64,000 nt of DNA from contig JAKVCD010000018.1 in the NCBI GenBank assembly GCA_022446815.1, forward strand, positions 211,908 through 275,907. The letters are read 5' to 3'. The notes beneath the pieces are model-generated. The model saw only the letters and a program-made list of their open reading frames with translations. It was not told where the DNA came from and ran no database searches. How positions within the stretch are numbered: position 1 is the first letter of the stretch; each line of letters opens with the position of its first letter. Shown one piece after another: positions 1 to 64,000 of the stretch. The translations under genes were made by a program, and so were the position numbers. The DNA comes from Planctomycetota bacterium. GTDB taxonomy: Bacteria; Planctomycetota; UBA1135; GCA-002686595.

Positions 1-344
1 AGGGCTTCTGGCTGGTCGTGGGCGGGATCGCGCTCCACGGCTTCTGCTATGACTTCTTCTTCGTCACGGGGCAGGTCTACGCGGACCAAGCGACCGGGCC
101 GGACATCCGAGGTCAGGTGCAGAGCATGCTGATCTTCTTCACCCAAGGCTTGGGCCTCTTCTTCGGCGCGCTCGCAGCGAACAGCCTCGCAGGCAAGACC
201 TTCGGGGACGTGCCGAGCAACACCGCCGCAGCCCTGGAGCTCTGGCCTGACTTCTGGTGGCCGCTCGCGGGGCTCGCCGCCTTGATCATGGTCCTCTTCA
301 TCTTCCTCTTCCGCCCAGACCCTATGGGCGAGACGAAGGCCTGA
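1..344 (+). CDS. MFS-type transporter, nucleoside:H+ symporter-like, C-terminal fragment (5' end outside window)
   Basis: Frame is open to the window edge with TGA at 342-344. Hydrophobic TM segments are present. HGFCYDFFFVTGQVYAD..IRGQVQS resembles the last helices of the NupG/XapB family. A strong terminator follows. Confidence 0.6.
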   Translation, partial: GFWLVVGGIALHGFCYDFFFVTGQVYADQATGPDIRGQVQSMLIFFTQGLGLFFGALAANSLAGKTFGDVPSNTAAALELWPDFWWPLAGLAALIMVLFIFLFRPDPMGETKA

Positions 345-363
345 GCTGAGGCTCACTCCCAAT

Positions 364-402
364 GCGCTGGGGCCCTGCTGAGAGGGCCCCAGCGCTTTTT
401 TT
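364..402 (+). terminator. Rho-independent terminator
   Basis: Perfect 13-bp stem gcgctggggccct / agggccccagcgc with a 6-nt loop, followed by T7. Confidence 0.85.
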
Positions 403-624
403 GTGCCGATTCGCGTAGGACGCGGCTTGGAGGGCTGCGCTTTCAGGGGGTGGGAATCTGGCTTTCTCGCTTCGGTTCCCTCCTAGGGCCTCCTTAGGGG
501 CGTGTGAAGAGCAGCACGAGCCCAGCGGGCAAGGGTGATTTTTCGCCGCTTTCCCGTCCACCCGGCGGCTCGCGAGTGCACTTGACCATATCGAGCGAGA
601 AACCCACTTCCGCAGAGGACAACG

Positions 625-1428
625 ATGACCAGACTCACCTCAATAATCGCCAAGAGCAGACTCCCGTTCCTGTCGACAGCCAAGGATCAGCCTAAGACAG
701 GCCGGATAGACGAATCTCTAGAGAGCGTCAGAGAGCAGGAGGAGGCCTCCTTCTCTAAGCGCATCAAAGCCGAAACCGCCGAGGCACACCGCATCGTCGA
801 GTCCACCAACTTCGTGAAGGGCATCCTGCGCGGCGTGATGGACCTCGAGAGCTTCGGGAACATGCAAGCTGGCATGTACCTCGTCTACTCCGCCATGGAG
901 ATCGAGCTCGAGCGGCACAAGGACCACCCGCTGGTCTCCGAGGTCTACTTCCCCGAGCTCAAGCGAACTGAGGTGCTCGAGGACGACCTCCGCTTCCTCT
1001 ATGGAGAGGACTGGGAGAGCCAGATCCGGAGCACGCCCGCCCGTGAGGAGTATGTGGAGCGAATCCACTGGCTGGGCGACAACGACCCTGGCCTCCTCGT
1101 CGCCCACAGCTACACGCGCTACCTCGGGGACCTCTCCGGCGGTCAGGCGGTCTCCAAGATCGCGCGCCGCTCGCTAGACCTGGAGGGCCGAGATGGTCTG
1201 CGCTTCTTCGACTTCGACGAGGTTGAAGATGGGAAGGCCTTCAAGAACGAGTACCGCAGGCGCCTCGATGAGCTGCCGCTCAGCGACGTCCGCGCGATGG
1301 AGGTGATCGATGAGGCGAAGAAGGTCTTCGCGCTCAATCAGCGCCTCTTCGAAGAGCTCGAGGGCAGCTGGATTCGCACCCTCGCGAGCTTCCTCCCGAT
1401 CGACTTCAACAGCCGCTTGCGCGCCTAA
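625..1428 (+). CDS. Heme oxygenase (HO-1/HmuO family)
   Basis: ETAEAHRIVEST, MYLVYSAMEIELE, AHSYTRYLGDLSGGQ and LNQRLFEEL match canonical heme oxygenase helices. Confidence 0.85.
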   Translation: MTRLTSIIAKSRLPFLSTAKDQPKTGRIDESLESVREQEEASFSKRIKAETAEAHRIVESTNFVKGILRGVMDLESFGNMQAGMYLVYSAMEIELERHKDHPLVSEVYFPELKRTEVLEDDLRFLYGEDWESQIRSTPAREEYVERIHWLGDNDPGLLVAHSYTRYLGDLSGGQAVSKIARRSLDLEGRDGLRFFDFDEVEDGKAFKNEYRRRLDELPLSDVRAMEVIDEAKKVFALNQRLFEELEGSWIRTLASFLPIDFNSRLRA

Positions 1429-1447
1429 GACACCCCCACTGGAGAGT

Positions 1448-2635
1448 ATGACCATGGACATCGTGACCCTTGGCGGTGAGACCGCCGCGACCGACGCCGA
1501 CCACGGCTTTGACGCTGAGACCTTTAAGGAGTTCATCTCCTTCGACGTGGGCGATGGAGCGCCGATCTATTACCACAGCGTCGGCAAGCTCTACCGCCAG
1601 CCCGGCGGAGAGATCATCGCTGACGTCGAGGCGCTCGTGAGCAACCGCTTGGTGAAGATGGAGGGCGATAAGGCGGAGGCCATCTGTCGCACCCTCGTGC
1701 TCTACCGAGATCCGGAGACAGGCGAGATCCTCAAGGAGGCCGACGGCAGCCACATTGTCCGGGAGTACCCGTACATCATCGCGCGCTTTGAGCGGAAGGA
1801 CCGTCGCCTTGTGATCCACACGGAGGGCCTCAGCGGTCCTCACCAGAACGGACACTACGGCCTCGCCAAGGTGAGCAATGACAAGGTCTACGCGCACCGC
1901 TCCGGCGACACGACGCTCTTTTACTGGACCCTCTACGGAGAGGTCGAGACGCCCATCGGCAAGGTGTGGTTTAACGAGGCCTACAACGGGTCGACCTCGC
2001 CGGACGTCATGACGATGAACCGCTACGGGACCCTGCCTGCCTTCGCTGGCATGGGCGACGGCTTCATGCAGACCACCGCCGCGCGCGTCGACTCTTACGA
2101 GGAGCTCCCGCAGCACATCCGTGAGTACGTCGAGGAGCACGCGCCCTCGCATGTCGCCCCTCCGGTAGACGACGAGGAAATCGCGCGCCTGCGAGACGAA
2201 TACCTCGGTGATGCGCCCCCTGAGGGGCCGAAGTCTGAGGCACCCAAGCGCCTCAGCAACGAGGAGATCGCGGAGGTGGTCGGACAGTACTTCTCCTCCC
2301 TGCGCCTGATGGAGGTGGACGAGCTCTTGGACCTCTTCACTGAGGACGCCTTGAGCTGGGACCCTGTGGGGACACCTCCGATGCGCGTCCGCGACAAGTC
2401 GACGAACTACTTCCGAGCGCTCTCGAAGATCTTCGACAAGATGTCCCTCACCGAGGACGACATCTTCGTCTCAGGCAACGAGGCCGCTGTGAGGTGGAAG
2501 GGCGAGGCCAAGCTCCGCAGGAAGGAGACCGAGGTTAAGTTTGACGGTGTGAGCGTCTTTGAGATCAGTCCCGAAGGTCTGATCCAGAACGTCCGCTCCT
2601 ACTGGGACAAGCCGGGCTTGATGGCCAGCCTCTAA
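1448..2635 (+). CDS. Hypothetical protein with C-terminal SnoaL/NTF2-like domain
   Basis: The ATG at 1448 lies in frame within track ORF 1310-2635, and the upstream part overlaps the heme oxygenase gene. The last ~120 aa (VVGQYFSSL..LFTEDA..FVSGNEAAVRWKGEA..FDGVSVFEI..IQNVRSYWD) look like an NTF2/SnoaL fold. The N-terminal ~270 aa are unassigned. Confidence 0.6.
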   Translation: MTMDIVTLGGETAATDADHGFDAETFKEFISFDVGDGAPIYYHSVGKLYRQPGGEIIADVEALVSNRLVKMEGDKAEAICRTLVLYRDPETGEILKEADGSHIVREYPYIIARFERKDRRLVIHTEGLSGPHQNGHYGLAKVSNDKVYAHRSGDTTLFYWTLYGEVETPIGKVWFNEAYNGSTSPDVMTMNRYGTLPAFAGMGDGFMQTTAARVDSYEELPQHIREYVEEHAPSHVAPPVDDEEIARLRDEYLGDAPPEGPKSEAPKRLSNEEIAEVVGQYFSSLRLMEVDELLDLFTEDALSWDPVGTPPMRVRDKSTNYFRALSKIFDKMSLTEDDIFVSGNEAAVRWKGEAKLRRKETEVKFDGVSVFEISPEGLIQNVRSYWDKPGLMASL

Positions 2636-2665
2636 GCGCTGTCATCGCTATCGCTGAGGGACCTC

Positions 2666-3298
2666 ATGCACGACCCTGAGAAGTACGCCGCCGTCGCAGA
2701 CAACTTCGTCTACGTACACCGCGCCCTGCGCCGAGACTTAACGCGGATCATCGATGGTGGGAGGGAGCTCTTCAGGAGCGACTTCCCGCGCTTCGCGCGC
2801 ATCCTCGCGAAGCACACTGAGCTAGAAGATGTCCTCTTCTTCCCAGCGCTCGAGGAGCGCGCGCCGGGCTCCACCCAGATGACGACGGACCCGCACCAGG
2901 AGATCGAAGCCCTCGTTGACTCCCTGCTCGCGGACAGCTCAGGTGAGGACCTCGAAGGGCGCTTGAGAGCGCTCCAAGAGCTCTTGCTGGCTCACCTCGC
3001 TGAGGAGGAGGAGCTCGTCATGCCAGCCATGATGGAGCACTTCGAGGCGGCGGAGATCTGGGCCCTCGACGGCCAGATCATGGAGCACTGCGCGCCTGAG
3101 TTCATGCAGGAGATGCTGCCCTGGTGGTTCACGCACATCGACGCGGCAGACCGCGTGGCTGTGGCGCAAAACATGGTCGCTGGAGTGCCTCCGGAGGTGC
3201 TTGGGTTGCTCGCGCAGCTCATCAGAGCCGGACTCGCAGAGCAGGACTGGCAGGCGCTCCGTGAGCGCGTCCCTGCGCTCGCTGCAGAGGCTGCCTGA
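2666..3298 (+). CDS. Hemerythrin-like (HHE cation-binding) domain protein
   Basis: HRALRRDL, HTELEDVLFFPALEE, HQEIEALV and LLAHLAEEEELVMPAM are spaced like hemerythrin His/Glu ligands. Confidence 0.7.
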   Translation: MHDPEKYAAVADNFVYVHRALRRDLTRIIDGGRELFRSDFPRFARILAKHTELEDVLFFPALEERAPGSTQMTTDPHQEIEALVDSLLADSSGEDLEGRLRALQELLLAHLAEEEELVMPAMMEHFEAAEIWALDGQIMEHCAPEFMQEMLPWWFTHIDAADRVAVAQNMVAGVPPEVLGLLAQLIRAGLAEQDWQALRERVPALAAEAA

Positions 3299-3414
3299 AG
3301 AGGGGTGACGGCGTACTCAGACCCTGTCTGTGTCGTCCTCAGTGGGCGCAGCTTGACGGTGGCGGAGAACCTCTGGAAGATGAGTGGACTCAAAGGTCCC
3401 TCAAGGAGATTTCC

Positions 3415-4050
3415 ATGTATCGTCTGCTCTTCCTGCTCCCCCTGCTCATCACCTCCTGTCAGATGAGCACCGCTAACAACATCAGCTCCCTAGACAACTG
3501 GAGGGGCTACAAGAAGGACGCTGTGCCCGAGCAGTGGGTCAACGAAGACGAGCACACGATCCACCTCACCGGTGGTGGGGCGGGGGACCTGATCACTCGA
3601 GAGCAGTACGGCGACTTCGAGCTCACCATGGAGTGGAAGATCTCCCCTAAGGGCAACAGCGGGGTCATGTACCGCGTGTCTGAGGGAGATGGTCCGACCT
3701 ACTTCACTGGCCCTGAGATGCAGGTCCTCGACAACGTTGTCGCGGGTGGCGACCTCATGCACTCCGCAGGCGCTGACTATGCGCTCCACGCGCCCAGCGA
3801 GGACAACACTCGCCCGGTGGGCGAGTGGAATGAGGTGCGCATGGTCGTAGACGGACCGCACGTTGAGTACTGGCTTAACGGCGTGCAGCAGTGCAGCTAT
3901 GAGCTCTGGAGCGAAGATTGGAACGCCCGCGTCGCGGCCTCCAAGTTCAAGGAGTGGCCTGGCTTCGGTATGAACAAGCGTGGGCACATCGCCCTCCAGG
4001 ATCACGGCAACCCCGTCTGGTATCGGAACATCCACATCCGCTCTCTCTGA
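3415..4050 (+). CDS. DUF1080 (3-keto-disaccharide hydrolase-like) family lipoprotein
   Basis: Lipobox LLITSC. WRGYKKD..W, GDLITREQYGDFELTMEWKISPKGNSGVMYRV, GPEMQVLDN and HIALQDHGNPVWYRNIHIRSL are typical of DUF1080. Confidence 0.8.
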   Translation: MYRLLFLLPLLITSCQMSTANNISSLDNWRGYKKDAVPEQWVNEDEHTIHLTGGGAGDLITREQYGDFELTMEWKISPKGNSGVMYRVSEGDGPTYFTGPEMQVLDNVVAGGDLMHSAGADYALHAPSEDNTRPVGEWNEVRMVVDGPHVEYWLNGVQQCSYELWSEDWNARVAASKFKEWPGFGMNKRGHIALQDHGNPVWYRNIHIRSL

Positions 4051-4069
4051 GCCGGAATAGGGCTAGCAG

Positions 4070-4103
4070 GCGGCCTTTAAGACCCCTTAATGGCCGCTTT
4101 TTT
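4070..4103 (+). terminator. Possible intrinsic terminator
   Basis: gcggcc ... ggccgc stem (6 bp, long loop) followed by T6. Weak. Confidence 0.45.
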
Positions 4104-4286
4104 GAAGGAGCTGCAAAAAAGAGAACTCCTTCGCGGCTAAGTCAGCACAGGCCCTAGGGGCGGGATAGACTTCCGCGCCTTAGGAGTCTCAACCTCCCAC
4201 CGTTCGTTCCTCGTGCCAATTCGGCTCTGAGGGATTGGACGCGGTGGAACGAGGTGGGGCGCTCCGCACAACCTAGAGCCTGAGCC

Positions 4287-5207
4287 TTGACCCAACCCGG
4301 AATCCCCAACGAGTACTCGCTGTCGACGTCGTGTTACGGCGACCGTCTCCAGACGATCGAAGATCAAGCCTTCGCAACGGTCGCGATGGGCTTTCGTCGT
4401 ATGGAGCTTGGGTTAGCTGAGGAGCCGGTCCCCTTGAATGGTTTCCATGACTCGCGGCGAGAGACTGGCATCGAGGTCCGCTCGATGGTGGTGGGGTGCC
4501 TCGACTCACGCTCCTCTGCGATGACAGGCACACGCCTTGGCAGCCTCGACCGAGACGAGCGCGCTCAGGCGCTGCTCTCTTGCAGGCGCCACATTCGCAT
4601 CGCCGCGCAATATGAGTGCCCCGTCGTGATCTTGCGCGGCTGTCAGCTCGAGGATGAGAAGCTGACCCTCGCGGCGGACACCCTCCATGCGCGCCTCGTC
4701 GAAGAGGGGCCGGAGGAAGAGGTGATCAAGGATGTGCAGGCGCACGTAAGCAAGGTCGCTCGGAAGAGCCAGAGTCAGATAGATCACTTCTGTCGAGGTA
4801 TTCACAAGCTCATCACCGAGTTCCCCGGCGTCACGATCGCTGTTGAGGCAGGGATGCACTACAACGACATCTTTGGCCACGAGACCATCGGTTGGATGCT
4901 CGAAGACCTCGGCGGGCAAGGGCTCCGCTACTGGCACGACACAGGCCGGATCTACATGCGAGAGCGCGCGGGCCTCCCGTCGCAGGGCGACTGGCTCGAC
5001 GCCTTCGGTTCGAACATGGTGGGGGCGCATATCCATGACTCGGACGGCGTCTTCTGCGAGATGCCTGTGGGGAAGGGAGGGGTCGACTTCAAGCTGCTCG
5101 CTGAGTACATCCCCAAAGAGGCGGAGCGAGTTCTTGAGGTGAACTCACGGCATCCCCGCGCCGAGATCCTCGCGGCCGTGCAGACTCTCGAGAGCCTCGG
5201 AGTCTGA
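4287..5207 (+). CDS. Sugar phosphate isomerase/epimerase (xylose isomerase-like TIM barrel)
   Basis: TTG start. YSLSTSCY first strand, MELGL, AVEAGMH and HIHDSDG metal-ligand-like motifs are present. Confidence 0.65.
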   Translation: MTQPGIPNEYSLSTSCYGDRLQTIEDQAFATVAMGFRRMELGLAEEPVPLNGFHDSRRETGIEVRSMVVGCLDSRSSAMTGTRLGSLDRDERAQALLSCRRHIRIAAQYECPVVILRGCQLEDEKLTLAADTLHARLVEEGPEEEVIKDVQAHVSKVARKSQSQIDHFCRGIHKLITEFPGVTIAVEAGMHYNDIFGHETIGWMLEDLGGQGLRYWHDTGRIYMRERAGLPSQGDWLDAFGSNMVGAHIHDSDGVFCEMPVGKGGVDFKLLAEYIPKEAERVLEVNSRHPRAEILAAVQTLESLGV

Positions 5208-5321
5208 GGAGGAGCGCCCTGTGGCGCCCCCTGGGCCCCTAGGTGGGACTCTTCGCCTCATAAGGGCTTCCACACCTTCGCGCAGCGCGTGTGAGGGCCT
5301 AGGATCTGTCGACGCTCAGGC

Positions 5322-6425
5322 ATGTCTCAGCTAGATCCACAAGCCAGCACCCAAGATCCGGCGTTCTTGGGCTCCGCCCTCGCTCACCTGCAGGAGGTCC
5401 TCAAGACCGCCGCGAGGGGTGCGAGGGGAGAGCGCTTGCTCGTCCTGACACATCGTGGACCTGACCCTGACGCTATCGGAGCGTTGGAGGGGATGCGCTT
5501 CCTATTAGATCGCTCCCTCGGGATCCAAGCAGACATCGTCACAGTGGGTCGCATCCACCGAGCGGAGAATCTCGCGCTGGTGCGGACCCTCGACCTAGAG
5601 TTTGGCGAGTACGACGAGGTCCGCCCACTGGAGTACTTCGGGAGCCTCCTCGTAGACACACAGCCTGGCTTCGGACACACGGTCATCCCTGACGAGATCC
5701 CGCTCTTAGGTGTCTTAGACCATCACGTCACCCCTGAGGATGGCGTCGGGCCCGAGACGGTCCCACACCACGACGTGCGACTCGGCGTCGGCGCGACCTC
5801 CTCGATCGTCTGGGACTACATCCGTGAGAGCGGCTTGGAGCTTGAGCCTGTCGTGGCGACCGCGCTCTTTTGCGGCGTGCGCTATGACACGAAGGACCTC
5901 TCACGCAACGTCTCTGCGCTCGATGAGGAGGCCTACTACGAGACCTTCCGACGCGCGCGACGTGAGGTGCTGCCCTCGATCCACAACCCACCGCTGCCGC
6001 GGAAGTACTACGCTGAGCTGCACCGCGCGCTCGACCTAGCCTGTCAGCACGGCCCCCTCGTGCTGTGCTTACTAGGAGAGGTCAGCCATCCAGAGTTCGT
6101 CGCGGAGATGGCGGACTTCTTCTTGCGGATGCGCGGGGCGAGCTGGGTCGTCGTCGGAGGTTTCGTCGAGGAAGAGGGAGAGTACGTGATCTCGCTCCGA
6201 ACGGATCAGGCCTTCGGGAACGCCTATCCCTTGCTGCAGCGGGTCATGGGTGGTGAAGGGACCTTTGGGGGACACGGCCACATCGCTGGCGGCCGGATCC
6301 CCGTGGAGGCCGCTCGTGAGGGAGCGATCGAAGAGGTCGAGGAGCGGCTCAACGTCCTCGCGCTCGCCGTCATCGGTAAGGACGAGCATGGTGAGGACGG
6401 ACCCGAAGAGCGCGACCTCATCTGA
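5322..6425 (+). CDS. DHH-family phosphoesterase (NrnA-like)
   Basis: THRGPDPDAIGA, LVDTQPG, LDHH and the GGHGHIAGG DHHA1 motif are present. Confidence 0.75.
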   Translation: MSQLDPQASTQDPAFLGSALAHLQEVLKTAARGARGERLLVLTHRGPDPDAIGALEGMRFLLDRSLGIQADIVTVGRIHRAENLALVRTLDLEFGEYDEVRPLEYFGSLLVDTQPGFGHTVIPDEIPLLGVLDHHVTPEDGVGPETVPHHDVRLGVGATSSIVWDYIRESGLELEPVVATALFCGVRYDTKDLSRNVSALDEEAYYETFRRARREVLPSIHNPPLPRKYYAELHRALDLACQHGPLVLCLLGEVSHPEFVAEMADFFLRMRGASWVVVGGFVEEEGEYVISLRTDQAFGNAYPLLQRVMGGEGTFGGHGHIAGGRIPVEAAREGAIEEVEERLNVLALAVIGKDEHGEDGPEERDLI

Positions 6426-7179
6426 GCCGGCGCGACTCCTGATCATCGCAGGGAGAGACTCCAGCGGTGGAGCGGGTGTCGTGGCCGACCTCGAGGCGGC
6501 TAAGTGGGCGGGCGTGAGCGCTCACGTCGTGGTCACAGCAGAGACACGGCAGGGGAGTGAGGGACTTGTGGAGCTAGGCGCGAGGTCTCCACGAGAGTGG
6601 GTGGAGGAGGCGTCGCGCGCTCTCGAGGAGGGCATCGAGGCGGTCAAGTTCGGACTCCTGCCTGGGGCGGAGCACATCGAGGCGGCCGCTAGGCTGTTGG
6701 AAGAGATCGAGGAGCGTGTCCCGGTCGTCGTAGACCCGGTGCTCGCCCCGAGCTTAGGGGGGCGCTTCCTAGATGCGCTGGGCGTCTTGGCGCTGCGGGA
6801 AGAGCTGCTCCCTAGGGGCTGTGTCTTGACCCCTAATATTTTGGAGGCAGCAGAGCTGACCGAGCGCCCGCTGAAGCTCCTCATGGAGAGCCCGGAGGCT
6901 CGAGTCGAGGCAGCAGAGGAGCTGATCGAGCGTGGAGCGGGGGGCGTGCTGATCAAGGGGGGACACGCCGAAGGAGAGCTCGCTGAGCTTGTCTGTGAGC
7001 CAGGCAAAGAGCCTGTGTGGCTTCGCCTAGAGCGGCGAAGCGGTAGCCTGCGAGGGACGGGCTGTAGGCACGCTACAGCCGTCGCAGCCTCCCTGGCGAA
7101 GGGGATCCAGCTCAGCGAGGCTGCCAAGGTCTCCAGCGCTTGGATAGGCTCCCTCTTCCCGTCTCAGGGGGCCTTTTGA
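6388..7179 (+). CDS. thiD: Hydroxymethylpyrimidine/phosphomethylpyrimidine kinase
   Basis: LLIIAGRDSSGGAGVVADL, VKFGLLP, VVDPVL, LTPNILEA, LIKGGH and LRGTGCRHATAVAA are present. Start chosen at an in-frame ATG overlapping the upstream gene, so the exact start is uncertain. Confidence 0.75.
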   Translation: MVRTDPKSATSSEPARLLIIAGRDSSGGAGVVADLEAAKWAGVSAHVVVTAETRQGSEGLVELGARSPREWVEEASRALEEGIEAVKFGLLPGAEHIEAAARLLEEIEERVPVVVDPVLAPSLGGRFLDALGVLALREELLPRGCVLTPNILEAAELTERPLKLLMESPEARVEAAEELIERGAGGVLIKGGHAEGELAELVCEPGKEPVWLRLERRSGSLRGTGCRHATAVAASLAKGIQLSEAAKVSSAWIGSLFPSQGAF

Positions 7180-7270
7180 CGGCTCTTTCGGGCTGCCACT
7201 TGCCTTCTGTGGAGCCGGAGGTACTCTTTTCCACCCACGAGAGAGGCGCATCGCGCCGCTCTAGGTGAAC

Positions 7271-7345
7271 GCGGCTGTAGCTCAGTGGTAGAGCGCAACC
7301 TTGCCAAGGTTGATGTCGAGGGTTCAAATCCCTTCAGCCGCTCCA
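7271..7345 (+). tRNA. tRNA-Gly (anticodon GCC), CCA encoded
   Basis: gcggctg acceptor stem pairs with cagccgc. Anticodon arm is caacc-ttGCCaa-ggttg. T-arm is gaggg-ttcaaat-ccctt. Confidence 0.9.
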
Positions 7346-7348
7346 CAA

Positions 7349-7396
7349 TGCGCGTTTCCGGGCCTCTCAAGAGGGCTGCGAGCGCGTTTTTTTTTT
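7349..7396 (+). terminator. Probable terminator after tRNA-Gly
   Basis: Imperfect GC hairpin (cgcg..ggcctct caag agagggc..cgcg) followed by T10. Confidence 0.6.
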
Positions 7397-7480
7397 GGAT
7401 GTTGATTCAGTGAACTCGTCGCCTTCGGATTCGTTGTGCGATGCGTCCACGATCCCCACCTCTGAAGGAGAACTCCCCAT

Positions 7481-9523
7481 ATGTTGAGCGTACTGCTCCT
7501 CGCTTTAGCGCAGGACATCGTCCTCCCAGAGAGCGTCATCATCGCTCCACGCGCGAACGACTCTGTCACAGCTACCGTCGCGAAGGTCCAGCATCTGAGC
7601 GGTGAAGAGCTGCGTGAAACTGGCGAGCGCTCCCTCCCTCGCGCGATCGCCAAGGCCGCAGGTGTCTGGGTCCAGGAGACGAGCCTCGGCGGCGGCGCGC
7701 CGGTGATTCGAGGCCTCTTGGGCAATCAAATCCTCGTCGTCGTAGACGGCGTTCGACTCAATGATTCGACCACGCGCTACGGGCCAAACCAGAGCCTGAA
7801 CATGATCGATCCCGCCTTCGTAGAGCGCGTCGATCTGATCCGAGGAGCGAACTCTGTCATCTATGGCTCAGATGCTATCGGCGGAGTGGTCTCGATCTGG
7901 ACCAAGCGACCTCCCGTGAGTGAAGGAGATTCCGCTGGCGCGGAGCTGGGCCTGACGGCTGTCACCGCGAGCTCTGGGCTGCGCGCTGACGCTGTTTACT
8001 CTGGGAGCGCAGCAGGCTTCGGCTGGATACTAGGTGGCACCAGGTCGGATTGGGGAGATCTGACGATCGGGGGAGGGGAGGAGCAGCCCTTCACTGGCTA
8101 TGAGTCAGAGGGCCGCTTCGCCAGCTTGGTGACAGCTCTGGATGAAGACGTCAGCCTTCGCGTGGTAGCTCGCAGGCACCGTGACTTCGACGTACCTAGA
8201 ACTGACAAGCTCTACGCTGGCTTCGGGCAGCTCCAGCCCAAGAACGCGGACTATCGCTACAGCCTGCAGGACCGCAGCGGTTACCTCCTTTCTTACACCG
8301 ACGAGAGCGCCGGAGGCCTCGCTGATGTGTTTCAGCTCCGTCTCTCGCTTCACACATACGTCGAGGAGCGCGACAAGCAGAAGACGGGCAGTGACACAGC
8401 GACCTTCGAGCAGGACGACGTCCGCTCCCTAGGAGTCGGCGCTGACTGGAAGCTCACATCTGGTGGGGGACATGAGCTCACCTTTGGCTTTGATCACTTC
8501 GCAGATCGCGTCGACTCTCTCCGCGTTGACACCGACACCACGACGGGGGTTAGCACGCTCAGGGATGGAACCTTCGCCCCTGGCGCTGAGTACTCTTCCT
8601 CCGGGGTGTTCATCCAAGATGAGCTCCGAGACCTAGGAGCTTGGGACGTCACCCTCGGGGCGCGGTACTCCCGCTATGACTTCGCCTTCAATGAGTTTGA
8701 TGGCGGAGCTTACGTCGAGGGCGACTTTGACTCCTTCGTCGCTAGCGCAGAGGCTGCCCGCGAGCTGGGCGAAGGGACGCGCCTTATCGGCGTCCTCTCC
8801 CAAGGCTTCCGCGCTCCCAATCTGGATGACCTCGCTCAAGACGGTGACTGGGCCGGAGGGACAGAGGTCCACAACCCAGACCTCCAGCCAGAGGAGAGCG
8901 TCACCGCAGAGCTCGTGCTTGAGTGGTCACGTGAGCGTTACGACGCCTCCCTCGCGGCCTTCGCGACCGAGATCGACGGCTACATTGGTCGGATCCTCAC
9001 AGATGAAGGTGACCCTGCGACGACAGGAGATGAGGCGTATTTGCGCATCAACTCAGGGGAGCTCTCGCTGACAGGCTTGGAGTACTCCGCTCGTCGCTAC
9101 TTAGGGGAGGGGCCTTACTCTCTCGGTGTGCAGGCGGCCTACGTGCGAGGGCGCCAGCACGACGAGAACGAGGCCAGCTTGGATGGAGTCCATGCCCGGC
9201 GTATCCCGCCGCTCTTCGGCCGCGCCTCACTGCGCTATGACGCGCCCTCCGTGGACGCGAAGCTCCGGTGGAGCGAGCTCTCCCTGGTCTTTGCGCAGGA
9301 GCAGGACCGCCTCCACCCGGAGGATGTGAGCGACCCACGCATCGACCCTGACGGCACCGACAATTGGGCGACCCTGAACCTCGATTTAGGCGGGCGCATG
9401 AACGAGTCCTTTGACTGGAATATCGGCCTGCACAACCTCTTGGATGAGCGTTACCGGGTCCATGCATCGGGCTTCGACTCACCCGGATTTGGGCTCGTAT
9501 TCGGTGTACGGGGGCATTTCTAG
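7481..9523 (+). CDS. TonB-dependent outer-membrane receptor
   Basis: Plug motifs GGGAPVIRGL, VDGVRLND and NSVIYGSDAIGGVVSIW are present. There is a long beta-barrel region and a terminal ..GVRGHF. Confidence 0.85.
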   Translation: MLSVLLLALAQDIVLPESVIIAPRANDSVTATVAKVQHLSGEELRETGERSLPRAIAKAAGVWVQETSLGGGAPVIRGLLGNQILVVVDGVRLNDSTTRYGPNQSLNMIDPAFVERVDLIRGANSVIYGSDAIGGVVSIWTKRPPVSEGDSAGAELGLTAVTASSGLRADAVYSGSAAGFGWILGGTRSDWGDLTIGGGEEQPFTGYESEGRFASLVTALDEDVSLRVVARRHRDFDVPRTDKLYAGFGQLQPKNADYRYSLQDRSGYLLSYTDESAGGLADVFQLRLSLHTYVEERDKQKTGSDTATFEQDDVRSLGVGADWKLTSGGGHELTFGFDHFADRVDSLRVDTDTTTGVSTLRDGTFAPGAEYSSSGVFIQDELRDLGAWDVTLGARYSRYDFAFNEFDGGAYVEGDFDSFVASAEAARELGEGTRLIGVLSQGFRAPNLDDLAQDGDWAGGTEVHNPDLQPEESVTAELVLEWSRERYDASLAAFATEIDGYIGRILTDEGDPATTGDEAYLRINSGELSLTGLEYSARRYLGEGPYSLGVQAAYVRGRQHDENEASLDGVHARRIPPLFGRASLRYDAPSVDAKLRWSELSLVFAQEQDRLHPEDVSDPRIDPDGTDNWATLNLDLGGRMNESFDWNIGLHNLLDERYRVHASGFDSPGFGLVFGVRGHF

Positions 9524-9564
9524 GCCTCTTCCACCACTCCGCGGTCTAAGAGGGGAGAATCTAT

Positions 9565-10302
9565 GTGGGCGCAGCCCCCACACTCCTCGTGAGAGATCTC
9601 AAGCACATCACCAATAGGTCCATCCCGCTACGGAGTCGCCGGAGAAGGGAGGCCTCTGGGCTCCCTGTGGCCTTCACGTACTCCTTGGGTCTGCACGCGC
9701 TCGCGATGGCGGCGGTGGTGCTCGTCGCTGAGCTTGAGTGGAGCTCGCCTGTGGGCACAGCGAGCACCCCCCTCGAGGTCAGGATCGCTTCCCTCCCGAA
9801 CCAGATGACCTTGGAGGAAGAGAGCGAGCGAGAGCTGCTGACAGAGCTGCCTCCGGTCTCAAACCTCGTCGATCTGGTGGAGGAGCTCCCCGTCTTCGAT
9901 CCGGCCCAGCCCATGAGGCCCACGGCCCGGGATCCGCTCTTGGAGGAAGATCCCTTCGAAGCGCTCGAGCTCGAGGCCTTTGAAGGCTTGCCCGAGGAAG
10001 AGTCCGTTCAAGTGGAGGAGGCCAAAGAGGAGCCGGTCGGAGAGCGAGAGCCTCTGCGACAGCTCTTAGAGAGCCCTGCGGTGATCTATCCAGAGAGCGC
10101 AGCGCTGCGTCGCCTAGAGGGAACGGTCCTCATCAGCATGATCGTCGGACCCGACGGCGGAGTCATAGAGGTCGTGCTGGTTGAGAGCAGCGGTCATGGC
10201 TCTCTAGATCGCGCGGCGATTCAAGCTGCGCGGCGCTATCGCTTTGAGCCTGGGGAGGACACGATCACAGTCTCAAAGCCCTTCACCTTCCGCCTCTCCT
10301 GA
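9565..10302 (+). CDS. Energy transducer TonB-family protein
   Basis: N-terminal TM LHALAMAAVVLVA, an acidic/Pro linker, and a C-terminal domain PVIYPESAALRRLEGTVLISMIV..G.V..V.LVESSGHGSLDRAAIQAARRYRFEP. GTG start per track. Confidence 0.75.
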   Translation: MGAAPTLLVRDLKHITNRSIPLRSRRRREASGLPVAFTYSLGLHALAMAAVVLVAELEWSSPVGTASTPLEVRIASLPNQMTLEEESERELLTELPPVSNLVDLVEELPVFDPAQPMRPTARDPLLEEDPFEALELEAFEGLPEEESVQVEEAKEEPVGEREPLRQLLESPAVIYPESAALRRLEGTVLISMIVGPDGGVIEVVLVESSGHGSLDRAAIQAARRYRFEPGEDTITVSKPFTFRLS

Positions 10303-10324
10303 GACTGCGCCTTGAATACGAAGA

Positions 10325-10347
10325 CGGCCCGCTCAGAGAGCGGGCCG
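10325..10347. terminator. Hairpin between convergent tonB-like and ferredoxin genes
   Basis: cggcccgct cagag agcgggccg, a 9-bp perfect stem with no clear U-tract. Confidence 0.45.
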
Positions 10348-10374
10348 CTGTTCTGAATTAGCTGTGGTTGAGTC

Positions 10375-10653
10375 TTAGGCGCGGTTGGCAAACCACTCGG
10401 CGTTCTTAGCCGTGTACTCAGCCCACTGCTCAGGGAGCTCGTTCTCGTCGAAGATCGCATCGACGGGGCACTCAGGTGCGCAGGCTCCACAGTCGATGCA
10501 CTCATCAGGGTCGATGTAGAGCATCGTCTCTTTCTCAAAGTCTGCGTCGTCTTTGGTCGGGTGGATGCAGTCCACGGGGCAGACTTCGACGCAGGCGGTG
10601 TCCTTTGTGTTGACGCAAGGTTCGGCGATGACGTAGGCCATTGGTTTTTTCAC
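10375..10653 (-). CDS. Ferredoxin, 4Fe-4S/3Fe-4S (FdxA-like)
   Basis: AYVIAEPCVNTKDTACVEVCPVDCIHP and DPDECIDCGACAPECPVDAI are present. The start may instead be the MAYV Met at 10641. Confidence 0.85.
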   Translation of the reverse strand: MKKPMAYVIAEPCVNTKDTACVEVCPVDCIHPTKDDADFEKETMLYIDPDECIDCGACAPECPVDAIFDENELPEQWAEYTAKNAEWFANRA

Positions 10654-10746
10654 TCCGAATAGTTTTGGTTCCCGACGGGCCCACTGGGCTCGCCACTGAC
10701 CATGAATTCTAGCCCATGCTGGGCAACTCTGGGAGCCCTCAGATCC

Positions 10747-12735
10747 TCATCTCTTGCTCAACCAGAGGTGAAGGCCCCTGGTGACTTGGGCTGTCCAGCC
10801 CGGCGGGAGCAGGGTAGTCCCCGAGTACTCCTCGATGATCGCGGGGCCTTGGAAGCTCACACCCTCAGAGAGGACCTCCCGCTGAACCCTGCGTGCGCTG
10901 ACCAGACCGTCGAATCCAGCCCGCCGCGTCCCGAGGACCGCGCCCTCAGGGAGGCGCTTAGAGCGAACCTCTCCCGCCCTCGGCATAGGGCGGCGGACGA
11001 GAGCTCGCGCGCGGAGATGGACGAGCTCAATCTGTCCGTCCTCCAAGGCCCAGCCGTAGCGCTCCTCATGGGCGCGGTGGAAGCGCGCCGCAGCGTCGTC
11101 GCGACGGCCCTCACCGAGCGCGAGGTCATAAGACTGCCCCCGATAGCGCAGGTCGAGGCGGAGCTCTGTGCGGATCTTTGAGCGTGGGTGTCCAGAGGCT
11201 CTGAGGAGCTCTGTGGCTTCAGCAGCGAGCTCCTGCAACGCTGCTGCGCGCCTCTCTCGAGGCCAGGCCCTGAGGTCGCCAAGGACTGTCTGAGAGCGAT
11301 CTTGCACGGCGTCAGCGTGCGCCATACCCCAAGCGCTCAGCGCGCCGGGGTGCCTGGGGATCAGGGCGCCGGGCTGGTTCAAGCTGCCTGCTAGGGCTGC
11401 TGCGTGCAGCCCGCCAGCCCCGCCAAATGCGACGAGCGGGAGGCGCTGTGGGTCACGACCTCGCTGCATCGTCATGACCCCGAGCGCGCGCCTCATCGCA
11501 GCGCGAGCGACAGACAAGACGCCCTCCGCGGCCGCGCGGGGTGAGACACCTAGCGCTTCGCCCAAGGTGCTGAAGCCGCGCTTCACGGCCTCTACGTCTA
11601 GCTCAAGGGCTCCACCGAGGAAGGCGCTCGTAGAGATGTGTCCGAGCATCACGTGGGCATCGGTGACCGTGAGCTCGGTCCCTGTTCCATAGCAGACTGG
11701 GCCGGGGCTGGCCCCGGCGCTCTTGGGGCCGACCCTCAAGACACCGCCAGTGTCGACGGAGACGATCGAGCCGCCGCCACAGCCGATGGTGTGGATGTCG
11801 AGGGCTGGGACCCCGATAGGGTGACCAGCGACCTGCACATCGTTCACCGCCTCTTCGAGGCCTGCACCGCTCGAATGGAAGGCGACGTCTGTGCTCGTTC
11901 CGCCCATGTCCAGGGTGACCACGTCAGCGTGCCCGGCCTCCGCAGCGGCCCGCGCGGCTCCCACGACGCCACCTGCGGGTCCGCTGAAGAGGACCCGCGC
12001 CGGCTCGCGCGCGGCCTGCGCAGCAGGGAAGCTCCCGCCGCTCGATTGGAGCATGGAGAGCTCGCGCTCGCCGACGCGCTCTGCGAGGCGCTCGAGGTAG
12101 GCGCGCACGATAGGGACAAGGCTCGCGTTGGCTGCGGCGGTAGAGAAGCGCTCATACTCGCGATACTCGGCGAGGAGCTTCGCGGAGCAGGTGACGCTGA
12201 GACCGGCAGCTTCGAGGTGCTCCGCGATCTGCTCCTCCATCTCAGGGTCTGCGTAGGAGTGCAAGAGACAGACTGCGACGGACTTGGCTCCAGACCTGCG
12301 CACTCGCTGCACGAGGCGATCGAGCTCTGCCTTCGTCGGCTTGACCTCGATCTGTAGGCCACCGCCTGGACTCGGAAATGCGCGCTGCGAGACTTCGAAG
12401 CGGCGCCGGCGCTCGACGAGGGGGGCGGGCTTCTCGGGGTGGAGGGCGTAGAGCTCAGGCCGCTCCTGTCTCCCGACCTCGATCAAGTCCCGGAAGCCTT
12501 CATTCGTTACGAGGGCCGTGGGGGCGACCTCTCCAGTCAGCATGGCGTTGAGCCCGACGGTGGAGCCGTGGATGAGCTCCAAACCACCACTCCCTGACAG
12601 AGCCTTGAGGCCGCTCTCCACGGCCTCAGAGGGGTCCTGGGGCGTGGAGTGCACCTTCAGCGTCCGTACCTCGTCTCCGTCGAGGAGGACGAGGTCCGTG
12701 AAGGTCCCGCCTGTGTCTGCGCCGATCGCTTTCAA
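10747..12735 (-). CDS. Hydantoinase/oxoprolinase family protein (HyuA-like)
   Basis: IGADTGGTFTDLVL, LDMGGTSTDV, GGGSIV and FGGAGGLHA are present. No HyuB partner is in the window. Confidence 0.8.
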   Translation of the reverse strand: MKAIGADTGGTFTDLVLLDGDEVRTLKVHSTPQDPSEAVESGLKALSGSGGLELIHGSTVGLNAMLTGEVAPTALVTNEGFRDLIEVGRQERPELYALHPEKPAPLVERRRRFEVSQRAFPSPGGGLQIEVKPTKAELDRLVQRVRRSGAKSVAVCLLHSYADPEMEEQIAEHLEAAGLSVTCSAKLLAEYREYERFSTAAANASLVPIVRAYLERLAERVGERELSMLQSSGGSFPAAQAAREPARVLFSGPAGGVVGAARAAAEAGHADVVTLDMGGTSTDVAFHSSGAGLEEAVNDVQVAGHPIGVPALDIHTIGCGGGSIVSVDTGGVLRVGPKSAGASPGPVCYGTGTELTVTDAHVMLGHISTSAFLGGALELDVEAVKRGFSTLGEALGVSPRAAAEGVLSVARAAMRRALGVMTMQRGRDPQRLPLVAFGGAGGLHAAALAGSLNQPGALIPRHPGALSAWGMAHADAVQDRSQTVLGDLRAWPRERRAAALQELAAEATELLRASGHPRSKIRTELRLDLRYRGQSYDLALGEGRRDDAAARFHRAHEERYGWALEDGQIELVHLRARALVRRPMPRAGEVRSKRLPEGAVLGTRRAGFDGLVSARRVQREVLSEGVSFQGPAIIEEYSGTTLLPPGWTAQVTRGLHLWLSKR

Positions 12736-12798
12736 AGTTCAGTGATCTCCGCTCCGAGAGAGCCTCGGGGGCCTGCGGAGGATACCCTCATAGGCGAG

Positions 12799-13440
12799 AT
12801 GTGGAACCTCTCTGACTCAGCCTGGGTTCTCGGGGCCTACCTCCTGGGCGCAGTGCCCTTTGGCATCCTCCTCGCCAAGGCGCGCGGCGTCGACCTCCGC
12901 TCCGTCGGCAGCGGCAATATTGGCGCGACGAACGCGATGCGGGCGCTGGGGAAGCCCTTAGGCCTCTTGGCCTTTGGCCTGGACTTCGGGAAGGGCCTCA
13001 TCATTCCTTGGTACCTGCTCCAGGCTGGAGGTCCAAGTGCGCTGCCTGTGGCGTCCATAGCGGGCGTCGCGGCCGCGGCAGGGCACGTCTGGCCCATCTG
13101 GATCGGCTTCCAAGGCGGAAAGGCGGTCGCGACCGCGCTCGGGGCGCTCTCTGCAGTGGATCCAGCCGTCGCCCTCTGGGGGGGGGCCGTCTGGATCCTT
13201 GCGGTGTTCTTCACGAGCCACGTGAGTGTTGGCTCCCTCGCGATGAGCGCCTCCTTTCCTGTCACGGCCTGGCTTCGCTGGAGTGACGTTGAGGGCGGCG
13301 CTTGGTTCGCAGTCTCTGCGCTGCTCATGTGCCTCCTGATCTGGGTCCGACACCGACCGAACATCGAGCGGCTGTTGCAGGGAGAGGAGGCAAGGACGAG
13401 ACTGGGCCTCCGCGGGCGACCTGCCCAGGGAGAAGAGTGA
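12799..13440 (+). CDS. plsY: Glycerol-3-phosphate acyltransferase PlsY
   Basis: LGAVPFGILLAK..GVDLRSVGSGNIGATNAMRALG and GKAVATALG are present. ATG at 12799 lies inside track ORF 12649-13440. Confidence 0.85.
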   Translation: MWNLSDSAWVLGAYLLGAVPFGILLAKARGVDLRSVGSGNIGATNAMRALGKPLGLLAFGLDFGKGLIIPWYLLQAGGPSALPVASIAGVAAAAGHVWPIWIGFQGGKAVATALGALSAVDPAVALWGGAVWILAVFFTSHVSVGSLAMSASFPVTAWLRWSDVEGGAWFAVSALLMCLLIWVRHRPNIERLLQGEEARTRLGLRGRPAQGEE

Positions 13441-13441
13441 G

Positions 13442-14473
13442 ATGAGCGAAGCCTATAAGAAGGTCTTGGTGATCGGCGATGGCGGATGGGGGACAGCCCT
13501 CGCGCTCGTCCTCGCCCGGCATAGCAGAGAGGTCACCCTGTGGAGCGCGTTCCCAGAGCAAGCAGAGGAGCTCGCAGAGCACCTTGAGAACAAGCGCTTC
13601 CTCCCGGGAGTGAGTCTGCCCGAGAGCATGACCTTCAGCGCGGACCCCTCCTCCGCTGCGGATGGTGCAGAGCTCGCAGTGAGCGTCGTCCCCACTCAGC
13701 ACCTGCGGTCTGTCGCGGAGCGCTTTGAAGACGCGCTCTCCGGGACTCTGCCCATCGTCACCGCGACGAAGGGTGTAGAGATTGAGACCTTTCAGCATCC
13801 CTTGGAGATCCTCCAGAGCGTCCTCGGTGAGCGCGGCTACTGTGTCCTGACGGGCCCTAGTCACGCGGAAGAGGTCGCGCGCGGCTTGCCGGCCTCCGTC
13901 ATCGCAGCGAGTCACGACGCGGCATTGGCTGCGCGCGTACAAGCGACCTTCAGCGGGGACTCCCTCCGGGTCTACACCTCAGGTGACCCTGTTGGGGCAG
14001 AGCTCGCAGGGGCGCTCAAGAACGTGATCGCCCTCGCAGCTGGGATCTGTGATGGCCTCGGGCTCGGAGACAACGCCAAGGCGGCGCTCATCAGCAGAGG
14101 CATGGTGGAGATGGCTCGCTTCGGGCGTAGCCGCGGCGGATCCCCTGAGACCTTCTTCGGGCTCGCGGGCTTCGGCGACCTCGTGACGACCTGCTGCTCA
14201 GAGCACTCCAGGAATCGCAGCGTGGGAGAGGCTATAGGTCGTGGTGAAACGCTCGAAGAGATCCTCCAGCGCATGGAGATGGTGGCGGAGGGGGTCTGGA
14301 CTACGAAGGCGCTCTTCGGCCCGGAGGCAGAGCTCGGTGATGAGGAGCTGCCGATCGCGAGAGAGGTGCATGACATTCTCTTCGAGGGAAAGGACGCCCG
14401 AGACGCCGTGCAGGACTTGATGAGCCGCGCACCGGTCAGTGAGATGGGTGATCTCTTAGGGGACACGACATGA
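13442..14473 (+). CDS. gpsA: NAD(P)H-dependent glycerol-3-phosphate dehydrogenase
   Basis: VIGDGGWGTALA, VTATKGVE, GPSHAEEVA, GALKNVIALAAG and NRSVGEAIGRG are present. Confidence 0.9.
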   Translation: MSEAYKKVLVIGDGGWGTALALVLARHSREVTLWSAFPEQAEELAEHLENKRFLPGVSLPESMTFSADPSSAADGAELAVSVVPTQHLRSVAERFEDALSGTLPIVTATKGVEIETFQHPLEILQSVLGERGYCVLTGPSHAEEVARGLPASVIAASHDAALAARVQATFSGDSLRVYTSGDPVGAELAGALKNVIALAAGICDGLGLGDNAKAALISRGMVEMARFGRSRGGSPETFFGLAGFGDLVTTCCSEHSRNRSVGEAIGRGETLEEILQRMEMVAEGVWTTKALFGPEAELGDEELPIAREVHDILFEGKDARDAVQDLMSRAPVSEMGDLLGDTT

Positions 14474-14859
14474 ACGAGACGACAGGATTCATAACGACGC
14501 TCGCAGCGACTCTCATCTGCTTGGGCGGTGCGGTCATGACCGGCCGCGCCGCTAAGCGGCGGGCCCACCTCACCTGGGTCAGCGGCGCAGTGCTGTTCTT
14601 GGCGACCACCATTCACTTCGCTGGGGAGCTGGGGAAGCTATATGAGTTGGAGGCTGCGGGTTGGATCTATCCATTCCACCTCCTCCTCGCCCAGGTCACC
14701 TCTGTCGCGTATCTCGTCGTGATCGTCTCTGGCGTAGCGACGCTCAAGAAGGCCGGGCGGCGAAAGACCCACGGTAGGATCGCTTACTCGGTCTTGGGCC
14801 TCACGGTCATCACGGCGATCACTGGCGTCTGGATGATCCTCAAAGCACCGCTGCTCTAG
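14470..14859 (+). CDS. Hypothetical membrane protein (about 4 TM)
   Basis: ATGA overlap with the gpsA stop. Hydrophobic helices are present. No recognisable family. Confidence 0.5.
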   Translation: MNETTGFITTLAATLICLGGAVMTGRAAKRRAHLTWVSGAVLFLATTIHFAGELGKLYELEAAGWIYPFHLLLAQVTSVAYLVVIVSGVATLKKAGRRKTHGRIAYSVLGLTVITAITGVWMILKAPLL

Positions 14860-15201
14860 TTAGGAGGAGCCTCCGTGGAGGCCGCCGGCTCCGGGGAGGA
14901 GCCAAGGCAAGACGACGAGGAAGCCGTTCGCGAAGAGCGGGACGCTGACGAAGATCAGCCAGCTGCGCCTGCTACGGATCGTGAAGATCGCCATAGCGAA
15001 GCCCACCAGCGCGAGGGGGGTGGAGATCCAGTAGGCCAGCTCGGGTGAGGGCGCCCAGTCCTCGCTGAGCCGCGCCCAGATCGCCGAGCCCCAGAAGACG
15101 GCCCAGCCGGCGCTGGCGAAGATCATGGACCGGATCCAGGTCCTGTGGCGCCTGCGCACCCTCGGACCCCCGCTCAGACGCTCTCTACCGGGCTTCACCA
15201 C
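14860..15201 (-). CDS. Hypothetical membrane protein
   Basis: GTG start per track, three hydrophobic segments, start uncertain. Confidence 0.4.
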   Translation of the reverse strand: MVKPGRERLSGGPRVRRRHRTWIRSMIFASAGWAVFWGSAIWARLSEDWAPSPELAYWISTPLALVGFAMAIFTIRSRRSWLIFVSVPLFANGFLVVLPWLLPGAGGLHGGSS

Positions 15202-15286
15202 GAAGAGATTGTCGCCTAAGACAGCTTGTTGGGACAGGGCGGATTGACGTCGTGGCGCTGCCCGGATAGAACATGGCCCCTTCGGT

Positions 15287-15364
<78 letters not shown>

Positions 15365-15668
15365 TCTCTCAAGTCCGCTCTCGCGGGCTCTGGAGGAGGG
15401 CCTGTTTGGCAGCACAGGCCCCCTCTGCTTGGCCGCCGAGACCAGGCCTGCGCCTTCAAATGTGGCTTAGGGCCGTCTCAAGCGGCGCCCTGTGGCTCCG
15501 CATACGGGACCCCTCACCTCCTGAACCCTGGGAGGGAGACGCGGACAAAATTCTCTCTTTCCTGTCGTCTGGATGGGCTGCGCGCGCAACTCGAGGTCGA
15601 AGGAGACGCCTCATCTAGAGCGCGACTCTGTACCCACGAAAGAACGCCCTCATCCAACAGGAAACGAA

Positions 15669-18230
15669 ATGAAGATCTCCCGATTCGTGCCCCTCATGGG
15701 CGCGCTCTCAATCTTGGCCATGACGGCCGATGCAAACTTAGCGGCAGAGCCCAGTCGCAGCGCCCCCAGCGTGCACTTAGTCACAACCCCTGTGGACGGT
15801 GCCCCTGGGAGCTTGCGACAGATAGTCTCGGTGGCGGCCCCCGGCGACGTGATCACCTTCGCTGGCCCCATGACAGTCAACCTCGGCTCCCCGATCATTG
15901 TCGGTGTCGACAACCTCACCATCGAGGCCTGCTACCCGGATGTGACTGTGAACGCCCTAGGGCTCTTTCCCGGTATCGAGCTCTCTGCCGTGACGGGTTG
16001 TCACATCAGGGGCTTGAGGATGGAGGGCTTTAACCCTGCGATCGGGCTCACTGCTGGCGCCCACGACAACCGCATCGGTGGACCAGACCCTTGCGACGTC
16101 GTCGAGATCTATAGCGGCGGCCTCGGGGTCGCGCTCTCAGACCCCGGGACGGTCCGCAACAAGTTCGTGCAGGTCCAGGTTCATCACAACTTGTACGAGG
16201 GGATCTATCTCCGCCACGGCGCGAGCGAGAACTTCTTCGGTGATGGAACCCCCTCCGGCGCGGTCATCTCATCCGACAATGGCAGGAACGGCGTCCTCCT
16301 CGAGGACACAGGCGGTACAGGGAGCTCAGTCATTCGAAACGAGTTCCACCACTGTCTCATCGGTCTAGACCCGAGCGGGCTCGCGCCTGCAGGTAACGCG
16401 CTCTCAGGCGTCGTGCTTGATGGCCCGGGAGTCATCGAGAACCTGTTCAGCGCGTGCGTCATCTCAGACAACAGCATGAACGGCGTCACGATCACAGGTG
16501 GTGCGAGCCAGAACACCTTCTGGACCTGCCTCATCGGCGTAGACGCCTCTGGCACAGCCATGCTGGGCAACGTCAACGGAGTTGAGATCAACGCTGGCTC
16601 CTTGAACGCGATCGAGGCTGGCGTGGTCTCAGGCAACCAGCAGTTTGGTGTCGTGATCAGGTCTAGCGCTGCCTTCGACAACAAGGTGAACGAGAACCGG
16701 ATCGGTCCGGACGCTAACGCAGCAGCGCTTGGGAACGGCAGGTCCGGCGTCGCCCTCATGGACGGGACCTCCGACAACCGTGTCATCGGTAACCACATCT
16801 CCAGCAACGGAGAGGACGGCGTCGCGCTGATGGGGAACGACCCCGTCGACAACTTGATCGAGTCTAACTTGATCGGCACGGATCAGAGCGCGAGCGCAGC
16901 GATGCCCAACGCGAGGAACGGGATCTTCTTGGGCTCTGTCGCGAGCTCGAACGACTTCAGGGAGAACGTCGTGAGCGGCAACGCAGACAACGGTGTCGCC
17001 GTAGTCGGCTTGGGCTCAGATGAGAACCACTTCCAAGGGAACATCATCGGCCTGGACTCTTCGCTCGCTAACGCGATCCCGAACGGCGGGAGCGGGATGC
17101 TCATCTACAGCTCCAAGAACCTCGTCGGTGGAGTGAACCCGGGCGACGGAAACTACATCTGCGCGAACACACGCTGGGGGGTCGAGGTCCGAGGACCCGC
17201 CGCTGGCTTCGCAGCCCTTGAGAACGAGTTCTACGGCAACACTGTCGGCATGTCCGGCCTCGGCAACGGGAGAGGCGGGCTGTGGTTTGACTCTGGCGCC
17301 CTCGACAACCTCGTCGGCAACAGCCTTGCAGGTAACACGATCCATGAGAACAGTGGCCCTGGCGTCTTGGTGTACAACGCCTCGACAGCTGACCCTGCAG
17401 ACGGGAACCACATCCTCAGCAACAGCATCACGGCTAACGCAGGTGATGGGATCGAGCTAGCGGGTGGAGGCAACTGCATGATCCCTGCCCCGATCATCAC
17501 CGCAGCGAACTCTGTGAGCGTCCAGGGTTATACGACCGTCTCGAGCCCCCTCTGCACGGTGCAGGTCTTCCGTGACACTGACGACGAAGGGATGGAGTTC
17601 CTCGGGGAGGTCTTGGTCTCCTCGAGCTATGGATTCTTCAGCATCCCGGTCACTTTGTCTCCGGGCGATCGCGTCACGGCGACGCAGACCGCGGACATAG
17701 GCTGCACGACCCCTCGTGCCGAGACCTCTCCCTTCTCCATGGTCATGACGGCGTCTGAGATCGGCTCGCCCGACTGCTTCTGCGCTAACGCTGTCGCCAT
17801 CTGCGGCAACCCTGACCCCAACGCCGGCTGCGCAAACTCCACCGGGAGCGGCGCCCTGCTGAAGGCTCACGGTACGACTAGCGTAGCTAGCGACGACCTG
17901 ACCCTCTCCGCGACGCAGCTCCCCCTCACGAGCTTCACGATGCTCCTCGGCAGTCGTGCGACTCGGAACATCCCGTTCCGCGACGGTCGCCTTTGCGTCG
18001 GCGGCTCTGGCACGCGCATCTGGCGCTTCCAGCTCAGGAACTCGGGTCAGTGGGGTGCGGCAGTCTTCGGCGCTGGCATCGTCGCGAGGAGCCTCTCCTT
18101 CTCCACCCCGACCGGTTACATCAACTCAGGAGACACCTGGTACTTCCAGACCTTCTACAGGGACACCACGGGTCCCTGCGGTTCGGGTGGGAACCTCACC
18201 AACAACGTGAAGATCAGCTTCACACCCTGA
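15669..18230 (+). CDS. Secreted right-handed parallel beta-helix (PbH1/NosD-like) repeat protein ending in the shared C-terminal domain
   Basis: Signal peptide MKISRFVPLMGALSILAMTADA. Many N-x-I/V-x-x-N..G+ beta-helix turns (VISDNSMNGVTI, HISSNGEDGVAL, VVSGNADNGVAV, SITANAGDGIEL). The last 151 aa align to the tails of the 29.7-37.0 kb proteins. Confidence 0.8.
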   Translation: MKISRFVPLMGALSILAMTADANLAAEPSRSAPSVHLVTTPVDGAPGSLRQIVSVAAPGDVITFAGPMTVNLGSPIIVGVDNLTIEACYPDVTVNALGLFPGIELSAVTGCHIRGLRMEGFNPAIGLTAGAHDNRIGGPDPCDVVEIYSGGLGVALSDPGTVRNKFVQVQVHHNLYEGIYLRHGASENFFGDGTPSGAVISSDNGRNGVLLEDTGGTGSSVIRNEFHHCLIGLDPSGLAPAGNALSGVVLDGPGVIENLFSACVISDNSMNGVTITGGASQNTFWTCLIGVDASGTAMLGNVNGVEINAGSLNAIEAGVVSGNQQFGVVIRSSAAFDNKVNENRIGPDANAAALGNGRSGVALMDGTSDNRVIGNHISSNGEDGVALMGNDPVDNLIESNLIGTDQSASAAMPNARNGIFLGSVASSNDFRENVVSGNADNGVAVVGLGSDENHFQGNIIGLDSSLANAIPNGGSGMLIYSSKNLVGGVNPGDGNYICANTRWGVEVRGPAAGFAALENEFYGNTVGMSGLGNGRGGLWFDSGALDNLVGNSLAGNTIHENSGPGVLVYNASTADPADGNHILSNSITANAGDGIELAGGGNCMIPAPIITAANSVSVQGYTTVSSPLCTVQVFRDTDDEGMEFLGEVLVSSSYGFFSIPVTLSPGDRVTATQTADIGCTTPRAETSPFSMVMTASEIGSPDCFCANAVAICGNPDPNAGCANSTGSGALLKAHGTTSVASDDLTLSATQLPLTSFTMLLGSRATRNIPFRDGRLCVGGSGTRIWRFQLRNSGQWGAAVFGAGIVARSLSFSTPTGYINSGDTWYFQTFYRDTTGPCGSGGNLTNNVKISFTP
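17775..18227 (+). other. Shared C-terminal domain, divergent copy
   Basis: GCANSTGSGALL..SDDLTLSATQLP..FRDGRLCVGG..YFQTFYRD..C..NLTNN..I.F-stop aligns with the GCANxxG../FGDGLRCAGG/YQxWYRD/NLTNG tails. Confidence 0.7.
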
Positions 18231-18311
18231 GCGCTCTCAATGCTCGTGACGCGGGGGTGGTGCTCAGGCGCCGCCCCCGCTCTCTGTCTTCCATGAGGCA
18301 TCTTCCATGAG

Positions 18312-18572
18312 GTGGTTGGATCTGAGATCTTCTACCTCGTGGTGCTCGCTAGCTTCTCTTTCGGGACAGTCGTGATCTCAGCGCTCCTCTCGCTGCCGAT
18401 CGCGCTCTTCATCTTGGCCTTCTTGGTCGAGCCGCGCAGGCAGGCTGCTGGGAAGCAGCCGCTCGGCTACTGGGGTTGTGTCGGGTATGCGTTGGCTCTG
18501 GGCGGCCTGCTCTCTCCCCTTGGCTTCGGCATCTTCCTCCTCGCGAAGAGAGGGCTGGGGATCTTCAGCTGA
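18312..18572 (+). CDS. Small hypothetical membrane protein
   Basis: Two or three hydrophobic helices, non-ATG start per track, weak support. Confidence 0.35.
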   Translation: MVGSEIFYLVVLASFSFGTVVISALLSLPIALFILAFLVEPRRQAAGKQPLGYWGCVGYALALGGLLSPLGFGIFLLAKRGLGIFS

Positions 18573-18638
18573 GCGCGATCGCTGCTACCTGCACGTCAGC
18601 GAGTCACACAGCGTTGATGGAGTATCATCAGGTCGCAC

Positions 18639-18884
18639 ATGGATAACCGACCCGTCGTCTTGCTCTCTGCGCCTGACCCTGTGAAGGGGGAGCTCGCGCG
18701 CGGCCTCCTCGAAGAGGCTGGGATCCCGTCTCTCTTCCACGGGCCAGACAGGGACGTCGCGGAGCTTGGGGCCGCTGTCCACATGGCCTTTACGAGGCCA
18801 GACCTCTTGGTCCCTGCTGCTGCTTTAGAGGACGCCCGTGAGGTCCTCAAGCAGGCTTGGGGTGAAGAGATAGAGGAGCTCTGA
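18639..18884 (+). CDS. DUF2007-like small protein (putative signal-transducing fold)
   Basis: 81 aa. VVLLSAPDPVKGELARGLLEEAGIP and LVPAAALEDAREVL fit the DUF2007 pattern. A 4-nt gap separates it from the cytochrome gene. Confidence 0.55.
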   Translation: MDNRPVVLLSAPDPVKGELARGLLEEAGIPSLFHGPDRDVAELGAAVHMAFTRPDLLVPAAALEDAREVLKQAWGEEIEEL

Positions 18885-18888
18885 GCGA

Positions 18889-20592
18889 ATGTCGCTGGCT
18901 CTCTGCGCAGGAGCGCTGGTCCTCTCAGGAGCTGGGGGAGCGGTCTTACAGGATGTAGCCTTCGGCGCCTCGTGTGTGGACTGTCACGGGGTCTTGGTGG
19001 ACGAGTACCGAGGGACAGGGATGGCGCGCGCGATCGAACCCATCCGTGAGGGAGAGCTCGCAGGACTTGAGCGGGTCCCCGACCAAGACACGGGGCTCTC
19101 ATATGAGCTCGTAGAGGGTGCTCGCGGTCCACGGATCATCGAGCGTTGGGGGGAGTCTGGCGTGCGCTCGCTGCCGCTCCTCTACGCGATCGGCGCGGGG
19201 AGGCTGGACCGCTCCTACGTCGCTCAAGTCGGCGGGATGGAGTGGTTCGCGCCGCTAGAGGTCGTGAGCGCGCACGCAGACGTTGAGCGACACGCCGCGC
19301 TGGCTCCGGGACATGAGATGGTCCCGGGCAAGCGCTTCACGACGCCTATTACGAATGAGTGCCTCGCTTGTCACACAGACTCTCCGCCACCGATCGATTA
19401 TCCCGCCAACCTGCACAACTCGAGCTGGATCCCACACGGCATCTCATGCGCTGCATGTCACGCCCGGGGCGAGGAGCACGCGGCCTATCGGGAGTCAGAG
19501 GGGGAGGGGGGAGACCCCGCCATCTCCCTAGGTGAGCTCGGTCTCGCGGAGCGACTCTCGCTCTGCGCGCGCTGTCACCTGCAAGGGGACGCGCGCATAT
19601 CGCTGACAGGCGCTCGGTCCTTGTCCGATCCTGGAGCGGACTTCCTTGGAGAGTGGGCAGTCTATCTCCCCCGCGAAGAGGACGAGGACGTCGCCTTCGT
19701 AAGCCAGGTCGAGCGCATGTTGAGCTCGGTCTGCTTCACGAGCGCTCTTGAGGGGAGCGGTCAGCCGCTCGAGTGCACCACTTGTCACGACCCGCATCGT
19801 TCACTCGACGATGAGATGGAGCGAGTGCGCGTGCGCGCTGCGTGCATGCAATGCCACGAGGGCGGCGATGAGGACTGCTCTAGGCCGAGCACGCCACCGA
19901 CTGCTCAGGATTGCGTGGAGTGTCACATGCCGCTCGTCGAGGTCTTCGACGTCTCAGCAGTAAAGATCCACGACCACAAGATCGCGCGGGCTCCATCTGC
20001 GCCGGAGAGCTATCCAAGGATTCGTGTCAAGCACGCCAAAGACGGAGACGTTGTTCGGTTCCAGTGGCCTTGGCTAGAGCCACACGAGGTCGACCCCGGT
20101 CTCGAGATGATGGCGGCCTTGATCGCTGGCGGAGAGCGGCGAGCGCTTGAGCGGGTCGACGCTGAGCCTGGCGAGCAGAGCCGCAGGCTGCCCACCTATC
20201 ACCACCTGAGGGGCGTGCTCTTGGAAGGCGCGGGTCGCTTGGATGAGGCGCGCAAGAGCTACATGCGCGCCCTGCTCTTGGACCCTGACTCAGGCGAGAG
20301 CGCGGTGAACCTCTCTCTGGTCTTGGGCCGAATGAACCGGGCTGCCGAGGGGGTCGCTCAGCTCGACGCGCTCTTAGAACGGCACCCCTTCGCCGAAGGA
20401 GCCCTGCGAAACCGCGGACTCCTGAAGAGCGCGCTCGGCGATGTGCAGGGGCTCAAGGGTGACCTAGAGGCCGCCCATGCGATCCTCCCGCGCGCAGAGC
20501 TCGCGCGGGCGTTAGCGCAGATCAGCCGGCGATTAGGGGATGAGGCTGGCGCGCAGCTGTGGGAACAGCGCGCGCAGCTCTTGGGGCCTTAG
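18889..20592 (+). CDS. Multiheme c-type cytochrome (7 CxxCH) fused to C-terminal TPR-like region
   Basis: CVDCH, CLACH, CAACH, CARCH, CTTCH, CMQCH and CVECH are present. The tail YMRALLLDPDSGESAVNLSLVLGRMNR..AEGALRNRGLL is TPR-like. There is an N-terminal signal/anchor. Confidence 0.8.
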   Translation: MSLALCAGALVLSGAGGAVLQDVAFGASCVDCHGVLVDEYRGTGMARAIEPIREGELAGLERVPDQDTGLSYELVEGARGPRIIERWGESGVRSLPLLYAIGAGRLDRSYVAQVGGMEWFAPLEVVSAHADVERHAALAPGHEMVPGKRFTTPITNECLACHTDSPPPIDYPANLHNSSWIPHGISCAACHARGEEHAAYRESEGEGGDPAISLGELGLAERLSLCARCHLQGDARISLTGARSLSDPGADFLGEWAVYLPREEDEDVAFVSQVERMLSSVCFTSALEGSGQPLECTTCHDPHRSLDDEMERVRVRAACMQCHEGGDEDCSRPSTPPTAQDCVECHMPLVEVFDVSAVKIHDHKIARAPSAPESYPRIRVKHAKDGDVVRFQWPWLEPHEVDPGLEMMAALIAGGERRALERVDAEPGEQSRRLPTYHHLRGVLLEGAGRLDEARKSYMRALLLDPDSGESAVNLSLVLGRMNRAAEGVAQLDALLERHPFAEGALRNRGLLKSALGDVQGLKGDLEAAHAILPRAELARALAQISRRLGDEAGAQLWEQRAQLLGP

Positions 20593-20733
20593 GGCTCAGC
20601 CCTCGTGGTCGGCCACGCGAGCGTCATCTCCGTGAGTTGGTGTGGCTGGAGGATGGAGTCGTGGGGTGCGTCTGAGATGCGCGAGTCTGTTTGTCCTCGT
20701 GCGCATAGCGCTGTGAAGACGTACCCTTCGTAC

Positions 20734-21075
20734 ATGGATCCTCTCCCTAATAAGTGCGTGCCCTGTGAGGGCGGAATCCCCGCGCTGACGTCTGAGCAGG
20801 CGGCAGAGCGCCACGCTCTCATCCCGAGCTGGTCTCTCTCAGAGGGGAAGCTCTCGCGCTCTTATGAGCTCAAGGATTTCCGCGCAGCGCTCGCATGGGT
20901 CAACCGCGTCGGCATGTTGGCGGAAGAGGAGGCTCACCATCCGAACTTCCACATCAGGAGCTGGAACAAGGTGGAGTTCGTCCTCTACACCCACGCTGTC
21001 GACGGCCTCACAGATAACGACTTTGTCCTCGCGAAGGCTATAGATGACCTCGCGAGGAAGGACGGGCACGTTTAA
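20734..21075 (+). CDS. phhB: Pterin-4-alpha-carbinolamine dehydratase
   Basis: C.PCEGG, L..W.L, L.R.YELKDF..A..WVNRVG.LAEEEAHHPN and W.KVEF.LYTH are present. ATG at 20734 lies inside the track ORF. Confidence 0.8.
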   Translation: MDPLPNKCVPCEGGIPALTSEQAAERHALIPSWSLSEGKLSRSYELKDFRAALAWVNRVGMLAEEEAHHPNFHIRSWNKVEFVLYTHAVDGLTDNDFVLAKAIDDLARKDGHV

Positions 21076-21083
21076 GGCATCGC

Positions 21084-22466
21084 CTATAGTCGCATCAGAG
21101 CTAGCGCTCGATCACGGAAGCTCGACCACTCGACGGAGCCATCGGGCTCGCCTCCACATGCAGAGAAGGGCTCGGTGCACAGGAAGATGGGGCCATGCTC
21201 AGGTGACTCAGGCAAGAGGCCGTGGCTCCCGCGCACTTGGCTCGGGTCTTGAGAGACGACGTCCATCAAGGTGCGGAAGCCGAGCTTCTTTTGCGCGAGC
21301 CTCCGCGCCACGCGCAGAGCGGGGAGCGTGAGCCGCTGGTCAGTGAAGAGCTCGCAAGGGTCATAACCAGGTTTGCGATGTATGTCGACGGTCGGCGCGA
21401 AGTCGGGAGCTGCTGCCTCTTCGAGCCAGTAGGGGTAGTAGAACCAGGAGTCGGGCTCAGAGAGCGCGATCAGGTCACCCGCGCGAGGGTGGTCGAGACC
21501 GAGCTCTCCGCGGGCCTCACCGGAGCAGAGAGAGGCGACCCCGGGGACGCCTGTGAGCGCCTCTCGAGCGGCCTCGATGGAGGCCGCTGAGTCGCAGTAG
21601 ATGTGCGCGAGCTGGTGGTCAACCACGGCGAACGCGCGGGATGCGAAGACGTCGAGCATCTCGCCCGTAGGAGACTGACGCACCTCTAAAAGGCCAGCGC
21701 GACGAAGCACGCGGTTCAGCTCGACCGCGCGCGAGACGGGCCGGATCCCATACTCGCTGCAGACGATCAGCGCCGCATCACGCTGCGCTGCTGCGGCGTG
21801 GATTTCAGAGACGAGCTCGTCGGCCTCTCTGACTGCCTGAATCGAGCGGGGGTCGTCTGGGCCGAAGCGCTGGTGGTCGTAGTCGAGGTGGGGGAGGTAG
21901 ACGAGGGTGAGGGCTGGTGAGTGCTCTTCGAGCGTCCTGATGGCGGCGTCAGCTATCCATCGGCTCGAGGGTAGACCCGAGCGGGGCCCCCAGAAGTCGA
22001 AGAAGGGGAAGGGGCCGAGGGCGCTGACTAGGTCCTCTCCATAGGAGGTAGGGCTCGAGTAGGTGTCGACGATCTTGCGGCCGTCAGCCGGGTAGTGGGG
22101 GCGTGGCGTGATCGAGAGGTCGACGCCCGCGCCCATGTTCCACCACCAAAAGAGCTTCGCCGTGACGGCGCTCGGCTCGCGGCGCTTGACTGTCTCGTAG
22201 AGCTTCTCACCGCTCACGAGGGTGTTCGCTTGCCGCCAGAGCGCGACCTCTCGGCTGGCGGGGTCCATCCAGCCGTTGCCGACTGCGCCGTGCTCTTGGG
22301 GTGAGAGGCCCGTGAGCAGGCTCGCTTGAGCGCTACAGGTGACCGCAGGCAGCACGGCGGTCATGGGAGCGCACGCGCCAGACTCCGCGAGGGCGCGGAG
22401 ATTGGGGGCGTGCTCGAGCAGGGCAGGGGTCATGCCCACGAGGTTGACGATGACGGCGCGTCTCAT
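21084..22466 (-). CDS. Alkaline phosphatase / nucleotide pyrophosphatase-phosphodiesterase family protein
   Basis: VNLVGMTP, PAVTCSAQASLLTGL.P.EHGAVGNGW, LPHLDYDHQRFGP and SEYG are present. Confidence 0.7.
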   Translation of the reverse strand: MRRAVIVNLVGMTPALLEHAPNLRALAESGACAPMTAVLPAVTCSAQASLLTGLSPQEHGAVGNGWMDPASREVALWRQANTLVSGEKLYETVKRREPSAVTAKLFWWWNMGAGVDLSITPRPHYPADGRKIVDTYSSPTSYGEDLVSALGPFPFFDFWGPRSGLPSSRWIADAAIRTLEEHSPALTLVYLPHLDYDHQRFGPDDPRSIQAVREADELVSEIHAAAAQRDAALIVCSEYGIRPVSRAVELNRVLRRAGLLEVRQSPTGEMLDVFASRAFAVVDHQLAHIYCDSAASIEAAREALTGVPGVASLCSGEARGELGLDHPRAGDLIALSEPDSWFYYPYWLEEAAAPDFAPTVDIHRKPGYDPCELFTDQRLTLPALRVARRLAQKKLGFRTLMDVVSQDPSQVRGSHGLLPESPEHGPIFLCTEPFSACGGEPDGSVEWSSFRDRALALMRL

Positions 22467-22475
22467 GGCCTGAGG

Positions 22476-22844
22476 ATGCTAGCATCGCTGGCCATGTTCA
22501 GTCGGATCTTGGACCTCTTCCGCGGGCAACCGGTGGTCGTGAGCGGGACCTCAAAGCTCGAGGAGGGCTTCGCCCGTCGCATTGACGTGGGCGACCCGCT
22601 CGCTGGCGGCACCCAGTTCCTCCTCTGCAGGGTGGACGGGGTGATTCACGCGATCACCACAGAGTGCCCCCACGCAGGCGGGCGCATCGTCGAAGGGCCT
22701 ATGAAAGATGGCCGCTTCGCGATCTGCCCGCTGCACCAGTACGCCTTCGACCCGCGCACCGGACGTCCGCAGGGAGACATCTGCTCCAAGGCAGAGACCT
22801 ATCGGGTGCGTGAGGAGGGGGACGAGTGTCGCGTCTGGCTCTAG
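22476..22844 (+). CDS. Rieske [2Fe-2S] domain protein
   Basis: CPHAGGRI ... CPLHQYAF ligand boxes are present. The start could instead be 22494. Confidence 0.75.
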   Translation: MLASLAMFSRILDLFRGQPVVVSGTSKLEEGFARRIDVGDPLAGGTQFLLCRVDGVIHAITTECPHAGGRIVEGPMKDGRFAICPLHQYAFDPRTGRPQGDICSKAETYRVREEGDECRVWL

Positions 22845-24028
22845 CCCTCTCCTTAGCGTTCAGCAGCGCGCCCGCCACCGGGCAGGTCAAGCTGGGGGTC
22901 GATGTGCTCCTCGAGGACCGCATAGAGCTGGTAGAGGGCTTGCGGGTTGGGCTGGTGACTCACCCCGCGGGGGTGGACAGCGCCCTCGTGCCGACGATCG
23001 ATCGGCTCGCGGCGGACGAGCGCGTGAGGCTCGTGCAGCTCTTTGGACCGGAGCACGGCGTGCGCGGTGACGTCGCTGCAGGCGAGGATGTCTTTGACGC
23101 GCGAGATCCACGGACGGGCGTCCCTGTAGAGAGCTTGTATGGAGCGAGGAGGCGTCCATCGAAGGAGAGCCTCGAGCGGATCGACGTCCTCTTGTTCGAC
23201 CTCCAAGACGTCGGCGCGCGCATGTACACCTACATCTCGACCCTCGGGGAGGCGATGACAGCTGCAGGTGAGGCGGGCGTGAAGGTGGTCGTCTTAGATC
23301 GGCCGAACCCGCTCGGTGGGCTGCGCTTCGAGGGGCCGGTCATGCCAGAGGAGTGGGAGAGCTTCATCTCCTGGGGCCCGCTGCCGATGACCCACGGGAT
23401 GACAATGGGGGAGATCGCGCGCCTTTGGAAGGAGAGGCAGGGAGTCTCGTGCGAGCTCGACGTCGTCCGAATGAGCGGCTGGGAGCGGAGCATGGTCTGG
23501 GAAGACACCGGCTTGGAGTGGCTGCAGTCCTCACCTCATATCCCTCACCCCGTGAGCGCTCACCTATACCTCGCTACTGGAGCGATCGGTGAGTCCTTCG
23601 AGGGGATTCACTGTGGCGTCGGCTACACCACCCCCTTTGAGGTCCTCGCGGCGCCTGGGCTCGATGAGAACGCGCTCGCCGACGTGATGAATGAGCGCGG
23701 GCTCAGCGGAGTCCACTTCCTCCCCTTCATCACGCGCCCCTTCTACGGTGAGCAAGAGGGCGTCGAGGTCCGCGGCGTCAAGTTGATCCTCACGGACGAG
23801 CGGAGCTTCCGGCCTGTGCGTACAGCTCTGGCCCTCCTGATCGAGTTGCACGGGCAGCTAGGCGAGGAGCTCAGGTTGAAGTCTGAGCGAGCCTTCGCGA
23901 TCCGCTGGGGGGGCGCAGAGCTCTTCGAGCGCGTCACGGCAGGCGCGACCCTTGCGGAGCTCGAGGCTAGCTTTGTGGACGGTCTGAAGGAGTTCGAGGA
24001 GGTCCGAGCAGAGCTCTTGCTCTACTAG
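22826..24028 (+). CDS. DUF1343 family protein (exo-beta-N-acetylmuramidase NamZ-like)
   Basis: Signal peptide, then KLGVDVLLED, VGLVTHPAGV, LFGPEHG, LLFDLQDVGARMYTY and VLDRPNP. GTG start. Confidence 0.75.
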   Translation: MSRLALALSLAFSSAPATGQVKLGVDVLLEDRIELVEGLRVGLVTHPAGVDSALVPTIDRLAADERVRLVQLFGPEHGVRGDVAAGEDVFDARDPRTGVPVESLYGARRRPSKESLERIDVLLFDLQDVGARMYTYISTLGEAMTAAGEAGVKVVVLDRPNPLGGLRFEGPVMPEEWESFISWGPLPMTHGMTMGEIARLWKERQGVSCELDVVRMSGWERSMVWEDTGLEWLQSSPHIPHPVSAHLYLATGAIGESFEGIHCGVGYTTPFEVLAAPGLDENALADVMNERGLSGVHFLPFITRPFYGEQEGVEVRGVKLILTDERSFRPVRTALALLIELHGQLGEELRLKSERAFAIRWGGAELFERVTAGATLAELEASFVDGLKEFEEVRAELLLY

Positions 24029-24036
24029 GAGGGAGG

Positions 24037-24408
24037 ATGGAGCGGGAGGTCATATTCAAGCGCTGCCTCGCCCTCCGATGTCCGCAGTGCGGAGAGGGTC
24101 GACTCTTCCAGTCTTACAGCAAGCTCCAGGAGGAGTGTCCCGTCTGCGAGCTGCGGTATCGCAGGGAGCCGGGGGCGATGACGGGGGCGATGTACCTCTC
24201 AGCCGTGATCACGGAGATCTTGGCGGCGATGCTGTGCGCTGCGCTCTTCCTCCTTACGGATTGGAGCGTGAAGACAGGCCTCATGGTCGGCGTCCCAGTC
24301 GTCGCTGCCTTCGCGCTCCTCAGCTATCCGCGGACCGTAGCCCTCTGGGTCGCGATCGAGTATTGGACGGACCTAAAGAACGGAGCGCCCTGGGCTAAGC
24401 CGCGCTGA
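24037..24408 (+). CDS. DUF983 domain membrane protein
   Basis: CPQCGEGRLF ... CPVCEL zinc-ribbon followed by two TM helices. Confidence 0.7.
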   Translation: MEREVIFKRCLALRCPQCGEGRLFQSYSKLQEECPVCELRYRREPGAMTGAMYLSAVITEILAAMLCAALFLLTDWSVKTGLMVGVPVVAAFALLSYPRTVALWVAIEYWTDLKNGAPWAKPR

Positions 24409-24838
24409 GGCTAGCGACGACCTCTCCAGTGACTTCGGCCACGCTGCGCGCGTCCTTATGTGAGATTCGCTTCCAGACGCTGCAGTAGCCTTGGCTCTGC
24501 ATCACCAAGGAGCTCGCTCGGCGGACGCGGTCAACTGCGCGTTGACGAAGGATCTGGCCTTCGGCAGAGCTCGGATCGATGTTGCGGCGGACGAGGTCCT
24601 TCATCTCTTCGGTCGCCCTGAGCACCTGCTTGTAGTTGACTCGCGCCGGCTGGGTTAGCTGTCGAGGGTTGGAGAGCCCGCAGATGTTGTCTCTGGAGCG
24701 CACCCTCCAGCCGCCTAAGCTCCCCTCGAACTCAGCGATCAAGCCGTGATCGGAGGTCGAACCCAAAGCGGGCGTAGGGGCGATGATGAGGATCGCGAGG
24801 CTGAGTGATAGCCAGCAGCTCTGCTTCTTGGTGGTCAT
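24395..24838 (-). CDS. Hypothetical secreted protein
   Basis: Signal peptide MTTKKQSCWLSLSLAILIIAPTPALG from the internal ATG at 24838. No family recognised. Confidence 0.5.
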   Translation of the reverse strand: MTTKKQSCWLSLSLAILIIAPTPALGSTSDHGLIAEFEGSLGGWRVRSRDNICGLSNPRQLTQPARVNYKQVLRATEEMKDLVRRNIDPSSAEGQILRQRAVDRVRRASSLVMQSQGYCSVWKRISHKDARSVAEVTGEVVASLSAA

Positions 24839-24965
24839 GTCGGGCTTGGACCTCGTCTTGTAGAGAGGGACGCAGCAAGTGTTACGAAGCTCATCCCTCA
24901 TAGTTTTCTAACCAGATTTAGAAACGGTCACCCCGCAGGCCTCGGGCCCCGGATAGGCTCTCACC

Positions 24966-25805
24966 ATGCCGGAGCTGCCGGAGGTAGAGACAGTCGCGAG
25001 GCTGGTGCGTCCTGGCCTCGTGGGACGCAGGATTACGGGCGCTGGGGTCGCGTGGGAGCGCTCTCTAGGGGGCATGGACGCGAGGACCTTCAGGCGACGA
25101 GTTCGAGGAGCGACGATCGAGCGAGTGGGCAGGAGGGCTAAGTGGATCGTGATTGACCTCAAAGAGGGTGAGTCTGCGAGAGGGCATCTTTTATGCCACC
25201 TGCGGATGAGTGGTCGGCTCCATGTTGAGCCGACAGGCACCGATATGGGGCGGCATGAGCGTGTGCGTATCGATCTTGATGATGGCAAGAGCTTGTTCTT
25301 CCTTGATGTGCGCAAGTTCGGTCGCATGGTCTTTACGGACGACGCAGCAGAGAGCTTTGCTGGGCTGGGCCCAGAGCCTCTCTCAGATGAGTTCTCGAGC
25401 GCCTGGTTCCGGAGCGCGCTCAAGTCGCGTAAGCGGCGGCTCAAGCCGCTCTTGCTGGACCAGACCTTTCTCGCAGGGCTCGGCAACATCTACGTCGATG
25501 AGGCACTGCACGCCTCAGGCCTGCATCCGTTGAGGCGCTCGGACAGGGTCCCGGGACAGAAGGCGGACCAGCTGCGTGAGGAGATTCGGTCCGTATTGGA
25601 AGAGGCGATCCTGCGTGAGGGATCGAGCTTCGACACCTTCTACAGGACACCCGAGGGGCAGCCTGGGAGCTACCAAGACCAGTTTCTGGTCTACGGTCGA
25701 GACGGCAAGCCGTGCAGGACCTGCGGGAGGACCCTCAAGAAGATCGTGGTGGCGCAGCGCGGGACCCACCTTTGCACCCGCTGTCAGCCTGCGCCACGAG
25801 GGTAG
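24966..25805 (+). CDS. mutM: Formamidopyrimidine-DNA glycosylase
   Basis: MPELPEVETV N-terminus, H2TH region, and C-terminal zinc finger CRTCG..THLCTRCQ. Confidence 0.9.
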   Translation: MPELPEVETVARLVRPGLVGRRITGAGVAWERSLGGMDARTFRRRVRGATIERVGRRAKWIVIDLKEGESARGHLLCHLRMSGRLHVEPTGTDMGRHERVRIDLDDGKSLFFLDVRKFGRMVFTDDAAESFAGLGPEPLSDEFSSAWFRSALKSRKRRLKPLLLDQTFLAGLGNIYVDEALHASGLHPLRRSDRVPGQKADQLREEIRSVLEEAILREGSSFDTFYRTPEGQPGSYQDQFLVYGRDGKPCRTCGRTLKKIVVAQRGTHLCTRCQPAPRG

Positions 25806-25814
25806 AATGCGGTC

Positions 25815-26387
25815 ATGATCGAGTTCAGTGACCTGAAACGCGGGGTGTGTATCCAATACAAGGGCGCGCCCGTGATCGTGACCGAGGTGAAGTTCAGCAG
25901 CCCCACTGCACGCGGGGCGAGCATGATCGGGAAGACGAAGATGAGGAACTTGCTGACTGGGCAGGTCCTGAGCGACTCCTTCCGGAGCGGTGACAAGTTT
26001 GAGGAGGTGGACGTCGAGCGGCACCCGTGCAGCTACCTCTACACAGACGGCTCCCACTGGCACTTCATGGATGACGTCAGCTTTGACCAGTTCAACCTAG
26101 GCCCCGATGAGCTTGGAGATGCGACCGGCTACCTGGTCGAGGGGATCGAAGGCATTGAGGCTATGTTCGTTGATGGGGCCCTCGCAGGGATCGAGTTGCC
26201 TAACACCGTGGATCTAGAGATCACGGAGACGACGCCGCCGATCAAAGGGGCGACAGCTGCCGCTCAGCTCAAGTCAGCGACTCTGGAGACCGGGGTCGAG
26301 GTGCAGGTGCCTCCGTACTTGGTCACAGGAGAGCGGGTTCGTATCGACACTAGGGATGGTCACTTCGTCGAACGGGTCAAGGATTGA
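25815..26387 (+). CDS. efpL: Elongation factor P-like protein (YeiP/EfpL type)
   Basis: The loop SSPTARGAS matches the YeiP-type QSPTARGAA rather than the EF-P KPGKG. ELPNTVDLEITETTPPIKGATAAAQLKSATLETG.EVQVP.YL..GE.+RI also matches. Confidence 0.8.
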   Translation: MIEFSDLKRGVCIQYKGAPVIVTEVKFSSPTARGASMIGKTKMRNLLTGQVLSDSFRSGDKFEEVDVERHPCSYLYTDGSHWHFMDDVSFDQFNLGPDELGDATGYLVEGIEGIEAMFVDGALAGIELPNTVDLEITETTPPIKGATAAAQLKSATLETGVEVQVPPYLVTGERVRIDTRDGHFVERVKD

Positions 26388-26392
26388 GAGTC

Positions 26393-26638
26393 ATGAGGAG
26401 CCCCGTCAACGCGATCCTGATCACGGCTGCCATATCGCTAGCAGCTTGCGCCGAAGCAGAGGAGCCCGTCGAGGTTGGGCCTCAGGGCCCGATCTGTGGT
26501 CCCTGCGATATGACGATGCCCGCTGACTATCCGCTCACGGAGATCGCTGGCATGCGCTTCGCGACCTGCGGCGAGTTCTGTGTTGAGCTCATCACAGCGA
26601 ACCCTGAGCGCTACGCAGAGTTCGCTGTCAGCGAGTAG
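26393..26638 (+). CDS. Small lipoprotein with YHS/TRASH-like Cys motif
   Basis: Lipobox ISLAAC. CGPCDMTM ... FATCGEFC is present. The TTG at 26384 is an alternative start. Confidence 0.5.
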   Translation: MRSPVNAILITAAISLAACAEAEEPVEVGPQGPICGPCDMTMPADYPLTEIAGMRFATCGEFCVELITANPERYAEFAVSE

Positions 26639-26641
26639 CGC

Positions 26642-27115
26642 TCAAGCCAAGCGCGCGCGCCAGGCCGACTCAATCTCGGGCACCTGCGACCACTGCTCGG
26701 CGCAGATCGCGAGGTAGAGGGTGACGTCCTCCGAGCCATACTCCTTGTCGAGCTTAGCGAGCGCGCTGTCGATCTTGTCGACCGCGGGCACGTTGTCCTC
26801 GCCGCCGTCGATCATCCCGTCCTCATGGGAGACGCCGGTCTCGTCGAGGAAGCTCGTGATGAGCTCCTTGTTCGTCTTCAGCAGGTAGCTGCCGAAGAGC
26901 TCGTAGGTCATCTCGGCGTTGCTCTGAGCCTGCAGGATGGAATGCGCGCGTCTAGCGCGCTGAGCCATAGGGAGTTTCCGTATCGCCTGAGGGCGAAAGT
27001 TCAGCGCCTTCGCGACCTCATGGTCGAGGGGGCCGAAGCCTTGGTTCTCGAGGGCTGAATAGATCTCGAGGAAGCGCTCCGGTGAGGTCTTCTTTAGCTG
27101 TTCGACGACTTGCAT
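26642..27115 (-). CDS. Hypothetical protein
   Basis: 157-aa ORF with normal composition and no overlapping better ORF. No family recognised. Confidence 0.5.
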   Translation of the reverse strand: MQVVEQLKKTSPERFLEIYSALENQGFGPLDHEVAKALNFRPQAIRKLPMAQRARRAHSILQAQSNAEMTYELFGSYLLKTNKELITSFLDETGVSHEDGMIDGGEDNVPAVDKIDSALAKLDKEYGSEDVTLYLAICAEQWSQVPEIESAWRARLA

Positions 27116-27188
27116 GGGAGGAGTCTAGCTGAAGCAGAGCGAGATCGCCGGTTGTCTCTGCTCCGAATGGTGCTCATGATGAGGAGCC

Positions 27189-27983
27189 ATGATCGAATTG
27201 AATCAAGAGACCCGCCGCAAGGCAGACAGCCTCTACACCGTCTTCGCGGCCTGCTTCGCCGTCATCCTCGTGCTCACGAACATCATCGGCACGAAGCTCT
27301 TCTACCTCTTCCCTGAGGGAGGCCCCGCTTGGTTCAACGGGGGAGAGCCCGTGACGCTCACGGCGGGCATCATCACCTACCCGCTCACGTTCTGGTTGAC
27401 GGACATCGTCAGTGAACTCTGGGGGCGTAAGAAGGCGAACCTCATGGTCTGGATCGGCTTCGGGACGAGCTTTCTGATGTTGCTCGTCTTGCAGTTCGCG
27501 GTCTCTCTCCCCCCCTCGGAGGTCTGGTCGATCCCTGGCATCGCGCCTCTCGACGCTGGCCTCTTAGAGCGCGAGGGCGCAGGCGGAGCGGAGATGATGC
27601 AGGCCGCGTACGCCTCTACGTTCCAGAACCCGCGGCTCCTGCTCTTCGCCTCGATGCTGGCCTACTTGGTCGCGCAGCTCTTTGACGTGCGCCTCTATCA
27701 CTTCTGGTGGCGCGTCACAGGCGGCCGCCACATGTGGATCCGCAACAACGGCTCTACCGTCATCAGCCAGCTCGTCGACACGATCATCGTCAACGGGATC
27801 TTTCTGCGCTTTGGCTTCGGGATGGATTGGGCTCCGATCATGGAGATCATCTTCTGGGTCTACGTATGTAAGGTCATGCTCGCAGCCATCGACACGCCGC
27901 TTATTTACCTTGGGAAGGCTGGGATCTGTCGCAGCCTTGGAGTCCCCAACGACGCCCCGATGGAGTCAGCGCCGCTCGCTTAG
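27189..27983 (+). CDS. yhhQ: Queuosine-precursor transporter (YhhQ/VUT, DUF165 family)
   Basis: TNIIGTKLF, ITYPLTFWLTDIVSELWG.KKA, SQLVDT and VNGIF are present. Multi-TM. Confidence 0.75.
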   Translation: MIELNQETRRKADSLYTVFAACFAVILVLTNIIGTKLFYLFPEGGPAWFNGGEPVTLTAGIITYPLTFWLTDIVSELWGRKKANLMVWIGFGTSFLMLLVLQFAVSLPPSEVWSIPGIAPLDAGLLEREGAGGAEMMQAAYASTFQNPRLLLFASMLAYLVAQLFDVRLYHFWWRVTGGRHMWIRNNGSTVISQLVDTIIVNGIFLRFGFGMDWAPIMEIIFWVYVCKVMLAAIDTPLIYLGKAGICRSLGVPNDAPMESAPLA

Positions 27984-27985
27984 CC

Positions 27986-29689
27986 TTAGTCTCTCTTGAG
28001 ACCTCGAAAGAGGTCCTTGAGGCCGCCCTCTGTGGCCTTCTCTAGGAGGACGCCACGCGCAGCGCTGGTCAGCCAGCGCTTCCAGGCGCCGTCACGATCA
28101 ACCAACCTCGGGTTATCTAAGCGGCCCTCCAAGCGGAGCTTCACGGTGTCAGCGGGCAGTGAGACGGCGCCGCTCCCGATGTCGGCGCGTCCGCCGGTGA
28201 TCTGCAGTTGGATCTCACCGTCTAGCTTGGCGCCGGGGCTGGAGACGAGCCCCTCGACCCCGAGGCCGATGGCGCCTGCGAGGAGCTTGTCCTCGATGCC
28301 GAGGTCTTTGGCTAGCCGCACAGCGTCCACTCCAGCGCCGCCGCCCTGAAAGCGCCAGCTGCTCGCACTCTTGCGTGACCAAGAGAGCTCTAGGTCTCCG
28401 TCGCTCGTGCGAGCAGTGGTCGTCATCGGTCGCTCGACGAGCTCTGGCTCGTCAGAGAGATCGGAGAGGACGAGCTCTACCGTGCGTCCATCTCCCAGCG
28501 GGATGTCACGCCAGGCTGCTTCGATGATGTGTACGCGCGGCCTGCTGCGGTGGAGGGGGGTGCGAGCAGCGGGAGGGGGGATGAAGATCCCTGCCGCCTC
28601 TTGAGCAGCACGCTCAGCCTCCGCGCTAGAGCCCTCACCTCCGAGGAGCTCGAAGCCTCGCCGCACCTGCTCGAGCAGCTCATCGAGCCTCTCCTTGTCT
28701 TCGATGAGCTCGCGCCAGTCGATCACTCTGCCCTTGTCGGGCTTTCCGGTATCCGCCTCGCTCAGCGGGGGGAGCTCAATCTTGGATCCTGGTTGTTCAC
28801 GGGGCTGGTCAAAGCTCGCGCCGCTTAAGACGAGGCGCTCGATGACGATCTCGTGCCTCGCGAGGGCTGCGGCGTCGAGGTCAGCCTCGAGGGATTCCCA
28901 GCGCACGAGGTCACGGCTGAGGTCCTCTGGATCAACGACCGCGAGCCCGCCCACAGAGATCTTGGCCTGCGCAAAGGAGAGCTCAGCCTCACGGCAGTCG
29001 ACCTGCGCGCCAGTCACTTGGGCGAGGGAGCTCACGAGGGCGCCACGGATCCCCTTCGCCTGAGCGAGTGAGAGGTAGGTGCTCGCTCCCAAGACGATCA
29101 AGATGAGGCCTAGCACGCCTGCTGGGCGCCACCAGCGACCCGTCAACTCTAGCGTAGATCGGAAGCCCTCCTTCGGAAGTCCACCAAGGAGCAGCCACGC
29201 GAGCGCTCTCACCCAAGCCTTTGAGGTCCATAGCCGGAAGGCCTCAGAGCCCTCCTCTAGGGTCGCGAGCTTCTCTCTGAGCCGCGTGACTAGCTGAACC
29301 AGGAGCGCCCCTGTGAGGGCCCCAAAGAGCAGCCCTACGGCCGCACCACCGCTGACTCGGTTTGACTCCCACTCCGCCCAGGCCAAGAGCGGAGCCTCTG
29401 CTAGCCGTGCGAGGAGGCCGCTGAGTGGACCGCTCGAGAGCGCGCCTCCGACTCGTTCGACCTGCTCATATGCGGCGAGGGCTACGAGGGAGCTCGCGCC
29501 CGCAACGGCCATGAAGAGCGGGACGCTCGCGTTCAAGATCAAGAGCGCACCGACACAGAGCGCCAAGAGCGCAGCCCCAGTGTGATCCCAGGGCACGAAA
29601 CCTACGACGCCACCTAAGAGGCAAGACAGGGTGAGCTGCTCACTTGTGACGCGGCCTACGAGCAGGCCGAGGATGCGGTGACGTGACAC
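27986..29689 (-). CDS. Large membrane protein, N-terminal polytopic region plus AsmA/DUF748-like extracytoplasmic region (assignment tentative)
   Basis: About 5 TM helices in the first ~210 aa. This is followed by repeated 'L.F...+I.V.GL.V.DP' and 'I.I.RL.L.G' beta-rich patterns. It lies 64 nt downstream of, and co-directional with, the repeat-protein genes. Confidence 0.6.
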   Translation of the reverse strand: MSRHRILGLLVGRVTSEQLTLSCLLGGVVGFVPWDHTGAALLALCVGALLILNASVPLFMAVAGASSLVALAAYEQVERVGGALSSGPLSGLLARLAEAPLLAWAEWESNRVSGGAAVGLLFGALTGALLVQLVTRLREKLATLEEGSEAFRLWTSKAWVRALAWLLLGGLPKEGFRSTLELTGRWWRPAGVLGLILIVLGASTYLSLAQAKGIRGALVSSLAQVTGAQVDCREAELSFAQAKISVGGLAVVDPEDLSRDLVRWESLEADLDAAALARHEIVIERLVLSGASFDQPREQPGSKIELPPLSEADTGKPDKGRVIDWRELIEDKERLDELLEQVRRGFELLGGEGSSAEAERAAQEAAGIFIPPPAARTPLHRSRPRVHIIEAAWRDIPLGDGRTVELVLSDLSDEPELVERPMTTTARTSDGDLELSWSRKSASSWRFQGGGAGVDAVRLAKDLGIEDKLLAGAIGLGVEGLVSSPGAKLDGEIQLQITGGRADIGSGAVSLPADTVKLRLEGRLDNPRLVDRDGAWKRWLTSAARGVLLEKATEGGLKDLFRGLKRD

Positions 29690-29752
29690 GGGGGATCTCC
29701 GGTCCCCATGCTAGTCGATCTCTTCAAGTGGGCCCAAGCGGCCCCTTTGGGC

Positions 29753-31303
29753 TCAAGCTCCCCAGGTGATCTCGTAGCCGTTTGAGAGGTTGAACAGGCT
29801 CGAGCAGGGGGAGGTACCAGCGTCACGATACCAGTACTGATAGCGGCGCGTTTGGCCCACGCTGATGGTGCCGTTCGTGACGATCGAGATGGTGGAGCTC
29901 GTCGTGAAGTTGTTGCCGGAGTTGGCGAACTGGACCTCGAGCCTGCGGACGCTGCCCCCAGCGCAGCGGAGGCCGTCCCCGAAGGGGTTCCCGTTCCCCG
30001 AGTTGACGGCGTTGTTGCCTTGGAAAAAGAGGCCCGGGCCAGGGGTGAGGTTGGTAGCTGTCAAGACAACATTGTCCGCTGCGACGCTCGGCGTACCTGA
30101 GGCGGTGAGCTCTGCGCCGCTGCCCGTGTCGTTCGCGCACCCTTCACCGAGGCCGCCGTTGTTTGAGCAGGGGCACGGGGTCCCGATGCCGTCACCGAAG
30201 CAGTACTTCGTACCGGGCTCCGAGCTGCCGAGTCCGGTCGCGCGGGTCATGAGGACCGCGGGGAAGCCGATCGAGTCAAGATCTGCGGGTGCCTGATCGT
30301 TCAGAGTGAGGTCGTTCAAGTTGAAGGCACCAGCAGTGTTCGAGAAGGACGCGAAGGAGCGACCGCTCGAGCTGAAGCTCTCATCAAGCGGGGCAGGGTA
30401 TTCGCCCACTCCGTGGGTGCAGACCACCCCGACGATGAAGTTGCCGGAGACCGCGACGCCGCCGGTGGAGTAAGAGTTCAGGATGTCTGTGTCAGCGTTC
30501 GTGACCGTCGTGGCTGTGCTCCAGAGGAGCACTCCGTCGCTGGGGTCTCCGTCGTTGTTGGGGTCATCCCAGATACCGACGGTGGCGGCGCTTCCGTTTG
30601 TGATGGATCCGGGGATCCCGGCAGCCCCATAGGAGGTCTGGACCACAGTGATCGTGTCCGCGCCGCCCTCGGCTGCGAAGAGGTTGCCCCACCAGATGTC
30701 TCCGCCAGCGGAGAGTCCGAGGTTGTTCGTGGCTGAGCCGAGGTCGTAGCGATAGCCGTCAGGCTCATCGAGGATCGTGACTTCCAGCGAGCCGGAGCCG
30801 CCGCTGGCGCCGTCCCAGGTGCCAACCTGTAAGAGGTAGGTAGAGCCGGAGCTGACGCTGAAGTTGATCGTCGACTGGAATCCGCACGCGTCGTCATTGC
30901 AGGCGATAGCGCTCCCGTCAGAGGGGCAGCTGCTACCAGCGTAGGCGGCGAGCTTCGAATCGATCGTCGTTTGGCCGCAGGTCGAGATCTGAGCGAGGCC
31001 CGTGGCATCGGCGGTCCATGCGAACCACACGTCGTTCCCTATCGCGCTCGCCCCGAAGACATAGCAAGAGGGCTCAGCTTGTCCTTGCGTACCGGTCGTG
31101 GCGCTCGAGTTGTTGAATGCGAAAAGCCCTTGGCCTGAGATCGATGCTGCTGATGAGCAGTCATCGCTGCCGCCTACGACGATCGCGGCTACGGTCGTAG
31201 AGGGAGTCAGCGCTCCAGGTGCGCTCGTCCGGCCAGCGCTGAACTGCGCGTTTGCTACGGAGAGGCTTGAGAGGGAGAGACAGAGGATGAGAGCGTGTCG
31301 CAT
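29753..31303 (-). CDS. Secreted Cys-rich protein A: one repeat module, a middle beta-rich domain, and the shared C-terminal domain
   Basis: Start at the internal ATG 31303 gives signal peptide MRHALILCLSLSSLSVANAQ. One DDC..NDVWF.WTA..ACNDD..YLLQVG module. Tail has FGDGLRCAGG..YQYWYRD..NLSNGYEITWGA-stop. Confidence 0.8.
   Translation of the reverse strand: MRHALILCLSLSSLSVANAQFSAGRTSAPGALTPSTTVAAIVVGGSDDCSSAASISGQGLFAFNNSSATTGTQGQAEPSCYVFGASAIGNDVWFAWTADATGLAQISTCGQTTIDSKLAAYAGSSCPSDGSAIACNDDACGFQSTINFSVSSGSTYLLQVGTWDGASGGSGSLEVTILDEPDGYRYDLGSATNNLGLSAGGDIWWGNLFAAEGGADTITVVQTSYGAAGIPGSITNGSAATVGIWDDPNNDGDPSDGVLLWSTATTVTNADTDILNSYSTGGVAVSGNFIVGVVCTHGVGEYPAPLDESFSSSGRSFASFSNTAGAFNLNDLTLNDQAPADLDSIGFPAVLMTRATGLGSSEPGTKYCFGDGIGTPCPCSNNGGLGEGCANDTGSGAELTASGTPSVAADNVVLTATNLTPGPGLFFQGNNAVNSGNGNPFGDGLRCAGGSVRRLEVQFANSGNNFTTSSTISIVTNGTISVGQTRRYQYWYRDAGTSPCSSLFNLSNGYEITWGA
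29756..30205 (-). other. Shared C-terminal domain (copy in A)
   Basis: YCFGDGIGTPCPCSNNGGLGEGCANDTGSGAEL..VVLTATNLTPGPGLFFQGNNAV..FGDGLRCAGG..RYQYWYRD..C..FNLSNGYEITWGA. Confidence 0.8.
30761..31165 (-). repeat. Single copy of the ~135-146 aa Cys-rich module in A
   Basis: DDCSSAASISGQG.F.F..SSATTG.QGQAE.SCYVFGASAIGNDVWFAWTADATG...STCG....DSKLAAY.GSSCP.DGSAIACNDDACGFQS...F.V..GSTYLLQVG. Confidence 0.8.
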
Positions 31304-31470
31304 GTCGGCGTCAGAGGTCGGTCTAGGTCGGGATGGAGGGGATCCAAGGCCAGCTTGTGCCCATACCCCTAGGATCAAGGATACCCCGAAATTCAATTTC
31401 CTGCCGTTCATGTGCGCCGGTGGGGCAGTTCGGAGCGCTCTTCCTTGGGCGAACCTCCGCTATGAGAGGC

Positions 31471-31539
31471 GGGGCGGCCATCCGCGCAGGATGGCCGCCC
31501 CCCTTGTGCTTGGTGCCCCTCGCGCTCACGCGCGAGGGG
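31471..31539 (-). terminator. Two GC-rich hairpins downstream of gene B
   Basis: 13-bp perfect stem ggggcggccatcc / ggatggccgcccc (31471-31501) and 10-bp perfect stem cccctcgcgc / gcgcgagggg (31516-31539). No U-tract. Confidence 0.5.
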
Positions 31540-31556
31540 ACCCATCTGTCATGGGA

Positions 31557-34328
31557 TCAGGCGCCCCAGACGATGTTGATAGCGTTGGTGAGGTTGTGGC
31601 TGTTGCCGCAGAGCCCACCACTGGAGACCTCACGGTACCAGTACTGGTAGTTCAGGCTGTCGCCAGCGCTGACACCTCCGGTCGCGGCGAGATCCACGGT
31701 AGAGAGGGCGTTACCAGAGGCGTCAGAGGCTGTCACCTGGAGGCGGATGGCGTTGAAGCCAGCGCAGCGTAGGCCGTCTCCGAAGGGGAGTCCGGCGCCG
31801 CCGTTCACAGCGTTCTCACCAGAGAAGAACACGCCCGGGAGACCCGGAACCGCGCCCACCGCGAGGAGGGAGACGCTGGAAGCGCTAGCGCTCGGGCTAC
31901 CCGTAGCGGCCAGGGAGGCCGGCTGGGTGGTTGAGTTAACACAACCAGAGGGCAGGATCTGAAGCGCGTCGTTGCCACAGGGGCAAGCGCCGCCGCTACC
32001 GTTGCAGTAGGGGACACCCGTCGTCGCGATGACAGAGAGGATGCCGGTGCCAGCTTCACCTCCGCTCCAGCCGCCGACATTGACCTGATAGGTCGTGCCT
32101 GCCGCGGCGAAGAAGCCGAGGCCAGACTGGAGACCGCAGAGGTCGTCGCTGCAAGCGACCTCAGCACCACCGCAGCCATCGAAGACCGCGAGGACTGTGT
32201 CGAAGTCAGCGGCAGGGGTGCCGTCTAGGTTGCAGAGCGCCATGATCACGAGGCCATTCTCAGCCGCCGTGTAGGAGTGCCAGACATCGTTGAAGTTGTC
32301 ACGGCAGGAGATCGCAGTACCACCAGAGGCAGCCGCCGATCCGTAGCTCGCGCCAGTCGTGTCGATCAAGTTCGCACCATCGACGAGCGTGCCAGCGTTG
32401 GCGCAGTCATCGTGCGGGTGCGGAGGCAACGCGCTACCGATCGAGATCGTCAGGTTGCCAGAGCCGCCGGCAGTGCCGGGGAAGTGGCCGACTTGGAGCA
32501 GGTAGCTCGAGCCGCTCGTGACGTCAAAGCTCATCTCAGAGGTGAAGCCAGCGCAACCGGATGCGTCGTCGTTACAAGCGAGCGACGAGCCGTCGACAGG
32601 GCAACCGCCGGCCGGATAAGCCGCGATCTTCGTGTCAGCGCTCGCGTCGTTGCAGGTCGAGATCGTGGCGGTGCCGTCGGCGTCAGCGGTCCACTCGAAC
32701 CAGACGTCGTTGTCGACCGCGGAGCTGCCGAAGCTGTAGCAGAGGACCTCGTTCTGTCCCTCAGCGCCAGTCGTCGCTGTGACCGCGCTGAAGGGGAAGG
32801 CCCCTTGGCCAGCGATCGCCTCGGGAGCGGAGCAGTCGTCTGCGCAGCCGGTGCAAGAGGATGCTTGGCTGACGTTCAGAGTGGCGGCGCCACCGGGAGA
32901 GCCGGGGAAGTTACCGCACATGATGAGGTAGCTCGAACCAGCGGTGCAGCTGAAGGCGATCTGCGACTGGAGGCCGCAGGTGTCGTCGTTGCATGCGAGA
33001 GCAGCGCCGTCAGCGGGGCAAGCGCCACCGTCGAAGGCAGCGATCTTGGTATCCGGGGCAGAGCCACAGGTGTCCATGGTCACGGTGCCGCTGACGGTCG
33101 CGGTCCACTCGAACCACATATCGTTGTCGACGGCTGAGCTTCCAAAGGCGAAGCAGAGGGCCTCGTTTTGACCTTCAGCGTCTGTCGAGTTGCTGGAGTT
33201 GTCATAGGCGAAGTTGCCGTCACCGGAGATCGCGCTCGGGTTGGAGCAGGTCTCACCCTCGGCGGCGACCAGGGTTTGCGTGATTGTCACGTTGCCAACG
33301 CCGCCGGAAGTGCCGGGGAAGTGCCCAACCTGCAGGAGATAGCTGCTACCTGCGGTGCAGGCGAAGGACATCTCTGAGGTGAAGCCTGCGCAGCCCGTGC
33401 CGTCGTCGTTACAAGCGAGCGCCGAGCCGTCAACGGGGCAACCGCCGGCCGGATAAGCCGCGATCTTCGTGTCAGCGCTTGCGTCGCTGCAAGTAGAGAC
33501 GGTGACCGATCCATTGGTGTCGCAGGTCCACTCGAACCAGACGTCGTTATCAACTGCGGAGCTTCCGAAGTTGTAGCAGAGGGCCTCGTTCTGTCCCTCA
33601 GCGCCCGTCGTCGCGGCAGTCGCGTCGAAGGGGAAGACACCGTCACCGGAGATGGGTGTAGCGTCAGCACACTCGTCTGTACCGGTCGTCACGCAGGGGG
33701 CCGTGACGGTGATATTAAGGAGACCAGTTCCACCGCCTGAGCCAGGGAAGCTGCCGACCTGAATCAGGTAGGCGGTCCCTGCTGTGACTGCCATGTCGAG
33801 CTCAGAGGTGAAGCCAGAGCAGCCAGAGGCATCGTCGTTGCATGCGATGGCCGAACCGTCAGCGGGGCAACCGCCAGCGGGGTAGACCGCGAGTCTCGTG
33901 TCGAAAGTGGCGCTATCGCAGAGCGAGACGTTCGCTGAGCCGTCGCACTCTGTGTTGGTCCACTCGAACCAGACGTCGTTCTCGATAGCGCTTGAGCCGA
34001 AGCTGTAGCAGATCGCTTCATTCTGACCTTCAGCGCCAGTTACGGCAGCACTGGAGTCGAAGGGGAAGGATCCTCCGCCCGCGATAGGGGTAGCGGCGGC
34101 GCAGTCATCGGCGCCAGGGACGCCCATATTGAGCTGTCCGCCGATCGTGCCGATCCTGCCGAGGTTGACAGTCTGCTTGGACTGATAGTTGGGCTTTGAG
34201 GTCGGCTGGGGCTTTTGTCCCGGGCGTGCGACCTGCTTCTGCTGAACCTGCGCTGTCGTCGCAGGCACTTGTGCGAACGCGAGGCCTGTACAGGCCATGA
34301 TCGCGAAAGCGAATGTGAAACGTTTCAT
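31557..34328 (-). CDS. Secreted Cys-rich protein B: five tandem modules plus the shared C-terminal domain
   Basis: Start at ATG 34328 gives signal peptide MKRFTFAFAIMACTGLAFAQ, then a Q/P/K-rich linker. Five modules follow, with boundaries near nt 34109, 33677, 33254, 32840 and 32411, then a 151-aa tail. Confidence 0.85.
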   Translation of the reverse strand: MKRFTFAFAIMACTGLAFAQVPATTAQVQQKQVARPGQKPQPTSKPNYQSKQTVNLGRIGTIGGQLNMGVPGADDCAAATPIAGGGSFPFDSSAAVTGAEGQNEAICYSFGSSAIENDVWFEWTNTECDGSANVSLCDSATFDTRLAVYPAGGCPADGSAIACNDDASGCSGFTSELDMAVTAGTAYLIQVGSFPGSGGGTGLLNITVTAPCVTTGTDECADATPISGDGVFPFDATAATTGAEGQNEALCYNFGSSAVDNDVWFEWTCDTNGSVTVSTCSDASADTKIAAYPAGGCPVDGSALACNDDGTGCAGFTSEMSFACTAGSSYLLQVGHFPGTSGGVGNVTITQTLVAAEGETCSNPSAISGDGNFAYDNSSNSTDAEGQNEALCFAFGSSAVDNDMWFEWTATVSGTVTMDTCGSAPDTKIAAFDGGACPADGAALACNDDTCGLQSQIAFSCTAGSSYLIMCGNFPGSPGGAATLNVSQASSCTGCADDCSAPEAIAGQGAFPFSAVTATTGAEGQNEVLCYSFGSSAVDNDVWFEWTADADGTATISTCNDASADTKIAAYPAGGCPVDGSSLACNDDASGCAGFTSEMSFDVTSGSSYLLQVGHFPGTAGGSGNLTISIGSALPPHPHDDCANAGTLVDGANLIDTTGASYGSAAASGGTAISCRDNFNDVWHSYTAAENGLVIMALCNLDGTPAADFDTVLAVFDGCGGAEVACSDDLCGLQSGLGFFAAAGTTYQVNVGGWSGGEAGTGILSVIATTGVPYCNGSGGACPCGNDALQILPSGCVNSTTQPASLAATGSPSASASSVSLLAVGAVPGLPGVFFSGENAVNGGAGLPFGDGLRCAGFNAIRLQVTASDASGNALSTVDLAATGGVSAGDSLNYQYWYREVSSGGLCGNSHNLTNAINIVWGA
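31560..32012 (-). other. Shared C-terminal domain (copy in B)
   Basis: YCNGSGGACPCGN..GCVNST..LLAVGAVPGLPGVFFSGENAV..FGDGLRCAG..NYQYWYRE..C..HNLTNAINIVWGA. Confidence 0.8.
32013..34109 (-). repeat. Intragenic tandem array of 5 coding modules of 133-144 aa (399-432 nt)
   Basis: Each unit begins D-[DE]-C (one begins E-T-C). Each carries GQNE..C[YF].FGSSA[VI][DE]NDVWFEWT, DT[KR][IL]A.[YF], ACNDD and YL[IL]QVG.FPG. The fifth unit is divergent. Confidence 0.9.
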
Positions 34329-34572
34329 GGGAGTTGTGTGAATGGGTTTATGTGTGGATCCAAAGAACACGAGAGGGAGGTTTTGAAGCTGGCGTTACCC
34401 TGCCTGAACTCACGAAACATGCGAGTCCACTACCCTGCCGGTCCTACTCCAGACTCACCCAGAAACGCAAAATCGGCAATCTACAAACTAGAAGATTCGA
34501 GGTTAGACCCCTCTAGACACCCGAAAACCACACTTATTGGTGAGTTCGCTTGGCTTGGCGATCAGCCACAGT

Positions 34573-34612
34573 CGCCTTGAGGATCTGTCGGGCGCTTTGA
34601 GGACCTGTCGGG
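34573..34612. repeat. Tandem 20-nt direct repeat in the B-C intergenic region
   Basis: cgccttgaggatctgtcggg followed immediately by cgctttgaggacctgtcggg (2 mismatches). It lies between the gene C terminator and the gene B upstream region. Confidence 0.7.
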
Positions 34613-34621
34613 CTCCTCAGG

Positions 34622-34661
34622 AATAAAAAAAGGCGGGCGACCCCCGAGGGGGCCGCCCGCT
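34622..34661 (-). terminator. Rho-independent terminator of gene C
   Basis: GC hairpin gcgggcgaccccc gag ggggccgcccgc. On the minus strand it is followed by a U-run (plus-strand aaaaaaaa at 34624-34631). Confidence 0.8.
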
Positions 34662-34710
34662 GTGCTTAGCACCTGGGAGCGTTCGCTCTCAGGCGCTCAA
34701 AGAGTGCGGA

Positions 34711-37017
34711 TCACGCGCTCCAGGTCAGCTCAATACCGTTCGTCAGGTTGAACTGAGCGCCACAGGCCGAGGTGGCCGGGTCACGGTACCAGACCTGGTA
34801 GCGCTTGACGTCACCAGCAGCGACTTGACCTTTGGTCGAGATGCTGATGTTGGTGTCGGCAGCGCCGCTTGCGTCAGGGAAGCGGACCTGGACTCGGATG
34901 ACCCCACCGCCAGCGCAGCGGAGGCCGTCACCAAACTGGATGCCGTCACCGCTTTGGATAGCGTTGTTGCCCTGGAAGAATAGACCGGGCTGGTTGGGCA
35001 GCAGCTGAGTCGCACTCAAGACGAGGGTGTCGTTTGAGATGCTCGTGTCACCAGAGCAGGTGAGCTTGCCACCGACGCCGGAGCCGTTAGCGCAACCTTC
35101 ACCGGTGGCGCCAGCGTTACCGCAGGGGCAAACCGTCGCGCCAGTGTCGTCGCCAGAGCAGTACACCGTGCAGGGGCCCGTCGGATCGCCTGCGATGATG
35201 CAGTCGAAGGTGCCCGCACCGATACCAGCGGCACTGAACGTACCGAACTGAATCAGGTAGGTGGTGTTGCTCGTGACGCTGAACTGCATCTCGGACTGAA
35301 GACCACAGACGTCGTCGTTGCAGGCCAGGATCGTGCCGGGGACCGGCGGGCAGGCGTTGGGCCATGCCGCGATCTTGGTGTCGAGCGTCGCGCCTCCGTT
35401 GCAGAGGGTGACGTCGGCGAGGCCGGTGGCATCAGCGGTCCATGAGAACCAGATGTCGTTGTTCACGGCGCTGGAGCCGAAGGCGTAGCACAGAGCTTCG
35501 TTTTGACCGTCGGTTCCAGTGGTCGCGGGGAGCGAGGCCGTGGAAGCGCCGGAGTTGTCGAAGTTGAAGGTGCCTTGACCAGAGATGGCGACCGGAGCCG
35601 AGCACTCGTCGTTCGGGTGCAAGACCGGCGGAGCGCCAGCAGAGATGTCTAGGGTGCCTTGGCCACCAGCGGCGCCAGGGAAGCTACCAACCTGCAGGAG
35701 GTAGGTGGTTCCGGTGGTCGCCGAGAAGTTGATCTCCGAGGTGAAGCCAGCGCAGCCAGTGAAGTCATCGTTGCAGGCCAGAGCGGAGCCCGCAGCCGGG
35801 CAGCCACCGCTGGGGTAAGCAGCGAGCTTAGTGTCATAGGCGGCGTTGTTGCACGTCGAGACGGTCGCGTTGCCGGTGAAGTCAGACGTCCAGTCGAACC
35901 AGATGTCGTTATCAACCGCGGAGGAGCCGAAGTCGTAGCAGATGTACTCGTTCTGCCCTTCGGCGCCGGTCGTCGCCAGGGTCGTGTCGTAGGTGAACTG
36001 GCCTTGGCCCGCGAGGGGGTCAGGGCTGCTGCAGTCGTCGTTACCTGACGGCGGCGCGAGGCCGTTGATGTCAAGGTTGCCGGTACCGCCGGTGGCGCCA
36101 GGGAAGGTGCCGACCTGGATCGTGTAGACCGAGCCAGAGGTGGCCGCGAGGATGACGCTCGACTGCAGGGCGCAGTTGTCATCGTTGCAGGCCAAAACTG
36201 CACCAGCGCTCGGGCAGCCGGCGCCGGGGTAGACACCGATCTTGGTGTCGACGGTGGTGGCGCCGCAGGTCCCGATGCTCACGCTCTCGGATGCAGGGGC
36301 TGTCCACTCGAACCAGACGTCGTTGTCGACCGCGGAGGAGCCGAACGCGTAGCAAGCGTACTCGTTCTGACCCTCAGCGCCGGTGGTGGCGAAGCTGTTG
36401 TCGAAGGCGTAGCTGCCGTAGCCGCTGATCGCGTCAGCGCTGGCGCAGTCGTCGTTACCGCCGCCTCCGCCGCCGCCGCCGCCGCCGCCGCTCTCACTGA
36501 CGTTGATGGTGCCGGTTCCGCCAGCTGAGCCGGGGAAGTTGCCGACCTGGATCAGGTAGCTCGTCGATGCCGTGCAAGGGAACGAGATCTGCGACTGAAG
36601 GCCGCAGGTGTCGTCGTTGCAGGCGATAGAAGAGCCGGCCGCGGGGCAAGCACCGCCAGGGTAGGCAGCGATCTTGGTGTCGAGGGTGTTTCCGCAGGTG
36701 TCGACGAGAGCTGTGCCGGTCGTCGCTGCGGTCCACTCGAACCAAACATCGTTGTCGATGGCGGAGGAGCCGAACGCGTAGCAGGCGTACTCGTTCTGGC
36801 CTTCAGCGCCGCTTGTAGCCGCCGAGTTGTTGAAGTTGAAGGTGCCAGCGCCAGAGATGGCAACGGGCGTATTGCAGTCATCGCTGCCACCAACCGAAGC
36901 GTTGATGGTAGTCATCATCATCGCCTTCGTCTTACTGGTTGGTTTTTGGGCCGGCTGCTGGGCGTTCGCGGAGCTCGCGCCGATCAGCAGACATGCGGCC
37001 AAGATGGAAAATTTCAT
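34711..37017 (-). CDS. Secreted Cys-rich protein C: four tandem modules plus the shared C-terminal domain
   Basis: Signal peptide MKFSILAACLLIGASSANAQ and a Q/P/K linker. Module boundaries lie near nt 36882, 36453, 36039 and 35610. A Gly11 linker follows module 1. The tail is 153 aa. Confidence 0.85.
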   Translation of the reverse strand: MKFSILAACLLIGASSANAQQPAQKPTSKTKAMMMTTINASVGGSDDCNTPVAISGAGTFNFNNSAATSGAEGQNEYACYAFGSSAIDNDVWFEWTAATTGTALVDTCGNTLDTKIAAYPGGACPAAGSSIACNDDTCGLQSQISFPCTASTSYLIQVGNFPGSAGGTGTINVSESGGGGGGGGGGGNDDCASADAISGYGSYAFDNSFATTGAEGQNEYACYAFGSSAVDNDVWFEWTAPASESVSIGTCGATTVDTKIGVYPGAGCPSAGAVLACNDDNCALQSSVILAATSGSVYTIQVGTFPGATGGTGNLDINGLAPPSGNDDCSSPDPLAGQGQFTYDTTLATTGAEGQNEYICYDFGSSAVDNDIWFDWTSDFTGNATVSTCNNAAYDTKLAAYPSGGCPAAGSALACNDDFTGCAGFTSEINFSATTGTTYLLQVGSFPGAAGGQGTLDISAGAPPVLHPNDECSAPVAISGQGTFNFDNSGASTASLPATTGTDGQNEALCYAFGSSAVNNDIWFSWTADATGLADVTLCNGGATLDTKIAAWPNACPPVPGTILACNDDVCGLQSEMQFSVTSNTTYLIQFGTFSAAGIGAGTFDCIIAGDPTGPCTVYCSGDDTGATVCPCGNAGATGEGCANGSGVGGKLTCSGDTSISNDTLVLSATQLLPNQPGLFFQGNNAIQSGDGIQFGDGLRCAGGGVIRVQVRFPDASGAADTNISISTKGQVAAGDVKRYQVWYRDPATSACGAQFNLTNGIELTWSA
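34714..35172 (-). other. Shared C-terminal domain (copy in C)
   Basis: YCSGDDTGATVCPCGNAGATGEGCANGSGVGGKL..TLVLSATQLLPNQPGLFFQGNNAI..FGDGLRCAGG..RYQVWYRD..C..FNLTNGIELTWSA. Confidence 0.8.
35173..36882 (-). repeat. Intragenic tandem array of 4 coding modules of 138-146 aa
   Basis: Same module consensus as in B. Two subtypes are interleaved: NDD.CG[LF]QS and NDD..GC.GFTSE. Confidence 0.9.
36457..36489 (-). repeat. Trinucleotide tract encoding Gly11
   Basis: Plus strand reads acc gcc gcc tcc then (gcc)x7, with the perfect (GCC)7 at 36469-36489. It forms the linker between modules 1 and 2 of C. Confidence 0.9.
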
Positions 37018-37371
37018 GGGGAACTCTCCGATGGAGTTGGATTCCTGTGTGTGAAGTTTGGGTTCTAGAACGTGCAGACGCCTTTTGTTGCGTGGGGACC
37101 CGCTAAGGTGACCTCACACGGCATCTGCATAGGCTGAATGATATCCCCAGAAGACGATTCGTGGGAGTAGGTAATGGGGGATCCCTAAAACCACTGCAAC
37201 TACGGTTAAAACCACCTACAAAGCAACTTCTTGGTGCGTGTAAACCCGGTCTTACCCCGTCAGACGAGGCCAGCGACCTCTAGGTGCCGTTGTATGTCAA
37301 TTATTTCGTAATAACGGGCTTTATGAGTACGCAGGGGCTGTTCCTACTCGATGAGGGCTTGGCAGTTGGCC

Positions 37372-39120
37372 TCAAAGATCGAAGAAGAATCGATGTACCC
37401 AATCCGGGCGACTGAAGTCCCAGCTGCGCTCGGCGACGTCGGCCACGAGCAGTGGATAGAGGTCTTCGATCGCCCTTGTGACTTCCTGAGGGAGATTTAG
37501 AGCAGCGGAATACGAGTCGAGCGCCGATCTCTCATGCGCTCTAAGCTCGCCTCCGACGCCCTCGAGGAGGCGCCATGCGTGACCTGGCTTGATCCCCGCC
37601 TCTTGCTTCCGCTCATGGATGACAAGGTGCAGGAGGTCGAAGAGCGGTAAGTCCTGCGACTCTGTTGAGCCCCAGTCGAGGTAGCCGAGGACGTGCCCCT
37701 CACTATCGACCTGCACATGCTTGCTCCGCAGGTCGCCATGAGTGCGGACTAAGGGGAAGACCTTCCCTAAGAGCGCCTCGCGAGCACGCCATTCCATCTC
37801 TCGCAGGGCGGCGATCGTGCCAGGCTCTCGCGCCCTCTCAATGACTCGCCGAGCACGCTCGCTGATGAGCCGCTCACAGTCTCGCTCTGTGAAGGGCTCA
37901 GGAGGGCGCGTAGTCAGCGTGGAGAAGTGCTCAGCCACGTCTTGGAGCATGTGTCCAACGCGAAGATGATCTCCGCAGATCTGCCCAGCGGTGAGGCCGG
38001 GCAACCGCTCTTCAGCTGAGTACCAGATGCCTTCAGCCATCACTGCCCCGAAGGAGCGAGGGATGGGGAGCTCTGGATGTTCATCTCGAAGCTCGGAGAG
38101 CGCGGCCAAGTGTCGCTTTACGTGGCGCTTCTGGAAGGCCTCCATGGGAACGTGTAGCGCGAGCTCTCTCTCTCCACCTGTGAGTATGAGAGCGTTGCTC
38201 CCGCGTGTGTTGACGAGGTGTTCAAGGGCGGGAACATGCGCCTCATCTGACCCTAAGACCTCTCGTGTCAGGAGTTCTGCGAGGGTGCGCTGGAGCCTCG
38301 CACGAGGCTTATGCGCGATGAGAGCATACGAGGGCGTCAAGTGGGGGAAGAGTCCTAGTGAGTTCGCCAGGACCTTCAGACGGTTCGCGCGCTCTTTTGG
38401 ACCTAGCGGTAAGGTCGGCCCGGCGTCTCCAAGAGAGACGCAAAAGGTGAAGTCCCGTGAGTCGGGATAGAGCGCATGGGGTCGCAGCCCGACGAGCCCA
38501 GCGCGCTTGAGGGCGGACGTGTGCTCTGCGAGGGATCTCCCCTCACCCGAGAAGAGGCTCTTGAGGTATTCGCCAGGCCTCCTGAGCTCGAACTCTCCAT
38601 GCACTCCTGTGGAGCGTTTGTAGCCATAGCGGTTGTCAGCGATGAGGACGACTTCGCCGCGTGAGACTCGCGCGAGCTCTGCCTCATTCACGGACATGGA
38701 CTGGTCACAAACCACCAAGTCAAAGCTCTCGTCCTCGTGGGGCAGGCGCCTGGCCCCCTCGGAGCGCTCGGTTTGCATGGGGAGCTTCAAACCGCGCGCT
38801 CTGGCGTCTGCGAAGGCCAAGCGGCCTCTGCTCTCATCGCGCAGGGTCACCTCCCACCCGAGGAACGCTAGACCGGCACCTACGCCAGAGAATGCGTTTC
38901 CGATAATGAGCGCGCGTCCAGCGCGAGTGCGTAACAGCGGTAGCCAAGCAGCCCTGCTGTGGCGCAGGAGGAGCATCAAGTGCTCTGCACGCTGAAGCGG
39001 CAAGGAGCAGAGGAGCTCCTCGAGGGATTCCCTGAAGTCAGCTCCATCCTCTGAGCGCTCTAGGAAGCGGTCGAGGTCGCCGGCCTCTAGGGGCCAAGGG
39101 GGATATCTGTCAGCAGGCAT
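37372..39120 (-). CDS. Fusion protein: N-terminal class-I methyltransferase-like domain plus C-terminal aminoglycoside/choline-kinase-type phosphotransferase (APH) domain
   Basis: N-terminal ALIIGNAFSGVGAGLAFLGWEVTLRDES...FDLVVCDQ has a Rossmann/SAM-MTase-like layout. The C-terminal half has HGDLRSKHVQVD (Brenner-type HGD.....N-like) and YLDWG (DxG-like). Confidence 0.6.
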   Translation of the reverse strand: MPADRYPPWPLEAGDLDRFLERSEDGADFRESLEELLCSLPLQRAEHLMLLLRHSRAAWLPLLRTRAGRALIIGNAFSGVGAGLAFLGWEVTLRDESRGRLAFADARARGLKLPMQTERSEGARRLPHEDESFDLVVCDQSMSVNEAELARVSRGEVVLIADNRYGYKRSTGVHGEFELRRPGEYLKSLFSGEGRSLAEHTSALKRAGLVGLRPHALYPDSRDFTFCVSLGDAGPTLPLGPKERANRLKVLANSLGLFPHLTPSYALIAHKPRARLQRTLAELLTREVLGSDEAHVPALEHLVNTRGSNALILTGGERELALHVPMEAFQKRHVKRHLAALSELRDEHPELPIPRSFGAVMAEGIWYSAEERLPGLTAGQICGDHLRVGHMLQDVAEHFSTLTTRPPEPFTERDCERLISERARRVIERAREPGTIAALREMEWRAREALLGKVFPLVRTHGDLRSKHVQVDSEGHVLGYLDWGSTESQDLPLFDLLHLVIHERKQEAGIKPGHAWRLLEGVGGELRAHERSALDSYSAALNLPQEVTRAIEDLYPLLVADVAERSWDFSRPDWVHRFFFDL

Positions 39121-39301
39121 AAGTCAGGGTGAGCATGGCAACTCCTCCAGCGAAACCTATCCCACGGTGAACAGCCCCGTGAAAATATGATCAGCGCGCA
39201 CCGTGGGCCCCTGTGCTGGCGGCCACGTGATGAGAAAAACCTATTAGCTGCTTCGGAATCGCTCTCTCGGCCTCTCTGTCTGTCAAAGACACCAACACTT
39301 T

Positions 39302-40078
39302 GTGAAGCAGATGGAAAGACCCACAGGAACGCGCGCCCCTAGCGGCCGCATCGGCTTAGTCGTGCCGAGCTCGAACACGACCATGGAGACAGAGCTGCCG
39401 GAGATGTTCAGGCGGATGACATGTGAAGGCCATCCATCGCTCACAGTGCACTCCTCTCGGATGCGGATGCGGACCGTTAGCCCTGAGGAGCTCCTCAAGA
39501 TGGATGCGCAGGCGGACCGCTGTGTGGAAGAGCTCGCGGACGCTGAGGTCGATGCTGTGGCATACGCTTGCCTCGTAGCGGTGATGAGCCAAGGGCCTGA
39601 GTATGCGGCGGAGCTCGAGCGCAGACTCGAAGCAAGGATGGGTGAGAACAGCGCGCCCGTGATCACCAGCGCCGGGGCGCTAACCGAGGCGCTAGGGCAC
39701 TTGGGGGCGAGGCGCGTGAGCCTGATCGCTCCTTATCTTCCGGAGTTGACCGAGAAGGTCGTCTACGGGATTGAGTGTGAAGGGGTCGAGGTCGTCGATG
39801 CAATCTCACTCGGGATCACAGACAACGTCGCCGTTGGCAGGCGCTCACCCATGGAGCTGATCGAGGAGTCGAAGCGCCTTGATGTGGCCGGCGTGGACGC
39901 AGTGATCTTGTCTGCATGTGTTCAGATGCCCTCGCTCGCCGCGGTGCCGCTGGTGGAGGCCGCGCTCGGAGTCCCAGTGATCAGCGCGGCCACTGCGACA
40001 GTCTTCTCGCTCCGCCAGCGCTTTGGTTGGGATGCCCCTGTGAGCGGCGCAGGTCAGCTGTTGGAGGGGGAAAGATGA
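39302..40078 (+). CDS. Asp/Glu/hydantoin racemase superfamily protein, maleate cis-trans isomerase / arylmalonate decarboxylase-like
   Basis: RIGLVVPSSNTTME.E, the first Cys box AVAYACLVA, ITSAGA, LIAPY, and the second Cys box VILSACVQMPS. GTG start at 39302 or ATG at 39311. Confidence 0.65.
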   Translation: MKQMERPTGTRAPSGRIGLVVPSSNTTMETELPEMFRRMTCEGHPSLTVHSSRMRMRTVSPEELLKMDAQADRCVEELADAEVDAVAYACLVAVMSQGPEYAAELERRLEARMGENSAPVITSAGALTEALGHLGARRVSLIAPYLPELTEKVVYGIECEGVEVVDAISLGITDNVAVGRRSPMELIEESKRLDVAGVDAVILSACVQMPSLAAVPLVEAALGVPVISAATATVFSLRQRFGWDAPVSGAGQLLEGER

Positions 40079-40779
40079 GACCTCTCACCCTCGGAGCGGA
40101 GCTCACTACCGGGCTCATCATCGACCACCTCCGGCGCGCGCCCGTCCTCTTGCAGCTGCCACAGGTCTACACCCTCCTCGCGCCAGCGACAGCAGCCGGT
40201 GCAGCCTCCCTCGACGCGATGAAGCGACGCCTGCCTGGCAAGAACTACGGGACCGCCGCAGGAGATCTCCACGCCTTCTGGGAGATGATCCGCACAGATG
40301 AGCTGCCTGTAGGGGTGGACTCTTCGCTCACGCTTGAGGCGACGCGTGATGTCTTCTATCGCTGCATGATCGGTGATGAGCGCTCGCAGACAAAGTTCGT
40401 CCGACGCGGCAGCCACCAGACCTTGGTCCTGGGCGGCGCAGCTCGGGAGTTGATGCGTGAGATCGAGCGAGCCTTCGCAGCGGACGCAGAGCCAGAGCTC
40501 TTCTGTGGTCACTCGTTCAGCGCGCCGCTCATCACAAGCTGCAACATCAGCGGAGATCCGCTGGGTTCGATCACGGATGAGGCGCGCGCGCGGGAGTTCA
40601 TACGAGCACGCGGAGTCGGCCTATGGGTGCAGAGTCCGGAAGAGTGCGCGGAGCGTGGCTCGTATCCCATCCTCGAGCTCGCTAGGGATGGCGTGCGCGT
40701 AGGGCGAGAGGGACCTGGGCTCGAGCGCATCTTGCGTAGCATCCCCGCTGACTCTCCACGCGTAAGAGACGTCGGGTGA
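40075..40779 (+). CDS. YrdC/Sua5-like domain protein (tentative)
   Basis: ATGA overlap with the upstream stop. PQVYTLLA...A...+ K.R, then LITSCNISGDP...........GVGLWV......GSYPILEL...GV.V.REGPG resemble the YrdC-fold TVYGL / SAN.SG.P / STI+ pattern. Confidence 0.45.
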   Translation: MRPLTLGAELTTGLIIDHLRRAPVLLQLPQVYTLLAPATAAGAASLDAMKRRLPGKNYGTAAGDLHAFWEMIRTDELPVGVDSSLTLEATRDVFYRCMIGDERSQTKFVRRGSHQTLVLGGAARELMREIERAFAADAEPELFCGHSFSAPLITSCNISGDPLGSITDEARAREFIRARGVGLWVQSPEECAERGSYPILELARDGVRVGREGPGLERILRSIPADSPRVRDVG

Positions 40780-40898
40780 GCGCGAAATAGCCAGAGCGTG
40801 AATGAAGAGGCGGAGCCCGGTTTACCCGGACCCCGCCTTCTCTCTCTGGGGTCCTCCGCAATGGAGTGCAAAGCGAAGGAGGCTGTTGTGTGTACGTG

Positions 40899-41399
40899 TT
40901 AGATCGGCCGGCGGATGCGACGCCGGAGGTCTGTGACCTCATCGACGACCGGATCCTCGGACGGGGGGGGGACGCCGACGTCGAGCGCCCTCGCGCATGA
41001 CGGGAGCGAGACGTGGGACGCGATGGACGGAGGCAGGAGCGTGCCAGACGCCTCGGCGCTCTCGAGCTCACCTGATTGGGCGTAGACCAAGACTTGTCCA
41101 GGGCTCTGGAGCGCGAGCGCGCCAGTGCTTTGAAGCTGACCTCTGTTGAGGCTTGTGATCTCCATCCAATGCTCACTGATGCTTCGAGCAGGGAAGCGGA
41201 AAGCGAGGGTGCCTTTTGCGGGGACCGCGAGGTGTAGGACAGCGCTGCGGTCTGAGCTCGCGAAGCTCACAACGAGGGTGCCCATCGAGTGGTTCTTTGC
41301 CTCGAGGGTGTGCTCAGTGATCTCGCAGCTGAAGATGGGCGCTTGGGGGGCCGCCTCAGGGGCTGCCGCGAGTGAGAGGAGGAGGCTGGGGATGAGCAT
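40899..41399 (-). CDS. Small secreted hypothetical protein, last gene of the ECF-CHAT operon
   Basis: The internal ATG at 41399 gives a signal-like N-terminus MLIPSLLLSLAAAPEAAPQAP. The body is beta-rich. No family recognised. Confidence 0.5.
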   Translation of the reverse strand: MLIPSLLLSLAAAPEAAPQAPIFSCEITEHTLEAKNHSMGTLVVSFASSDRSAVLHLAVPAKGTLAFRFPARSISEHWMEITSLNRGQLQSTGALALQSPGQVLVYAQSGELESAEASGTLLPPSIASHVSLPSCARALDVGVPPPSEDPVVDEVTDLRRRIRRPI

Positions 41400-41622
41400 T
41401 TGGTCTTCCTTCTTGGCGGGGACTTGTTCCCCCGGGAAGACAGGTATCGACATCATGGGGCTAGCGCTTGAGAGAGCTAGAGCCCGACCCCGCATGCGGG
41501 ACTGCAGGGGGACCTCAGGGTCTACAGCTCCCATTTGTGCGGTTTTATCGCTACATGTAGAGTCTTAAGCTACTGTTTAGCAGGTGCTTACGCCTGCATC
41601 CCCTGTCGTCGTAGCTTGGGGC

Positions 41623-44190
41623 TCAGTCCCTGCCGAAGAGCTGGAAGGCGGCCCAGTCAGGGCTCCCGTTCGCGCGCAGGCGCCGGCCTGCGTTCCTCAC
41701 GGCCTCCGAAGGCGTCATCTTCGCTAAGAGTGCCTCGTGCATGGCGACCCCGAAGTCTCGGGCGGCCTCGTCCGGGACTGGCCATTGCGTCGCGACGACG
41801 TTGCGGGTCCCCGTAGAGAGGAAGGCGCGGCAGAAACCTAGCACCCCTTCTCCGTCGAGCACCTGGCCTCCGGCCGTCTCACATCCCATCAAGATGACGA
41901 GCTCCCTCGCGCCGGGTTTGGCCGGGAGGTCTGCGACGCCTAGGGTCACGCCATCTGTGAGCTCCCATGCGGGGCCTGGCCCGTCTGCCGTCTCGACCCA
42001 CTCAACGTGGGTCGCGACGTGGAGGCAGTCGTCGCCCTCAAGCGCTTTGAGCATCGCCGCCTTGGTCATCGCCGCACCCATCAAGAGCTCGGCGGGCCGT
42101 CGCGCGCTGATCTTCTCTAGCTCATCGACTGCGGCTTCAAGTCTCGGACGTCCGTCTCTCACGAGCGGTGCGCCAGCGAGAGTCCAGCTCGCCGCTGGGA
42201 GCTTGGACTCGCCAGGGCTTAGGTCCGGTATGCCAGGAAGCGTCCTCAAGGTCGCGGCCTCACTGAGGAGGAGCGTCTCTGCGCTTTCAGCCCTGTGGAC
42301 TCTGAGCGCGCTCACAGGGAGGGACTCGAGCGGCCCATGCGTGCAGAGCAAGAGGCTGCCGCTGTTTGAGGTGGCGAGGAGCTCTCTCAGCGCGCTCGGG
42401 AGCAGGCTCGTTGCGAGCTCGATGCCTACGTCCTCTGCGCTCGTTTCATCGCCCTCCCGCAGGGCTTGCGTCAGATGACTCACTGCGCGCTGGATCGCAC
42501 GCCTGCCGTGGGGGATCTCAAGAGAGTCTGTCCGACCATCGGGGCCAATCCAGAGCGCGAGGCCTTCGTCGGGGCCCAAGGCCCAGGTCACCAATCCGTG
42601 CTGTGTCCCAGCAGCCCATCTGAGGAGGTCGTTCTCTTCGATGCCCCGAATAGCAGAGCGGAGGCTCCTCGACTGGAGCTCCTCTATCGTTCGTGCTGCG
42701 AGCAGGGGGCGCTCGAGCTGCACGTAGGTGCGCGCGAGGAGTTGGACAGCGTGCATGCCGAGCGCCTCGCCCCCGAGGCTCGCGGTCTCGCTCGCGGAGG
42801 TCCGCGGAGCGAGGCCTCTGTCGCGCTCGAGCGCCCTGCGAAACGCGGGCTCTAGGGCTGCGCGTGCGAGCTCGAAGTGCCCTGAGCGGTGAAGATGTTC
42901 TCCAGAGTAGATCTCCGCGATCTCTTTGAGCTCGGTGGGGAGTGTAGAGATCCATGACTCGCTCAACAGGGTGGAGAGATCTCCCAAACTGCGCTCGCGC
43001 CTTGAGCCGGTCAGCTCATCGAGGGATCTCAACGCGAGGTATGCGCGCAGCAGGCGCGAGCGATTGGTATAGGTGACGCCACGGTTCAGCAACGCCTCTG
43101 CCTGCTCCAGCTCGCCCGCGCGAATGAGGACTGTGGCCTCGAGATCACGCGCTTGGTCGCGGAGCTTAGGAGATGAGAGAGGGTCGACACCTGCGGCGGA
43201 TTGGCGGTCGAAGAGCGCATCTAGGTAGAAGGAGTGCGCTTGCTCAGGATGATCCTCGTCGATCAGCCAGGTGACAGTCTCCTGCGCCCATGCCCACCAC
43301 TCTTCGAGCGCCGTGCGATCCGGGTCACGAGCGAGCGCACCCCACTCGCGTAAGAGCCGCTCCCGCTCGAGACCTAAGCCTGCGCGGTCAGCGGCGCGTA
43401 CGAGTGAGCGAAGGAAGAGAGACTCATAGAGTGAGTCGTTGATCTCGCGCGCTAGCTGCAGCCCGCGGAGGGCGTGAGCGCGAGCGGTGCTGAGATCGGC
43501 GGTGCGCAAGCGCGCACGGGCAGCGACCTCGAGGGCCTCGACCTCTTGTTCGTAGAAGCCCACACGTCCGTACGTGTCGACGGCGCGCTCTGCGAGCGTG
43601 GAGGCGCTGGAGGCGTCGGCGATGCCCTCGCCTCTGAGGAGCAGCTCTGCACTGATGCGCCTTGCGTAGGCAGCGGGGAGCGGGTCTCTCAGCTCGTCGA
43701 GCTCTCGCGTGATCTCGTCGAGCTCTCGCAGCAGCTCGCTGCGCTCATAGTTGGGATCTGCGCTGAAGGCGTCGAGGGAGGCTTCGATTCGATCGATCCC
43801 AGCTCCTGCGAGCATCGCTTGCAGCGAGTCGAGCGAGGTCAGGTGTGTGGTTACGCGCAGGGCATCTTCGCGGCCGCACGCTTCGTTGAGCTCACTCGCT
43901 AAGGATCGGAGCGAGGGCTGATCAGTCGACTCGCCGCGGTGCACCGCTCGGAGTCCTTCTCGTAGTTGGCGTAGCTGGTCTACGCAGGCTGGCGCCGCGC
44001 TTGCGGAGAGGGACTCCGATGAGGGCTGCGGCGCTGGTGGAGCGAGCGCTTCAGCTCGCGAAGGCCTCTCCGGAAGGCTCCCGATCGCAGCGCTGACTAC
44101 GAGCAGGCTCCCAGCGCTCACCAAGAGGGCAGACTCAAGCGAGAGGTCTCGCCTCGGGCGGAGGGCCTCCTCCAAGTCTCCGCGCGTCAT
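41623..44190 (-). CDS. Membrane-anchored TPR-like / CHAT-domain (caspase-fold) protein
   Basis: N-terminal anchor SALLVSAGSLLVVSAAIGSL after a basic stretch. About 500 aa of helical repeats follow. The C-terminal ~325 aa have LLLCTHG, CLHVATHVE (His box) and ELVILMGCETAGG (Cys box), as in CHAT domains. Confidence 0.8.
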   Translation of the reverse strand: MTRGDLEEALRPRRDLSLESALLVSAGSLLVVSAAIGSLPERPSRAEALAPPAPQPSSESLSASAAPACVDQLRQLREGLRAVHRGESTDQPSLRSLASELNEACGREDALRVTTHLTSLDSLQAMLAGAGIDRIEASLDAFSADPNYERSELLRELDEITRELDELRDPLPAAYARRISAELLLRGEGIADASSASTLAERAVDTYGRVGFYEQEVEALEVAARARLRTADLSTARAHALRGLQLAREINDSLYESLFLRSLVRAADRAGLGLERERLLREWGALARDPDRTALEEWWAWAQETVTWLIDEDHPEQAHSFYLDALFDRQSAAGVDPLSSPKLRDQARDLEATVLIRAGELEQAEALLNRGVTYTNRSRLLRAYLALRSLDELTGSRRERSLGDLSTLLSESWISTLPTELKEIAEIYSGEHLHRSGHFELARAALEPAFRRALERDRGLAPRTSASETASLGGEALGMHAVQLLARTYVQLERPLLAARTIEELQSRSLRSAIRGIEENDLLRWAAGTQHGLVTWALGPDEGLALWIGPDGRTDSLEIPHGRRAIQRAVSHLTQALREGDETSAEDVGIELATSLLPSALRELLATSNSGSLLLCTHGPLESLPVSALRVHRAESAETLLLSEAATLRTLPGIPDLSPGESKLPAASWTLAGAPLVRDGRPRLEAAVDELEKISARRPAELLMGAAMTKAAMLKALEGDDCLHVATHVEWVETADGPGPAWELTDGVTLGVADLPAKPGARELVILMGCETAGGQVLDGEGVLGFCRAFLSTGTRNVVATQWPVPDEAARDFGVAMHEALLAKMTPSEAVRNAGRRLRANGSPDWAAFQLFGRD

Positions 44191-44199
44191 CGCGCGAGG

Positions 44200-45312
44200 T
44201 CAGTCGGCAGGGGTGACGGCGAGGAAGCGCTCGGCCTCGTACTTATTGCACATACCTCGTCTGACGAGGTCTCTCGCGAGCGCTCGCGCGTCCGCGATGA
44301 AGTTGTTCTCGTGCAGCTCCCTCACAGCTCCGACTCCGCCGCCCTGGTGGAGGATGGCCTGCTCAAGCCCTTGGTTGTGCACCACGTTGAAGTTCGCTTC
44401 GCCGAGGCGTCGAGGCGTACCGTCGAGCTCACGGAGTGACCATGCCTCCCATGAGTAGCGGCCTGCAGGGAGTGGGCCAGCGAGTTGGAGCGTGGGCTCA
44501 GAGCTGGTGATGTGATAGAGCAGCATGCGCTCCTTGGGGTCCGCGAGCGCAGAGCTGTGGCCCTGATAGACGTAGATGTCGTAGCTTGCTTCACCGCTCT
44601 CAGGGCGCACCTCAAAGAGGACGTCGCTGAGCCTAGGAAGGCCCGGGAGGTCCTTAGAGCGGGCAAGCACGAGGTCTTTAGGAGACACGAGGCGCTGGGC
44701 TGTGTTGCCACGCATCACAGCAGGGCTGGGGAAGCCGTCGAGGTCCTTGCCAAGCACTGAGGAGGGCCACCCGCTCAGCATCAAGACGGCGAGCATGGAC
44801 GCGGCAACTAGGAAGGGGACGTGCCTCAGGCCAGGCCGAGAGGTCGCACGCGGGCTACGAGCCAGAGTGAGCTCACGTGAGCTCTTCGTGCGAGGTGCAG
44901 GTGTGGGGGTGGGAAGCGGCATAGGGCTGTCGACGACGATCAGCGGGCTGGGTGGGCGCTCAGCGAGCGTTGAGACGAGGGCAGCACAGTCGGCGCAGCC
45001 CTTGATGTGTTCTGCAATCTCGGCTTGGCGGGAGAGGCTGAGGCTGGTGGGCTCTAGCGATTGCCCAAAGTCAAAGAGCTCTTCAGCGCTCGGGCAGCAG
45101 CTCTTCTCTTCAGTAGAGTCAACGGTCGCTTCCGAGGGCTCTGTGAGCCACGCCTCTGCGAGCTGCAGGCGGTGCAGATGGACTCGCGCAGTAGGGTCTG
45201 CCTCAAGCTCTGCGAGCTCTGCTTCGTCGAGCTCGTCGTAGCCAAGCAAGCGCTCGATGATCTGGGCGGAGAGGACCTCTTCGTCCGGGGGCGTGGGGTC
45301 AGGCTGTTCCAT
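44200..45312 (-). CDS. Anti-sigma factor, zf-HC2 (ZAS) type, single-pass with large extracytoplasmic domain
   Basis: H-x3-C-x2-C motif HIKGCADC. TM helix VPFLVAASMLAVLMLSGW. About 190 aa lie C-terminal of the TM. A 12-nt gap separates it from the sigma gene. Confidence 0.7.
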   Translation of the reverse strand: MEQPDPTPPDEEVLSAQIIERLLGYDELDEAELAELEADPTARVHLHRLQLAEAWLTEPSEATVDSTEEKSCCPSAEELFDFGQSLEPTSLSLSRQAEIAEHIKGCADCAALVSTLAERPPSPLIVVDSPMPLPTPTPAPRTKSSRELTLARSPRATSRPGLRHVPFLVAASMLAVLMLSGWPSSVLGKDLDGFPSPAVMRGNTAQRLVSPKDLVLARSKDLPGLPRLSDVLFEVRPESGEASYDIYVYQGHSSALADPKERMLLYHITSSEPTLQLAGPLPAGRYSWEAWSLRELDGTPRRLGEANFNVVHNQGLEQAILHQGGGVGAVRELHENNFIADARALARDLVRRGMCNKYEAERFLAVTPAD

Positions 45313-45324
45313 CTTGGCGCAGGG

Positions 45325-45930
45325 TCAGCCAGCGAGGCCGACCTCTCCTTTCAAAGGGTTGTTGTTGATAAGCAGTCTGCGCAGTGAGCGCTTCGCTCCG
45401 TTCAACCTGTACTTCGTCGTCTCGAGCGTCAGTGAGAGGCGCGAGGAGACCTCACGCAGGCTGAGCTCGTGGAGATAGCGCAGCTCTAGCAGGTTCCTCT
45501 CTTGAGGGTCTAGACGAGTCAGAGCGTCGCGGACTTCACCCGCGATCTCTGCGTCGGCCGCGCTCTCAAGGGGGCCGGGGTCTTCAGCGTCTTGCTCGGG
45601 GACTGCCTCTTGAGGCAACCTGCTTCCAGGAGCCTGGCGGGCCTTGAGTCGCCGCTGCAAGTCGACGCAGCGGCACCAAGCCACCCTGTAGAGCCAGGTG
45701 CCTAACGCGCCGCGCTCCGGGTCGAAGTGGTCGCCATCAAGCCGCTCAAGGGAGTACTTGAGGAGCTCCTGTAGGAGGTCATCGCGCTCAAGGTCCCTCC
45801 CCGCAAACTGGCTAATGCAGTGGTGCAGCAGGGGCGAATAGCGCTCCAAAAAGACCTCCATGGCCTTGGGATCGCGCGCTTGGAGCCCGCTGACGAGCTC
45901 CACCTCTTCCATAGTCTTCTCGGATTTCAT
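45325..45930 (-). CDS. ECF-type RNA polymerase sigma-70 family factor
   Basis: Region 2 (FLERYSPLLHHCISQFAG, DDLLQELLKYSLERL, GTWLYRVAWCRCVDLQRR) and region 4 (ERNLLELRYLHELSLREVSSRLSLTLETTKYRLNGAKRSLRRLL) are present. The start could be upstream at 45993. Confidence 0.85.
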   Translation of the reverse strand: MKSEKTMEEVELVSGLQARDPKAMEVFLERYSPLLHHCISQFAGRDLERDDLLQELLKYSLERLDGDHFDPERGALGTWLYRVAWCRCVDLQRRLKARQAPGSRLPQEAVPEQDAEDPGPLESAADAEIAGEVRDALTRLDPQERNLLELRYLHELSLREVSSRLSLTLETTKYRLNGAKRSLRRLLINNNPLKGEVGLAG

Positions 45931-46076
45931 GGGGATCGAGGAGCGCTGAAGGCGCCCCCGGCATGGCTTCTTTTCGGCCCGGAATCCCATCACCGACCCA
46001 GGATGAGTCAGATGAGGGCCTCGAGTCCCTATCTCGCTCCCAGCTGGTGCGGCCTGTTGCCCGAAAGGAGTTCAAG

Positions 46077-46102
46077 TTCGTGCTGGCTTCCCATTAGGTT
46101 CC
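46077..46102 (-). promoter_or_regulatory. Candidate ECF-type promoter (GGAAC-N17-CGAA) upstream of the sigma gene
   Basis: The minus strand reads GGAACctaatggggaagccagcaCGAA-like, approximately. This is a single by-eye match with no second copy found upstream of other genes in the window. Confidence 0.2.
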
Positions 46103-46262
46103 TATCCAAAATGGGCCTCCTGACGCCTAAGAGGCCCTATGAGGACCCTCGCGAGGGGTCTGGTGGTCACCAAGGGGTGCAGATTATGATCCTTGGTCCA
46201 AGACCCTCCTTCTTAACTCTCACTGAGAGTCCATCGGCACGAACCAAGAACCCCAGATTCCT

Positions 46263-47441
46263 ATGTCAGCTGTCATTGTCAGCGCCTGCAGAACCCCGGT
46301 CGGGACCTTCCAGGGTGGCCTGAGCGCCCTCAGCGCTCCAACGCTTGGTTCCCTCGCAGTCCAAGAGGCCGTTCGACGCGCGGGCGTCGATGTAGGCCAA
46401 GTTGAAGAGTGCTTGATGGGCAATGTCCTGCAGGCCGGCCTCGGGCAGAACCCTGCGCGCCAGGCTGCGCGTGGCGCAGGCCTCCCCGATGCGATCGGCT
46501 CAACCACGATCAATAAGGTCTGCGGCTCAGGCCTGAAGAGCGTGATGCTCGCTGCGCAGGCCATCAAGGCTGGTGACCACGCGTGCGTCGTGGCTGGTGG
46601 GATGGAGAGCATGACTCGCGCCCCCTACCTCGTGCCCCAGGCACGCGATGGCGTCCGTCTCGGGCACGGAGAGCTGATCGACTCTATGGTCGGTGACGGG
46701 CTCTGGGACGTCTACAACGACTTTCACATGGGCATCACGGCAGAGATGGTCGCGGATGAGCACGACGTCTCTCGTGAAGCTCAAGACGCCTTCGCGGCTG
46801 AGAGCCATCGCCGCGCCGCGGATGCTGCCAAGGCGGGTCGCTTTGACGATGAGAAGTTCACAGTCAACGTCCCGCAGCGCAGAGGGGACGACGTCCCGTT
46901 CACCACAGACGAGAACATCCGCGAGGGTATGACGGCTGAGTCCATCGCCGGGATGCGGCCAGCGTTCAAGAAGGACGGTTCGGTGACGGCCGGGAACGCC
47001 TCCTCGATCAACGATGGCGCAGCCGCGCTCGTCGTGATGAGCGAGGAGATGGCGGCGGACCTCGGCAAGGCGCCGCTCGCTCGCATCACTGCCTACGCTA
47101 CCGGCGGTTGCGCGCCGGAGTGGGTGATGATGGCACCGGAGCACTCGATCAAGAAGTGCGCTGGGATGCTCGGAATGGAGCCCAGCGACTTTGACCTGCA
47201 CGAGATCAACGAGGCCTTCAGCGCGGCAGCGCTCGCGCTGACGCGCACCCTCTCCCTTGACGCTGAGAAGGTCAATGTCAACGGTGGCGCGGTCGCGCTC
47301 GGACACCCGATCGGGGCGTCTGGCGCGCGCGTCTTAGTGACCTTGCTGCACGCAATGCAGCAGCAGGACGCGAAGACAGGGATGGCCTCTCTCTGCCTCG
47401 GAGGCGGAAACGCAGTCTCTCTAGCGGTGGAGAGGGTCTAG
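46263..47441 (+). CDS. Acetyl-CoA C-acetyltransferase (thiolase II)
   Basis: [45 protein letters not shown] and CLGGGNAV are present. Confidence 0.9.
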   Translation: MSAVIVSACRTPVGTFQGGLSALSAPTLGSLAVQEAVRRAGVDVGQVEECLMGNVLQAGLGQNPARQAARGAGLPDAIGSTTINKVCGSGLKSVMLAAQAIKAGDHACVVAGGMESMTRAPYLVPQARDGVRLGHGELIDSMVGDGLWDVYNDFHMGITAEMVADEHDVSREAQDAFAAESHRRAADAAKAGRFDDEKFTVNVPQRRGDDVPFTTDENIREGMTAESIAGMRPAFKKDGSVTAGNASSINDGAAALVVMSEEMAADLGKAPLARITAYATGGCAPEWVMMAPEHSIKKCAGMLGMEPSDFDLHEINEAFSAAALALTRTLSLDAEKVNVNGGAVALGHPIGASGARVLVTLLHAMQQQDAKTGMASLCLGGGNAVSLAVERV

Positions 47442-47444
47442 CTC

Positions 47445-48305
47445 ATGTCTGACAACATCCACGAGAAGGTCAGCGTGATCGGCGCTGGCACCATGGGCAA
47501 CGGGATCGCACAGGTCTTCGCGATGAGCGGGAGCTCCGTCAACCTGATCGACCTGAACGAAGAGGCCCTCGCGCGCGGCCTCGCGACGATCGAGAAGAAC
47601 CTCGCACGAGTCGTGAAGAAGGGTGGCCTCAGCGAAGAGGATGCTGCTGCTGCGCTCGGTCGCATCACGACGGGTGACTCTCTCGCTCTCGCCGCGGACA
47701 GCGGGCTCGTCGTAGAGGCAGTCGTCGAGAAGAGTGAAGTGAAGGGCGCGGTCTTCCGTGAGCTCGACGAGATCTGCGCCCCCGGCGCGATCCTCGCCTC
47801 AAACACCTCCTCGATCTCGATCACGGAGATCGCGTCGAACACCAAGCGGCCCGAGCAGGTGATCGGGATGCACTTCATGAACCCTGTGCCTGTGATGAAG
47901 CTCGTAGAGGTCATCAGGGGGAGAGAGACCTCAGACGAGACGACCGCTCAGGTGGTCTCATGCTCTGAGGAGGTCGGGAAGATCCCGGTCGAGGTCAACG
48001 ACTCTCCTGGCTTCGTCTCGAACAGAGTCCTTATGCCGATGATCAACGAGGCCGCCCACTGCCTCTCAGAGGGGGTCTCGACCCCTGAGGGAGTGGACGC
48101 AGTGATGAAGATCGGTATGGCTCACCCTATGGGTCCGCTCACGCTCGCGGACCTTATCGGGCTTGACGTCTGTGTAGACATCCTCGAGGTCTTGCGCGCC
48201 GGACTCGGCGATGACAAGTACGCTCCGAGCCCTGCTCTCCTTGAGCGGGTCCAGGCGGGGCACCTTGGCCGAAAGAGCGGAAAGGGCTTCTACGACTACG
48301 AATAG
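47445..48305 (+). CDS. hbd: 3-hydroxybutyryl-CoA dehydrogenase
   Basis: [35 protein letters not shown] and GFVSNR are present. Confidence 0.88.
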
Positions 48306-48318
48306 GTCGATGCTAAGA

Positions 48319-49461
48319 ATGAACTTCGAACTGAATGAGGAGCTCGCGATGGTGCGCGACATGGCGCGCGACTTCGCGACCGCAGAGCTCGACCCGCGCG
48401 CGCAGCGGCACGACGAGCAAGGACACATCGACGAAGAGGTCTTCGGGCTCATCAGCGAGCTCGGCCTCTGGGGCCTCACGATCCCTGAGGAGTATGGCGG
48501 GGCAGGGATGGGCAACCTGGCCCTCTCGCTGGTCTTGGAGGAGCTCAATCGAGCAGATGCCTCCGTGGGAGTGACCCTCTCCGTGCACAACAGCCTCCTC
48601 GGCGCGCCCATTATGAAGTTCGCGACCGACGAGCAGAAGCAGCGGTGGCTGCCGCAGCTAGCCTCTGGAGAGGCGATCGGCTGTTACTGCTTGACCGAAC
48701 CGAACGCTGGGTCTGACGCGGCTGCGCTGCAAACGCGGGCCGTACGGGACGGAGACGATTGGATCCTCTCAGGGACGAAGATCTGGGTGACGAACGGCGG
48801 GCTCGCCTCGCTCGGGATCGTCTATGCGCGGACAGACCCTGACGCGTCGAACGCTAATGGGATCAGCGCCTTCCTCGTCCCGCTCGACGCCGAGGGGATC
48901 AGCCTCGGAGCCCCAGAGAAGAAGACCGGCATCCGCGCCTCATCTACTGTAGAGATTCAGTTCGACGACGTGCGGGTCCAAGGTGACGCGTTGCTGGGTG
49001 AGGAGAATCGCGGTTTCCAGATCGCGATGGACACCCTCGATGGCGGCCGCATTGGCATCGCGAGTCAAGCGGTAGGGATCGGCCGCGCTTGTCTCGAGGC
49101 CAGCGTGAAGTACGCCGGCGAGCGCGAGCAGTTCAATCAACCCATCGGTCGCTTTCAGGCGATCCAGTGGAAGATCGCTGACATGGCGACACGCCTCGAC
49201 GCTGCGCGGCTCCTGACTTGGCGCGCTGCCACGCTGCGTGACGAGGGCGCTCGCTGCAGCCTCCAAGCGGCGCAAGCGAAGCTCTCCGCGTCGACCGCAT
49301 GCAACTACGCCGCCGACGAGTGCCTCCAGATCCACGGCGGCGCTGGCTACACCGACGACTTCCAAGTGGAGCGCCTCTTCCGAGACGCCCGCATCACCGA
49401 GATCTACGAGGGCGCCTCCGACATCCAGCGCATCGTGATCGCACGGAGCCTCATGTCCTGA
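48319..49461 (+). CDS. Acyl-CoA dehydrogenase (short-chain/butyryl-CoA type)
   Basis: MNFELNEE..RDFA, CLTEPNAGSDA, WITNG, QIHGGAGYT and RDARITEIYEG are present. The ATG at 48310 is an alternative start. Confidence 0.88.
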   Translation: MNFELNEELAMVRDMARDFATAELDPRAQRHDEQGHIDEEVFGLISELGLWGLTIPEEYGGAGMGNLALSLVLEELNRADASVGVTLSVHNSLLGAPIMKFATDEQKQRWLPQLASGEAIGCYCLTEPNAGSDAAALQTRAVRDGDDWILSGTKIWVTNGGLASLGIVYARTDPDASNANGISAFLVPLDAEGISLGAPEKKTGIRASSTVEIQFDDVRVQGDALLGEENRGFQIAMDTLDGGRIGIASQAVGIGRACLEASVKYAGEREQFNQPIGRFQAIQWKIADMATRLDAARLLTWRAATLRDEGARCSLQAAQAKLSASTACNYAADECLQIHGGAGYTDDFQVERLFRDARITEIYEGASDIQRIVIARSLMS

Positions 49462-49464
49462 GCG

Positions 49465-50445
49465 ATGAGCGCTGCTCAAGGAGTCCTCGACCGCCTCGTC
49501 ACAGGTGACCGCACTGCGCTCGCTCGCGCGATCACCTGGGCTGAGTCGGCGGACCCGCGCTTCCGTGCGGTCCTGACGGGCGCAAACGAGCGCGTAGGGC
49601 GCGGGTGGCGTGTAGGGATCACCGGCCCTCCGGGCGCTGGGAAGAGCACCCTCACGAACGAGCTCATCAGCGCCCACCGAGCGGCTGAGCGCAGCGTCGG
49701 TGTTCTCGCAGTTGACCCCTCGAGCCCCTTCACCGGGGGCGCGCTCCTCGGAGACAGGATTCGGATGGACGGCCGCACCTCTGATGAGGGCGTGTTCATC
49801 CGCTCGATGGCCTCACGCGGTAGTCACGGCGGCATCGCACGCGCGACCGTCGACGCAGTCGATGCGATGGACGCCTTCGGCCTTGAAGAGCTCTTGATCG
49901 AGACGGTCGGCGTAGGACAAGCCGAGTATGACGTTGTGGGCGCAGCGGACACCGTACTCGTCGTGCTGTGCCCCGGCGCTGGCGATGGGGTGCAGGCGCT
50001 CAAGTCAGGAATTCTTGAGGTCGCTGATGTCCTCTGCGTCAACAAGGCCGACCTCAGCGGGGCAGAGCGCCTTGCGGCAGATTTAGAGGAGGCTGTCTCG
50101 CTAAGAGATGTTGAGCCGCATGGCGGCTGGGTCACTCCAGTTGTCTCATGCAGCGCGGGCACCTCAGAGGGGATAGAGGATGTGTTGGCCGCCCTCAGTC
50201 TGCACCGCACATGGCTAGAAGACGGTCGCCTCGAGGCGCACCGTGAGGCGAGGCGCCTGGCGCAGGTGCACCGCGCGCTGGCCGAGGCTGTGGACAGAGA
50301 GCTGTGGGAGGCATTCGGCTGGCGTGAGCGAGCCGTTCGCCTCTTGGCTGATGGAGCGGCCCATTACGATGTGGTCGCAGACCTGATCGAGGAGCTGCGA
50401 GTGCAGACGCGCACCGCGGCTGGAGGAGGTGCGAGCGAGAGATGA
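49465..50445 (+). CDS. meaB: Acyl-CoA mutase-associated G-protein chaperone (MeaB/ArgK family)
   Basis: GPPGAGKST, DPSSPFTGGALLGDRIRM, ETVGVGQ and VNKADL are present. Confidence 0.9.
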   Translation: MSAAQGVLDRLVTGDRTALARAITWAESADPRFRAVLTGANERVGRGWRVGITGPPGAGKSTLTNELISAHRAAERSVGVLAVDPSSPFTGGALLGDRIRMDGRTSDEGVFIRSMASRGSHGGIARATVDAVDAMDAFGLEELLIETVGVGQAEYDVVGAADTVLVVLCPGAGDGVQALKSGILEVADVLCVNKADLSGAERLAADLEEAVSLRDVEPHGGWVTPVVSCSAGTSEGIEDVLAALSLHRTWLEDGRLEAHREARRLAQVHRALAEAVDRELWEAFGWRERAVRLLADGAAHYDVVADLIEELRVQTRTAAGGGASER

Positions 50446-52103
50446 GCGGAGCAGCAGAGACAACCACCGACCCGCGCGCCCTCTGGGAAGAGGCGCTGAA
50501 CAGCGCGAAGCTCCGAGACGTGGACTTCACCACGCTCTCAGGTGAAGAGCTCAAGGCGCTCTACACCTCGGAGGACGCGAGCTTTGATGAGGAGCGGGAC
50601 CTCGGGATGCCGGGTCAGTTCCCCTTCACCCGCGGCGTGCACCCTACGATGTACCGCGGCCGCCTCTGGACTATGCGGCAGTTCGCCGGTTTCGGCTCAG
50701 CCGCACAGACGAATGAGCGCTTTAAGTTCCTGCTCGCGCATGGCCAGACCGGGCTCTCCGTCGCCTTCGACTTCCCAACCTTGATGGGCCGAGACTCGGA
50801 CGACGAGCTATCCCTAGGGGAGGTCGGGCAGGTCGGCGTCGCGATCTCTTCCTTGGCTGATATGGAGACGCTCTTCGACGGGATCCCGCTCGGAGAGGTC
50901 TCGACCTCGATGACGATCAACGGGCCGGCGCCGATCTTGCTCGCGTTCTACATCGCGGCCGCAGAGAACCAAGGTGTCGCACCCGAGGCGATCCGCGGAA
51001 CAGTCCAGAACGACATCCTCAAGGAGTACCAGGCGCAGCACGCTTGGCTGGTCGCGCCGGAGCCTGCGCTCAGGATGATCACTGACATGATGTCGTACTG
51101 CGCTGATCGCGCGCCGCAGTGGAACACGATCTCCATCTCTGGCTACCACATCCGTGAGGCGGGCTCGACCGCTGCGCAGGAGCTAGCCTTCACCCTCGCT
51201 AATGGGATGGAGTATGTGCGCCGCGGCGTCGCAGCGGGGATGGACGTCGACAGCTTTGCCCCGCGCCTCTCCTTCTTCTTTGACAGTCACCTCGACTTCT
51301 TTGAGGAGATCTGCAAGTTCAGAGCGGCGCGGCGGATCTGGGCGCGAAAGCTCCGAGATGAGTTCGGCGCGAAAGATCCGAAGTCTTGGATGGTGCGCTT
51401 CCACACCCAGACGGCCGGCGTCTCGCTCACGGCGCAGCAGCCTGAGAACAACATCGTTCGGACGGCTTACGAGGCCCTCGCAGCGGTGCTCGGCGGAACT
51501 CAGTCGCTGCACACGAACTCGATGGACGAGACCCTCTCTCTGCCGACCGAGAAGGCGGTGAAGATCGCGCTGCGTACGCAGCAGATCCTCGCGGAGGAGA
51601 CGGAGGTGGCGAACGTTATCGATCCGCTCGCTGGGTCTTACTTCGTGGAGGCGCAGACGAACCGACTGGAGGCGGAGGCGGAGGCCTACTTCCAGGAGAT
51701 CGAGGAGCGTGGCGGCGTCGTACCTTGCATCGAGAGTGGCTTCATCCAGAGCGAGATCCATCGGTCCGCGGTGAAGTATCAACGCGCCGTCGAGCGCGGC
51801 GACAAGCGGGTGGTGGGTGTGAACTGCTACACCGAGGAGGGGGACGGCCCCCCGGAGATCGATCTGCACAGGATCGACCCCGCGGTGGAGCGAGAGCAGC
51901 ACCGCCGACTCGGCGAGCTTCGCAGCACGCGCGACGAGAAAGGCGCAGGAGAGGCGCTCGAGGCGATCAGGGCCGCGTGCCGTGATGGCTCCAACTTGCA
52001 GGCGCGCTTCGTCGCCGCTGCCCACGCCTACTGCACCTTGGGTGAGATCGCCCAGGTGCTGCGCGAGGAGTTCGATCAGTACAAGGAGCCCAAGATCCTC
52101 TGA
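50442..52103 (+). CDS. B12-dependent acyl-CoA mutase, large substrate-binding subunit. The Phe/Gln signature suggests isobutyryl-CoA mutase type.
   Basis: FPFTRGVHPTMYRGRLWTMRQFAGFG, GQTGLSVAFDFPTLMGRDSD and NDILKEYQAQHAW are present. ATGA overlap with meaB. Confidence 0.88.
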   Translation: MSGAAETTTDPRALWEEALNSAKLRDVDFTTLSGEELKALYTSEDASFDEERDLGMPGQFPFTRGVHPTMYRGRLWTMRQFAGFGSAAQTNERFKFLLAHGQTGLSVAFDFPTLMGRDSDDELSLGEVGQVGVAISSLADMETLFDGIPLGEVSTSMTINGPAPILLAFYIAAAENQGVAPEAIRGTVQNDILKEYQAQHAWLVAPEPALRMITDMMSYCADRAPQWNTISISGYHIREAGSTAAQELAFTLANGMEYVRRGVAAGMDVDSFAPRLSFFFDSHLDFFEEICKFRAARRIWARKLRDEFGAKDPKSWMVRFHTQTAGVSLTAQQPENNIVRTAYEALAAVLGGTQSLHTNSMDETLSLPTEKAVKIALRTQQILAEETEVANVIDPLAGSYFVEAQTNRLEAEAEAYFQEIEERGGVVPCIESGFIQSEIHRSAVKYQRAVERGDKRVVGVNCYTEEGDGPPEIDLHRIDPAVEREQHRRLGELRSTRDEKGAGEALEAIRAACRDGSNLQARFVAAAHAYCTLGEIAQVLREEFDQYKEPKIL

Positions 52104-52117
52104 GGAGGAGTGAAGAG

Positions 52118-52543
52118 ATGACCGAGAGACGAATCAGGGTGTTGATAGGGAAACCTGGTCTGGACGGACACGACCGCGGCGCAAAGACGGTCGCGAGCGT
52201 GCTCCGAGATCACGGTATGGAGGTTGTCTACACCGGCCTTCATCAGACCCCGGCGATGATCGCTGAGGCCGCCGCGCAAGAGGACGTTGACGTGGTCGGG
52301 CTCTCGCTCCTGTCGGGCGCGCACATGGCGCTGTTCCCGCGCGTACGTGATGAGCTCACTGCGCGTGGGAAGGGCGACGTCTTGCTCGTCGGAGGCGGGA
52401 TCATCCCGCACGACGACATGGACTCGTTAGAAGGAGACGGGTTCGCGAAGCTTTTTGGTCCGGGCACGCCTACGACTGATATCGCGACGTGGATTCAGGA
52501 AGAGATGGAGAAACGCTTCGAGAGAGAAGGAGAGGAAGCATGA
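52118..52543 (+). CDS. Acyl-CoA mutase small subunit, cobalamin-binding domain
   Basis: RVLIGKPGLDGHDRGAKTVA (DxHxxG B12 motif), DVDVVGLSLLSG and GGGIIP are present. Confidence 0.9.
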   Translation: MTERRIRVLIGKPGLDGHDRGAKTVASVLRDHGMEVVYTGLHQTPAMIAEAAAQEDVDVVGLSLLSGAHMALFPRVRDELTARGKGDVLLVGGGIIPHDDMDSLEGDGFAKLFGPGTPTTDIATWIQEEMEKRFEREGEEA

Positions 52544-52851
52544 CCGCTGACAACACCCCCGCAGGTGACGGCACCCCCACGGAGACCGTCAAGGACATCT
52601 TGAACGTCGAGGAGGCCGCCGCGCTCCTCGGAGTGAGCGTGAAGACCTTCAACAAGGTCCTGCACGCAGAGGATATGCCTGCCCGAAAGATCGGGCGGGA
52701 GTGGAAGTTCTCCCGCGCGGCCTTGATCGAGTGGGTCGGGAGCGGTCGAGCGCGTGACTTCTACCGCGAGGCTACCCCCTCTATTCACGACACGGTCACC
52801 CCGATCCCGCGCCGCCAACGCACCGGTGGCTGGCGCATTGAGATGGACTGA
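52540..52851 (+). CDS. Excisionase/MerR-like helix-turn-helix DNA-binding protein
   Basis: LNVEEAAALLGVSVKTFNKVL....MPARKIGREWKFSRAALIEWV is present. ATGA overlap with the B12-binding subunit stop. Confidence 0.65.
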   Translation: MTADNTPAGDGTPTETVKDILNVEEAAALLGVSVKTFNKVLHAEDMPARKIGREWKFSRAALIEWVGSGRARDFYREATPSIHDTVTPIPRRQRTGGWRIEMD

Positions 52852-52877
52852 ACTGAAACCTAGAGACAGAGAGAAAG

Positions 52878-54065
52878 ATGTATTCGCCGCCTGATATACG
52901 CCACGGCCTCGACCTCACTGAGGACGAAGGAATGATCCGCGACATGGTACGCGAGTTCGCTGATAACGAGGTCGCGCCGAGGGCCGCCGGGATTGACGAG
53001 GAGCACTCGTTCCCGCTCGAGACCTGGGAGCAGATCATCGAGCTCGGCCTCCCGGGGATCCCATTCCCTGAAGAGCTGGGCGGCGCTGACAGCGGCACGC
53101 TCGCCTACGTCCTCGCCGTGGAAGAGCTCAGCAGGGTCTGCGGCTCAACTGGCCTCACGTTGGCCGCTCACGTGAGCCTAGGTACATACCCTATCTACAA
53201 GTGGGGCTCAGAGCGCATGCGGGCCGAGTATGTCCCCAAGCTGATCGCGGGCGAGTACATGGGCGCGTATGGGTTGACCGAACCCAACGCGGGCTCAGAC
53301 TCCGGTGGGACTGAGACGATGGCGCGCCGAGACGGCGACGAGTGGGTCCTCTCTGGTCGCAAGTGCTTTATCACGAACGCCAATCACTCTGGGACGTTCA
53401 TCGTCACTGCAGTCTCTGATAAGGACCTGGGCCCAAAAGGGATCAGCGCCTTCGTGCTGACCAAGGACACCCCGGGGCTTGTCTTGGAGCCGGGCGAGAA
53501 GAAGCTCGGCATGCGCGGCTCAGACTGGGCGAGCCTAGTCTTCGAGGACGCTCGCGTGCCCGCGGACCACGTGCTCGGTCCGGAGGGTGAGGGCTTCTCA
53601 ACCTTCATGAAGACGCTCGAAGGAGGGCGCATATCCATCGGCGCTCTCGCGCTAGGCATCGCTCAGGGCGCCTATGACTGCGCCCGGAGATACGCATGTG
53701 AGCGCGAAGCCTTCGGGAAGACGCTCGCTGACCAGCAGGCGGTCGCGTTCAAGTTGGCTGATATGGCGGTTCAGATAGAGGCCTCTCGACACCTCGTGTA
53801 CCACGCCGCCCGCATGAAGGACTCAGGGGAGAGCTTCGGTACCGCGGCGGCGATAGCGAAGCTGCACTCTTCTGAGACAGCGATGAAGGTCACCTACGAC
53901 GCCATCCAGATCTACGGCGGGATGGGTTACAGCCGTGAGTATCCGGTGGAGCGCATGTGGCGTGACGCGAAGCTCTGCACGATCGGCGAGGGTACGAGCG
54001 AGATCCAGCGCTTGATCATTGGAAGGGACATCATCAAGGGGACTCGCGCCGCCTTGGGTGCCTAG
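52878..54065 (+). CDS. Acyl-CoA dehydrogenase
   Basis: LTEPNAGSDSGG, FITNA, QIYGGMGYS and RDAKLCTIGEGTSEIQR are present. Confidence 0.88.
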   Translation: MYSPPDIRHGLDLTEDEGMIRDMVREFADNEVAPRAAGIDEEHSFPLETWEQIIELGLPGIPFPEELGGADSGTLAYVLAVEELSRVCGSTGLTLAAHVSLGTYPIYKWGSERMRAEYVPKLIAGEYMGAYGLTEPNAGSDSGGTETMARRDGDEWVLSGRKCFITNANHSGTFIVTAVSDKDLGPKGISAFVLTKDTPGLVLEPGEKKLGMRGSDWASLVFEDARVPADHVLGPEGEGFSTFMKTLEGGRISIGALALGIAQGAYDCARRYACEREAFGKTLADQQAVAFKLADMAVQIEASRHLVYHAARMKDSGESFGTAAAIAKLHSSETAMKVTYDAIQIYGGMGYSREYPVERMWRDAKLCTIGEGTSEIQRLIIGRDIIKGTRAALGA

Positions 54066-54068
54066 CCG

Positions 54069-54977
54069 ATGTCTCCTGTGACCTCAGACGCCGGGGCTTG
54101 GACGCCGCGGAGCGTGCAGGTTGGCGAGTGGAAGATCACGGCGCTGAGCGACGGCTTCTTCCGCCTTGACGGAGGCTCCATGTGGGGTGTGGTCCCAGCC
54201 AATCTGTGGCGCAAGCTGACCCCGCCGGCTGAGGACAACACGATCCGTCTGGCCTTGCGCCCATTTCTACTCGAGCGTGGCGACGTGAAGGCTGTCGTAG
54301 AGGTCGGCGTCGGGGACCGATGGGAAGAGAAGTGGCGGGGGATCTACCACATCGACCGCTCACAGACGCTCGAGGATACGGTCACGGCGTGCGGACTCGC
54401 CCCCGAGGAGGTCACGCACGTGATCGCCTCTCACTGTCACTGGGATCACATCGGCAGCCAGGTGGTTGAGCGTGACGGCGTACTCGCCCCGCTCTTCCCG
54501 AACGCTCGACACTTCGCGCCCGCCATAGAGGTCGAGATGCTCAAGAGCCAAGACCACATCCGCAGGGCCTCCTACCGCCTCGATGACCTACTCCCGATTG
54601 AGGAGGCTGGACTCCTCGAGACCTTCACTGGGGAGACAGAGCTCTTGCCCGGAGTGAAGGCCCACGAGCTCGGCGGCCACTCAGACGGCGTCAGCCTGAT
54701 CACGGTCAATGAAGATGGGGAAGGGGACACCGCGATCTTCTGGGCGGACGTCGTGCCGACGACCCATCACATTCAGCCCGCGTTCATCATGGCTTACGAC
54801 ATCGACGTCGTGCGCTCATATGAGGTGCGTACAGAGTGGATGAAGCGCGCGGCCGAGGGGGCGTGGGTCGGGCTCTTCTATCACGACCCGGAGCACGCGT
54901 TCGGGCGGCTCTCTTTTGACGGTAAGCGCTTCATCTGTGAGGCGATGGTGGGAGCGGAGGTCCGTGAATCAAAATGA
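54069..54977 (+). CDS. MBL-fold metallo-hydrolase
   Basis: The VIASHCHWDHIG (HxHxDH) motif is present, with later GGHSDG and HD ligands. Confidence 0.75.
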   Translation: MSPVTSDAGAWTPRSVQVGEWKITALSDGFFRLDGGSMWGVVPANLWRKLTPPAEDNTIRLALRPFLLERGDVKAVVEVGVGDRWEEKWRGIYHIDRSQTLEDTVTACGLAPEEVTHVIASHCHWDHIGSQVVERDGVLAPLFPNARHFAPAIEVEMLKSQDHIRRASYRLDDLLPIEEAGLLETFTGETELLPGVKAHELGGHSDGVSLITVNEDGEGDTAIFWADVVPTTHHIQPAFIMAYDIDVVRSYEVRTEWMKRAAEGAWVGLFYHDPEHAFGRLSFDGKRFICEAMVGAEVRESK

Positions 54978-55720
54978 GGATCGTCTCGCTCTGTCCGAGC
55001 CTCACTGAGCTCGTCTGTGACCTTGGGCGCTCCAGAGACCTCATCGCGTGCACCAAGTTCTGCGTGCATCCGGAGCGACGCGTCAAGCGACTCTTGAAGG
55101 TCGGGGGTACTAAGGACCCGAAGATCCAAGAGATCATCGCCCTCAGTCCTGATGTCGTCCTGATGAACGATGAAGAGAACCGCCGCGAGGACTTTGAGGC
55201 GCTCACCGCTGAGGGGGTGGACTGTTACTCCACGATGCCGAGGACCATCAAGGAGACTGCGCAGATGGTTCGTTCTATCTCGGCGATCATAGGCGGCTCG
55301 CAGAGGGGAGAAGAGATCGCTGGTGACATAGAGACGCGCGCTGATCGTGTCTCTGCAGCAGCCGCAGGGCGTAAGCCGACGAGCTTCGCCTACATCATCT
55401 GGGCGAGGCCGTGGATGAGCGTGAATGACGACACCTTTGCGCACGCGCTCCTCACTAACGCGGGCGGAGTGAACGTGTTTGCAGGTCGCTCGGAGCGCTA
55501 TCCCGAGATCAGCCTCGCTGAGCTCAAGGAGGCTAACCCTGATGTCGTCTTACTCTGCACTGAGCCTTATCCGTTCAAGAGCGGCGACGTTGTTGATCTC
55601 TCAGTGGAGATCGACGTGCCCATGGACAGGATCTTCATCGCCGACGGCGAATACCTCTCTTGGCACGGGTCTAGGACTCCAGACGGGATTGACTACGCAG
55701 AGTCTTTGATCGCAGGGTGA
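54974..55720 (+). CDS. Cobalamin-binding / helical-backbone metal-receptor (BtuF-like) protein without signal peptide
   Basis: MRIVSLCPSLTELVCDLG, LSPDVVLMNDEENR and NPDVVLLCTEPYPF are present. ATGA overlap with the MBL gene. Confidence 0.65.
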   Translation: MRIVSLCPSLTELVCDLGRSRDLIACTKFCVHPERRVKRLLKVGGTKDPKIQEIIALSPDVVLMNDEENRREDFEALTAEGVDCYSTMPRTIKETAQMVRSISAIIGGSQRGEEIAGDIETRADRVSAAAAGRKPTSFAYIIWARPWMSVNDDTFAHALLTNAGGVNVFAGRSERYPEISLAELKEANPDVVLLCTEPYPFKSGDVVDLSVEIDVPMDRIFIADGEYLSWHGSRTPDGIDYAESLIAG

Positions 55721-55729
55721 AGCCGGCGA

Positions 55730-56395
55730 TCACTGGAAGAGAGAGACTGCTACAGCAGGGTCTTCTCCTCCGAGGAGTATGAACTGGAAGCTCGCACCCG
55801 ATCGATCAACAGTGAGGATCGGATGCAGATTGTCCCCGTCATACATCAGCGTGATCGAGAGGTCTTCTTTGACCTGATAGGAGATGCTCCCGGGGTAGCG
55901 CCACTCCTCGGTCTCAAGTATCTGAGCAACCCCTAGACTGAAGTTCAGGTCGTCGTTCAGCATCTGCGAGGCGGTCAGGGTAGCAGCGTTCCCGTCTACC
56001 TCTCCTGAAGGCCAAGCTGAGCTCGTCCCGAGGATTATGGCGGGTCGCCCTTCGGTGGCTTCGAGCGCTCGGTAGATCACGACTGGATGAACCTGGCCCT
56101 CCATATAGTCATATTCGACACCCACAGAGAGGCTCTCGTTGAGGGAGTGGATCAGGCTGTATTCAAGCGGCGCCCTGTTTGTGTCTTGAGGAAAGACGAC
56201 ACGCTTGGTGAGGACCCATGAGCCCACATTGAGATTCCCGCTGCCCCAAACTGAGGCACTCTGCCCGGGTCAGCCGCTTCACAAGGGGACGCGGGGACCT
56301 GTGGAGTCTAAGGGGGAGGGGATCACTTCAGGTGCTGCGCAGCTCGCGATAGAGAGAGCTAGGGCAAAGCCCAGCCAGCGAGCGTTCAGCATCAT
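55730..56395 (-). pseudogene. Lipoprotein/beta-rich protein gene interrupted by two in-frame TGA codons
   Basis: The ATG at 56395 overlaps the ispH stop (ATGA) and encodes MMLNARWLGFALALSIASC (lipobox). In-frame TGAs lie at 56281-56279 and 56272-56270. The same frame then continues into track ORF 55730-56227. Confidence 0.55.
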
Positions 56396-57345
56396 GAAGT
56401 TTTGCCGTTCATCTCTTCGGCGAGTCGGTCTAGCTCAGGAGGGTTCTTGAACGTGACTAGCTCTGCTTCACCATCCATCTCCTGGATGTCCTTTACGCCG
56501 AGCTCTTTGAGTCGGTCGATAATTTTTTTCACAAGGATCTCAGGAGCAGAGGCTCCCGCTGTGACACCTATAGAACTCTTCCCAAGGACCCACTCAGGTT
56601 GGATCTCCTCGGGCTGATCGATCAAGAAGCTGGAGATGCCCTCGCGCTCACCAAGCTCGCGGAGGCGATTGGAGTTTGATGAGTTCTGGCTGCCTACGAC
56701 GATGAGGAGGTCTACGTCCCCGACGAGATCGCGGACTGCGTTCTGTCTGTTCTGCGTCGCGTAGCAGATGTCGTTGAGGCTCGGTCCTGAGATGTCTGGA
56801 AATCGCTCATTCAGCGCGTCGATAACCTCTCGAGTGTCATCGAGCGAGAGGGTGGTCTGAGTGACGTAGGCGAGTCGGCTAGGGTCCTTCGGTCTGAGGG
56901 CTTCTACCTCCTCGACAGTAGAGAGGACGGTCACCTTCCCAGGGAAGCGTCCGCGCGTGCCCTCGACCTCTGGATGTCCGGGGTGCCCGATCAAGATGAG
57001 CTCTCGCTCCTGATCCCAATAGCGCTGCGCTTGCTGATGAACCTTGGTGACGAGAGGGCATGTCGCGTCTATGACGCGGAGGCCGCGCTCCTCACCTTCG
57101 CGGACGACTGACTCTGCGACCCCGTGGGCGCTAAAGATCGTCACAGCGCCGCTGGGGATCTCTTTGAGCTCCTTCACGAACTCTACCCCTCGAGCGGAGA
57201 GATCCTCGATCACATGTCGGTTGTGAACGATCTCGTGCAGGACATATACGGGGGCGCCGTGATACTCGAGCGCCTTCTCGACGATCTCGATAGCGCGGTC
57301 AACGCCGGCGCAGAAGCCGCGGGGGTTGGCGAGCTTGATCTCCAT
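56392..57345 (-). CDS. ispH: 4-hydroxy-3-methylbut-2-enyl diphosphate reductase
   Basis: MEIKLANPRGFCAGVDRAI, SAHGV, DATCPLVTKVH, GHPGHPEV and VVGS.NSSNSNRL are present. Confidence 0.92.
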   Translation of the reverse strand: MEIKLANPRGFCAGVDRAIEIVEKALEYHGAPVYVLHEIVHNRHVIEDLSARGVEFVKELKEIPSGAVTIFSAHGVAESVVREGEERGLRVIDATCPLVTKVHQQAQRYWDQERELILIGHPGHPEVEGTRGRFPGKVTVLSTVEEVEALRPKDPSRLAYVTQTTLSLDDTREVIDALNERFPDISGPSLNDICYATQNRQNAVRDLVGDVDLLIVVGSQNSSNSNRLRELGEREGISSFLIDQPEEIQPEWVLGKSSIGVTAGASAPEILVKKIIDRLKELGVKDIQEMDGEAELVTFKNPPELDRLAEEMNGKTS

Positions 57346-57349
57346 TTGA

Positions 57350-57757
57350 TCAGTGCTCCTCGCTCACAAGGTTTCGGTTCCAGTCAGGGATCTCGATGAC
57401 CACATCCGTTGAGCCGTCAGGGACAGCTTGGCAGGCGAGGCGAGATTGAGCCTCTAAGCCGGGAGCGTTGTCGAGTTGATCCTCTTCGTCCTCTGTGGCT
57501 TCAGGGCAAGTGTTGAAACCTGATTTAAAGATCACGTGACAGGTCGAGCACGCGCAGACCCCGCCGCAGGCGTGATCAATCTCTATGTCGTGTCCGATCG
57601 CGATCTCGAGGATCGAGCCAGGCTTACCCTCTCTGGAGTAGGGGAGCGCCTCTGGGTCGACCTCCACGGTCACCCCGACGGGCTCAAACGTGAGCTTGTA
57701 AGCCTGCTTGGGGAGCGGTGATTCCGTCTCTTCGATGTAGGGGTTGCTGCCACCCAT
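57350..57757 (-). CDS. 2Fe-2S ferredoxin, adrenodoxin/Fdx type
   Basis: HACGGVCACSTCHV ... SRLACQ ligand pattern. A 4-nt gap separates it from ispH. Confidence 0.85.
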   Translation of the reverse strand: MGGSNPYIEETESPLPKQAYKLTFEPVGVTVEVDPEALPYSREGKPGSILEIAIGHDIEIDHACGGVCACSTCHVIFKSGFNTCPEATEDEEDQLDNAPGLEAQSRLACQAVPDGSTDVVIEIPDWNRNLVSEEH

Positions 57758-57768
57758 GTCTCTTCGTC

Positions 57769-59502
57769 TTAGATCCCGTCGCCGAATCCGCCGACTGCGG
57801 GGGGCGCGGGTCGATCATCATTCTGCCTCGTCCTTCGCTTGGGCGCGCGCTCCTTCTTGGCGGGCGCTCGCTCTTTGCGCTCCCGGCTCGGTCGCGCTGC
57901 GTTACCGCTCGCCTCGCGCTCTGCGCGCCGTCGGCGGCGGGGTCGCTCTCTCTCGCCGCGCTTAGGTGCGTTGTCGCGCGTCTCTTGGGGCTCGCGGCCA
58001 CCTTCGCGGGCTGAGCGCCGCTCCTGCCTGCGAGCTCGGCGCTCCTCACGACCCTCTCTCTTCGCGCTCTGCTGCTCGCCGCGCTCTTCGTCGGAGCGCT
58101 CGCGGCGCCGCTTCGTTCTTCGCTCTCTGCGCTGCCCCTGGGGTGCCTCGCGCTCGCTGCGGCGCTCTCTACTTCGGCCTGATCGCTCACGCCTCCCGCC
58201 GCCTCGCTGGGTTCGTCCGGGGGGATCGACTTGCTCGATCTCCCATGAGGCCTGCTTCAGGATAGGGGTCCAGTGACGCATATTCGTCGGTGCGATAACG
58301 GAGACCGCCGCACCCTCTCGACCTGCGCGGCCTGTCCTGCCGATGCGGTGTGTATAGCTGGTGATGTCACGGGGTGCGCCGCAGTTCACGACGTGGGTGA
58401 CGTGCTTCACGTCGAGGCCACGTGAGGCGACATCGGTCGCGATCAGCGCTTTGACCTCTTTCGCGCGGAAGGCGTCCATGACACGGAAGCGTGCCTCTTG
58501 TTCGTAGCCGCCGTGCAGCGCCTTGATCGGGAAAGGGCTGCGCTCGAGCTTTCGGAAGATGCGCTCTACCTCGACGCGACGTTCGCAGAAGATGAGGAAG
58601 ACGTCGTCTTCCTCGGATTGCTCGAGCAGACGCAAGAGCGCCATCGGGCGCTCCTCCTCGCTGTCGATCTTGAACCAAGACTGCTTGACCGTCTCAGCGG
58701 TGGCGTGGCCGCTTACTGTGGCGACCTCCACCGGATCCCGTGTGTAGTCCCGCGCGAGCTTCAGCAGAGGGGGCGGGAAGGTCGCGGAGAAGAGCAGGGT
58801 CTGCCGCTCGTCAGGTGTCTTGGAGAGGATCTCGCGGATGTCGTCGATGAAGCCGATCTCGAGCATCTCGTCCGCTTCGTCTAGGACGACGACCTCGGTC
58901 CAGGGGAACGACAGGAACTTTTGGCCATAGAGGTCTAAGACCCTGCCAGGGGTCCCGACTACGACCTGTGCGCCGGCTTGGAGGGCAGCGACCTGAGGCT
59001 GCGCCGGCTCACCGCCGACGATCAAGGCGACCTTCAGGCCGATCTTTTCACCGATGCTCTCGAAGACCTTGGCGATCTGTTCTGCGAGCTCTCGAGTCGG
59101 GCTGAGGATGAGGGCCAAGACCGAGGAGCGCGTCGGGTCAAGCCGAGTGAGCATGGGGGCAGCGAAGGAGAGGGTCTTTCCCGTCCCTGTCTGCGCCCGA
59201 GCGATCACGTCTTTGCCTGCGAGCACATGTTCGATGGAGATGGCTTGGATCGGAGTGGGCTTGACGATGTTGTCCTCGTCGAGGGCCTCGATCACCTCAT
59301 CTCGGAGCTTCCAGTGCCGAAAGCTCTCGATGTCGGGGACCTCTTGGGGCGGCTCGTGGGGCTTCACGGGGGGGCCAGAGGGCTTCGAACGACCAGGCTT
59401 ACGCCCGCCGTTTGCGCGCCCACGACTGCCGCCGCGGCTTCCACCTCCGCCGCCGCCACCTCGCCTGGGTCGGCCTCCTCCACGGTTCTTTTCGTTCCTC
59501 AT
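57769..59502 (-). CDS. DEAD-box ATP-dependent RNA helicase with RGG-rich N-terminus and Arg/Glu-rich C-terminal tail
   Basis: AQTGTGKT, VLDEADEML, FSATFP and HRIGRTGRAG are present. The ATG at 59502 gives MRNEKNRGGGRPRRGGGGGGGSRGGSRGR. The track ORF extends spuriously to 59787. Confidence 0.88.
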   Translation of the reverse strand: MRNEKNRGGGRPRRGGGGGGGSRGGSRGRANGGRKPGRSKPSGPPVKPHEPPQEVPDIESFRHWKLRDEVIEALDEDNIVKPTPIQAISIEHVLAGKDVIARAQTGTGKTLSFAAPMLTRLDPTRSSVLALILSPTRELAEQIAKVFESIGEKIGLKVALIVGGEPAQPQVAALQAGAQVVVGTPGRVLDLYGQKFLSFPWTEVVVLDEADEMLEIGFIDDIREILSKTPDERQTLLFSATFPPPLLKLARDYTRDPVEVATVSGHATAETVKQSWFKIDSEEERPMALLRLLEQSEEDDVFLIFCERRVEVERIFRKLERSPFPIKALHGGYEQEARFRVMDAFRAKEVKALIATDVASRGLDVKHVTHVVNCGAPRDITSYTHRIGRTGRAGREGAAVSVIAPTNMRHWTPILKQASWEIEQVDPPGRTQRGGGRRERSGRSRERRSEREAPQGQRRERRTKRRRERSDEERGEQQSAKREGREERRARRQERRSAREGGREPQETRDNAPKRGERERPRRRRRAEREASGNAARPSRERKERAPAKKERAPKRRTRQNDDRPAPPAVGGFGDGI

Positions 59503-59648
59503 GTAGCTCCTGGCCCAACGGGCTTTGGGTGCGACAGCATAGGTGCGTGAGGGAGGAGGGGTTAGGAGATGCGGAGAATTCTCACTCGGAAGGGACGGAT
59601 CGGCTCGAAGGCTCGTCCCCGGCTCGCTACCCGGATATCTTGCCCCTG

Positions 59649-60419
59649 ATGGATATCGCCACCTGGAATGTGAACTCCGTGCGGGCTCGACTGCCGCGCT
59701 TGCTGCCCTGGCTAGAGGAGCGGCGCCCTGACGTGGTCTGCCTCCAAGAGACAAAGTGCGTCGATGAGGTCTTCCCGAGAGAGCCAATCGAGGACCTCGG
59801 CTACCACATCGAGGTCTTCGGCCAGAAGACCTACAACGGGGTCGCGATCCTCTCTAAGTCGACTCCAGAGGACGTCATACGTGGCCTGCCGGGGGACGAT
59901 GAGGAGGCTGATAAGCGGGTGATCGGCGCCATCGTGGATGGGGTCATGATCCTCAACCTCTACGTGGTGAACGGGAAAGAGGTCGGGAGCGACAAGTACG
60001 CCTACAAGCTCGATTGGATGGGCCGCGTCGCGGACCTAGTCCATGCCAGCTACCCGATGGATGAGAAGGTCGTTGTGACAGGTGACTTCAACGTGACCTT
60101 TGATGACCGAGACGTGGCGGAGCCAGACCTCTGGCGGGACAAGATCCTCTGCTCCGAGCCTGAGCGCGCTGCGATGGCGAAGATCATGGAGCCTGGCCTA
60201 AAAGACGCGTTCCGAGAGCTCTGCGACGAGGAGGGCCACTTCACATGGTGGGACTTCCGCACGCGCGGTTTCCAGCGCGGCAATCGTGGTCTACGTATCG
60301 ATCACTTCCTGATGAGCCCCCCGGCCATGGATGCCTGCTCGGCCGTCACGATTGATCGTGAGGCGCGAGACGGGGAGAAGCCCTCAGACCACGCGCCTGT
60401 GATCGCGACGCTCAGCTGA
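59649..60419 (+). CDS. xthA: Exodeoxyribonuclease III
   Basis: MDIATWNVNSVRAR, VVCLQETK, GDFNV, RIDH and SDHAPV are present. Confidence 0.9.
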   Translation: MDIATWNVNSVRARLPRLLPWLEERRPDVVCLQETKCVDEVFPREPIEDLGYHIEVFGQKTYNGVAILSKSTPEDVIRGLPGDDEEADKRVIGAIVDGVMILNLYVVNGKEVGSDKYAYKLDWMGRVADLVHASYPMDEKVVVTGDFNVTFDDRDVAEPDLWRDKILCSEPERAAMAKIMEPGLKDAFRELCDEEGHFTWWDFRTRGFQRGNRGLRIDHFLMSPPAMDACSAVTIDREARDGEKPSDHAPVIATLS

Positions 60420-60423
60420 GGAG

Positions 60424-61038
60424 CTATTGGGCTATGTGATGGGCGAGCGCGATGTGCGCGCGCCTCCCAGCATCTGTCTCGGCGAAGGCTGCCTGCATCT
60501 CCTCAGGCGGCAGCTTGAGGAAGTGAAGCAAGAGGTCAGCGAGGGGCGCCATCGGTGCGTCTTCAGGGAGCTCGATCTCATCCTCTGCGCGCTCGCGGAT
60601 GGCCTCCCTCAAAGCGATGGTCGTGGCGACGGCGTCCTCTCCCGTGGGCTGGCTCTCTTGGAGCTCTTCGAACTCGACCATCCGGTAGGGCTTCTCACTC
60701 TCGACCTCGCGGACGCGTACTCGCCTCAGGCCTTGCAGGGTGATGAGAAAGCGGCCGTCGTCTAGGTGGTTGTGTCCGACGATCTCTCCAAGACCTCCGA
60801 TGTCATAGAAGGGAGGCTCCCCGAGGGACTCTGCCTCATGGCCTGCCTCGATCGAACTGATCACGAGCCAGCCTCGCTGATCGAGGAGGTCTTCGATCAT
60901 CTGCCGGTAGCGCGGCTCGTAGATGTGCAAGGGGAGGAGTGTGTGCGGGAACAAAAACACCCCTGAGAGGGGGAAGATGGGTGCTTTTCCTGCGGGGAGC
61001 CGCGCCGGCGGCCATGCGTCAGGGGTCTCGTCACTCAT
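60424..61038 (-). CDS. LON N-terminal substrate-binding domain protein
   Basis: PIFPLSGVFLFPHTLLPLHIYEPRYRQMI and the 204-aa length are typical of stand-alone LON-domain proteins. Confidence 0.75.
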   Translation of the reverse strand: MSDETPDAWPPARLPAGKAPIFPLSGVFLFPHTLLPLHIYEPRYRQMIEDLLDQRGWLVISSIEAGHEAESLGEPPFYDIGGLGEIVGHNHLDDGRFLITLQGLRRVRVREVESEKPYRMVEFEELQESQPTGEDAVATTIALREAIRERAEDEIELPEDAPMAPLADLLLHFLKLPPEEMQAAFAETDAGRRAHIALAHHIAQ

Positions 61039-61041
61039 GGG

Positions 61042-62007
61042 CTAAGCGCCGAAGCCCGCGGCGTCCAGGGTGTCGAGGAGGGTCTCGATCTCAGAGGGGA
61101 AGCCGCGCTCAGAGTAGGTCTGGATGAGGTTGTTGACCTGCCTCAGGAAGAGGGTTCGGTCGCTCACGCCGCGGAACCAGTTCGGGTCGAAGCCGAGGTC
61201 ATGGCTCGCGAGGTAGGACATGAGGGACGCTTGAGAGCGCACCCTGCAGCCGTGGAAGGGATCGACGATTCGGCTCGTCCGCAGTCCATGCAGCCTGAGC
61301 ATCACGTGCCCGGGGAGGGGCAGGATGGAGGCGCGCAGGCCGACGCGCCGGGCGACGAGGAGGTAGACAGCGCAGAGGCTTAAGGGGAGGCCGCTGCGGG
61401 TCTCGAGCACACGGTGCAGATGGACATTGTCGGGGTGGTGATAGTCACCGTCTCCTCCAGAGAAGCCGACGGTGTCGCTGAGGTAGTCACACAGCACGGT
61501 CGCGCGCTCGAGCTCCGTTCCACAGCTCTCAGAGCGACGCTTCACCTCCTCTGCGAAGGCATCGAGGGTGCGCTTGTAAGGGCGCGCGTCGAGGGCCGGG
61601 TCGTGCACCCGACCGAGCAAGAGGAGTCCTGCTTCGAGATCAACACGGGCCCTAGCAGCGAAGGAGATAAGTCGACGCCTGACCGCTGCGCGGTCGAGCT
61701 CGAGGAGCAGGGTGCGGGCGTGGCCGCGAGTCCGCGCGTCCTCAGAGGCTGTGGCCTTTACGAGGAAGGATCGGCCGCGCTTTCCCGCGGAGTGAAACTG
61801 CCGTCGGAGCTCGTCTCTGACGAGCTTAGAGTCGTCTCCAAGGAGCTTTGCGAGGGAGCGGAGATGATCGGCCTCAGCGCGCCGCTCCTCGTCTTCAGAG
61901 AGGATCAAGGACGGGAGCCCTACACCAGAATTGGGCGCGGCCTCGTCGCTCGCCTGCCCCTGGGCTGGGCCAAGCTGCTCTTCTGCTCTCTGCTCGGGGC
62001 TCTGCAC
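61042..62007 (-). CDS. Transglutaminase-like (SirB1/UPF0162-type) protein
   Basis: YHHPDNVHLHRVLETRSGLPLSLCAVYLLVARRVGL...PLPGHVMLR.....IVDPFHG is present. GTG start. Confidence 0.65.
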   Translation of the reverse strand: MQSPEQRAEEQLGPAQGQASDEAAPNSGVGLPSLILSEDEERRAEADHLRSLAKLLGDDSKLVRDELRRQFHSAGKRGRSFLVKATASEDARTRGHARTLLLELDRAAVRRRLISFAARARVDLEAGLLLLGRVHDPALDARPYKRTLDAFAEEVKRRSESCGTELERATVLCDYLSDTVGFSGGDGDYHHPDNVHLHRVLETRSGLPLSLCAVYLLVARRVGLRASILPLPGHVMLRLHGLRTSRIVDPFHGCRVRSQASLMSYLASHDLGFDPNWFRGVSDRTLFLRQVNNLIQTYSERGFPSEIETLLDTLDAAGFGA

Positions 62008-62246
62008 TTGCTCTGGTCGCTCCTTGGTGGGCCCACCCTAACGCGAAACGCCGTCTAGGCCCTCCTCTATGGGCCAAAACAGGGTCTCTTCAACCCTCAG
62101 AGGGGCTCTAAAGCAGGCTTCTGTAAGAGTCAGGGGGTCTTCATTGCAGGGGCCACCGCCCCCCTCTATCCTAGTTGCCTCAAAACCCGGTGAGCCTGCC
62201 AAAAACAGGCCTCGTGCCGGCCTTGAGAGACTCGATTCGCCCCCTC

Positions 62247-63446
62247 ATGACCCCCTCCAAAGAGACCAGAAGCGTGGTCATCACGCACGCTCTTCGCACC
62301 CCTATCGGGCGCTACCTAGGCTCCTTCAAGGACCTGAGCGCAGCGGATCTAGGGGCCGCGGTCGTGGGTGAGCTAGTGCAGAGGGCTGGCCTCGGTGCTG
62401 GGGAGGTCGGCGAGGTCGTGATGGGTAACGGGCGGCAGGCTGGGGGAGGCCCTAACGTCGCTCGTCAAATCGCCCACCGGTCGGGCCTTGGGGACTTGGT
62501 CCCTGCTTGGACAATGAACATGGCCTGCGGCTCTGGGCTGAAGGCCATCGAGAGCGTCGCTGGCGCTATCGCCGCTGGTCGATATGAGGTCGGTGTAGCT
62601 GGCGGCACTGAGAGCATGAGCGGCCTGCCCTTCTTCCTCCCGAAGATGCGTACCGGCTATCGCTTGGGCCACGCCAAGGTCGTCGACGCGATGTACCAGG
62701 ACGGCTTCGTCTGCCCCCTCGCTGACATGGTGATGGGAGAGACCGCGGAGGGTCTCGCCGGGGACCTCGACATTTCCCGTGAAGAGCAAGACGCCTTCGC
62801 GCTCAGCTCTCAACAGAGAGCCGGCGCGGCTGCAACCGCTGGGCGCTTCGACGATGAGATCGCTCCCGTCGAGGTTCCGCAGCGCAAGGGGGACCCGCTC
62901 ACGGTCTCAGCGGACGAGCACATGCGCCCGGACACCACCCTGGAGAAGCTCGCCAAGCTCCCGCCGGTCTTCGGCGGGACGATCTCTGCGGGGAACTCCT
63001 CTGGGATCACGGATGGCGCCGCCGGGCTCGTCCTCATGAGCGCAGAGGAGGCCGCGCGCCGCGGCCTCGAGCCCCTCGCGATCGTCGGCGAGAGCGCACA
63101 GGCTGGCGTCGACCCTAAGCGCATGGGGATCGGTCCCGTCCCCGCCGTCAGGGCCCTCGCAGAGCGGAATGGGCTCGCGCCTGCCGAATATGACCTCGTA
63201 GAGCTCAACGAAGCCTTCGCGGCTCAAGTCATCGCTTGCCAAAAGGAGCTCGACTTCCCCGAGGATCGCTTGAACGTGAACGGCGGCGCGATCGCTCTCG
63301 GACACCCCATCGGCGCGACCGGCGCGCGCGTAGTCGTGACCCTCGTCCATGAGATGAAGCGGCGAGGCGCCATGAATGGCCTCGCGACCCTCTGCATCTC
63401 TGGCGGGATGGGGATCGCGTGCGCGTTCCACCGCGACCCCGCCTGA
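62247..63446 (+). CDS. Acetyl-CoA acetyltransferase / 3-ketoacyl-CoA thiolase
   Basis: [58 protein letters not shown] and CISGGMG are present. ATG lies inside the track ORF. Confidence 0.88.
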
Positions 63447-63537
63447 GCTGCTCGCTGCTAACCCTTCCAAGCGGCGCCCGCGCGCCGCTCACCCTTCAAT
63501 CACCACCCTCAAACAACCAACACACGGAGCATCAAAG

Positions 63538-64000
63538 ATGCAGATCGAAACAGTCGGCGTCGTGGGTTGTGGCCTCATGGGCCACGGCATCGCGCAGATC
63601 GCAGCCCAGGGCGGCTACAAGGTGATCGTCTCAGAGGCGGACCAAGGCGCCCTCGATAAGGGGCTCTCTCGCATCGAGAAGTCGCTCGGCAAGCTCGCGG
63701 GGAAGCTCGTGGAGAAGGGCAAGAAGACGGCAGAGGAGGCTGAGGCTGACGCGGCTGCGGCGTTCGGTCGCATCACCGGTACGCTCGATCGTGCAGACCT
63801 CGCTGACTGCGACCTCATCTGTGAGGCCATCGTCGAGAACCTCGATGTGAAGAACCAGCTCTTCAAGGAGCTTGGTGAGAGCGTGAAGGAGTCCTGCATC
63901 TTTGCGACGAACACCTCCTCCTTCCCTGTAGCCGAGATGGCCGCCGCCTCTGGTCGCCCTGACCGCTTCGTAGGCCTGCACTTTTTCAACCCTGTGCAGC
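63538..64000 (+). CDS. 3-hydroxyacyl-CoA dehydrogenase (N-terminal fragment; 3' end outside window)
   Basis: MQIETVGVVGCGLMGHGIAQIAA, EAIVENLDVKNQLF, NTSSFPV and GLHFFNPVQ are present. The frame is open to the window end and is absent from the ORF track for that reason. Confidence 0.85.
   Translation, partial: MQIETVGVVGCGLMGHGIAQIAAQGGYKVIVSEADQGALDKGLSRIEKSLGKLAGKLVEKGKKTAEEAEADAAAAFGRITGTLDRADLADCDLICEAIVENLDVKNQLFKELGESVKESCIFATNTSSFPVAEMAAASGRPDRFVGLHFFNPVQ

What the first reader, a model, noticed from the sequence alone, without database searches (positions are those of the whole stretch)
29753..37017. Three tandem genes for secreted Cys-rich proteins that all end in the same unassigned ~150-aa C-terminal domain
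Genes A (29753-31303), B (31557-34328) and C (34711-37017) are adjacent and co-directional. Each starts with a Sec signal peptide ending A-x-A-Q. Each terminates in a domain that aligns end to end. The shared landmarks are C-P-C-[GS]-N, G-C-x-N-[SDG]-x-x-G, L-x-A-x-x-[LV]-P-x-x-P-G-[LV]-F-F-x-G-x-N-A, F-G-D-G-L-R-C-A-G, Y-Q-x-W-Y-R-[DE], a late Cys, and N-L-[ST]-N-x-x-x-[IL]-x-W-[GS]-A followed by the stop. I cannot place this domain in any named family from memory. Its strictly terminal position on otherwise different proteins follows the logic of a C-terminal sorting, secretion or anchoring tag such as the T9SS CTD or PEP-CTERM. However, it is larger than those tags and is stabilised by conserved cysteines.
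Basis: partly seen in the sequence, partly recalled or inferred. Interest (0 to 1): 0.75.

Follow-up and report, generated by a model that had tools for sequence, protein, structure and literature searches.

The report
Unannotated docking domain of marine Planctomycetota
Three neighbouring secreted-protein genes, and a fourth 12 kb away, end in the same 150-residue cysteine-braced beta-sandwich domain, which belongs to a very large, unnamed family in uncultured Planctomycetota and most likely tethers many different secreted proteins to one common partner.

Summary
Genes A, B and C lie on the minus strand. A fourth gene, D (15669-18230, plus strand), carries the same roughly 153-residue terminal domain.

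The domain matches nothing in Pfam, NCBIfam or PDB sequences. AlphaFold2 models it very confidently (pLDDT 96-97) as an all-beta sandwich, and Foldseek finds no close solved structure.

The family is very large:
- 13,281 clusters at 50% identity match the profile.
- At least 573 copies occur in GTDB species genomes, and the best 80 come from 10 "Planctomycetota bacterium" MAGs.

There is one copy per protein. It sits at the extreme C-terminus in about 98% of the proteins collected with the domain itself as query. The passengers are unrelated: FG-GAP propellers, lectins, a beta-helix, a cupredoxin and a nuclease.

The domain is not strictly a C-terminal tag:
- One PETase-like hydrolase family carries it at the N-terminus (44 of 120 homologues). 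A type I dockerin fills the same slot in another homologue.
- Complete stand-alone proteins made of a signal peptide plus the domain also exist.

No processing or transport machinery was found nearby.

My best reading is an autonomous tethering or docking module, not a cleaved secretion signal. This is inferred, not shown. It is a new variant of a known kind and moderately interesting.

The parts
29753..31303 (-). Gene A, 516 aa: signal peptide, one GBD-like module, an unassigned middle region, then the terminal domain
   Evidence: ORF and translation. The same protein is found on an ENA metagenome contig.
31247..31303 (-). Signal peptide of A (MRHALILCLSLSSLSVANA|Q)
   Evidence: Read directly from the sequence. 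No dedicated signal-peptide predictor was run.
30770..31174 (-). Single GBD_T9SS_assoc-like module of A
   Evidence: Weak Pfam PF23759 match (E 1e-3, below the curated cut-off). It is 56% identical to the first module of C.
29756..30214 (-). Terminal domain of A (residues 364-516), followed directly by the stop codon
31557..34328 (-). Gene B, 923 aa: signal peptide, five GBD modules, terminal domain
32022..34118 (-). Array of five GBD_T9SS_assoc modules in B (period about 414-432 nt). Modules 2 and 4 are 81-87% identical at the DNA level.
   Evidence: Pfam PF23759, E 2.4e-25, 5 matched stretches. DNA repeat families D1-D4. Coordinates.
31560..32018 (-). Terminal domain of B (residues 771-923)
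34711..37017 (-). Gene C, 768 aa: signal peptide, four GBD modules (with a run of 11 Gly after the first), terminal domain
35188..36891 (-). Array of four GBD_T9SS_assoc modules in C
   Evidence: Pfam PF23759, E 6.7e-16, 4 matched stretches..
34714..35172 (-). Terminal domain of C (residues 616-768). This is the sequence modelled by AlphaFold2.
   Evidence: pLDDT 96.9, pTM 0.91, all-beta. Coordinates.
15669..18230 (+). Gene D, 853 aa: signal peptide, right-handed beta-helix passenger, and a divergent (subtype 2) copy of the terminal domain
   Evidence: ORF. Pfam PF13229 Beta_helix, E 1e-18. Coordinates.
17763..18227 (+). Terminal domain of D (residues 699-853)
   Evidence: tblastn E 3e-16 and 3e-17 to A and C. 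AlphaFold2 pLDDT 95.9 with the same order of strands.
34633..34660 (-). GC-rich hairpin followed by a T-run, 50 nt after the stop of C. It looks like a terminator, so C is probably its own transcription unit.
   Evidence: This is a consensus scan only, and the number of such sites in the region is not above the shuffled expectation.
31471..31501 (.). 13-bp GC-rich hairpin between the stop of B and the start of A. It supports the A start at 31303 rather than 31411.
   Evidence: The T tail is weak.

Best explanation
The shared tail is a new domain family specific to a lineage of Planctomycetota. It is about 150 residues long, folds on its own, and works outside the cytoplasm.

The fold is a beta-sandwich preceded by a cysteine-rich N-terminal segment. 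There are six conserved Cys, most likely forming three disulfides made after Sec export.

I propose it is a tethering or docking module. It binds one common partner, most plausibly a component of the producer's own envelope or surface matrix. This keeps many unrelated secreted binding proteins and a few enzymes attached to the cell instead of diffusing away.

A, B and C would then be surface-displayed multi-module binding proteins. D would be a surface-displayed beta-helix protein.

Shown: that the family exists, its size, its predicted fold, its position in proteins, the diversity of passengers, and its taxonomic restriction. Inferred: the disulfides, the binding function and the identity of the partner.
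For: - The domain is real and conserved. The four window copies are 39-56% identical, and mean column identity is 50% across 39 diverse members, although the passengers are unrelated.
- It folds autonomously. AlphaFold2 gives pLDDT 96.9 and 95.9 and pTM 0.91 for two subtypes, with the same order of strands.
- The family is very large and restricted. 13,281 clusters at 50% identity match it. At least 573 copies occur in GTDB species genomes. The best 79 loci come from 10 Planctomycetota MAGs and hold 122 such genes. Every organism name returned with the domain as query is Planctomycetes/Planctomycetota, apart from one MAG (two proteins) labelled Paceibacteria.
- There is exactly one copy per protein among the 365 database proteins and 122 locus ORFs checked. 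The linker to the passenger is very short.
- Passengers are adhesin- or lectin-like, or are enzymes that benefit from staying on the cell: FG-GAP propellers, GBD modules, C-type, legume and LamG lectins, Kelch, beta-helix, cupredoxin, endonuclease I and a beta-lactamase-like protein. None of the 25 Pfam families listed for the passengers (of 47 matched) is a glycoside hydrolase, lyase or sulfatase.
- The position is flexible in a way that suits a binding module. It is N-terminal in 44 of 120 PETase-like hydrolase homologues. A type I dockerin occupies the same N-terminal slot in another homologue, P0438.
- Stand-alone secreted copies exist as complete genes.
- Most carriers have Sec signal peptides. 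The window also encodes a TonB-dependent receptor and TonB, so the host has an outer membrane.
Against: - No partner or receptor has been identified.
- No binding has been shown.
- Coordinates of the models were not available, so no conserved surface patch or disulfide map could be examined.
- The very strong bias toward the C-terminus (about 98% of the proteins collected with the domain as query) is not required of a simple binding module. It is also what a sorting signal would show.
- Stand-alone copies are easier to explain for a lectin or an assembly subunit than for an anchor.
- Gene neighbourhoods gave no support for any partner.
Confidence: 0.45

Rival explanations
1. It is a lectin or carbohydrate-binding-module-like domain. 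It recognises an external polymer such as marine particles or algal or other cell surfaces, and so targets or cross-links secreted proteins on a substrate rather than on the producer.
For: - It is a stand-alone beta-sandwich fold that also occurs alone and at the N-terminus.
- The conserved polar and aromatic columns (N, D, R, Q, W, Y) are typical of sugar-binding sites.
- The weak Foldseek neighbours include adhesin repeats, LPMO-like folds and carbohydrate-binding proteins.
Against: - No carbohydrate-active enzyme appears among the 25 Pfam families listed for the passengers of 99 representatives, although sulfatases are common nearby in these genomes.
- It is never found in tandem and almost never internal. 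Classical CBMs vary far more in number and position.
- Targeting a cupredoxin passenger to an external polymer makes little sense.
Confidence: 0.25
2. It is a true export or sorting signal. A dedicated machinery not yet described recognises it, either a T9SS-like system or the type II system recognising a folded domain. That machinery moves cargo across the outer membrane and may cleave or attach it.
For: - It lies at the extreme C-terminus in 360 of 365 database proteins and 116 of 122 locus ORFs. It occurs once per protein, many times per genome, on diverse Sec-dependent cargo, in a restricted lineage.
- It is a folded beta-sandwich, like T9SS CTDs (PMC11285876).
- The same passenger type (PF23759, named by Pfam as T9SS-associated) is used here with a different tail.
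Against: - N-terminal copies in a hydrolase family and cargo-less stand-alone copies do not fit a C-terminal signal.
- Sequence conservation is high, whereas T9SS CTDs show little sequence similarity (PMC11285876).
- There is almost no linker that would allow cleavage.
- No candidate machinery lies in the window or in 79 related loci.
- From general knowledge, not tested here: T9SS is not known in Planctomycetota.
Confidence: 0.15
3. It is a homotypic assembly module. Stand-alone copies would be the main subunits of a surface fibre or lattice. Fusion proteins would join through the same domain, as pilus tip adhesins join through a C-terminal pilin domain.
For: - Stand-alone secreted copies coexist with many lectin-plus-domain fusions.
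- The fold is Ig-like.
- Sequence conservation is high, as expected for self-interaction.
Against: - No chaperone, usher, sortase or polymerisation genes lie nearby.
- The model is a complete sandwich with no sign of a missing strand.
- Fusion proteins appear to outnumber stand-alone forms by far in the sampled loci.
Confidence: 0.1

Closest known systems
T9SS C-terminal domain of Bacteroidota (Por_Secre_tail PF18962 / TIGR04183)
   Same: Both are folded beta-sandwiches at the extreme C-terminus of many Sec-exported proteins per genome with diverse passengers, including GBD-type modules. Both are restricted to one lineage.
   Different: - No sequence match, and no T9SS CTD among the Foldseek hits.
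- About 150 residues rather than 67-108.
- About 10-11 strands rather than 3+4.
- Six conserved Cys.
- High sequence conservation.
- It also occurs at the N-terminus and alone.
- The host phylum is not known to have T9SS.
Type I dockerin (PF00404) and the cohesin-dockerin logic
   Same: Both are one small module per protein, mostly C-terminal but sometimes N-terminal, appended to many unrelated secreted proteins so that they dock to a common partner. In one hydrolase family a dockerin fills the same N-terminal slot as this domain.
   Different: Dockerins are about 60-70-residue calcium-binding helical repeats. This domain is a 150-residue disulfide-braced beta-sandwich. No cohesin-like receptor is known or was found.
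Tripartite C-terminal sorting signals (PEP-CTERM/exosortase, LPXTG/sortase, GlyGly-CTERM, MYXO-CTERM)
   Same: All are many-per-genome, lineage-restricted C-terminal tags on diverse secreted proteins.
   Different: Those are 20-40 residues: a motif, a transmembrane helix and a basic tail. This domain has no hydrophobic helix and ends in a beta-strand (NL[ST]NGxExxW-x-x). It gives no NCBIfam match.
Carbohydrate-binding modules and pre-peptidase C-terminal (PPC) beta-sandwich appendages
   Same: Both are autonomous beta-sandwich appendages of secreted proteins. Stand-alone forms are possible.
   Different: No Pfam match. A profile-profile comparison with the GBD modules of the same proteins gives probability 0.1%. 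The domain is never in tandem, and no carbohydrate-active enzyme was seen among the listed passenger families.

Membership tests
T9SS CTD (PF18962 / TIGR04183 / TIGR04131) | Sequence match to the family models | tested here: not met
   No Pfam or NCBIfam hit covers the tail in A, B or C at E <= 1. No Pfam family is shared by the tails of 99 representatives.
T9SS CTD (PF18962 / TIGR04183 / TIGR04131) | Compact Ig-like 3+4 seven-strand sandwich of 67-108 residues (PMC11285876) | tested here: not met
   The models have about 10-11 strands over 153-155 residues. Foldseek against the PDB returns no T9SS CTD structure in the top 50 and nothing at E <= 1e-3.
T9SS CTD (PF18962 / TIGR04183 / TIGR04131) | Obligatory C-terminal position on cargo | tested here: not met
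   44 hydrolase homologues carry it at the N-terminus, and at least 20 clusters are the domain alone.
T9SS CTD (PF18962 / TIGR04183 / TIGR04131) | Host encodes T9SS core genes (PorK/L/M/N, Sov, PorU/V) | not tested
   Only the 64-kb window and loci of about 12 kb were available, and none of these genes was seen in them. Whole genomes could not be scanned.
Tripartite sorting signals (PEP-CTERM, LPXTG, GlyGly-CTERM, MYXO-CTERM) | Short signature motif, then a transmembrane helix, then a basic cluster at the C-terminus | tested here: not met
   The last 30 residues are polar beta-strand sequence (..SPCGxxFNLSNGxExxWxP) with no hydrophobic helix. There are no NCBIfam hits.
Dockerin type I (PF00404) | Duplicated calcium-binding loop-helix segments; Pfam match | tested here: not met
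   No Pfam hit. The model is all-beta. Only the logic is shared, including the shared N-terminal slot in one hydrolase family.
Galactose-binding-domain-like / GBD_T9SS_assoc (PF23759) | Homology to the GBD modules in the same proteins | tested here: not met
   hhalign of the tail profile (A2) against the module profile (A5) gives probability 0.1%, E 0.65.
LPMO / X325 copper proteins (weak Foldseek neighbours) | N-terminal histidine brace on the mature protein; significant fold match | tested here: not met
   TM-score is 0.42 and E about 1e-2 only. The domain is C-terminal and has no conserved His.

The most novel reading that the evidence does not exclude
The domain is the address label of a surface-display or outer-membrane export system specific to Planctomycetota that has not been described. 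It would have its own receptor or machinery, functionally parallel to T9SS or cohesin-dockerin but unrelated to both. That system would organise much of the cell-surface proteome of abundant uncultured marine Planctomycetota.
Probability: 0.2. Interest if true: 0.85.

Novelty: new variant of a known kind. Interest (0 to 1): 0.6.

Why it matters
How Planctomycetota place proteins on their surface is poorly understood. The lineages that carry this domain are uncultured, and most of the MAGs found come from marine samples.

A single unannotated domain found on thousands of secreted proteins is a direct handle on that question:
- It defines a large candidate surface proteome of lectins, propellers, nucleases and hydrolases.
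- It gives a profile that can be used for phylogenetic profiling to find the partner.
- It offers a compact, confidently modelled disulfide-braced fold with no close solved relative.

Adding the family to Pfam or NCBIfam would annotate more than 13,000 protein clusters that are now 'hypothetical'.

Tried and rejected
- **Named families.** Pfam and NCBIfam scans of A, B and C, and Pfam scans of D and 99 representatives, found nothing covering the tail.
- **PDB by sequence.** The only hits were marginal 40-residue matches to the F-G strand region of TCR V-beta (FGxG-like), best E 0.008. I treat this as a chance Ig-type pattern.
- **Foldseek.** Searches of the PDB with two models and of viral BFVD gave no hit at E <= 1e-3. 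The best TM-score was about 0.43, to generic Ig/FN3, adhesin-repeat, LPMO-like and transglutaminase sandwiches.
- **Tail as a diverged GBD module.** hhalign probability 0.1%.
- **Partner gene by neighbourhood.**
  - The window neighbours are housekeeping genes: Vut_1, an AsmA/DUF748-like protein, and an APH plus methyltransferase protein.
  - The rest of the window encodes ordinary metabolism, TonB and its receptor, and an ECF sigma factor with a CHAT protein.
  - Clustering the flanking ORFs of 79 loci found only generic Planctomycetota expansions: sulfatase, DUF1080-like and PSCyt-like.
  - The stand-alone copies have unrelated neighbours.
- **The N-terminal-copy hydrolase as a dedicated processing enzyme.** Rejected. 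The same hydrolase core is widespread without the domain, including in Acidobacteria and a deltaproteobacterial symbiont.
- **Literature.** Searches for sorting signals in Planctomycetota and for the motif strings returned nothing relevant.
- **Taxonomy.** Nothing finer than 'Planctomycetota bacterium' could be obtained.

Full report
**Observation.**

The three ORFs exist at the stated coordinates but lie on the minus strand: A 29753-31303 (516 aa), B 31557-34328 (923 aa) and C 34711-37017 (768 aa). Each starts with a 19-residue signal peptide ending A-x-A|Q.

Their last 153 residues align end to end. Identity is 46% for A/B and 56% for A/C, with tblastn E-values of 1.8e-26 and 2.5e-49.

A fourth copy ends gene D (15669-18230, plus strand). 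Its passenger is a right-handed beta-helix (PF13229), and its tail is 39% identical to A's.

One correction applies. A, B and C are paralogs along their whole length. Their passengers are arrays of 1, 5 and 4 modules of Pfam PF23759 (GBD_T9SS_assoc). These show as a DNA periodicity of 414-432 nt, and two of B's modules are 81-87% identical at the DNA level. So inside the window only D shows the tail on a truly different protein.

A terminator-like hairpin follows C (34633-34660), and a GC hairpin sits between B and A. The genes are probably separate transcription units.

**What the tail is.**

No Pfam or NCBIfam model covers it. PDB sequence profiles give only marginal 40-residue matches to TCR V-beta.

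AlphaFold2 with a 39-sequence alignment models C's tail at pLDDT 96.9 and pTM 0.91 as an all-beta sandwich of about 10-11 strands. A cysteine-rich, mostly coil segment precedes it. D's divergent tail gives pLDDT 95.9 with the same order of strands.

Foldseek finds no PDB or BFVD entry at E <= 1e-3. The best matches (TM about 0.43) are generic Ig/FN3-like sandwiches. The tail is unrelated to the GBD modules in the same proteins (hhalign probability 0.1%).

Across 404 distinct copies six Cys are conserved, at profile columns 8, 17, 19, 29, 88 and 139. Column 17 (85% of copies) is replaced in a mutually exclusive way by column 10 (14%). One C-x-C pair is therefore always kept. This fits three disulfides, or less likely a four-Cys metal site plus one disulfide. 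I could not decide between them because model coordinates are not returned.

The passenger joins the tail through only about 5-8 residues, with a loose PG[TS]x[YF]C consensus.

**Distribution.**

- A profile search of 1.84 billion representative proteins found 13,281 clusters at E <= 1e-3, 8,444 at <= 1e-10 and 2,309 at <= 1e-30.
The best 79 loci come from 10 'Planctomycetota bacterium' MAGs, mostly marine plus one from activated sludge.
- Those loci hold 122 genes with the domain. In 27 of the 79 loci there are 2-5 such genes within 12 kb, so tandem clusters like A-B-C are typical.
- Every organism name returned with the domain as query is Planctomycetes/Planctomycetota, apart from one MAG (two proteins) labelled Paceibacteria.
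- The motif strings appear in no indexed paper.

**Architecture.**

The domain ends at the last residue, or within one to three residues of it, in the following sets:
- all 120 best word-index hits;
- all 150 best representatives;
- 102 of 107 hits to the divergent subtype;
- 116 of 122 locus ORFs.

The other locus ORFs are frameshifts, locus-edge truncations or the exception described below. No protein has two copies.

The Pfam families most often matched by the passengers of 99 representatives were FG-GAP (15), GBD_T9SS_assoc (7), DUF5122 propeller (5), Rax2 propeller (5), C-type lectin (5) and LamG (4). Legume lectin, Kelch, PD40, beta-helix, beta-lactamase and cupredoxin also occur. Endonuclease I and RCC1 appear in the first search. 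None of the 25 families listed (of 47 matched) is a glycoside hydrolase, lyase or sulfatase.

There are two exceptions to the C-terminal rule.
- **N-terminal copies.** A family of PETase-like alpha/beta-hydrolases of about 820 residues carries the domain at the N-terminus directly after the signal peptide, in 44 of its 120 closest homologues. Other homologues have nothing there (641-688 aa), have other extensions, or in one case (P0438, residues 35-87) have a type I dockerin in the same slot. Homologues without the domain include proteins from Acidobacteria and a deltaproteobacterial symbiont.
- **Stand-alone copies.** At least 20 clusters of 172-188 residues are a signal peptide plus the domain only. 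Three of them were confirmed as complete genes inside contigs, with unrelated neighbours.

**Search for machinery.**

The genes next to A, B and C encode a Vut_1 transporter, a 567-aa membrane protein with weak DUF748/YhdP (AsmA-like) similarity, and an APH-plus-methyltransferase protein. The rest of the window encodes ordinary metabolism, a TonB-dependent receptor with TonB, and an ECF sigma factor with a CHAT protein.

Clustering all flanking ORFs of the 79 loci produced only families that are generally expanded in Planctomycetota: sulfatase, DUF1080-like and PSCyt-like. No candidate protease, transpeptidase or outer-membrane component emerged. Whole-genome phylogenetic profiling could not be run with these tools.

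**Mechanism.**

The pattern is one copy per protein, dozens per genome, unrelated passengers, high conservation of the tail and restriction to one lineage. That is the pattern of a shared address.

The N-terminal copies, the interchange with a dockerin, the stand-alone copies and the missing linker argue against a signal that must sit at the C-terminus and be cleaved. They argue for an autonomous binding module.

The passengers are mostly binding domains, plus a few enzymes that profit from staying near the cell. No carbohydrate-active enzyme was seen among them. I therefore favour tethering to a component of the producer's own envelope or matrix (confidence 0.45).

The rival readings are:
- binding to an external polymer (0.25);
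- a true export or sorting signal with unknown machinery (0.15);
- a homotypic assembly module (0.10).

Only the descriptive facts are shown. The binding function, the partner and the disulfides are inferred.

**Comparison with known systems.**

It works most like a dockerin or a retained T9SS CTD, but it is a member of neither. It fails the sequence, size, strand-number and position criteria of T9SS CTDs (PMC11285876). It lacks the transmembrane helix of PEP-CTERM-type signals and the calcium-binding helical repeats of dockerins.

**Verdict.**

The domain family is real, very large and unannotated, with a confidently predicted fold that has no close solved relative. It is used as a mostly C-terminal docking module in uncultured Planctomycetota. 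It is a new variant of a known kind, and I score interest at 0.6.

Noticed in passing
window 31247-31303, 34272-34328, 36961-37017; loci L001-L079: Signal peptides of proteins carrying the domain end small-x-small|Q ('A-x-A|Q') in 68 of 102 representatives and 60 of 79 locus ORFs. The figure is 20 of 78 for other ORFs of the same loci that have an N-terminal hydrophobic region. The test was a crude regular expression, with no SignalP. This resembles the 'Q-rule' (N-terminal pyroglutamate), which is described as specific to Bacteroidetes (PMC5837995).
   Followed up: partly
terminal domains: 29756-30214, 31560-32018, 34714-35172, 17763-18227: The two most conserved Asn residues lie in N-x-[ST] sequons. 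Profile column 144 (NL[ST]) has a sequon in 395 of 403 copies and column 31 in 298 of 403. These could be structural Asn turns or N-glycosylation sites. This was not resolved.
   Followed up: partly
terminal domains, profile columns 8-29: One of the six conserved Cys switches between two positions in a mutually exclusive way: C-P-C at columns 17/19 (85%) or C-x-C at columns 8/10 (14%, as in gene D). One CxC pair is always kept. This is compatible with a disulfide rearrangement or with a four-Cys metal site.
   Followed up: partly
L044 2362-4806 (-), L058 2097-4571 (+); P0366-P0457: A widespread family of PETase-like alpha/beta-hydrolases has a variable N-terminal slot. It is filled by the new domain (44 of 120 homologues), by a type I dockerin (P0438), by other extensions, or by nothing.
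   Followed up: yes
L081 8001-8528, L084 8001-8522, L087 5627-6151: Complete stand-alone genes of 173-175 aa encode a signal peptide plus the domain only. Their neighbours are unrelated housekeeping genes.
   Followed up: yes
window 27986-29689 (-): A 567-aa membrane protein lies 63 nt downstream of gene A on the same strand. It has weak DUF748/YhdP (AsmA-like) similarity, below the Pfam cut-offs. The same gene follows the A ortholog on an independent metagenome contig.
   Followed up: no
window 41623-45993 (-): An ECF-type sigma factor (222 aa), an unassigned 370-aa protein and an 855-aa CHAT-domain protein lie in a row on the minus strand. This may be a signalling or protease module.
   Followed up: no
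window 18889-20592 (+): A multihaem cytochrome c fused to TPR repeats lies immediately downstream of gene D.
   Followed up: no
window 30215-30769 (-), gene A residues 179-363: Gene A has a middle region of about 185 residues between its GBD module and the tail, with no Pfam match. Gene C has a run of 11 consecutive Gly after its first module.
   Followed up: no
terminal domain, profile columns 48-87: There is a marginal sequence resemblance (best E 0.008 over 40 residues) to the F-G strand region of T-cell receptor V-beta domains, including an FGxG-like motif (FGDG). This is probably a convergent Ig-type pattern.
   Followed up: no

Follow-up and report, generated by a model that had tools for sequence, protein, structure and literature searches.

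Tandem six-cysteine modules of the PF23759 family in three predicted exported proteins of a marine Planctomycetota bacterium

Three neighbouring genes (A, B and C), all located on the minus strand, have been analyzed in a DNA stretch of 64,000 nucleotides (the window) that belongs to the 3.2-Mb genome of an uncultured marine Planctomycetota bacterium. The layout of these genes is as follows:

29753..31411, minus strand: gene A, listed as an ORF of 552 amino acids (protein P0004); signal peptide, one module, a middle region of ~180 amino acids without assignment and a shared C-terminal domain.
31557..34370, minus strand: gene B, listed as an ORF of 937 amino acids from a GTG codon (protein P0001); signal peptide, K/P/Q-rich segment, five modules and the shared C-terminal domain.
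34711..37017, minus strand: gene C, 768 amino acids (protein P0002); signal peptide MKFSILAACLLIGASSANA, K/P/Q-rich segment, four modules and the shared C-terminal domain.

Judging from the sequence, translation of B starts most likely at the ATG located at 34328 (MKRFTF...), which is directly followed by the signal peptide and gives a protein of 923 amino acids, and the ATG at 31303 (MRHALIL...), also with a signal peptide directly after it, is the probable start of A. Sec signal peptides were predicted on every protein containing the module, including A, B and C. Proteins B and C, with ~750-920 amino acids, are small for their class and contain only modules between the signal-peptide region and the terminal domain. 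Domain-model searches of the three proteins revealed no match to peptidases or other catalytic domains; with no peptidase in the same protein, the module is therefore not 'pre-peptidase'. No functional association is retained with the methyltransferase/kinase fusion lying upstream or with the ECF-CHAT operon, since synteny was absent at three loci of relatives (L050, L051 and L054), and the only syntenic neighbour was an AsmA-like gene adjoining A, found in one MAG (L065).

The alignment of the translated minus-strand ORFs has revealed ten modules of ~135 amino acids, with pairwise identities of 32-73% and six aligned conserved cysteines. The modules, and one linker that stands out at the DNA level, are listed below:

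30770..31171, minus strand: module A1, residues 81-214 of A, CGFQS form, 205 bits against the module HMM.
32025..32417, minus strand: module B5, residues 652-782 of B, diverged CGLQS type, 115 bits against the module HMM.
32427..32846, minus strand: module B4, residues 509-648 of B, GCxGFTSE subtype, from alignment, module HMM and tree.
32847..33260, minus strand: module B3, residues 371-508 of B, CGLQS subtype, from alignment, module HMM and tree.
33264..33683, minus strand: module B2, residues 230-369 of B, GCxGFTSE subtype, from alignment and module HMM.
33696..34115, minus strand: module B1, residues 86-225 of B, GCxGFTSE subtype, 203 bits against the module HMM.
35182..35616, minus strand: module C4, residues 468-612 of C, CGLQS subtype, with an insertion of 7 residues ahead of ATTG.
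35632..36045, minus strand: module C3, residues 325-462 of C, GCxGFTSE subtype, from alignment, module HMM and tree.
36055..36459, minus strand: module C2, residues 187-321 of C, CALQS form, from alignment and module HMM.
36457..36489, minus strand: Gly11 linker between C1 and C2, a (GCC)n tract in the DNA.
36484..36888, minus strand: module C1, residues 44-178 of C, CGLQS subtype, used as query for the structure model.

A preliminary description of this DNA had proposed five tandem modules in B, four in C and one in A, and the alignment gave exactly these counts; its coordinates 32013-34109 correspond to residues 88-786 of B, the complete five-module array. All the motifs that it quoted were found (DDC, ATTGAEGQNE..C[YF]xFGSSA, NDVWFxWT, DTKIAxY, CP, ACNDD and YLIQVGxFPG..GG.G), and the two subtypes that it distinguished after ACNDD are real, with GCxGFTSE, GCxGFTSE, CGLQS, GCxGFTSE and CGLQS in B, and CGLQS, CALQS, GCxGFTSE and CGLQS in C, which agree with the orders I,I,II,I,II and II,II,I,II when GCxGFTSE is taken as type I. 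However, the extra cysteine attributed to the GCxGFTSE subtype has to be corrected, because this residue aligns with the cysteine of CGLQS and the real difference is a three-residue insertion; modules C3 (GCxGFTSE) and C2 (CALQS) have six cysteines each. Additional cysteines occur in B1, B2, B3, C1 and C4 at other positions that are not conserved. Module B5 is strongly diverged, with 32-39% identity to the other modules and absence of the GQNE loop, and A1 shares 47-57% identity with the modules of B and C, except for B5 (36%).

Protein B (89.4 bits, E=2.6e-25, five stretches) and protein C (59.1 bits, E=6.7e-16, four stretches) were matched by the Pfam family PF23759 (GBD_T9SS_assoc) above its gathering score of 27 bits, which refers to the HMM score of the whole protein, and the match covers profile positions 1-106 out of 116, nearly the entire module. 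Matches of this strength are far beyond chance. Protein A reached only 19.6 bits, below this cut-off. Single modules scored 21-36 bits, near the cut-off, and they are therefore considered a divergent six-cysteine branch of the family. Because a curated Pfam family already contains it, the module is not unassigned: it is a member of a catalogued, unstudied domain family related to the PPC domains, and not a new kind of domain. A literature search retrieved no papers on PF23759, nor any ligand, binding assay, localization or structure for a member of this family. The term T9SS in the family name reflects the origin of the name and is not a property of the domain. The arrays described here resemble other PF23759 proteins in their scores, in the predicted jelly-roll beta-sandwich and in the tandem arrangement within secreted proteins, but they differ in the Planctomycetota host and in ending in a domain of ~150 amino acids, whereas a dockerin is present in relatives.

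The AlphaFold2 model of module C1, obtained from an alignment of 70 sequences (pLDDT 96.7, pTM 0.91), is a nine-strand beta-sandwich, and both this prediction and the Foldseek comparison assign it to the galactose-binding-domain-like jelly-roll fold. The best PDB folds in Foldseek were the lysozyme inhibitor PliG (4dzg), the PPC domain of Bacillus anthracis collagenase (5sv5) and the collagen-binding domain of ColG (1nqj/1nqd), with TM values of 0.54-0.58 (query-based) and 0.64-0.72 (target-based), and with a probability of 1.00 for 5sv5, 1nqj and 1nqd. In this modeled comparison a TM of ~0.55 is taken as likeness at fold level only, which does not imply function. The preliminary description had noticed a resemblance to the PPC domain with additional conserved cysteines, and this impression is correct because the nearest solved folds are PPC/collagen-binding domains and PliG; the PF23759 assignment, a profile match to the PPC domain of a Vibrio metalloprotease (2LUW, E=0.027) in which the aligned motifs were those already pointed out, and the sub-threshold PF04151 scores agree with it. 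A plain PPC domain was discarded, and the kinship is only at superfamily/fold level: none of the three proteins was matched by PF04151 (PPC) at E<=1, and the gathering score of this model (25.9 bits) was not reached by any module tested, the sub-threshold values being 24.8 bits for a paralogue and 20.5 bits for a Phycisphaerales relative. Among the homologues, some are labelled PF04151 in precomputed annotations.

With regard to the PPC and collagen-binding domains of known structure (5sv5, 1nqd, 1nqj and 2luw), which derive from clostridial and Grimontia collagenases in the case of the collagen-binding domains, the module shares the fold-level topology and the motifs NDxWF, D-T-K-I-A-x-Y and Y-L-I-Q-V, and the tandem domains s3a-s3b of ColG recall the arrangement found here. 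Nevertheless, the module is longer (~135 versus 70-110 amino acids) and has an added conserved loop of ~25 residues and six conserved cysteines. The similarity to PliG raises the alternative that the modules are enzyme inhibitors blocking lysozymes or proteases of grazers or competitors. PliG 4dzg was the best Foldseek match (E=6.2e-4, TM 0.56/0.64) and the proteins are predicted to be exported, but this alternative is considered very improbable, since identity to PliG is 18%, PliG was not matched in the profile search, the PPC and collagen-binding folds score as well as PliG, and tandem arrays with lectin partners are untypical of Pli-type inhibitors.

Across 532 modules taken from homologues, conservation of the six cysteine columns was 83-99%, and 466 of these modules had all six cysteines, so that the conservation in orthologues, on which the preliminary description had made its proposal depend, was confirmed. 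These cysteines presumably form three disulfides per module; in the co-loss statistics of the same 532 modules Cys3 and Cys6 were lost together in 19 out of 22 cases, and the pattern for Cys1, 2, 4 and 5 was ambiguous, the support being limited to the Cys3-Cys6 pair. The residues D3, D47, D70, D92 and D93 are invariant or at least 90% conserved, and the Asp/Asn motifs (DDC, NDxW, DTK and CNDD) probably hold structural Ca2+. The surface loop TTGxEGQxE is also strongly conserved, and it is the most conserved segment outside the core.

Compared with their orthologues at the same array position, modules 2-4 were 74-78% identical and the end modules, 1 and 5, were 39-50% identical; the mean identity between different positions was 48%. 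In the module tree the sequences cluster by array position, with the orthologues of B5 (P0030, P0051, P0054 and P0080) in a clade of their own, and orthologues keep the subtype order. Orthologues can be assigned position by position along the arrays, which are therefore old and not undergoing homogenisation. Modules B2 and B4 share 73% amino acid identity, and their DNA is 81-87% identical over 180-300 nt at an offset of 837 nt. However, P0030, P0051 and P0054 contain distinct orthologues of B2 and of B4, and the arrays are therefore not attributed to recent duplication or to concerted evolution; local gene conversion between both modules may have occurred. Conservation by position, as deduced from these sequences, is more in keeping with a specific role of each position than with a mere spacer.

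These data bear on the proposal that the arrays are a passive stalk or scaffold, similar to a cellulosome scaffoldin or a spacer, in which the modules lend only length and protease resistance and keep the short K/P/Q-rich N-terminal segment or docked partners at a distance from the cell. Linkers between modules are short (0-8 residues), which together with the putative disulfides would make a chain of rigidly stapled units; the module is placed ahead of other domains in A and in other paralogues; and the relatives from Phycisphaerales and Isosphaeraceae, which carry Dockerin_1 at the C-terminal end, suggest larger complexes. However, B and C lack any other domain to be presented between their ends, spacer repeats usually homogenise whereas here the positions are separately conserved, and the strongest conservation outside the core falls in a surface loop. 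The stalk proposal is thus regarded as improbable.

In total, twelve module proteins were found, with different partners (lectin, LTD and unknown domains) and with paralogue architectures such as module, C-type lectin and terminal domain, or LTD and module; their orthologues carry 3-6 modules per protein. At 95-99% identity, contigs from marine metatranscriptomes tile most of gene C, together with part of gene B, but not the flanking genes, and few of them fall on 20 kb of other genes in the window; in four metatranscriptomes, no gene within the 31 kb tested was covered better than gene C. These contigs are a weak indication that C and B are transcribed in the ocean. The DNA of the Gly11 linker showed a pile-up of low-complexity metatranscriptome contigs from other organisms.

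High transcript abundance and numerous paralogues, together with the long upstream spacers that C and B each have of their own, are also compatible with a structural role in the envelope, in which the disulfide-rich chains would be bricks of a protein surface layer or wall, cross-linked by the non-conserved extra cysteines of several modules, which could bond between molecules, and without a specific external ligand. Cysteine-rich proteins are known from the walls of planctomycetes, and the YTV wall proteins, which are exported, Cys-rich and built from repeats, resemble A, B and C in these traits (PMC8567305). However, the YTV domain differs from the module described here and is restricted to Planctomycetales (PMC8567305), and YTV (PF07639) had no match in this genome, in a search where the control genomes gave no positive either, so these proteins are retained only as a functional analogy. 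Against a coat, the twelve proteins with varied partners and 3-6 modules look like a diversified binding repertoire and not like a single lattice protein, in relatives the same arrays are attached via dockerin, and the conserved exposed loop and the position-specific conservation would be superfluous for a mere brick. This role in the envelope is possible, but it is considered unlikely.

The three proteins share a C-terminal domain of ~150 amino acids (CPCGN..GCxN..FFxGxN..FGDGLRCAG..YQxWYR..NLTN in B):

29756..30220, minus strand: terminal domain of A.
31560..32015, minus strand: terminal domain of B.
34714..35181, minus strand: terminal domain of C.

This domain, a predicted beta-sandwich, is present in ~70 copies in the 3.2-Mb genome (~2% of the genes), and public data contain ~21,000 clusters of it at 50% identity. 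It ends two residues ahead of the stop codon in 66 of the ~70 copies, and in three others it is N-terminal, directly after the signal peptide; it therefore behaves as an autonomous anchor module. Other proteins that contain it carry Laminin_G_3, CBM96, beta-helix, LTD or PD40 domains. Five genomes (G004, G071, G096, G224 and G240) are rich in this domain, and one genome of the same family (G191) lacks it. It was not matched by any Pfam or NCBIfam model, and the comparison with the PDB by Foldseek gave no close fold (TM <=0.46). The profile of the domain matched immunoglobulin light chains in the PDB through a short strand motif (SGS..D.TL.I..L...D.A.YYC...FG.GT), which is considered a chance or convergent resemblance, as Foldseek gives no homology. 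The arrangement of one terminal tag on many exported proteins with unrelated passengers resembles that of proteins tagged with dockerin or with the T9SS C-terminal domain (CTD), and in the relatives of B and C this place is taken by Dockerin_1; nevertheless, the tag found here is a 150-amino acid beta-sandwich outside the Pfam and NCBIfam models and is also placed N-terminally. The possibility that A, B and C are T9SS cargo has been ruled out for this organism, since the T9SS CTD Por_Secre_tail (TIGR04183) matched neither A, B and C nor any protein of the whole genome, and SprA (TIGR04189) was not matched in the genome, in a search carried out without a positive control.

Considering all these data, it is somewhat probable that A, B and C are multivalent, surface-attached binding arrays of lectin or adhesin type. 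In this model the proteins would be exported by the Sec system, the mature part being almost entirely a chain of PF23759 modules with short linkers, and each module would be held rigid by its six cysteines, with the Asp/Asn motifs for Ca2+ and the conserved TTGxEGQxE loop at the surface. The chains would bind an extracellular polymer multivalently, and the terminal beta-sandwich of ~150 amino acids would anchor them at the cell surface, a role that may correspond to that of dockerin in distant relatives and of the T9SS CTD in the members of the family from Bacteroidota. From the fold and from the accompanying domains (C-type lectin, LTD and dockerin) we infer the adhesin or lectin function by analogy, and the disulfides, the Ca2+ binding and the surface location are likewise deduced. 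PPC-type domains bind insoluble collagen, and binding by the collagen-binding domain of ColG is Ca2+-dependent (PMC6168687).

A broader and more tentative proposal, which is rather unlikely to hold in full, is that the binding arrays are dominant, highly expressed surface fibres that capture a specific polymer from algae or particles in a cosmopolitan family of small-genome, marine planktonic Planctomycetota, and that they would be one cargo class of an undescribed surface-attachment system defined by the ~150-amino acid tag, which in this lineage would take the place of dockerin or the T9SS CTD and have a dedicated receptor or export partner.

The PF23759 array is emerging as a very common plan on which bacteria build their surface proteins. 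To this plan the present analysis adds the use of the module by Planctomycetota together with two further means of attachment, dockerin and the new 150-amino acid tag, the stable conservation of the six cysteines and of each array position, the company of lectin-type domains and the transcription in the ocean suggested by the contigs. The small size of C and B makes these proteins convenient for a first biochemical and structural study of PF23759, and both are also a way in to the terminal tag of ~150 amino acids.

Genes A, B and C are three neighbouring minus-strand genes of the Planctomycetota bacterium, and all three translations open with typical Sec signal peptides and end in a common domain of about 150 residues, named the tag here.

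29753-31411, minus strand, gene A
31557-34370, minus strand, gene B
34711-37017, minus strand, gene C
29756-30220, minus strand, tag of A
31560-32015, minus strand, tag of B
34714-35181, minus strand, tag of C

The signal peptides are MKFSILAACLLIGASSANA in protein C, MKRFTFAFAIMACTGLAFA in protein B (start at the ATG at 34328) and MRHALILCLSLSSLSVANA in protein A (start at the ATG at 31303). The signal peptides of B and C lead into a short Lys/Pro/Gln-rich segment, behind which the modules begin. Pfam and NCBIfam searches revealed no catalytic domain in A, B or C. Residues 215-397 of A (window 30221-30769) form a Gly/Ser/Thr-rich region of about 180 residues between its single module and the tag, with no Pfam match. 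The upstream neighbour is a methyltransferase/APH-kinase fusion, and the downstream one (27986-29689), 64 nt from A, codes for a 567-aa membrane protein with TIGR03546- and TIGR03545-like parts and a DUF748/AsmA-like region. Synteny of the flanking genes was restricted to this AsmA-like gene, found with an A-like tagged gene in one related Antarctic MAG (L065).

The repeat was confirmed and has an orderly layout. A GQNE-anchored alignment gave five modules in B (B1-B5), four in C (C1-C4) and one in A, of about 131-145 residues and joined by linkers of 0-8 residues, the longest of which (C1 to C2) belongs to a Gly11 run. The interval 32013-34109 of the preliminary description is exactly the five-module array of B, and all the consensus motifs quoted there were recovered in the translations, together with both forms of the sequence following ACNDD (CGLQS and GCxGFTSE) in the order described. 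Identity between module pairs was 32-73%, with B5 as an outlier (32-39%) lacking the GQNE loop. Six cysteines were aligned in all ten copies, in DDC, xCYxFG, S/TxC, GxCP, ACNDD and CGLQS or GCxGFTSE; further cysteines in B1, B2, B3, C1 and C4 are not conserved. The extra cysteine attributed to the GCxGFTSE subtype was an error, the difference being a three-residue insertion.

The curated Pfam model PF23759, which is independent of this analysis, matched B in five stretches (E=2.6e-25) and C in four (E=6.7e-16). The database search with protein C retrieved more than 1,000 relatives, all annotated as 'hypothetical', those with a named source being Planctomycetota MAGs; in the best 120, the number of modules per protein is 3-6. 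Among the 532 complete modules of these 120 proteins the six cysteine columns were occupied in 83-99%, so the claim of conserved cysteines held outside the window, and 466 modules had all six. Missing cysteines vanish in pairs, with joint loss of Cys3 and Cys6 in 19 of 22 cases; in the loss patterns, Cys1, 2, 4 and 5 behave like a single cluster with alternative pairings.

The AlphaFold2 model of the module, obtained with a 70-sequence alignment, was a nine-strand beta-sandwich of very high confidence (pLDDT 96.7, pTM 0.91). Its top Foldseek matches in the PDB were PliG (4dzg), the PPC domain of a Bacillus collagenase (5sv5) and the collagen-binding domains of ColG/ColH (1nqj, 1nqd, 3jqw); the best of these reached TM 0.54-0.58 when scaled to the query and 0.64-0.72 when scaled to the targets, which are shorter. 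Among PDB sequences, a profile search picked out a PPC domain from a Vibrio metalloprotease (2luw, E=0.027), pairing PPC strands with NDVWFxWT, DTKIAVY and YLIQVG of the module. Against paralogous and related modules, PF04151 (PPC) reached 20-25 bits, slightly short of its 25.9 cut-off, and it is a precomputed label on some homologues. The earlier impression of a PPC-like pattern was therefore correct, and the module is a member of PF23759, which is a branch of the galactose-binding-domain-like sandwiches resembling PPC; both the anatomy of the arrays and their family assignment are near certain. A role as a PliG-like inhibitor, to which the 4dzg match might be related, is very improbable. The module is about 30 residues longer than PPC, mainly through a strand 2-3 loop with the strongly conserved TTGxEGQxE..C. 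Since the invariant or near-invariant D3, D47, D70, D92 and D93 sit in motifs corresponding to the acidic motifs of PPC, a putative structural Ca2+ site is suggested.

When the modules of the window and of eight orthologues were placed in a maximum-likelihood tree, they sorted by position: B1 grouped with the first module of the closest orthologue (P0030), B2 with the second and so onward, and C1-C4 behaved alike, while the GCxGFTSE modules B1, B2, B4 and C3 formed one clade. Same-position identity to orthologues was 74-78% for modules 2-4, the between-position mean in B being 48%. Subtype order is also kept, as I I II I in C-type and II II I II I in B-type orthologues (I, CGLQS form; II, GCxGFTSE form), and the loop after ACNDD has more than two forms at family level. 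From tree, identities and subtype order, the arrays are mosaics of old standing to which at least two module lineages contributed, and each position is under a constraint of its own. The DNA of B2 and B4 is 81-87% identical over 180-300 nt at an offset of 837 nt, so some local conversion is possible. Contigs from two metatranscriptome runs show, in window 32539-33583, a B4/B2 joint going back 837 nt (33375 to 32539, 33583 to 32747), which is either an assembly chimera across this similar DNA or a strain variant with another module number. Similar tandem clusters occur in related MAGs, where successive genes have 2-3-4-5 and 3-3-3-5-4 modules.

With the module HMM, 26 modules were counted in the source genome (3.2 Mb), spread over 12 ORFs. 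This is a minimum, since the source assembly breaks in module repeats: the ends of contigs C24 (44172-45381) and C19 (95269-96535) stop inside nearly identical module sequences, one protein combining LTD with the module and the other an unknown domain with it. In module paralogues the partner is a C-type lectin domain or LTD.

Neither Pfam nor NCBIfam gave a match at E<=1 for the tag (CPCGN..GCxN..FFxGxN..FGDGLRCAGG..YQxWYRD..NLTNG..W). The source genome has about 70 ORFs with the tag (74 HMM hits), in 66 of which it stops two residues before the stop codon, with LTD, PD40, right-handed beta-helix, Laminin_G_3 and CBM96 among its partners. In public data it is represented by about 21,000 clusters (50% identity), the tag being C-terminal in 150 of the 150 best matches; among 301 sampled genomes of the phylum, it was abundant only in the source family. 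It was predicted as a beta-sandwich (pLDDT 95.7) with no close solved relative (Foldseek against PDB, TM at most 0.46). In three ORFs of the source genome, the tag lies directly behind the signal peptide.

Contig C33, about 72991-73377, minus strand, N-terminal tag
Contig C9, about 2167-2541, minus strand, N-terminal tag
Contig C12, about 55043-55480, plus strand, N-terminal tag

Behind these tags come 600-780 aa with other domains; inspected by eye, these are DGGxTW repeats of BNR-like type, a haem-motif protein (CxxCH) and a region resembling an esterase. Such a placement speaks for an autonomous module for anchoring or binding and not a strictly C-terminal secretion signal. In distant relatives (Phycisphaerales and Isosphaeraceae MAGs) the same modules are separated by Cys-rich spacers and a type I dockerin replaces the tag.

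Proteins with modules, repeated Cys-rich spacers (CC..C.ADAFCC..WD..C) and PPC-like domains in Phycisphaerales, Isosphaeraceae and Planctomycetaceae MAGs, by locus:
L061, 5017-8076
L066, 1-2553
L071, 5392-8064
L072, 3390-6386
L056, 5797-8730

A dockerin-like terminal repeat was recognised by eye in all five loci, and Pfam Dockerin_1 confirmed it in L061. In the source genome the T9SS CTD was not detected, nor was SprA in a search run without positive control. The attachment device is interchangeable and may be the tag, a dockerin or a T9SS CTD.

The stretch was found in marine metagenomes of at least twelve studies, and gene C in more than 20 metatranscriptome assemblies. In four of these assemblies, contigs at 95-99% identity tile the greater part of C and portions of B, whereas A has a single short piece and the two flanking genes have none; over the initial 20 kb of the window there are only scattered pieces of about 150-340 nt. 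Crude as evidence from assembled contigs is, it shows in situ transcription of C and B, probably at a high level. A depth spike of about 200 at 36282-36662 was discarded as an artefact of the (GCC)n tract coding for the Gly11 linker of C, its many loose ends indicating low-complexity contigs from other organisms. The main rival reading, which seems rather unlikely, is a structural coat cross-linked by disulfides, an analogue of the Planctomycetales YTV wall proteins (PMC8567305); high expression would fit it, but neither the diversified paralogue set nor the dockerin relatives would.

No paper naming PF23759 was found; since the module has a Pfam entry and arrays like these are common, this is a known kind, although functionally unstudied, and the less ordinary element is the tag without a family model. 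The signal peptides, stapled modules and lack of an enzyme domain together point to surface binding arrays, as do the PPC/CBD-like fold, conserved surface loop and position-wise conservation, and the lectin-type company with an interchangeable attachment device. A passive stalk or scaffold is improbable. We therefore lean towards A, B and C being exported arrays for multivalent binding, with binding and ligand both putative: solved relatives with the PPC/CBD-like fold bind insoluble polymers (PMC6168687), and the tag would hold the arrays at the cell surface.

Follow-up and report, generated by a model that had tools for sequence, protein, structure and literature searches.

A four-gene cassette with an ECF sigma factor, a ZAS-type anti-sigma factor, a CHAT protein and a small exported protein in marine Planctomycetota as a possible divided form of DdvA/DdvS-type signalling

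In canonical RIP of anti-sigma factors, RseA is processed by DegS and RseP and RsiW by PrsW and RasP, and Prc and others are used as well. In 2024, DdvA of Myxococcus xanthus was described as a transmembrane ZAS anti-sigma factor bearing a periplasmic TPR-CHAT part, which was proposed to be a site-1 protease acting ahead of RseP (PMC11506125). Its TM helix (71-92) is followed by a linker (95-143), the scaffold/TPR region and the CHAT domain; the protein assembles into a dimeric arrowhead and its CHAT active site lacks the three-helix motif (PMC11506125). The TPR-CHAT part sterically blocks RseP, which degrades DdvA after TPR-CHAT removal; no CHAT-mediated cleavage has ever been seen, and mutating the dyad was without phenotype in unstimulated cells (PMC11506125; see also PMC6061681 for DdvA/DdvS, and PDB 8ROT and 8RW5 for the structures). 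For the TPR-CHAT protein Csx29, cleavage of Csx30, which relieves inhibition of the ECF-like sigma factor CASP-sigma, was shown biochemically in 2022 (PMC10028731; PDB 8EEY), and this is the only demonstrated CHAT cleavage of a sigma inhibitor. Neighbourhoods of the ECF54 type comprise genes for CHAT, subtilase and carboxypeptidase-like proteins next to the sigma gene and have no anti-sigma factor (PMC8999054, citing Huang et al. 2015). A caspase-like (TPR-CHAT) protease in ECF sigma release is already preceded by DdvA and Csx29, and an initial sequence-only reading of the locus studied here, which took such a step to be uncharacterised, finds no support on this point in view of DdvA/DdvS (PMC11506125), Csx29 (PMC10028731) and the CHAT context of ECF54 (PMC8999054).

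The window, i.e. the whole stretch of DNA analysed, comprises 64,000 nucleotides of a marine Planctomycetota genome (assembly GCA_022446815.1, contig JAKVCD010000018.1, positions 211,908 to 275,907). Its minus strand carries a cassette of four genes in the order ECF sigma factor (45325..45930), anti-sigma factor (44200..45312), TPR-like/CHAT protein (41623..44190) and small exported protein (40899..41399). Positions and identities assigned by the sequence-only reading were confirmed by the open reading frames, the Pfam and TIGR02937 matches and alignments. The tight packing that it described holds for the first three genes, whose gaps of 12 nt (sigma/anti-sigma) and 9 nt (anti-sigma/CHAT) are exact according to the coordinates; the fourth gene is separated from the CHAT gene by 223 nt with a conserved non-coding block and is therefore not tightly packed with the first three. 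In a five-locus alignment of this spacer (41400..41622, minus strand), a block CTCAAGCG-N12-TGTCGATACCTGT (41440-41472) and a Shine-Dalgarno sequence (41403-41414) are conserved, the latter with an invariant AAGGAAG preceding the small-gene ATG, and the sequence also contains a palindrome, CCCGCATGCGGG, at 41489-41500. The spacer is a candidate for a separate promoter or regulatory site of the small gene; the region upstream of the sigma gene yielded no matching motif.

On one side, the cassette is neighboured by genes for a thiolase, a 3HCDH protein and an acyl-CoA dehydrogenase, and on the other side by APH-like, racemase-like and GBD_T9SS_assoc genes. The divergent intergenic region shared by the sigma and thiolase operons (45931..46262, minus strand) contains conserved blocks in the alignment and, in a terminator-like scan, a hairpin plus T-run at 46137-46113; no Rfam family was found in it. 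PADLOC gave no match to a defence system, CRISPR-like arrays were absent from the window, no Cas-like neighbours occur within ~10 kb of the cassette, and the cassette itself contains neither an S8 peptidase nor any other protease gene besides CHAT.

The sigma factor, with 201 aa, consists of regions 2 and 4 only (Sigma70_r2, 1.9e-9; Sigma70_r4, 2.8e-9), as expected for an ECF (group 4) factor of ~200 aa, and matches TIGR02937 (sigma70-ECF) at 9.2e-28, above the cutoff of 42.9 bits; region 3 is absent. Its closest PDB sequences are SigW and SigL. All NCBIfam equivalog and subfamily models scored far under their cutoffs, and no sigma-dependent promoter or regulon was definable. The protein is 96-98% identical in loci whose CHAT proteins share only 66-70%.

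For the single-pass anti-sigma factor (370 aa), alignment and an AlphaFold model (pLDDT 70; helices at 76-117) give an order of acidic N-terminal helices, a zinc-binding anti-sigma domain, a disordered cytoplasmic linker, a TM helix at ~163-185, a disordered outside linker, a beta-sandwich (208-312) and a C-terminal helical tail. The HIKGCADC motif (residues 102-109), the single TM helix and the outside domain noticed earlier are all present, the last measuring ~185 aa. Across 20 homologues, the most distant with 28% identity, C73, H102, C106 and C109 do not vary, a set that resembles the CHCC zinc site of DdvA. The protein has the HxxxCxxC motif, the N-terminal helical domain and the position beside a sigma gene that define ZAS factors; it matches Pfam zf-HC2 only at E=0.031, under the gathering cutoff, and RslA (3hug_B) weakly, over the HxxxCxxC. 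Its family comprises 153 clusters at E<=1e-30. The beta-sandwich retrieved generic Ig/FN3/CopC-like sandwiches in Foldseek. The outside linker is predicted to be disordered at 180-203 and contains a juxtamembrane (V/I)(M/L)RG motif, in which R201-G202 is invariant; the conserved RG could merely be a structural element where the beta-sandwich starts.

The CHAT protein (855 aa) consists of a hydrophobic segment (21-39), a variable P/A/S-rich linker (40-64), helical repeats (65-527) and the CHAT caspase-fold domain (528-855). Residues 589-853 match PF12770 at 1e-33 over profile positions 4-288 of 289. The dyad recognised from the motif HVATH (H724, H728) and the Cys box (GCE; C770) is intact, these residues being invariant; the catalytic H728 and C770 are kept in all relatives examined, namely 14 orthologues and 20 more distant proteins, and the domain thereby has the His and Cys by which a CHAT (clan CD) peptidase is recognised from its sequence. 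The TPR-like helices that had been proposed are visible, over ~460 aa, only in the AlphaFold model (pLDDT 79, pTM 0.74) and its Foldseek matches; Pfam detected no TPR. The best Foldseek match of this model was DdvA (8rw5/8rot; E 4e-14, TM-score 0.45, ~850 columns of the 872-residue target), followed by Csx29 and also separases, and no sequence similarity to DdvA was detectable. The protein has no HxxxCxxC, and the N-terminal tail before the hydrophobic segment comprises 20 residues.

The sequence-only reading had placed the CHAT body outside the cytoplasm by arguing from a basic N-terminus. This argument fails, as the tail contains 4 K/R vs 5 D/E, and the flanking charges in close orthologues give no consistent positive-inside signal in hydropathy analysis; the placement itself is supported by other observations. 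As the close orthologues give an ambiguous answer under the positive-inside rule, the topology is deduced from relatives and by analogy. In diverged members of the family the N-termini resemble standard signal peptides, with n-regions that are short and basic, and most of the more distant relatives have a signal peptide or a lipobox. These N-termini, and the periplasmic domain of DdvA as best structural match, support export of the CHAT body, which is probably extracytoplasmic, whether the protein is membrane-anchored or secreted.

The small protein (166 aa) begins with a hydrophobic signal-like segment and ends in an invariant VDEVTDLRRRxRRPI, i.e. an acidic then basic tail. It has no family match in Pfam, NCBIfam or PADLOC. 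Orthologues were found in L001-L004, L006 and 13 metagenomic loci, the latter out of ~17 with room for the gene, and counterparts with ~22% identity and clearer signal peptides in L017 and L018.

The linkage of ECF sigma factor, anti-sigma factor and CHAT protein is strongly conserved. Relatives of the anti-sigma factor (27-99% identity) occur in 40 metagenomic loci; the sigma gene lies upstream in 40/40, and the CHAT gene follows directly in all 24 that extend far enough to judge. Of the observations that would have counted against the sequence-only reading, neither loss of the dyad in relatives nor loss of the linkage in informative loci was seen. Most of these loci come from a single Planctomycetota lineage, and as its flanking thiolase operon is syntenic too, much of the count is not phylogenetically independent. 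The cassette is whole despite a missing or displaced thiolase flank in L047, L048, L052, L055 and L043, and the trio recurs in a Krumholzibacteriota MAG (L008) and, among metagenomes, in locus L011. The anti-sigma factors of L008 and L011 share HxxxCxxC, a TM helix, LRG and the Y-x-V-x-I/V-Y/F sandwich, the one of L011 at an hhalign probability of only 8% against the family profile.

Our preferred reading, held tentatively and with slightly less than an even chance of being right, is that the cassette encodes DdvA/DdvS-type signalling in which DdvA is divided over two proteins and the CHAT protease cuts the anti-sigma factor outside the cytoplasm. The zinc-binding N-terminal domain of the anti-sigma factor would hold the ECF sigma factor in the cytoplasm, while its single membrane crossing would present the flexible linker and the small beta-sandwich outside. 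The CHAT gene would encode the remainder of a DdvA-like molecule, with signal anchor or peptide, linker, helical scaffold/TPR and CHAT all outside the cytoplasmic membrane. We infer that a cue from outside the cytoplasm, probably a protein to which the helical repeats bind, would trigger the CHAT protease to cut the exposed juxtamembrane linker, with the (M/L)-R-G motif as candidate site. This cut would lift the block on a site-2 protease of the RseP type, the cytoplasmic fragment would be degraded, and the sigma factor would be freed for its putative regulon. The small exported protein may be a conserved accessory, i.e. a ligand, an inhibitor or a target.

A rather unlikely alternative, though the one that fares best, is that the CHAT protein acts as a co-sensor or shield, which binds the beta-sandwich of the anti-sigma factor outside and keeps off a conventional site-1 or site-2 protease, while its proteolytic activity is directed elsewhere. 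The substrate could be, for example, the small exported protein or a foreign one that comes in, and its cutting would alter the interaction. Such shielding has precedents in the bulky ectodomain of DdvA and in RseB, which protects RseA. Helical-repeat regions are usually protein-binding, the small protein with its invariant tail is co-conserved as described above, and DdvA itself blocks RseP sterically with no CHAT cleavage seen (PMC11506125). Yet no small protein is detectable in several diverged loci with an intact trio (L032, L036, L046), and the cassette offers no other protease gene; the dyad and the GCE(S/T)AGG...LDGEG loop are strictly conserved, which shows that catalysis matters, although it does not specify the substrate.

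It is improbable that the CHAT protein and the small protein are merely outputs of a sigma/anti-sigma pair that senses conventionally via the beta-sandwich and drives its own operon with an exported protease effector. ECF operons commonly co-transcribe their targets, regulators and targets are inseparable by gene neighbourhood alone (Casas-Pastor et al., PMC7826278), and a conserved block of its own lies upstream of the small gene. Against this stand the 9-nt spacing and, in relatives, stop and start codons that overlap or abut, which point to translational coupling and a fixed stoichiometry with the anti-sigma factor, and a linkage that persists to 27% anti-sigma identity and in a second phylum. 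Furthermore, fused ZAS-TM-TPR-CHAT proteins exist, namely DdvA and P0029 in L016, a DdvA-like form (zf-HC2, TM, TPR, CHAT) adjoining a sigma gene, an argument for the two parts working together as a single machine.

Very improbable is a cytoplasmic CHAT body on an N-out anchor that cuts the cytoplasmic linker of the anti-sigma factor (121-162) as Csx29 does with Csx30: Csx29 is a cytoplasmic TPR-CHAT protein cleaving the anti-sigma-like Csx30 (PMC10028731), the flanking charges of close orthologues are ambiguous, the linker is disordered over 40 residues, the anti-sigma factor has an invariant RPPSPL motif, and the sigma-linked TPR-CHAT proteins P0028 and P0034 have no export signal, but the diverged family members carry the signal-peptide-like N-termini mentioned above, the ZAS-linked TPR-CHAT relatives in L008 and L011 carry signal peptides that are clear and cleavable, the best structural match is to a periplasmic portion of DdvA, and conservation of the anti-sigma factor is lowest in this linker (14% identity in distant members).

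Compared with canonical RIP, the cassette shares a single-pass N-in anti-sigma factor with an exposed ectodomain, for which a two-step release is expected, whereas the candidate site-1 enzyme is an operon-encoded caspase-fold cysteine protease and not a serine or metalloprotease encoded elsewhere. With ECF54 it has in common a CHAT protein conserved beside the ECF sigma gene and proposed proteolytic control of the sigma factor; the ECF54 context as described includes an S8 peptidase and no separate anti-sigma factor, whereas here a clear ZAS anti-sigma factor is present and an S8 peptidase is not. An ECF54-type neighbourhood is ruled out for the cassette by the anti-sigma factor, the hydrophobic N-terminal segment of the CHAT protein and the missing S8 peptidase. 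As a separate observation, L013 and L014 resemble ECF54-type neighbourhoods, and their CHAT proteins have no export signals.

In Craspase, too, a TPR-CHAT protease gene lies beside genes for an ECF-like sigma factor and its inhibitor, and protease and substrate are separate proteins. However, Csx29 is cytoplasmic, resides on Cas7-11, an RNA-guided effector of type III-E CRISPR, and is activated by target RNA, and Csx30 is soluble and not of the ZAS type, whereas the window contains no CRISPR components, its anti-sigma factor is a single-pass ZAS protein and its CHAT protein has an export or anchor signal. The absence of a CRISPR array from the window and of Cas-like neighbours within ~10 kb, together with the N-terminal anchor or signal segment, speaks against a Craspase identity.

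Likeness to DdvA extends to the pairing of an ECF sigma factor and an anti-sigma factor that crosses the membrane once and contains a CHCC/ZAS-type zinc domain, the order of TM or hydrophobic segment, flexible linker, helical scaffold/TPR and CHAT, the intact His-Cys dyad, and the proposed logic of CHAT as site-1 protease followed by RseP. The two differ in their hosts (Myxococcota vs Planctomycetota), in the CBASS/CRISPR-Cas defence island that adjoins DdvA, is under its control and has no equivalent near the cassette, and in the beta-sandwich ectodomain of the anti-sigma factor, which DdvA lacks. Above all, ZAS, TM and TPR-CHAT form one chain in DdvA, whereas here ZAS and TPR-CHAT come from two genes with a 9-nt gap between them; the products being distinct membrane proteins, any cleavage would be of one gene product by another and hence intermolecular. 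The novelty lies in this split, trans arrangement together with the conserved (M/L)RG motif in the juxtamembrane linker of the anti-sigma factor.

The four minus-strand open reading frames described by the sequence-only reading were all found exactly where it had placed them, and its interpretation was supported in part only. The first gene (45325–45930) encodes an ECF-type sigma factor of 201 amino acids comprising only regions 2 and 4 (TIGR02937 sigma70-ECF, 9e-28). The gene of the anti-sigma factor (44200–45312; 370 aa; HIKGCADC at residues 102–109) starts 12 nt past it and is followed after another 9 nt by the gene of the CHAT protein (41623–44190), whose 855 residues include a full-length caspase-fold protease domain (PF12770, 1e-33). 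The fourth gene (40899–41399), encoding a small exported protein of 166 aa without family match, had also been counted as tightly packed; instead, a 223-nt spacer precedes it. Within the same loci, identities were 96–98% for the sigma factor, ~79% for the anti-sigma factor, 66–70% for the CHAT protein and ~77% for the small protein, and such strongly unequal evolutionary rates fit fast-evolving extracytoplasmic sensing parts.

The same four genes make up the contexts of the orthologues, and anti-sigma homologues at ~30% identity still have a sigma gene on one side and, on the other, a gene for a CHAT protein of ~850 aa. A library of 1.8 billion proteins contains 153 clusters (50% identity) of the anti-sigma family at E<=1e-30, and when metagenomes were scanned with the alignment of this family, 40 loci at 27–99% identity emerged. 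By tblastn, the sigma gene was located upstream of the anti-sigma gene in all 40 metagenomic loci, and the CHAT gene immediately downstream in 24 of the 24 informative ones, i.e. those in which the anti-sigma gene is complete and followed by 600 nt or more; the small protein was detected in 13 of the ~17 loci that extend far enough to contain it. In most of the metagenomic loci, synteny includes the divergent thiolase/3-hydroxyacyl-CoA dehydrogenase operon, and they therefore represent one lineage and not independent samples. Where this flank is missing or has moved (L047, L048, L052, L055 and L043), the cassette is whole. Two further loci provide independent support for the linkage. L008, from a Krumholzibacteriota MAG, combines a sigma gene with genes for a TPR-CHAT protein, which has a clear signal peptide, and for a short protein with a zinc-binding anti-sigma (ZAS) domain, a TM helix, ILRG and a sandwich of the GYRVVIYD type. 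In the metagenomic locus L011, a zf-HC2 protein of 366 aa (E 1e-9) with the same layout is accompanied by a sigma-like protein and a signal-peptide CHAT protein. The anti-sigma family profile reached only 8% probability against this zf-HC2 protein, so that homology of its ectodomain is indicated solely by shared architecture and short motifs. In a genome scan, only Planctomycetota MAGs contained the family, and two other phyla gave matches to the catalytic region; at the Eisenbacteria locus L009, a sigma gene was not found among the ORFs tested.

For the anti-sigma factor of the window, the Pfam match to zf-HC2 was below threshold (E 0.031). Alignment revealed C73, H102, C106 and C109 to be unchanged in 20 homologues with identities down to 28%. 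The AlphaFold model (pLDDT 70) starts with N-terminal helices and continues with the zinc-motif helices (residues 76–117), a disordered linker (121–162), the TM helix (165–179), a disordered outside segment (180–203) and a beta-sandwich (208–312), then a helical tail. Foldseek with this model gave generic Ig/FN3/CopC-like beta-sandwich matches alone, and a hint at function was not found. The outside linker bears a (V/I)(M/L)RG motif 16–22 residues past the membrane, of which R201-G202 are kept in 20/20 aligned sequences and with which the ILRG of the Krumholzibacteriota homologue lines up.

The CHAT protein was analyzed in an alignment of 14 orthologues with 51–100% identity. A single hydrophobic segment (residues 21–39) is followed by an invariant Gly-Ser and a poorly conserved Pro/Ala/Ser-rich linker (residues 40–64; 28% identity), past which the sequence is well conserved to the C-terminus, with H724, H728 and C770 invariant. 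In the AlphaFold model (pLDDT 79, pTM 0.74), the first 65 residues are disordered, residues 65–527 form helical repeats and residues 533–853 the alpha/beta CHAT fold; the TPR-like helices proposed before were thus seen as helical repeats in the structural model only, Pfam having detected no TPR. Also the likeness to DdvA, an anti-sigma factor of Myxococcus xanthus, is visible by fold comparison only and not by sequence search: PDB sequences searched with the CHAT family profile gave nothing meaningful, and Foldseek with the model ranked DdvA first (8rw5/8rot; E 4e-14; ~850 aligned columns of the 872-residue chain), followed by Csx29 of the type III-E craspase and then separases. In L007, a locus of a Planctomycetota MAG, the CHAT ORF (7260–9206) has just 648 aa and an upstream 318-aa ORF in another frame (6307–7263) contains a VPERSTQ tandem repeat, which probably reflects a frameshift or an assembly fault in the repeat-rich linker.

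An outside location of the CHAT domain had been deduced from a basic N-terminus. This tail is not basic (4 K/R versus 5 D/E), and the flank charges of the 14 close orthologues, inspected according to the positive-inside rule, were of mixed sign without a consistent signal. The argument was dropped, and diverged relatives were used as evidence instead. Diverged family members have short, positively charged, signal-peptide-like N-termini, e.g. MGARALFAGVHVAAALVLVASLSLPAVG and MARGARVVMGSLGVGLLFVFLNSLH, signal peptides or lipoboxes are present in the majority of the more remote relatives, and the catalytic boxes are retained in all of these proteins. Because of these N-termini, and because the periplasmic part of DdvA is the nearest structural match, the indirect lines of evidence converge on a CHAT body that is probably exported, its N-terminal segment serving either as a signal peptide that is cleaved off or as an anchor that stays in place.

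The reading supported best, to which we give a nearly even chance, is that the cassette is a split DdvA-type system with an exported CHAT protease acting in trans on the anti-sigma linker. The protease would cut the exposed linker, with (M/L)RG as candidate site, and this cut would license a site-2 protease, whereby the sigma factor would be freed. An unlikely alternative, to be taken seriously all the same, is that the CHAT protein acts as a shield or co-sensor and the protease has another substrate. That the CHAT protein is merely an output of the operon we regard as improbable. A cytoplasm-facing, craspase-like arrangement, recalling the Csx29 match, is very improbable in view of the export signals of the relatives.

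The small protein enters a more detailed and tentative proposal, according to which the cassette may be a free-standing, probably ancestral DdvA machine, with the CHAT protein as trans site-1 protease at (M/L)-R-G and the small protein as a securin-like inhibitor or an activating ligand. If this proposal is true, ECF signalling would have its first site-1 step by a trans-acting cysteine protease, and a widespread one, with >150 anti-sigma clusters in Planctomycetota and one or more other phyla. The C-terminal 15 residues of the small protein, VDEVTDLRRR(I/C)RRPI (40899–40950), are invariant in five orthologues and not kept in the ~22%-identity counterparts of the loci L017 and L018. DEVTD in this tail resembles caspase DEVD sites and is followed by an Arg cluster. 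In the spacer, a conserved non-coding block, CTCAAGCG-N12-TGTCGATACCTGT (41440–41472, minus strand), is located ~45 nt 5′ of the small-gene ATG, with an invariant Shine-Dalgarno region, AAGAAGGAAGAC (41403–41414, minus strand), 3′ of it; both are retained in five loci, in which the rest of the spacer has diverged. The block may be a separate promoter of the small gene, possibly of the ECF type AAG-N15-GTC. The conserved element CAAG-N14-TGTCGAT has a second copy in the window (27912–27889), which lies antisense within a coding gene and was taken as coincidental.

A sigma-dependent promoter could not be delineated: in the search for a bipartite motif shared by the sequences upstream of the sigma gene and of the small gene in diverged loci, any motif was present in at most 3 of 10 sequences. 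The sigma-70 promoter scan yielded none, and terminator-like sites were no more frequent than in shuffled controls. In the intergenic DNA 5′ of the sigma gene (45931–46262), a GC-rich hairpin followed by ATTTTG (46113–46137, minus strand) is neighbored by the conserved blocks TAGGAAC...GGGAAaCCAGCAyGAA and GGGAGCGAGATAGGGAC; an attenuator, an insulator or an sRNA end are candidate roles. Rfam assigned no family to the region, with a sub-threshold radC match as sole result and none for the hairpin, and an alignment-based consensus fold gave no support for it. The only Rfam matches of the window above the gathering score are tRNA-Gly(GCC) (7271–7345) and tRNA-Pro(GGG) (15287–15364), both on the plus strand. 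Divergently from the sigma operon (45930, minus strand), a thiolase/3-hydroxyacyl-CoA dehydrogenase/acyl-CoA dehydrogenase operon is oriented on the plus strand (46263–49461), which adjoins the sigma operon in most of the metagenomic loci L019–L058 even at ~30% anti-sigma identity. This raises the question whether the sigma factor regulates the thiolase operon through the common intergenic region. Downstream of the cassette, past an APH/methyltransferase-like gene, two large proteins with GBD_T9SS_assoc galactose-binding-like domains are encoded on the minus strand (31557–34370, 937 aa; 34711–37017, 768 aa), in orthologous loci too; they could be surface proteins. PADLOC matched no defence system, a BovA match (E 0.006, 13.6 bits) being taken as noise, and no defence island is near the cassette.

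Several known systems are related to the cassette. DdvA is a ZAS anti-sigma factor with a periplasmic scaffold-TPR-CHAT module behind a flexible linker, and its authors proposed that CHAT cuts this linker in trans within a dimer, as a site-1 step ahead of RseP; truncated DdvA was lost RseP-dependently, and CHAT cleavage was never observed (PMC11506125). Csx29 is a TPR-CHAT protein demonstrated to cut Csx30, the bound inhibitor of an ECF-like sigma factor (PMC10028731), and CHAT proteins had been seen in ECF54 neighbourhoods (PMC8999054). Given these precedents, the caspase-like site-1 step, which the sequence-only reading did not know as a characterised mechanism, is not new in kind. The published ECF54-type context is matched by L013 and L014/L015 (5342–11402), where downstream of an oligopeptide ABC transporter a sigma gene is followed by a TPR-CHAT gene without export signal, a gene for a ~210-aa protein with a weak CarboxypepD_reg match and a Peptidase_S8 gene. 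The DdvA architecture itself is represented by P0029 of locus L016, a fused ZAS-TM-TPR-CHAT protein adjoining a sigma gene. There (3678–5339, minus strand, and 5433–9855), P0029 (1284 aa) and the sigma gene stand beside a divergent second CHAT/Peptidase_C25-like gene, which recalls the C25-type peptidase of the M. xanthus ddv operon.

DdvA-like proteins were reported in Myxococcota and one Comamonas species only (PMC11506125); sigma-linked extracytoplasmic TPR-CHAT modules reach beyond Myxococcota, into Planctomycetota and other phyla. In Planctomycetota they form a sizeable uncharacterised family, here without a link to a phage-defence island, so that the TPR-CHAT module probably senses envelope signals in general and is not a defence-specific device. 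In DdvA, the CHAT site-1 step is not demonstrable because enzyme and substrate are one molecule and the trigger is not known. The cassette, if the proposal is true, would be the simplest test system for the unproven DdvA model, since enzyme and substrate are separate proteins. This natural split places protease, substrate and candidate accessory protein on three genes and includes a conserved candidate cleavage motif, so that cleavage assays, dyad and site mutants and binding studies are straightforward; it thereby offers a clean experimental handle on the caspase-like site-1 step that has been proposed for ECF signalling and not proven. Whereas DdvA is one polypeptide, the sigma-binding and TPR-CHAT modules of the cassette reside in separate membrane proteins, its anti-sigma factor has a beta-sandwich ectodomain of its own, and the cassette, unlike DdvA, includes a co-conserved small exported protein and has no defence island nearby.
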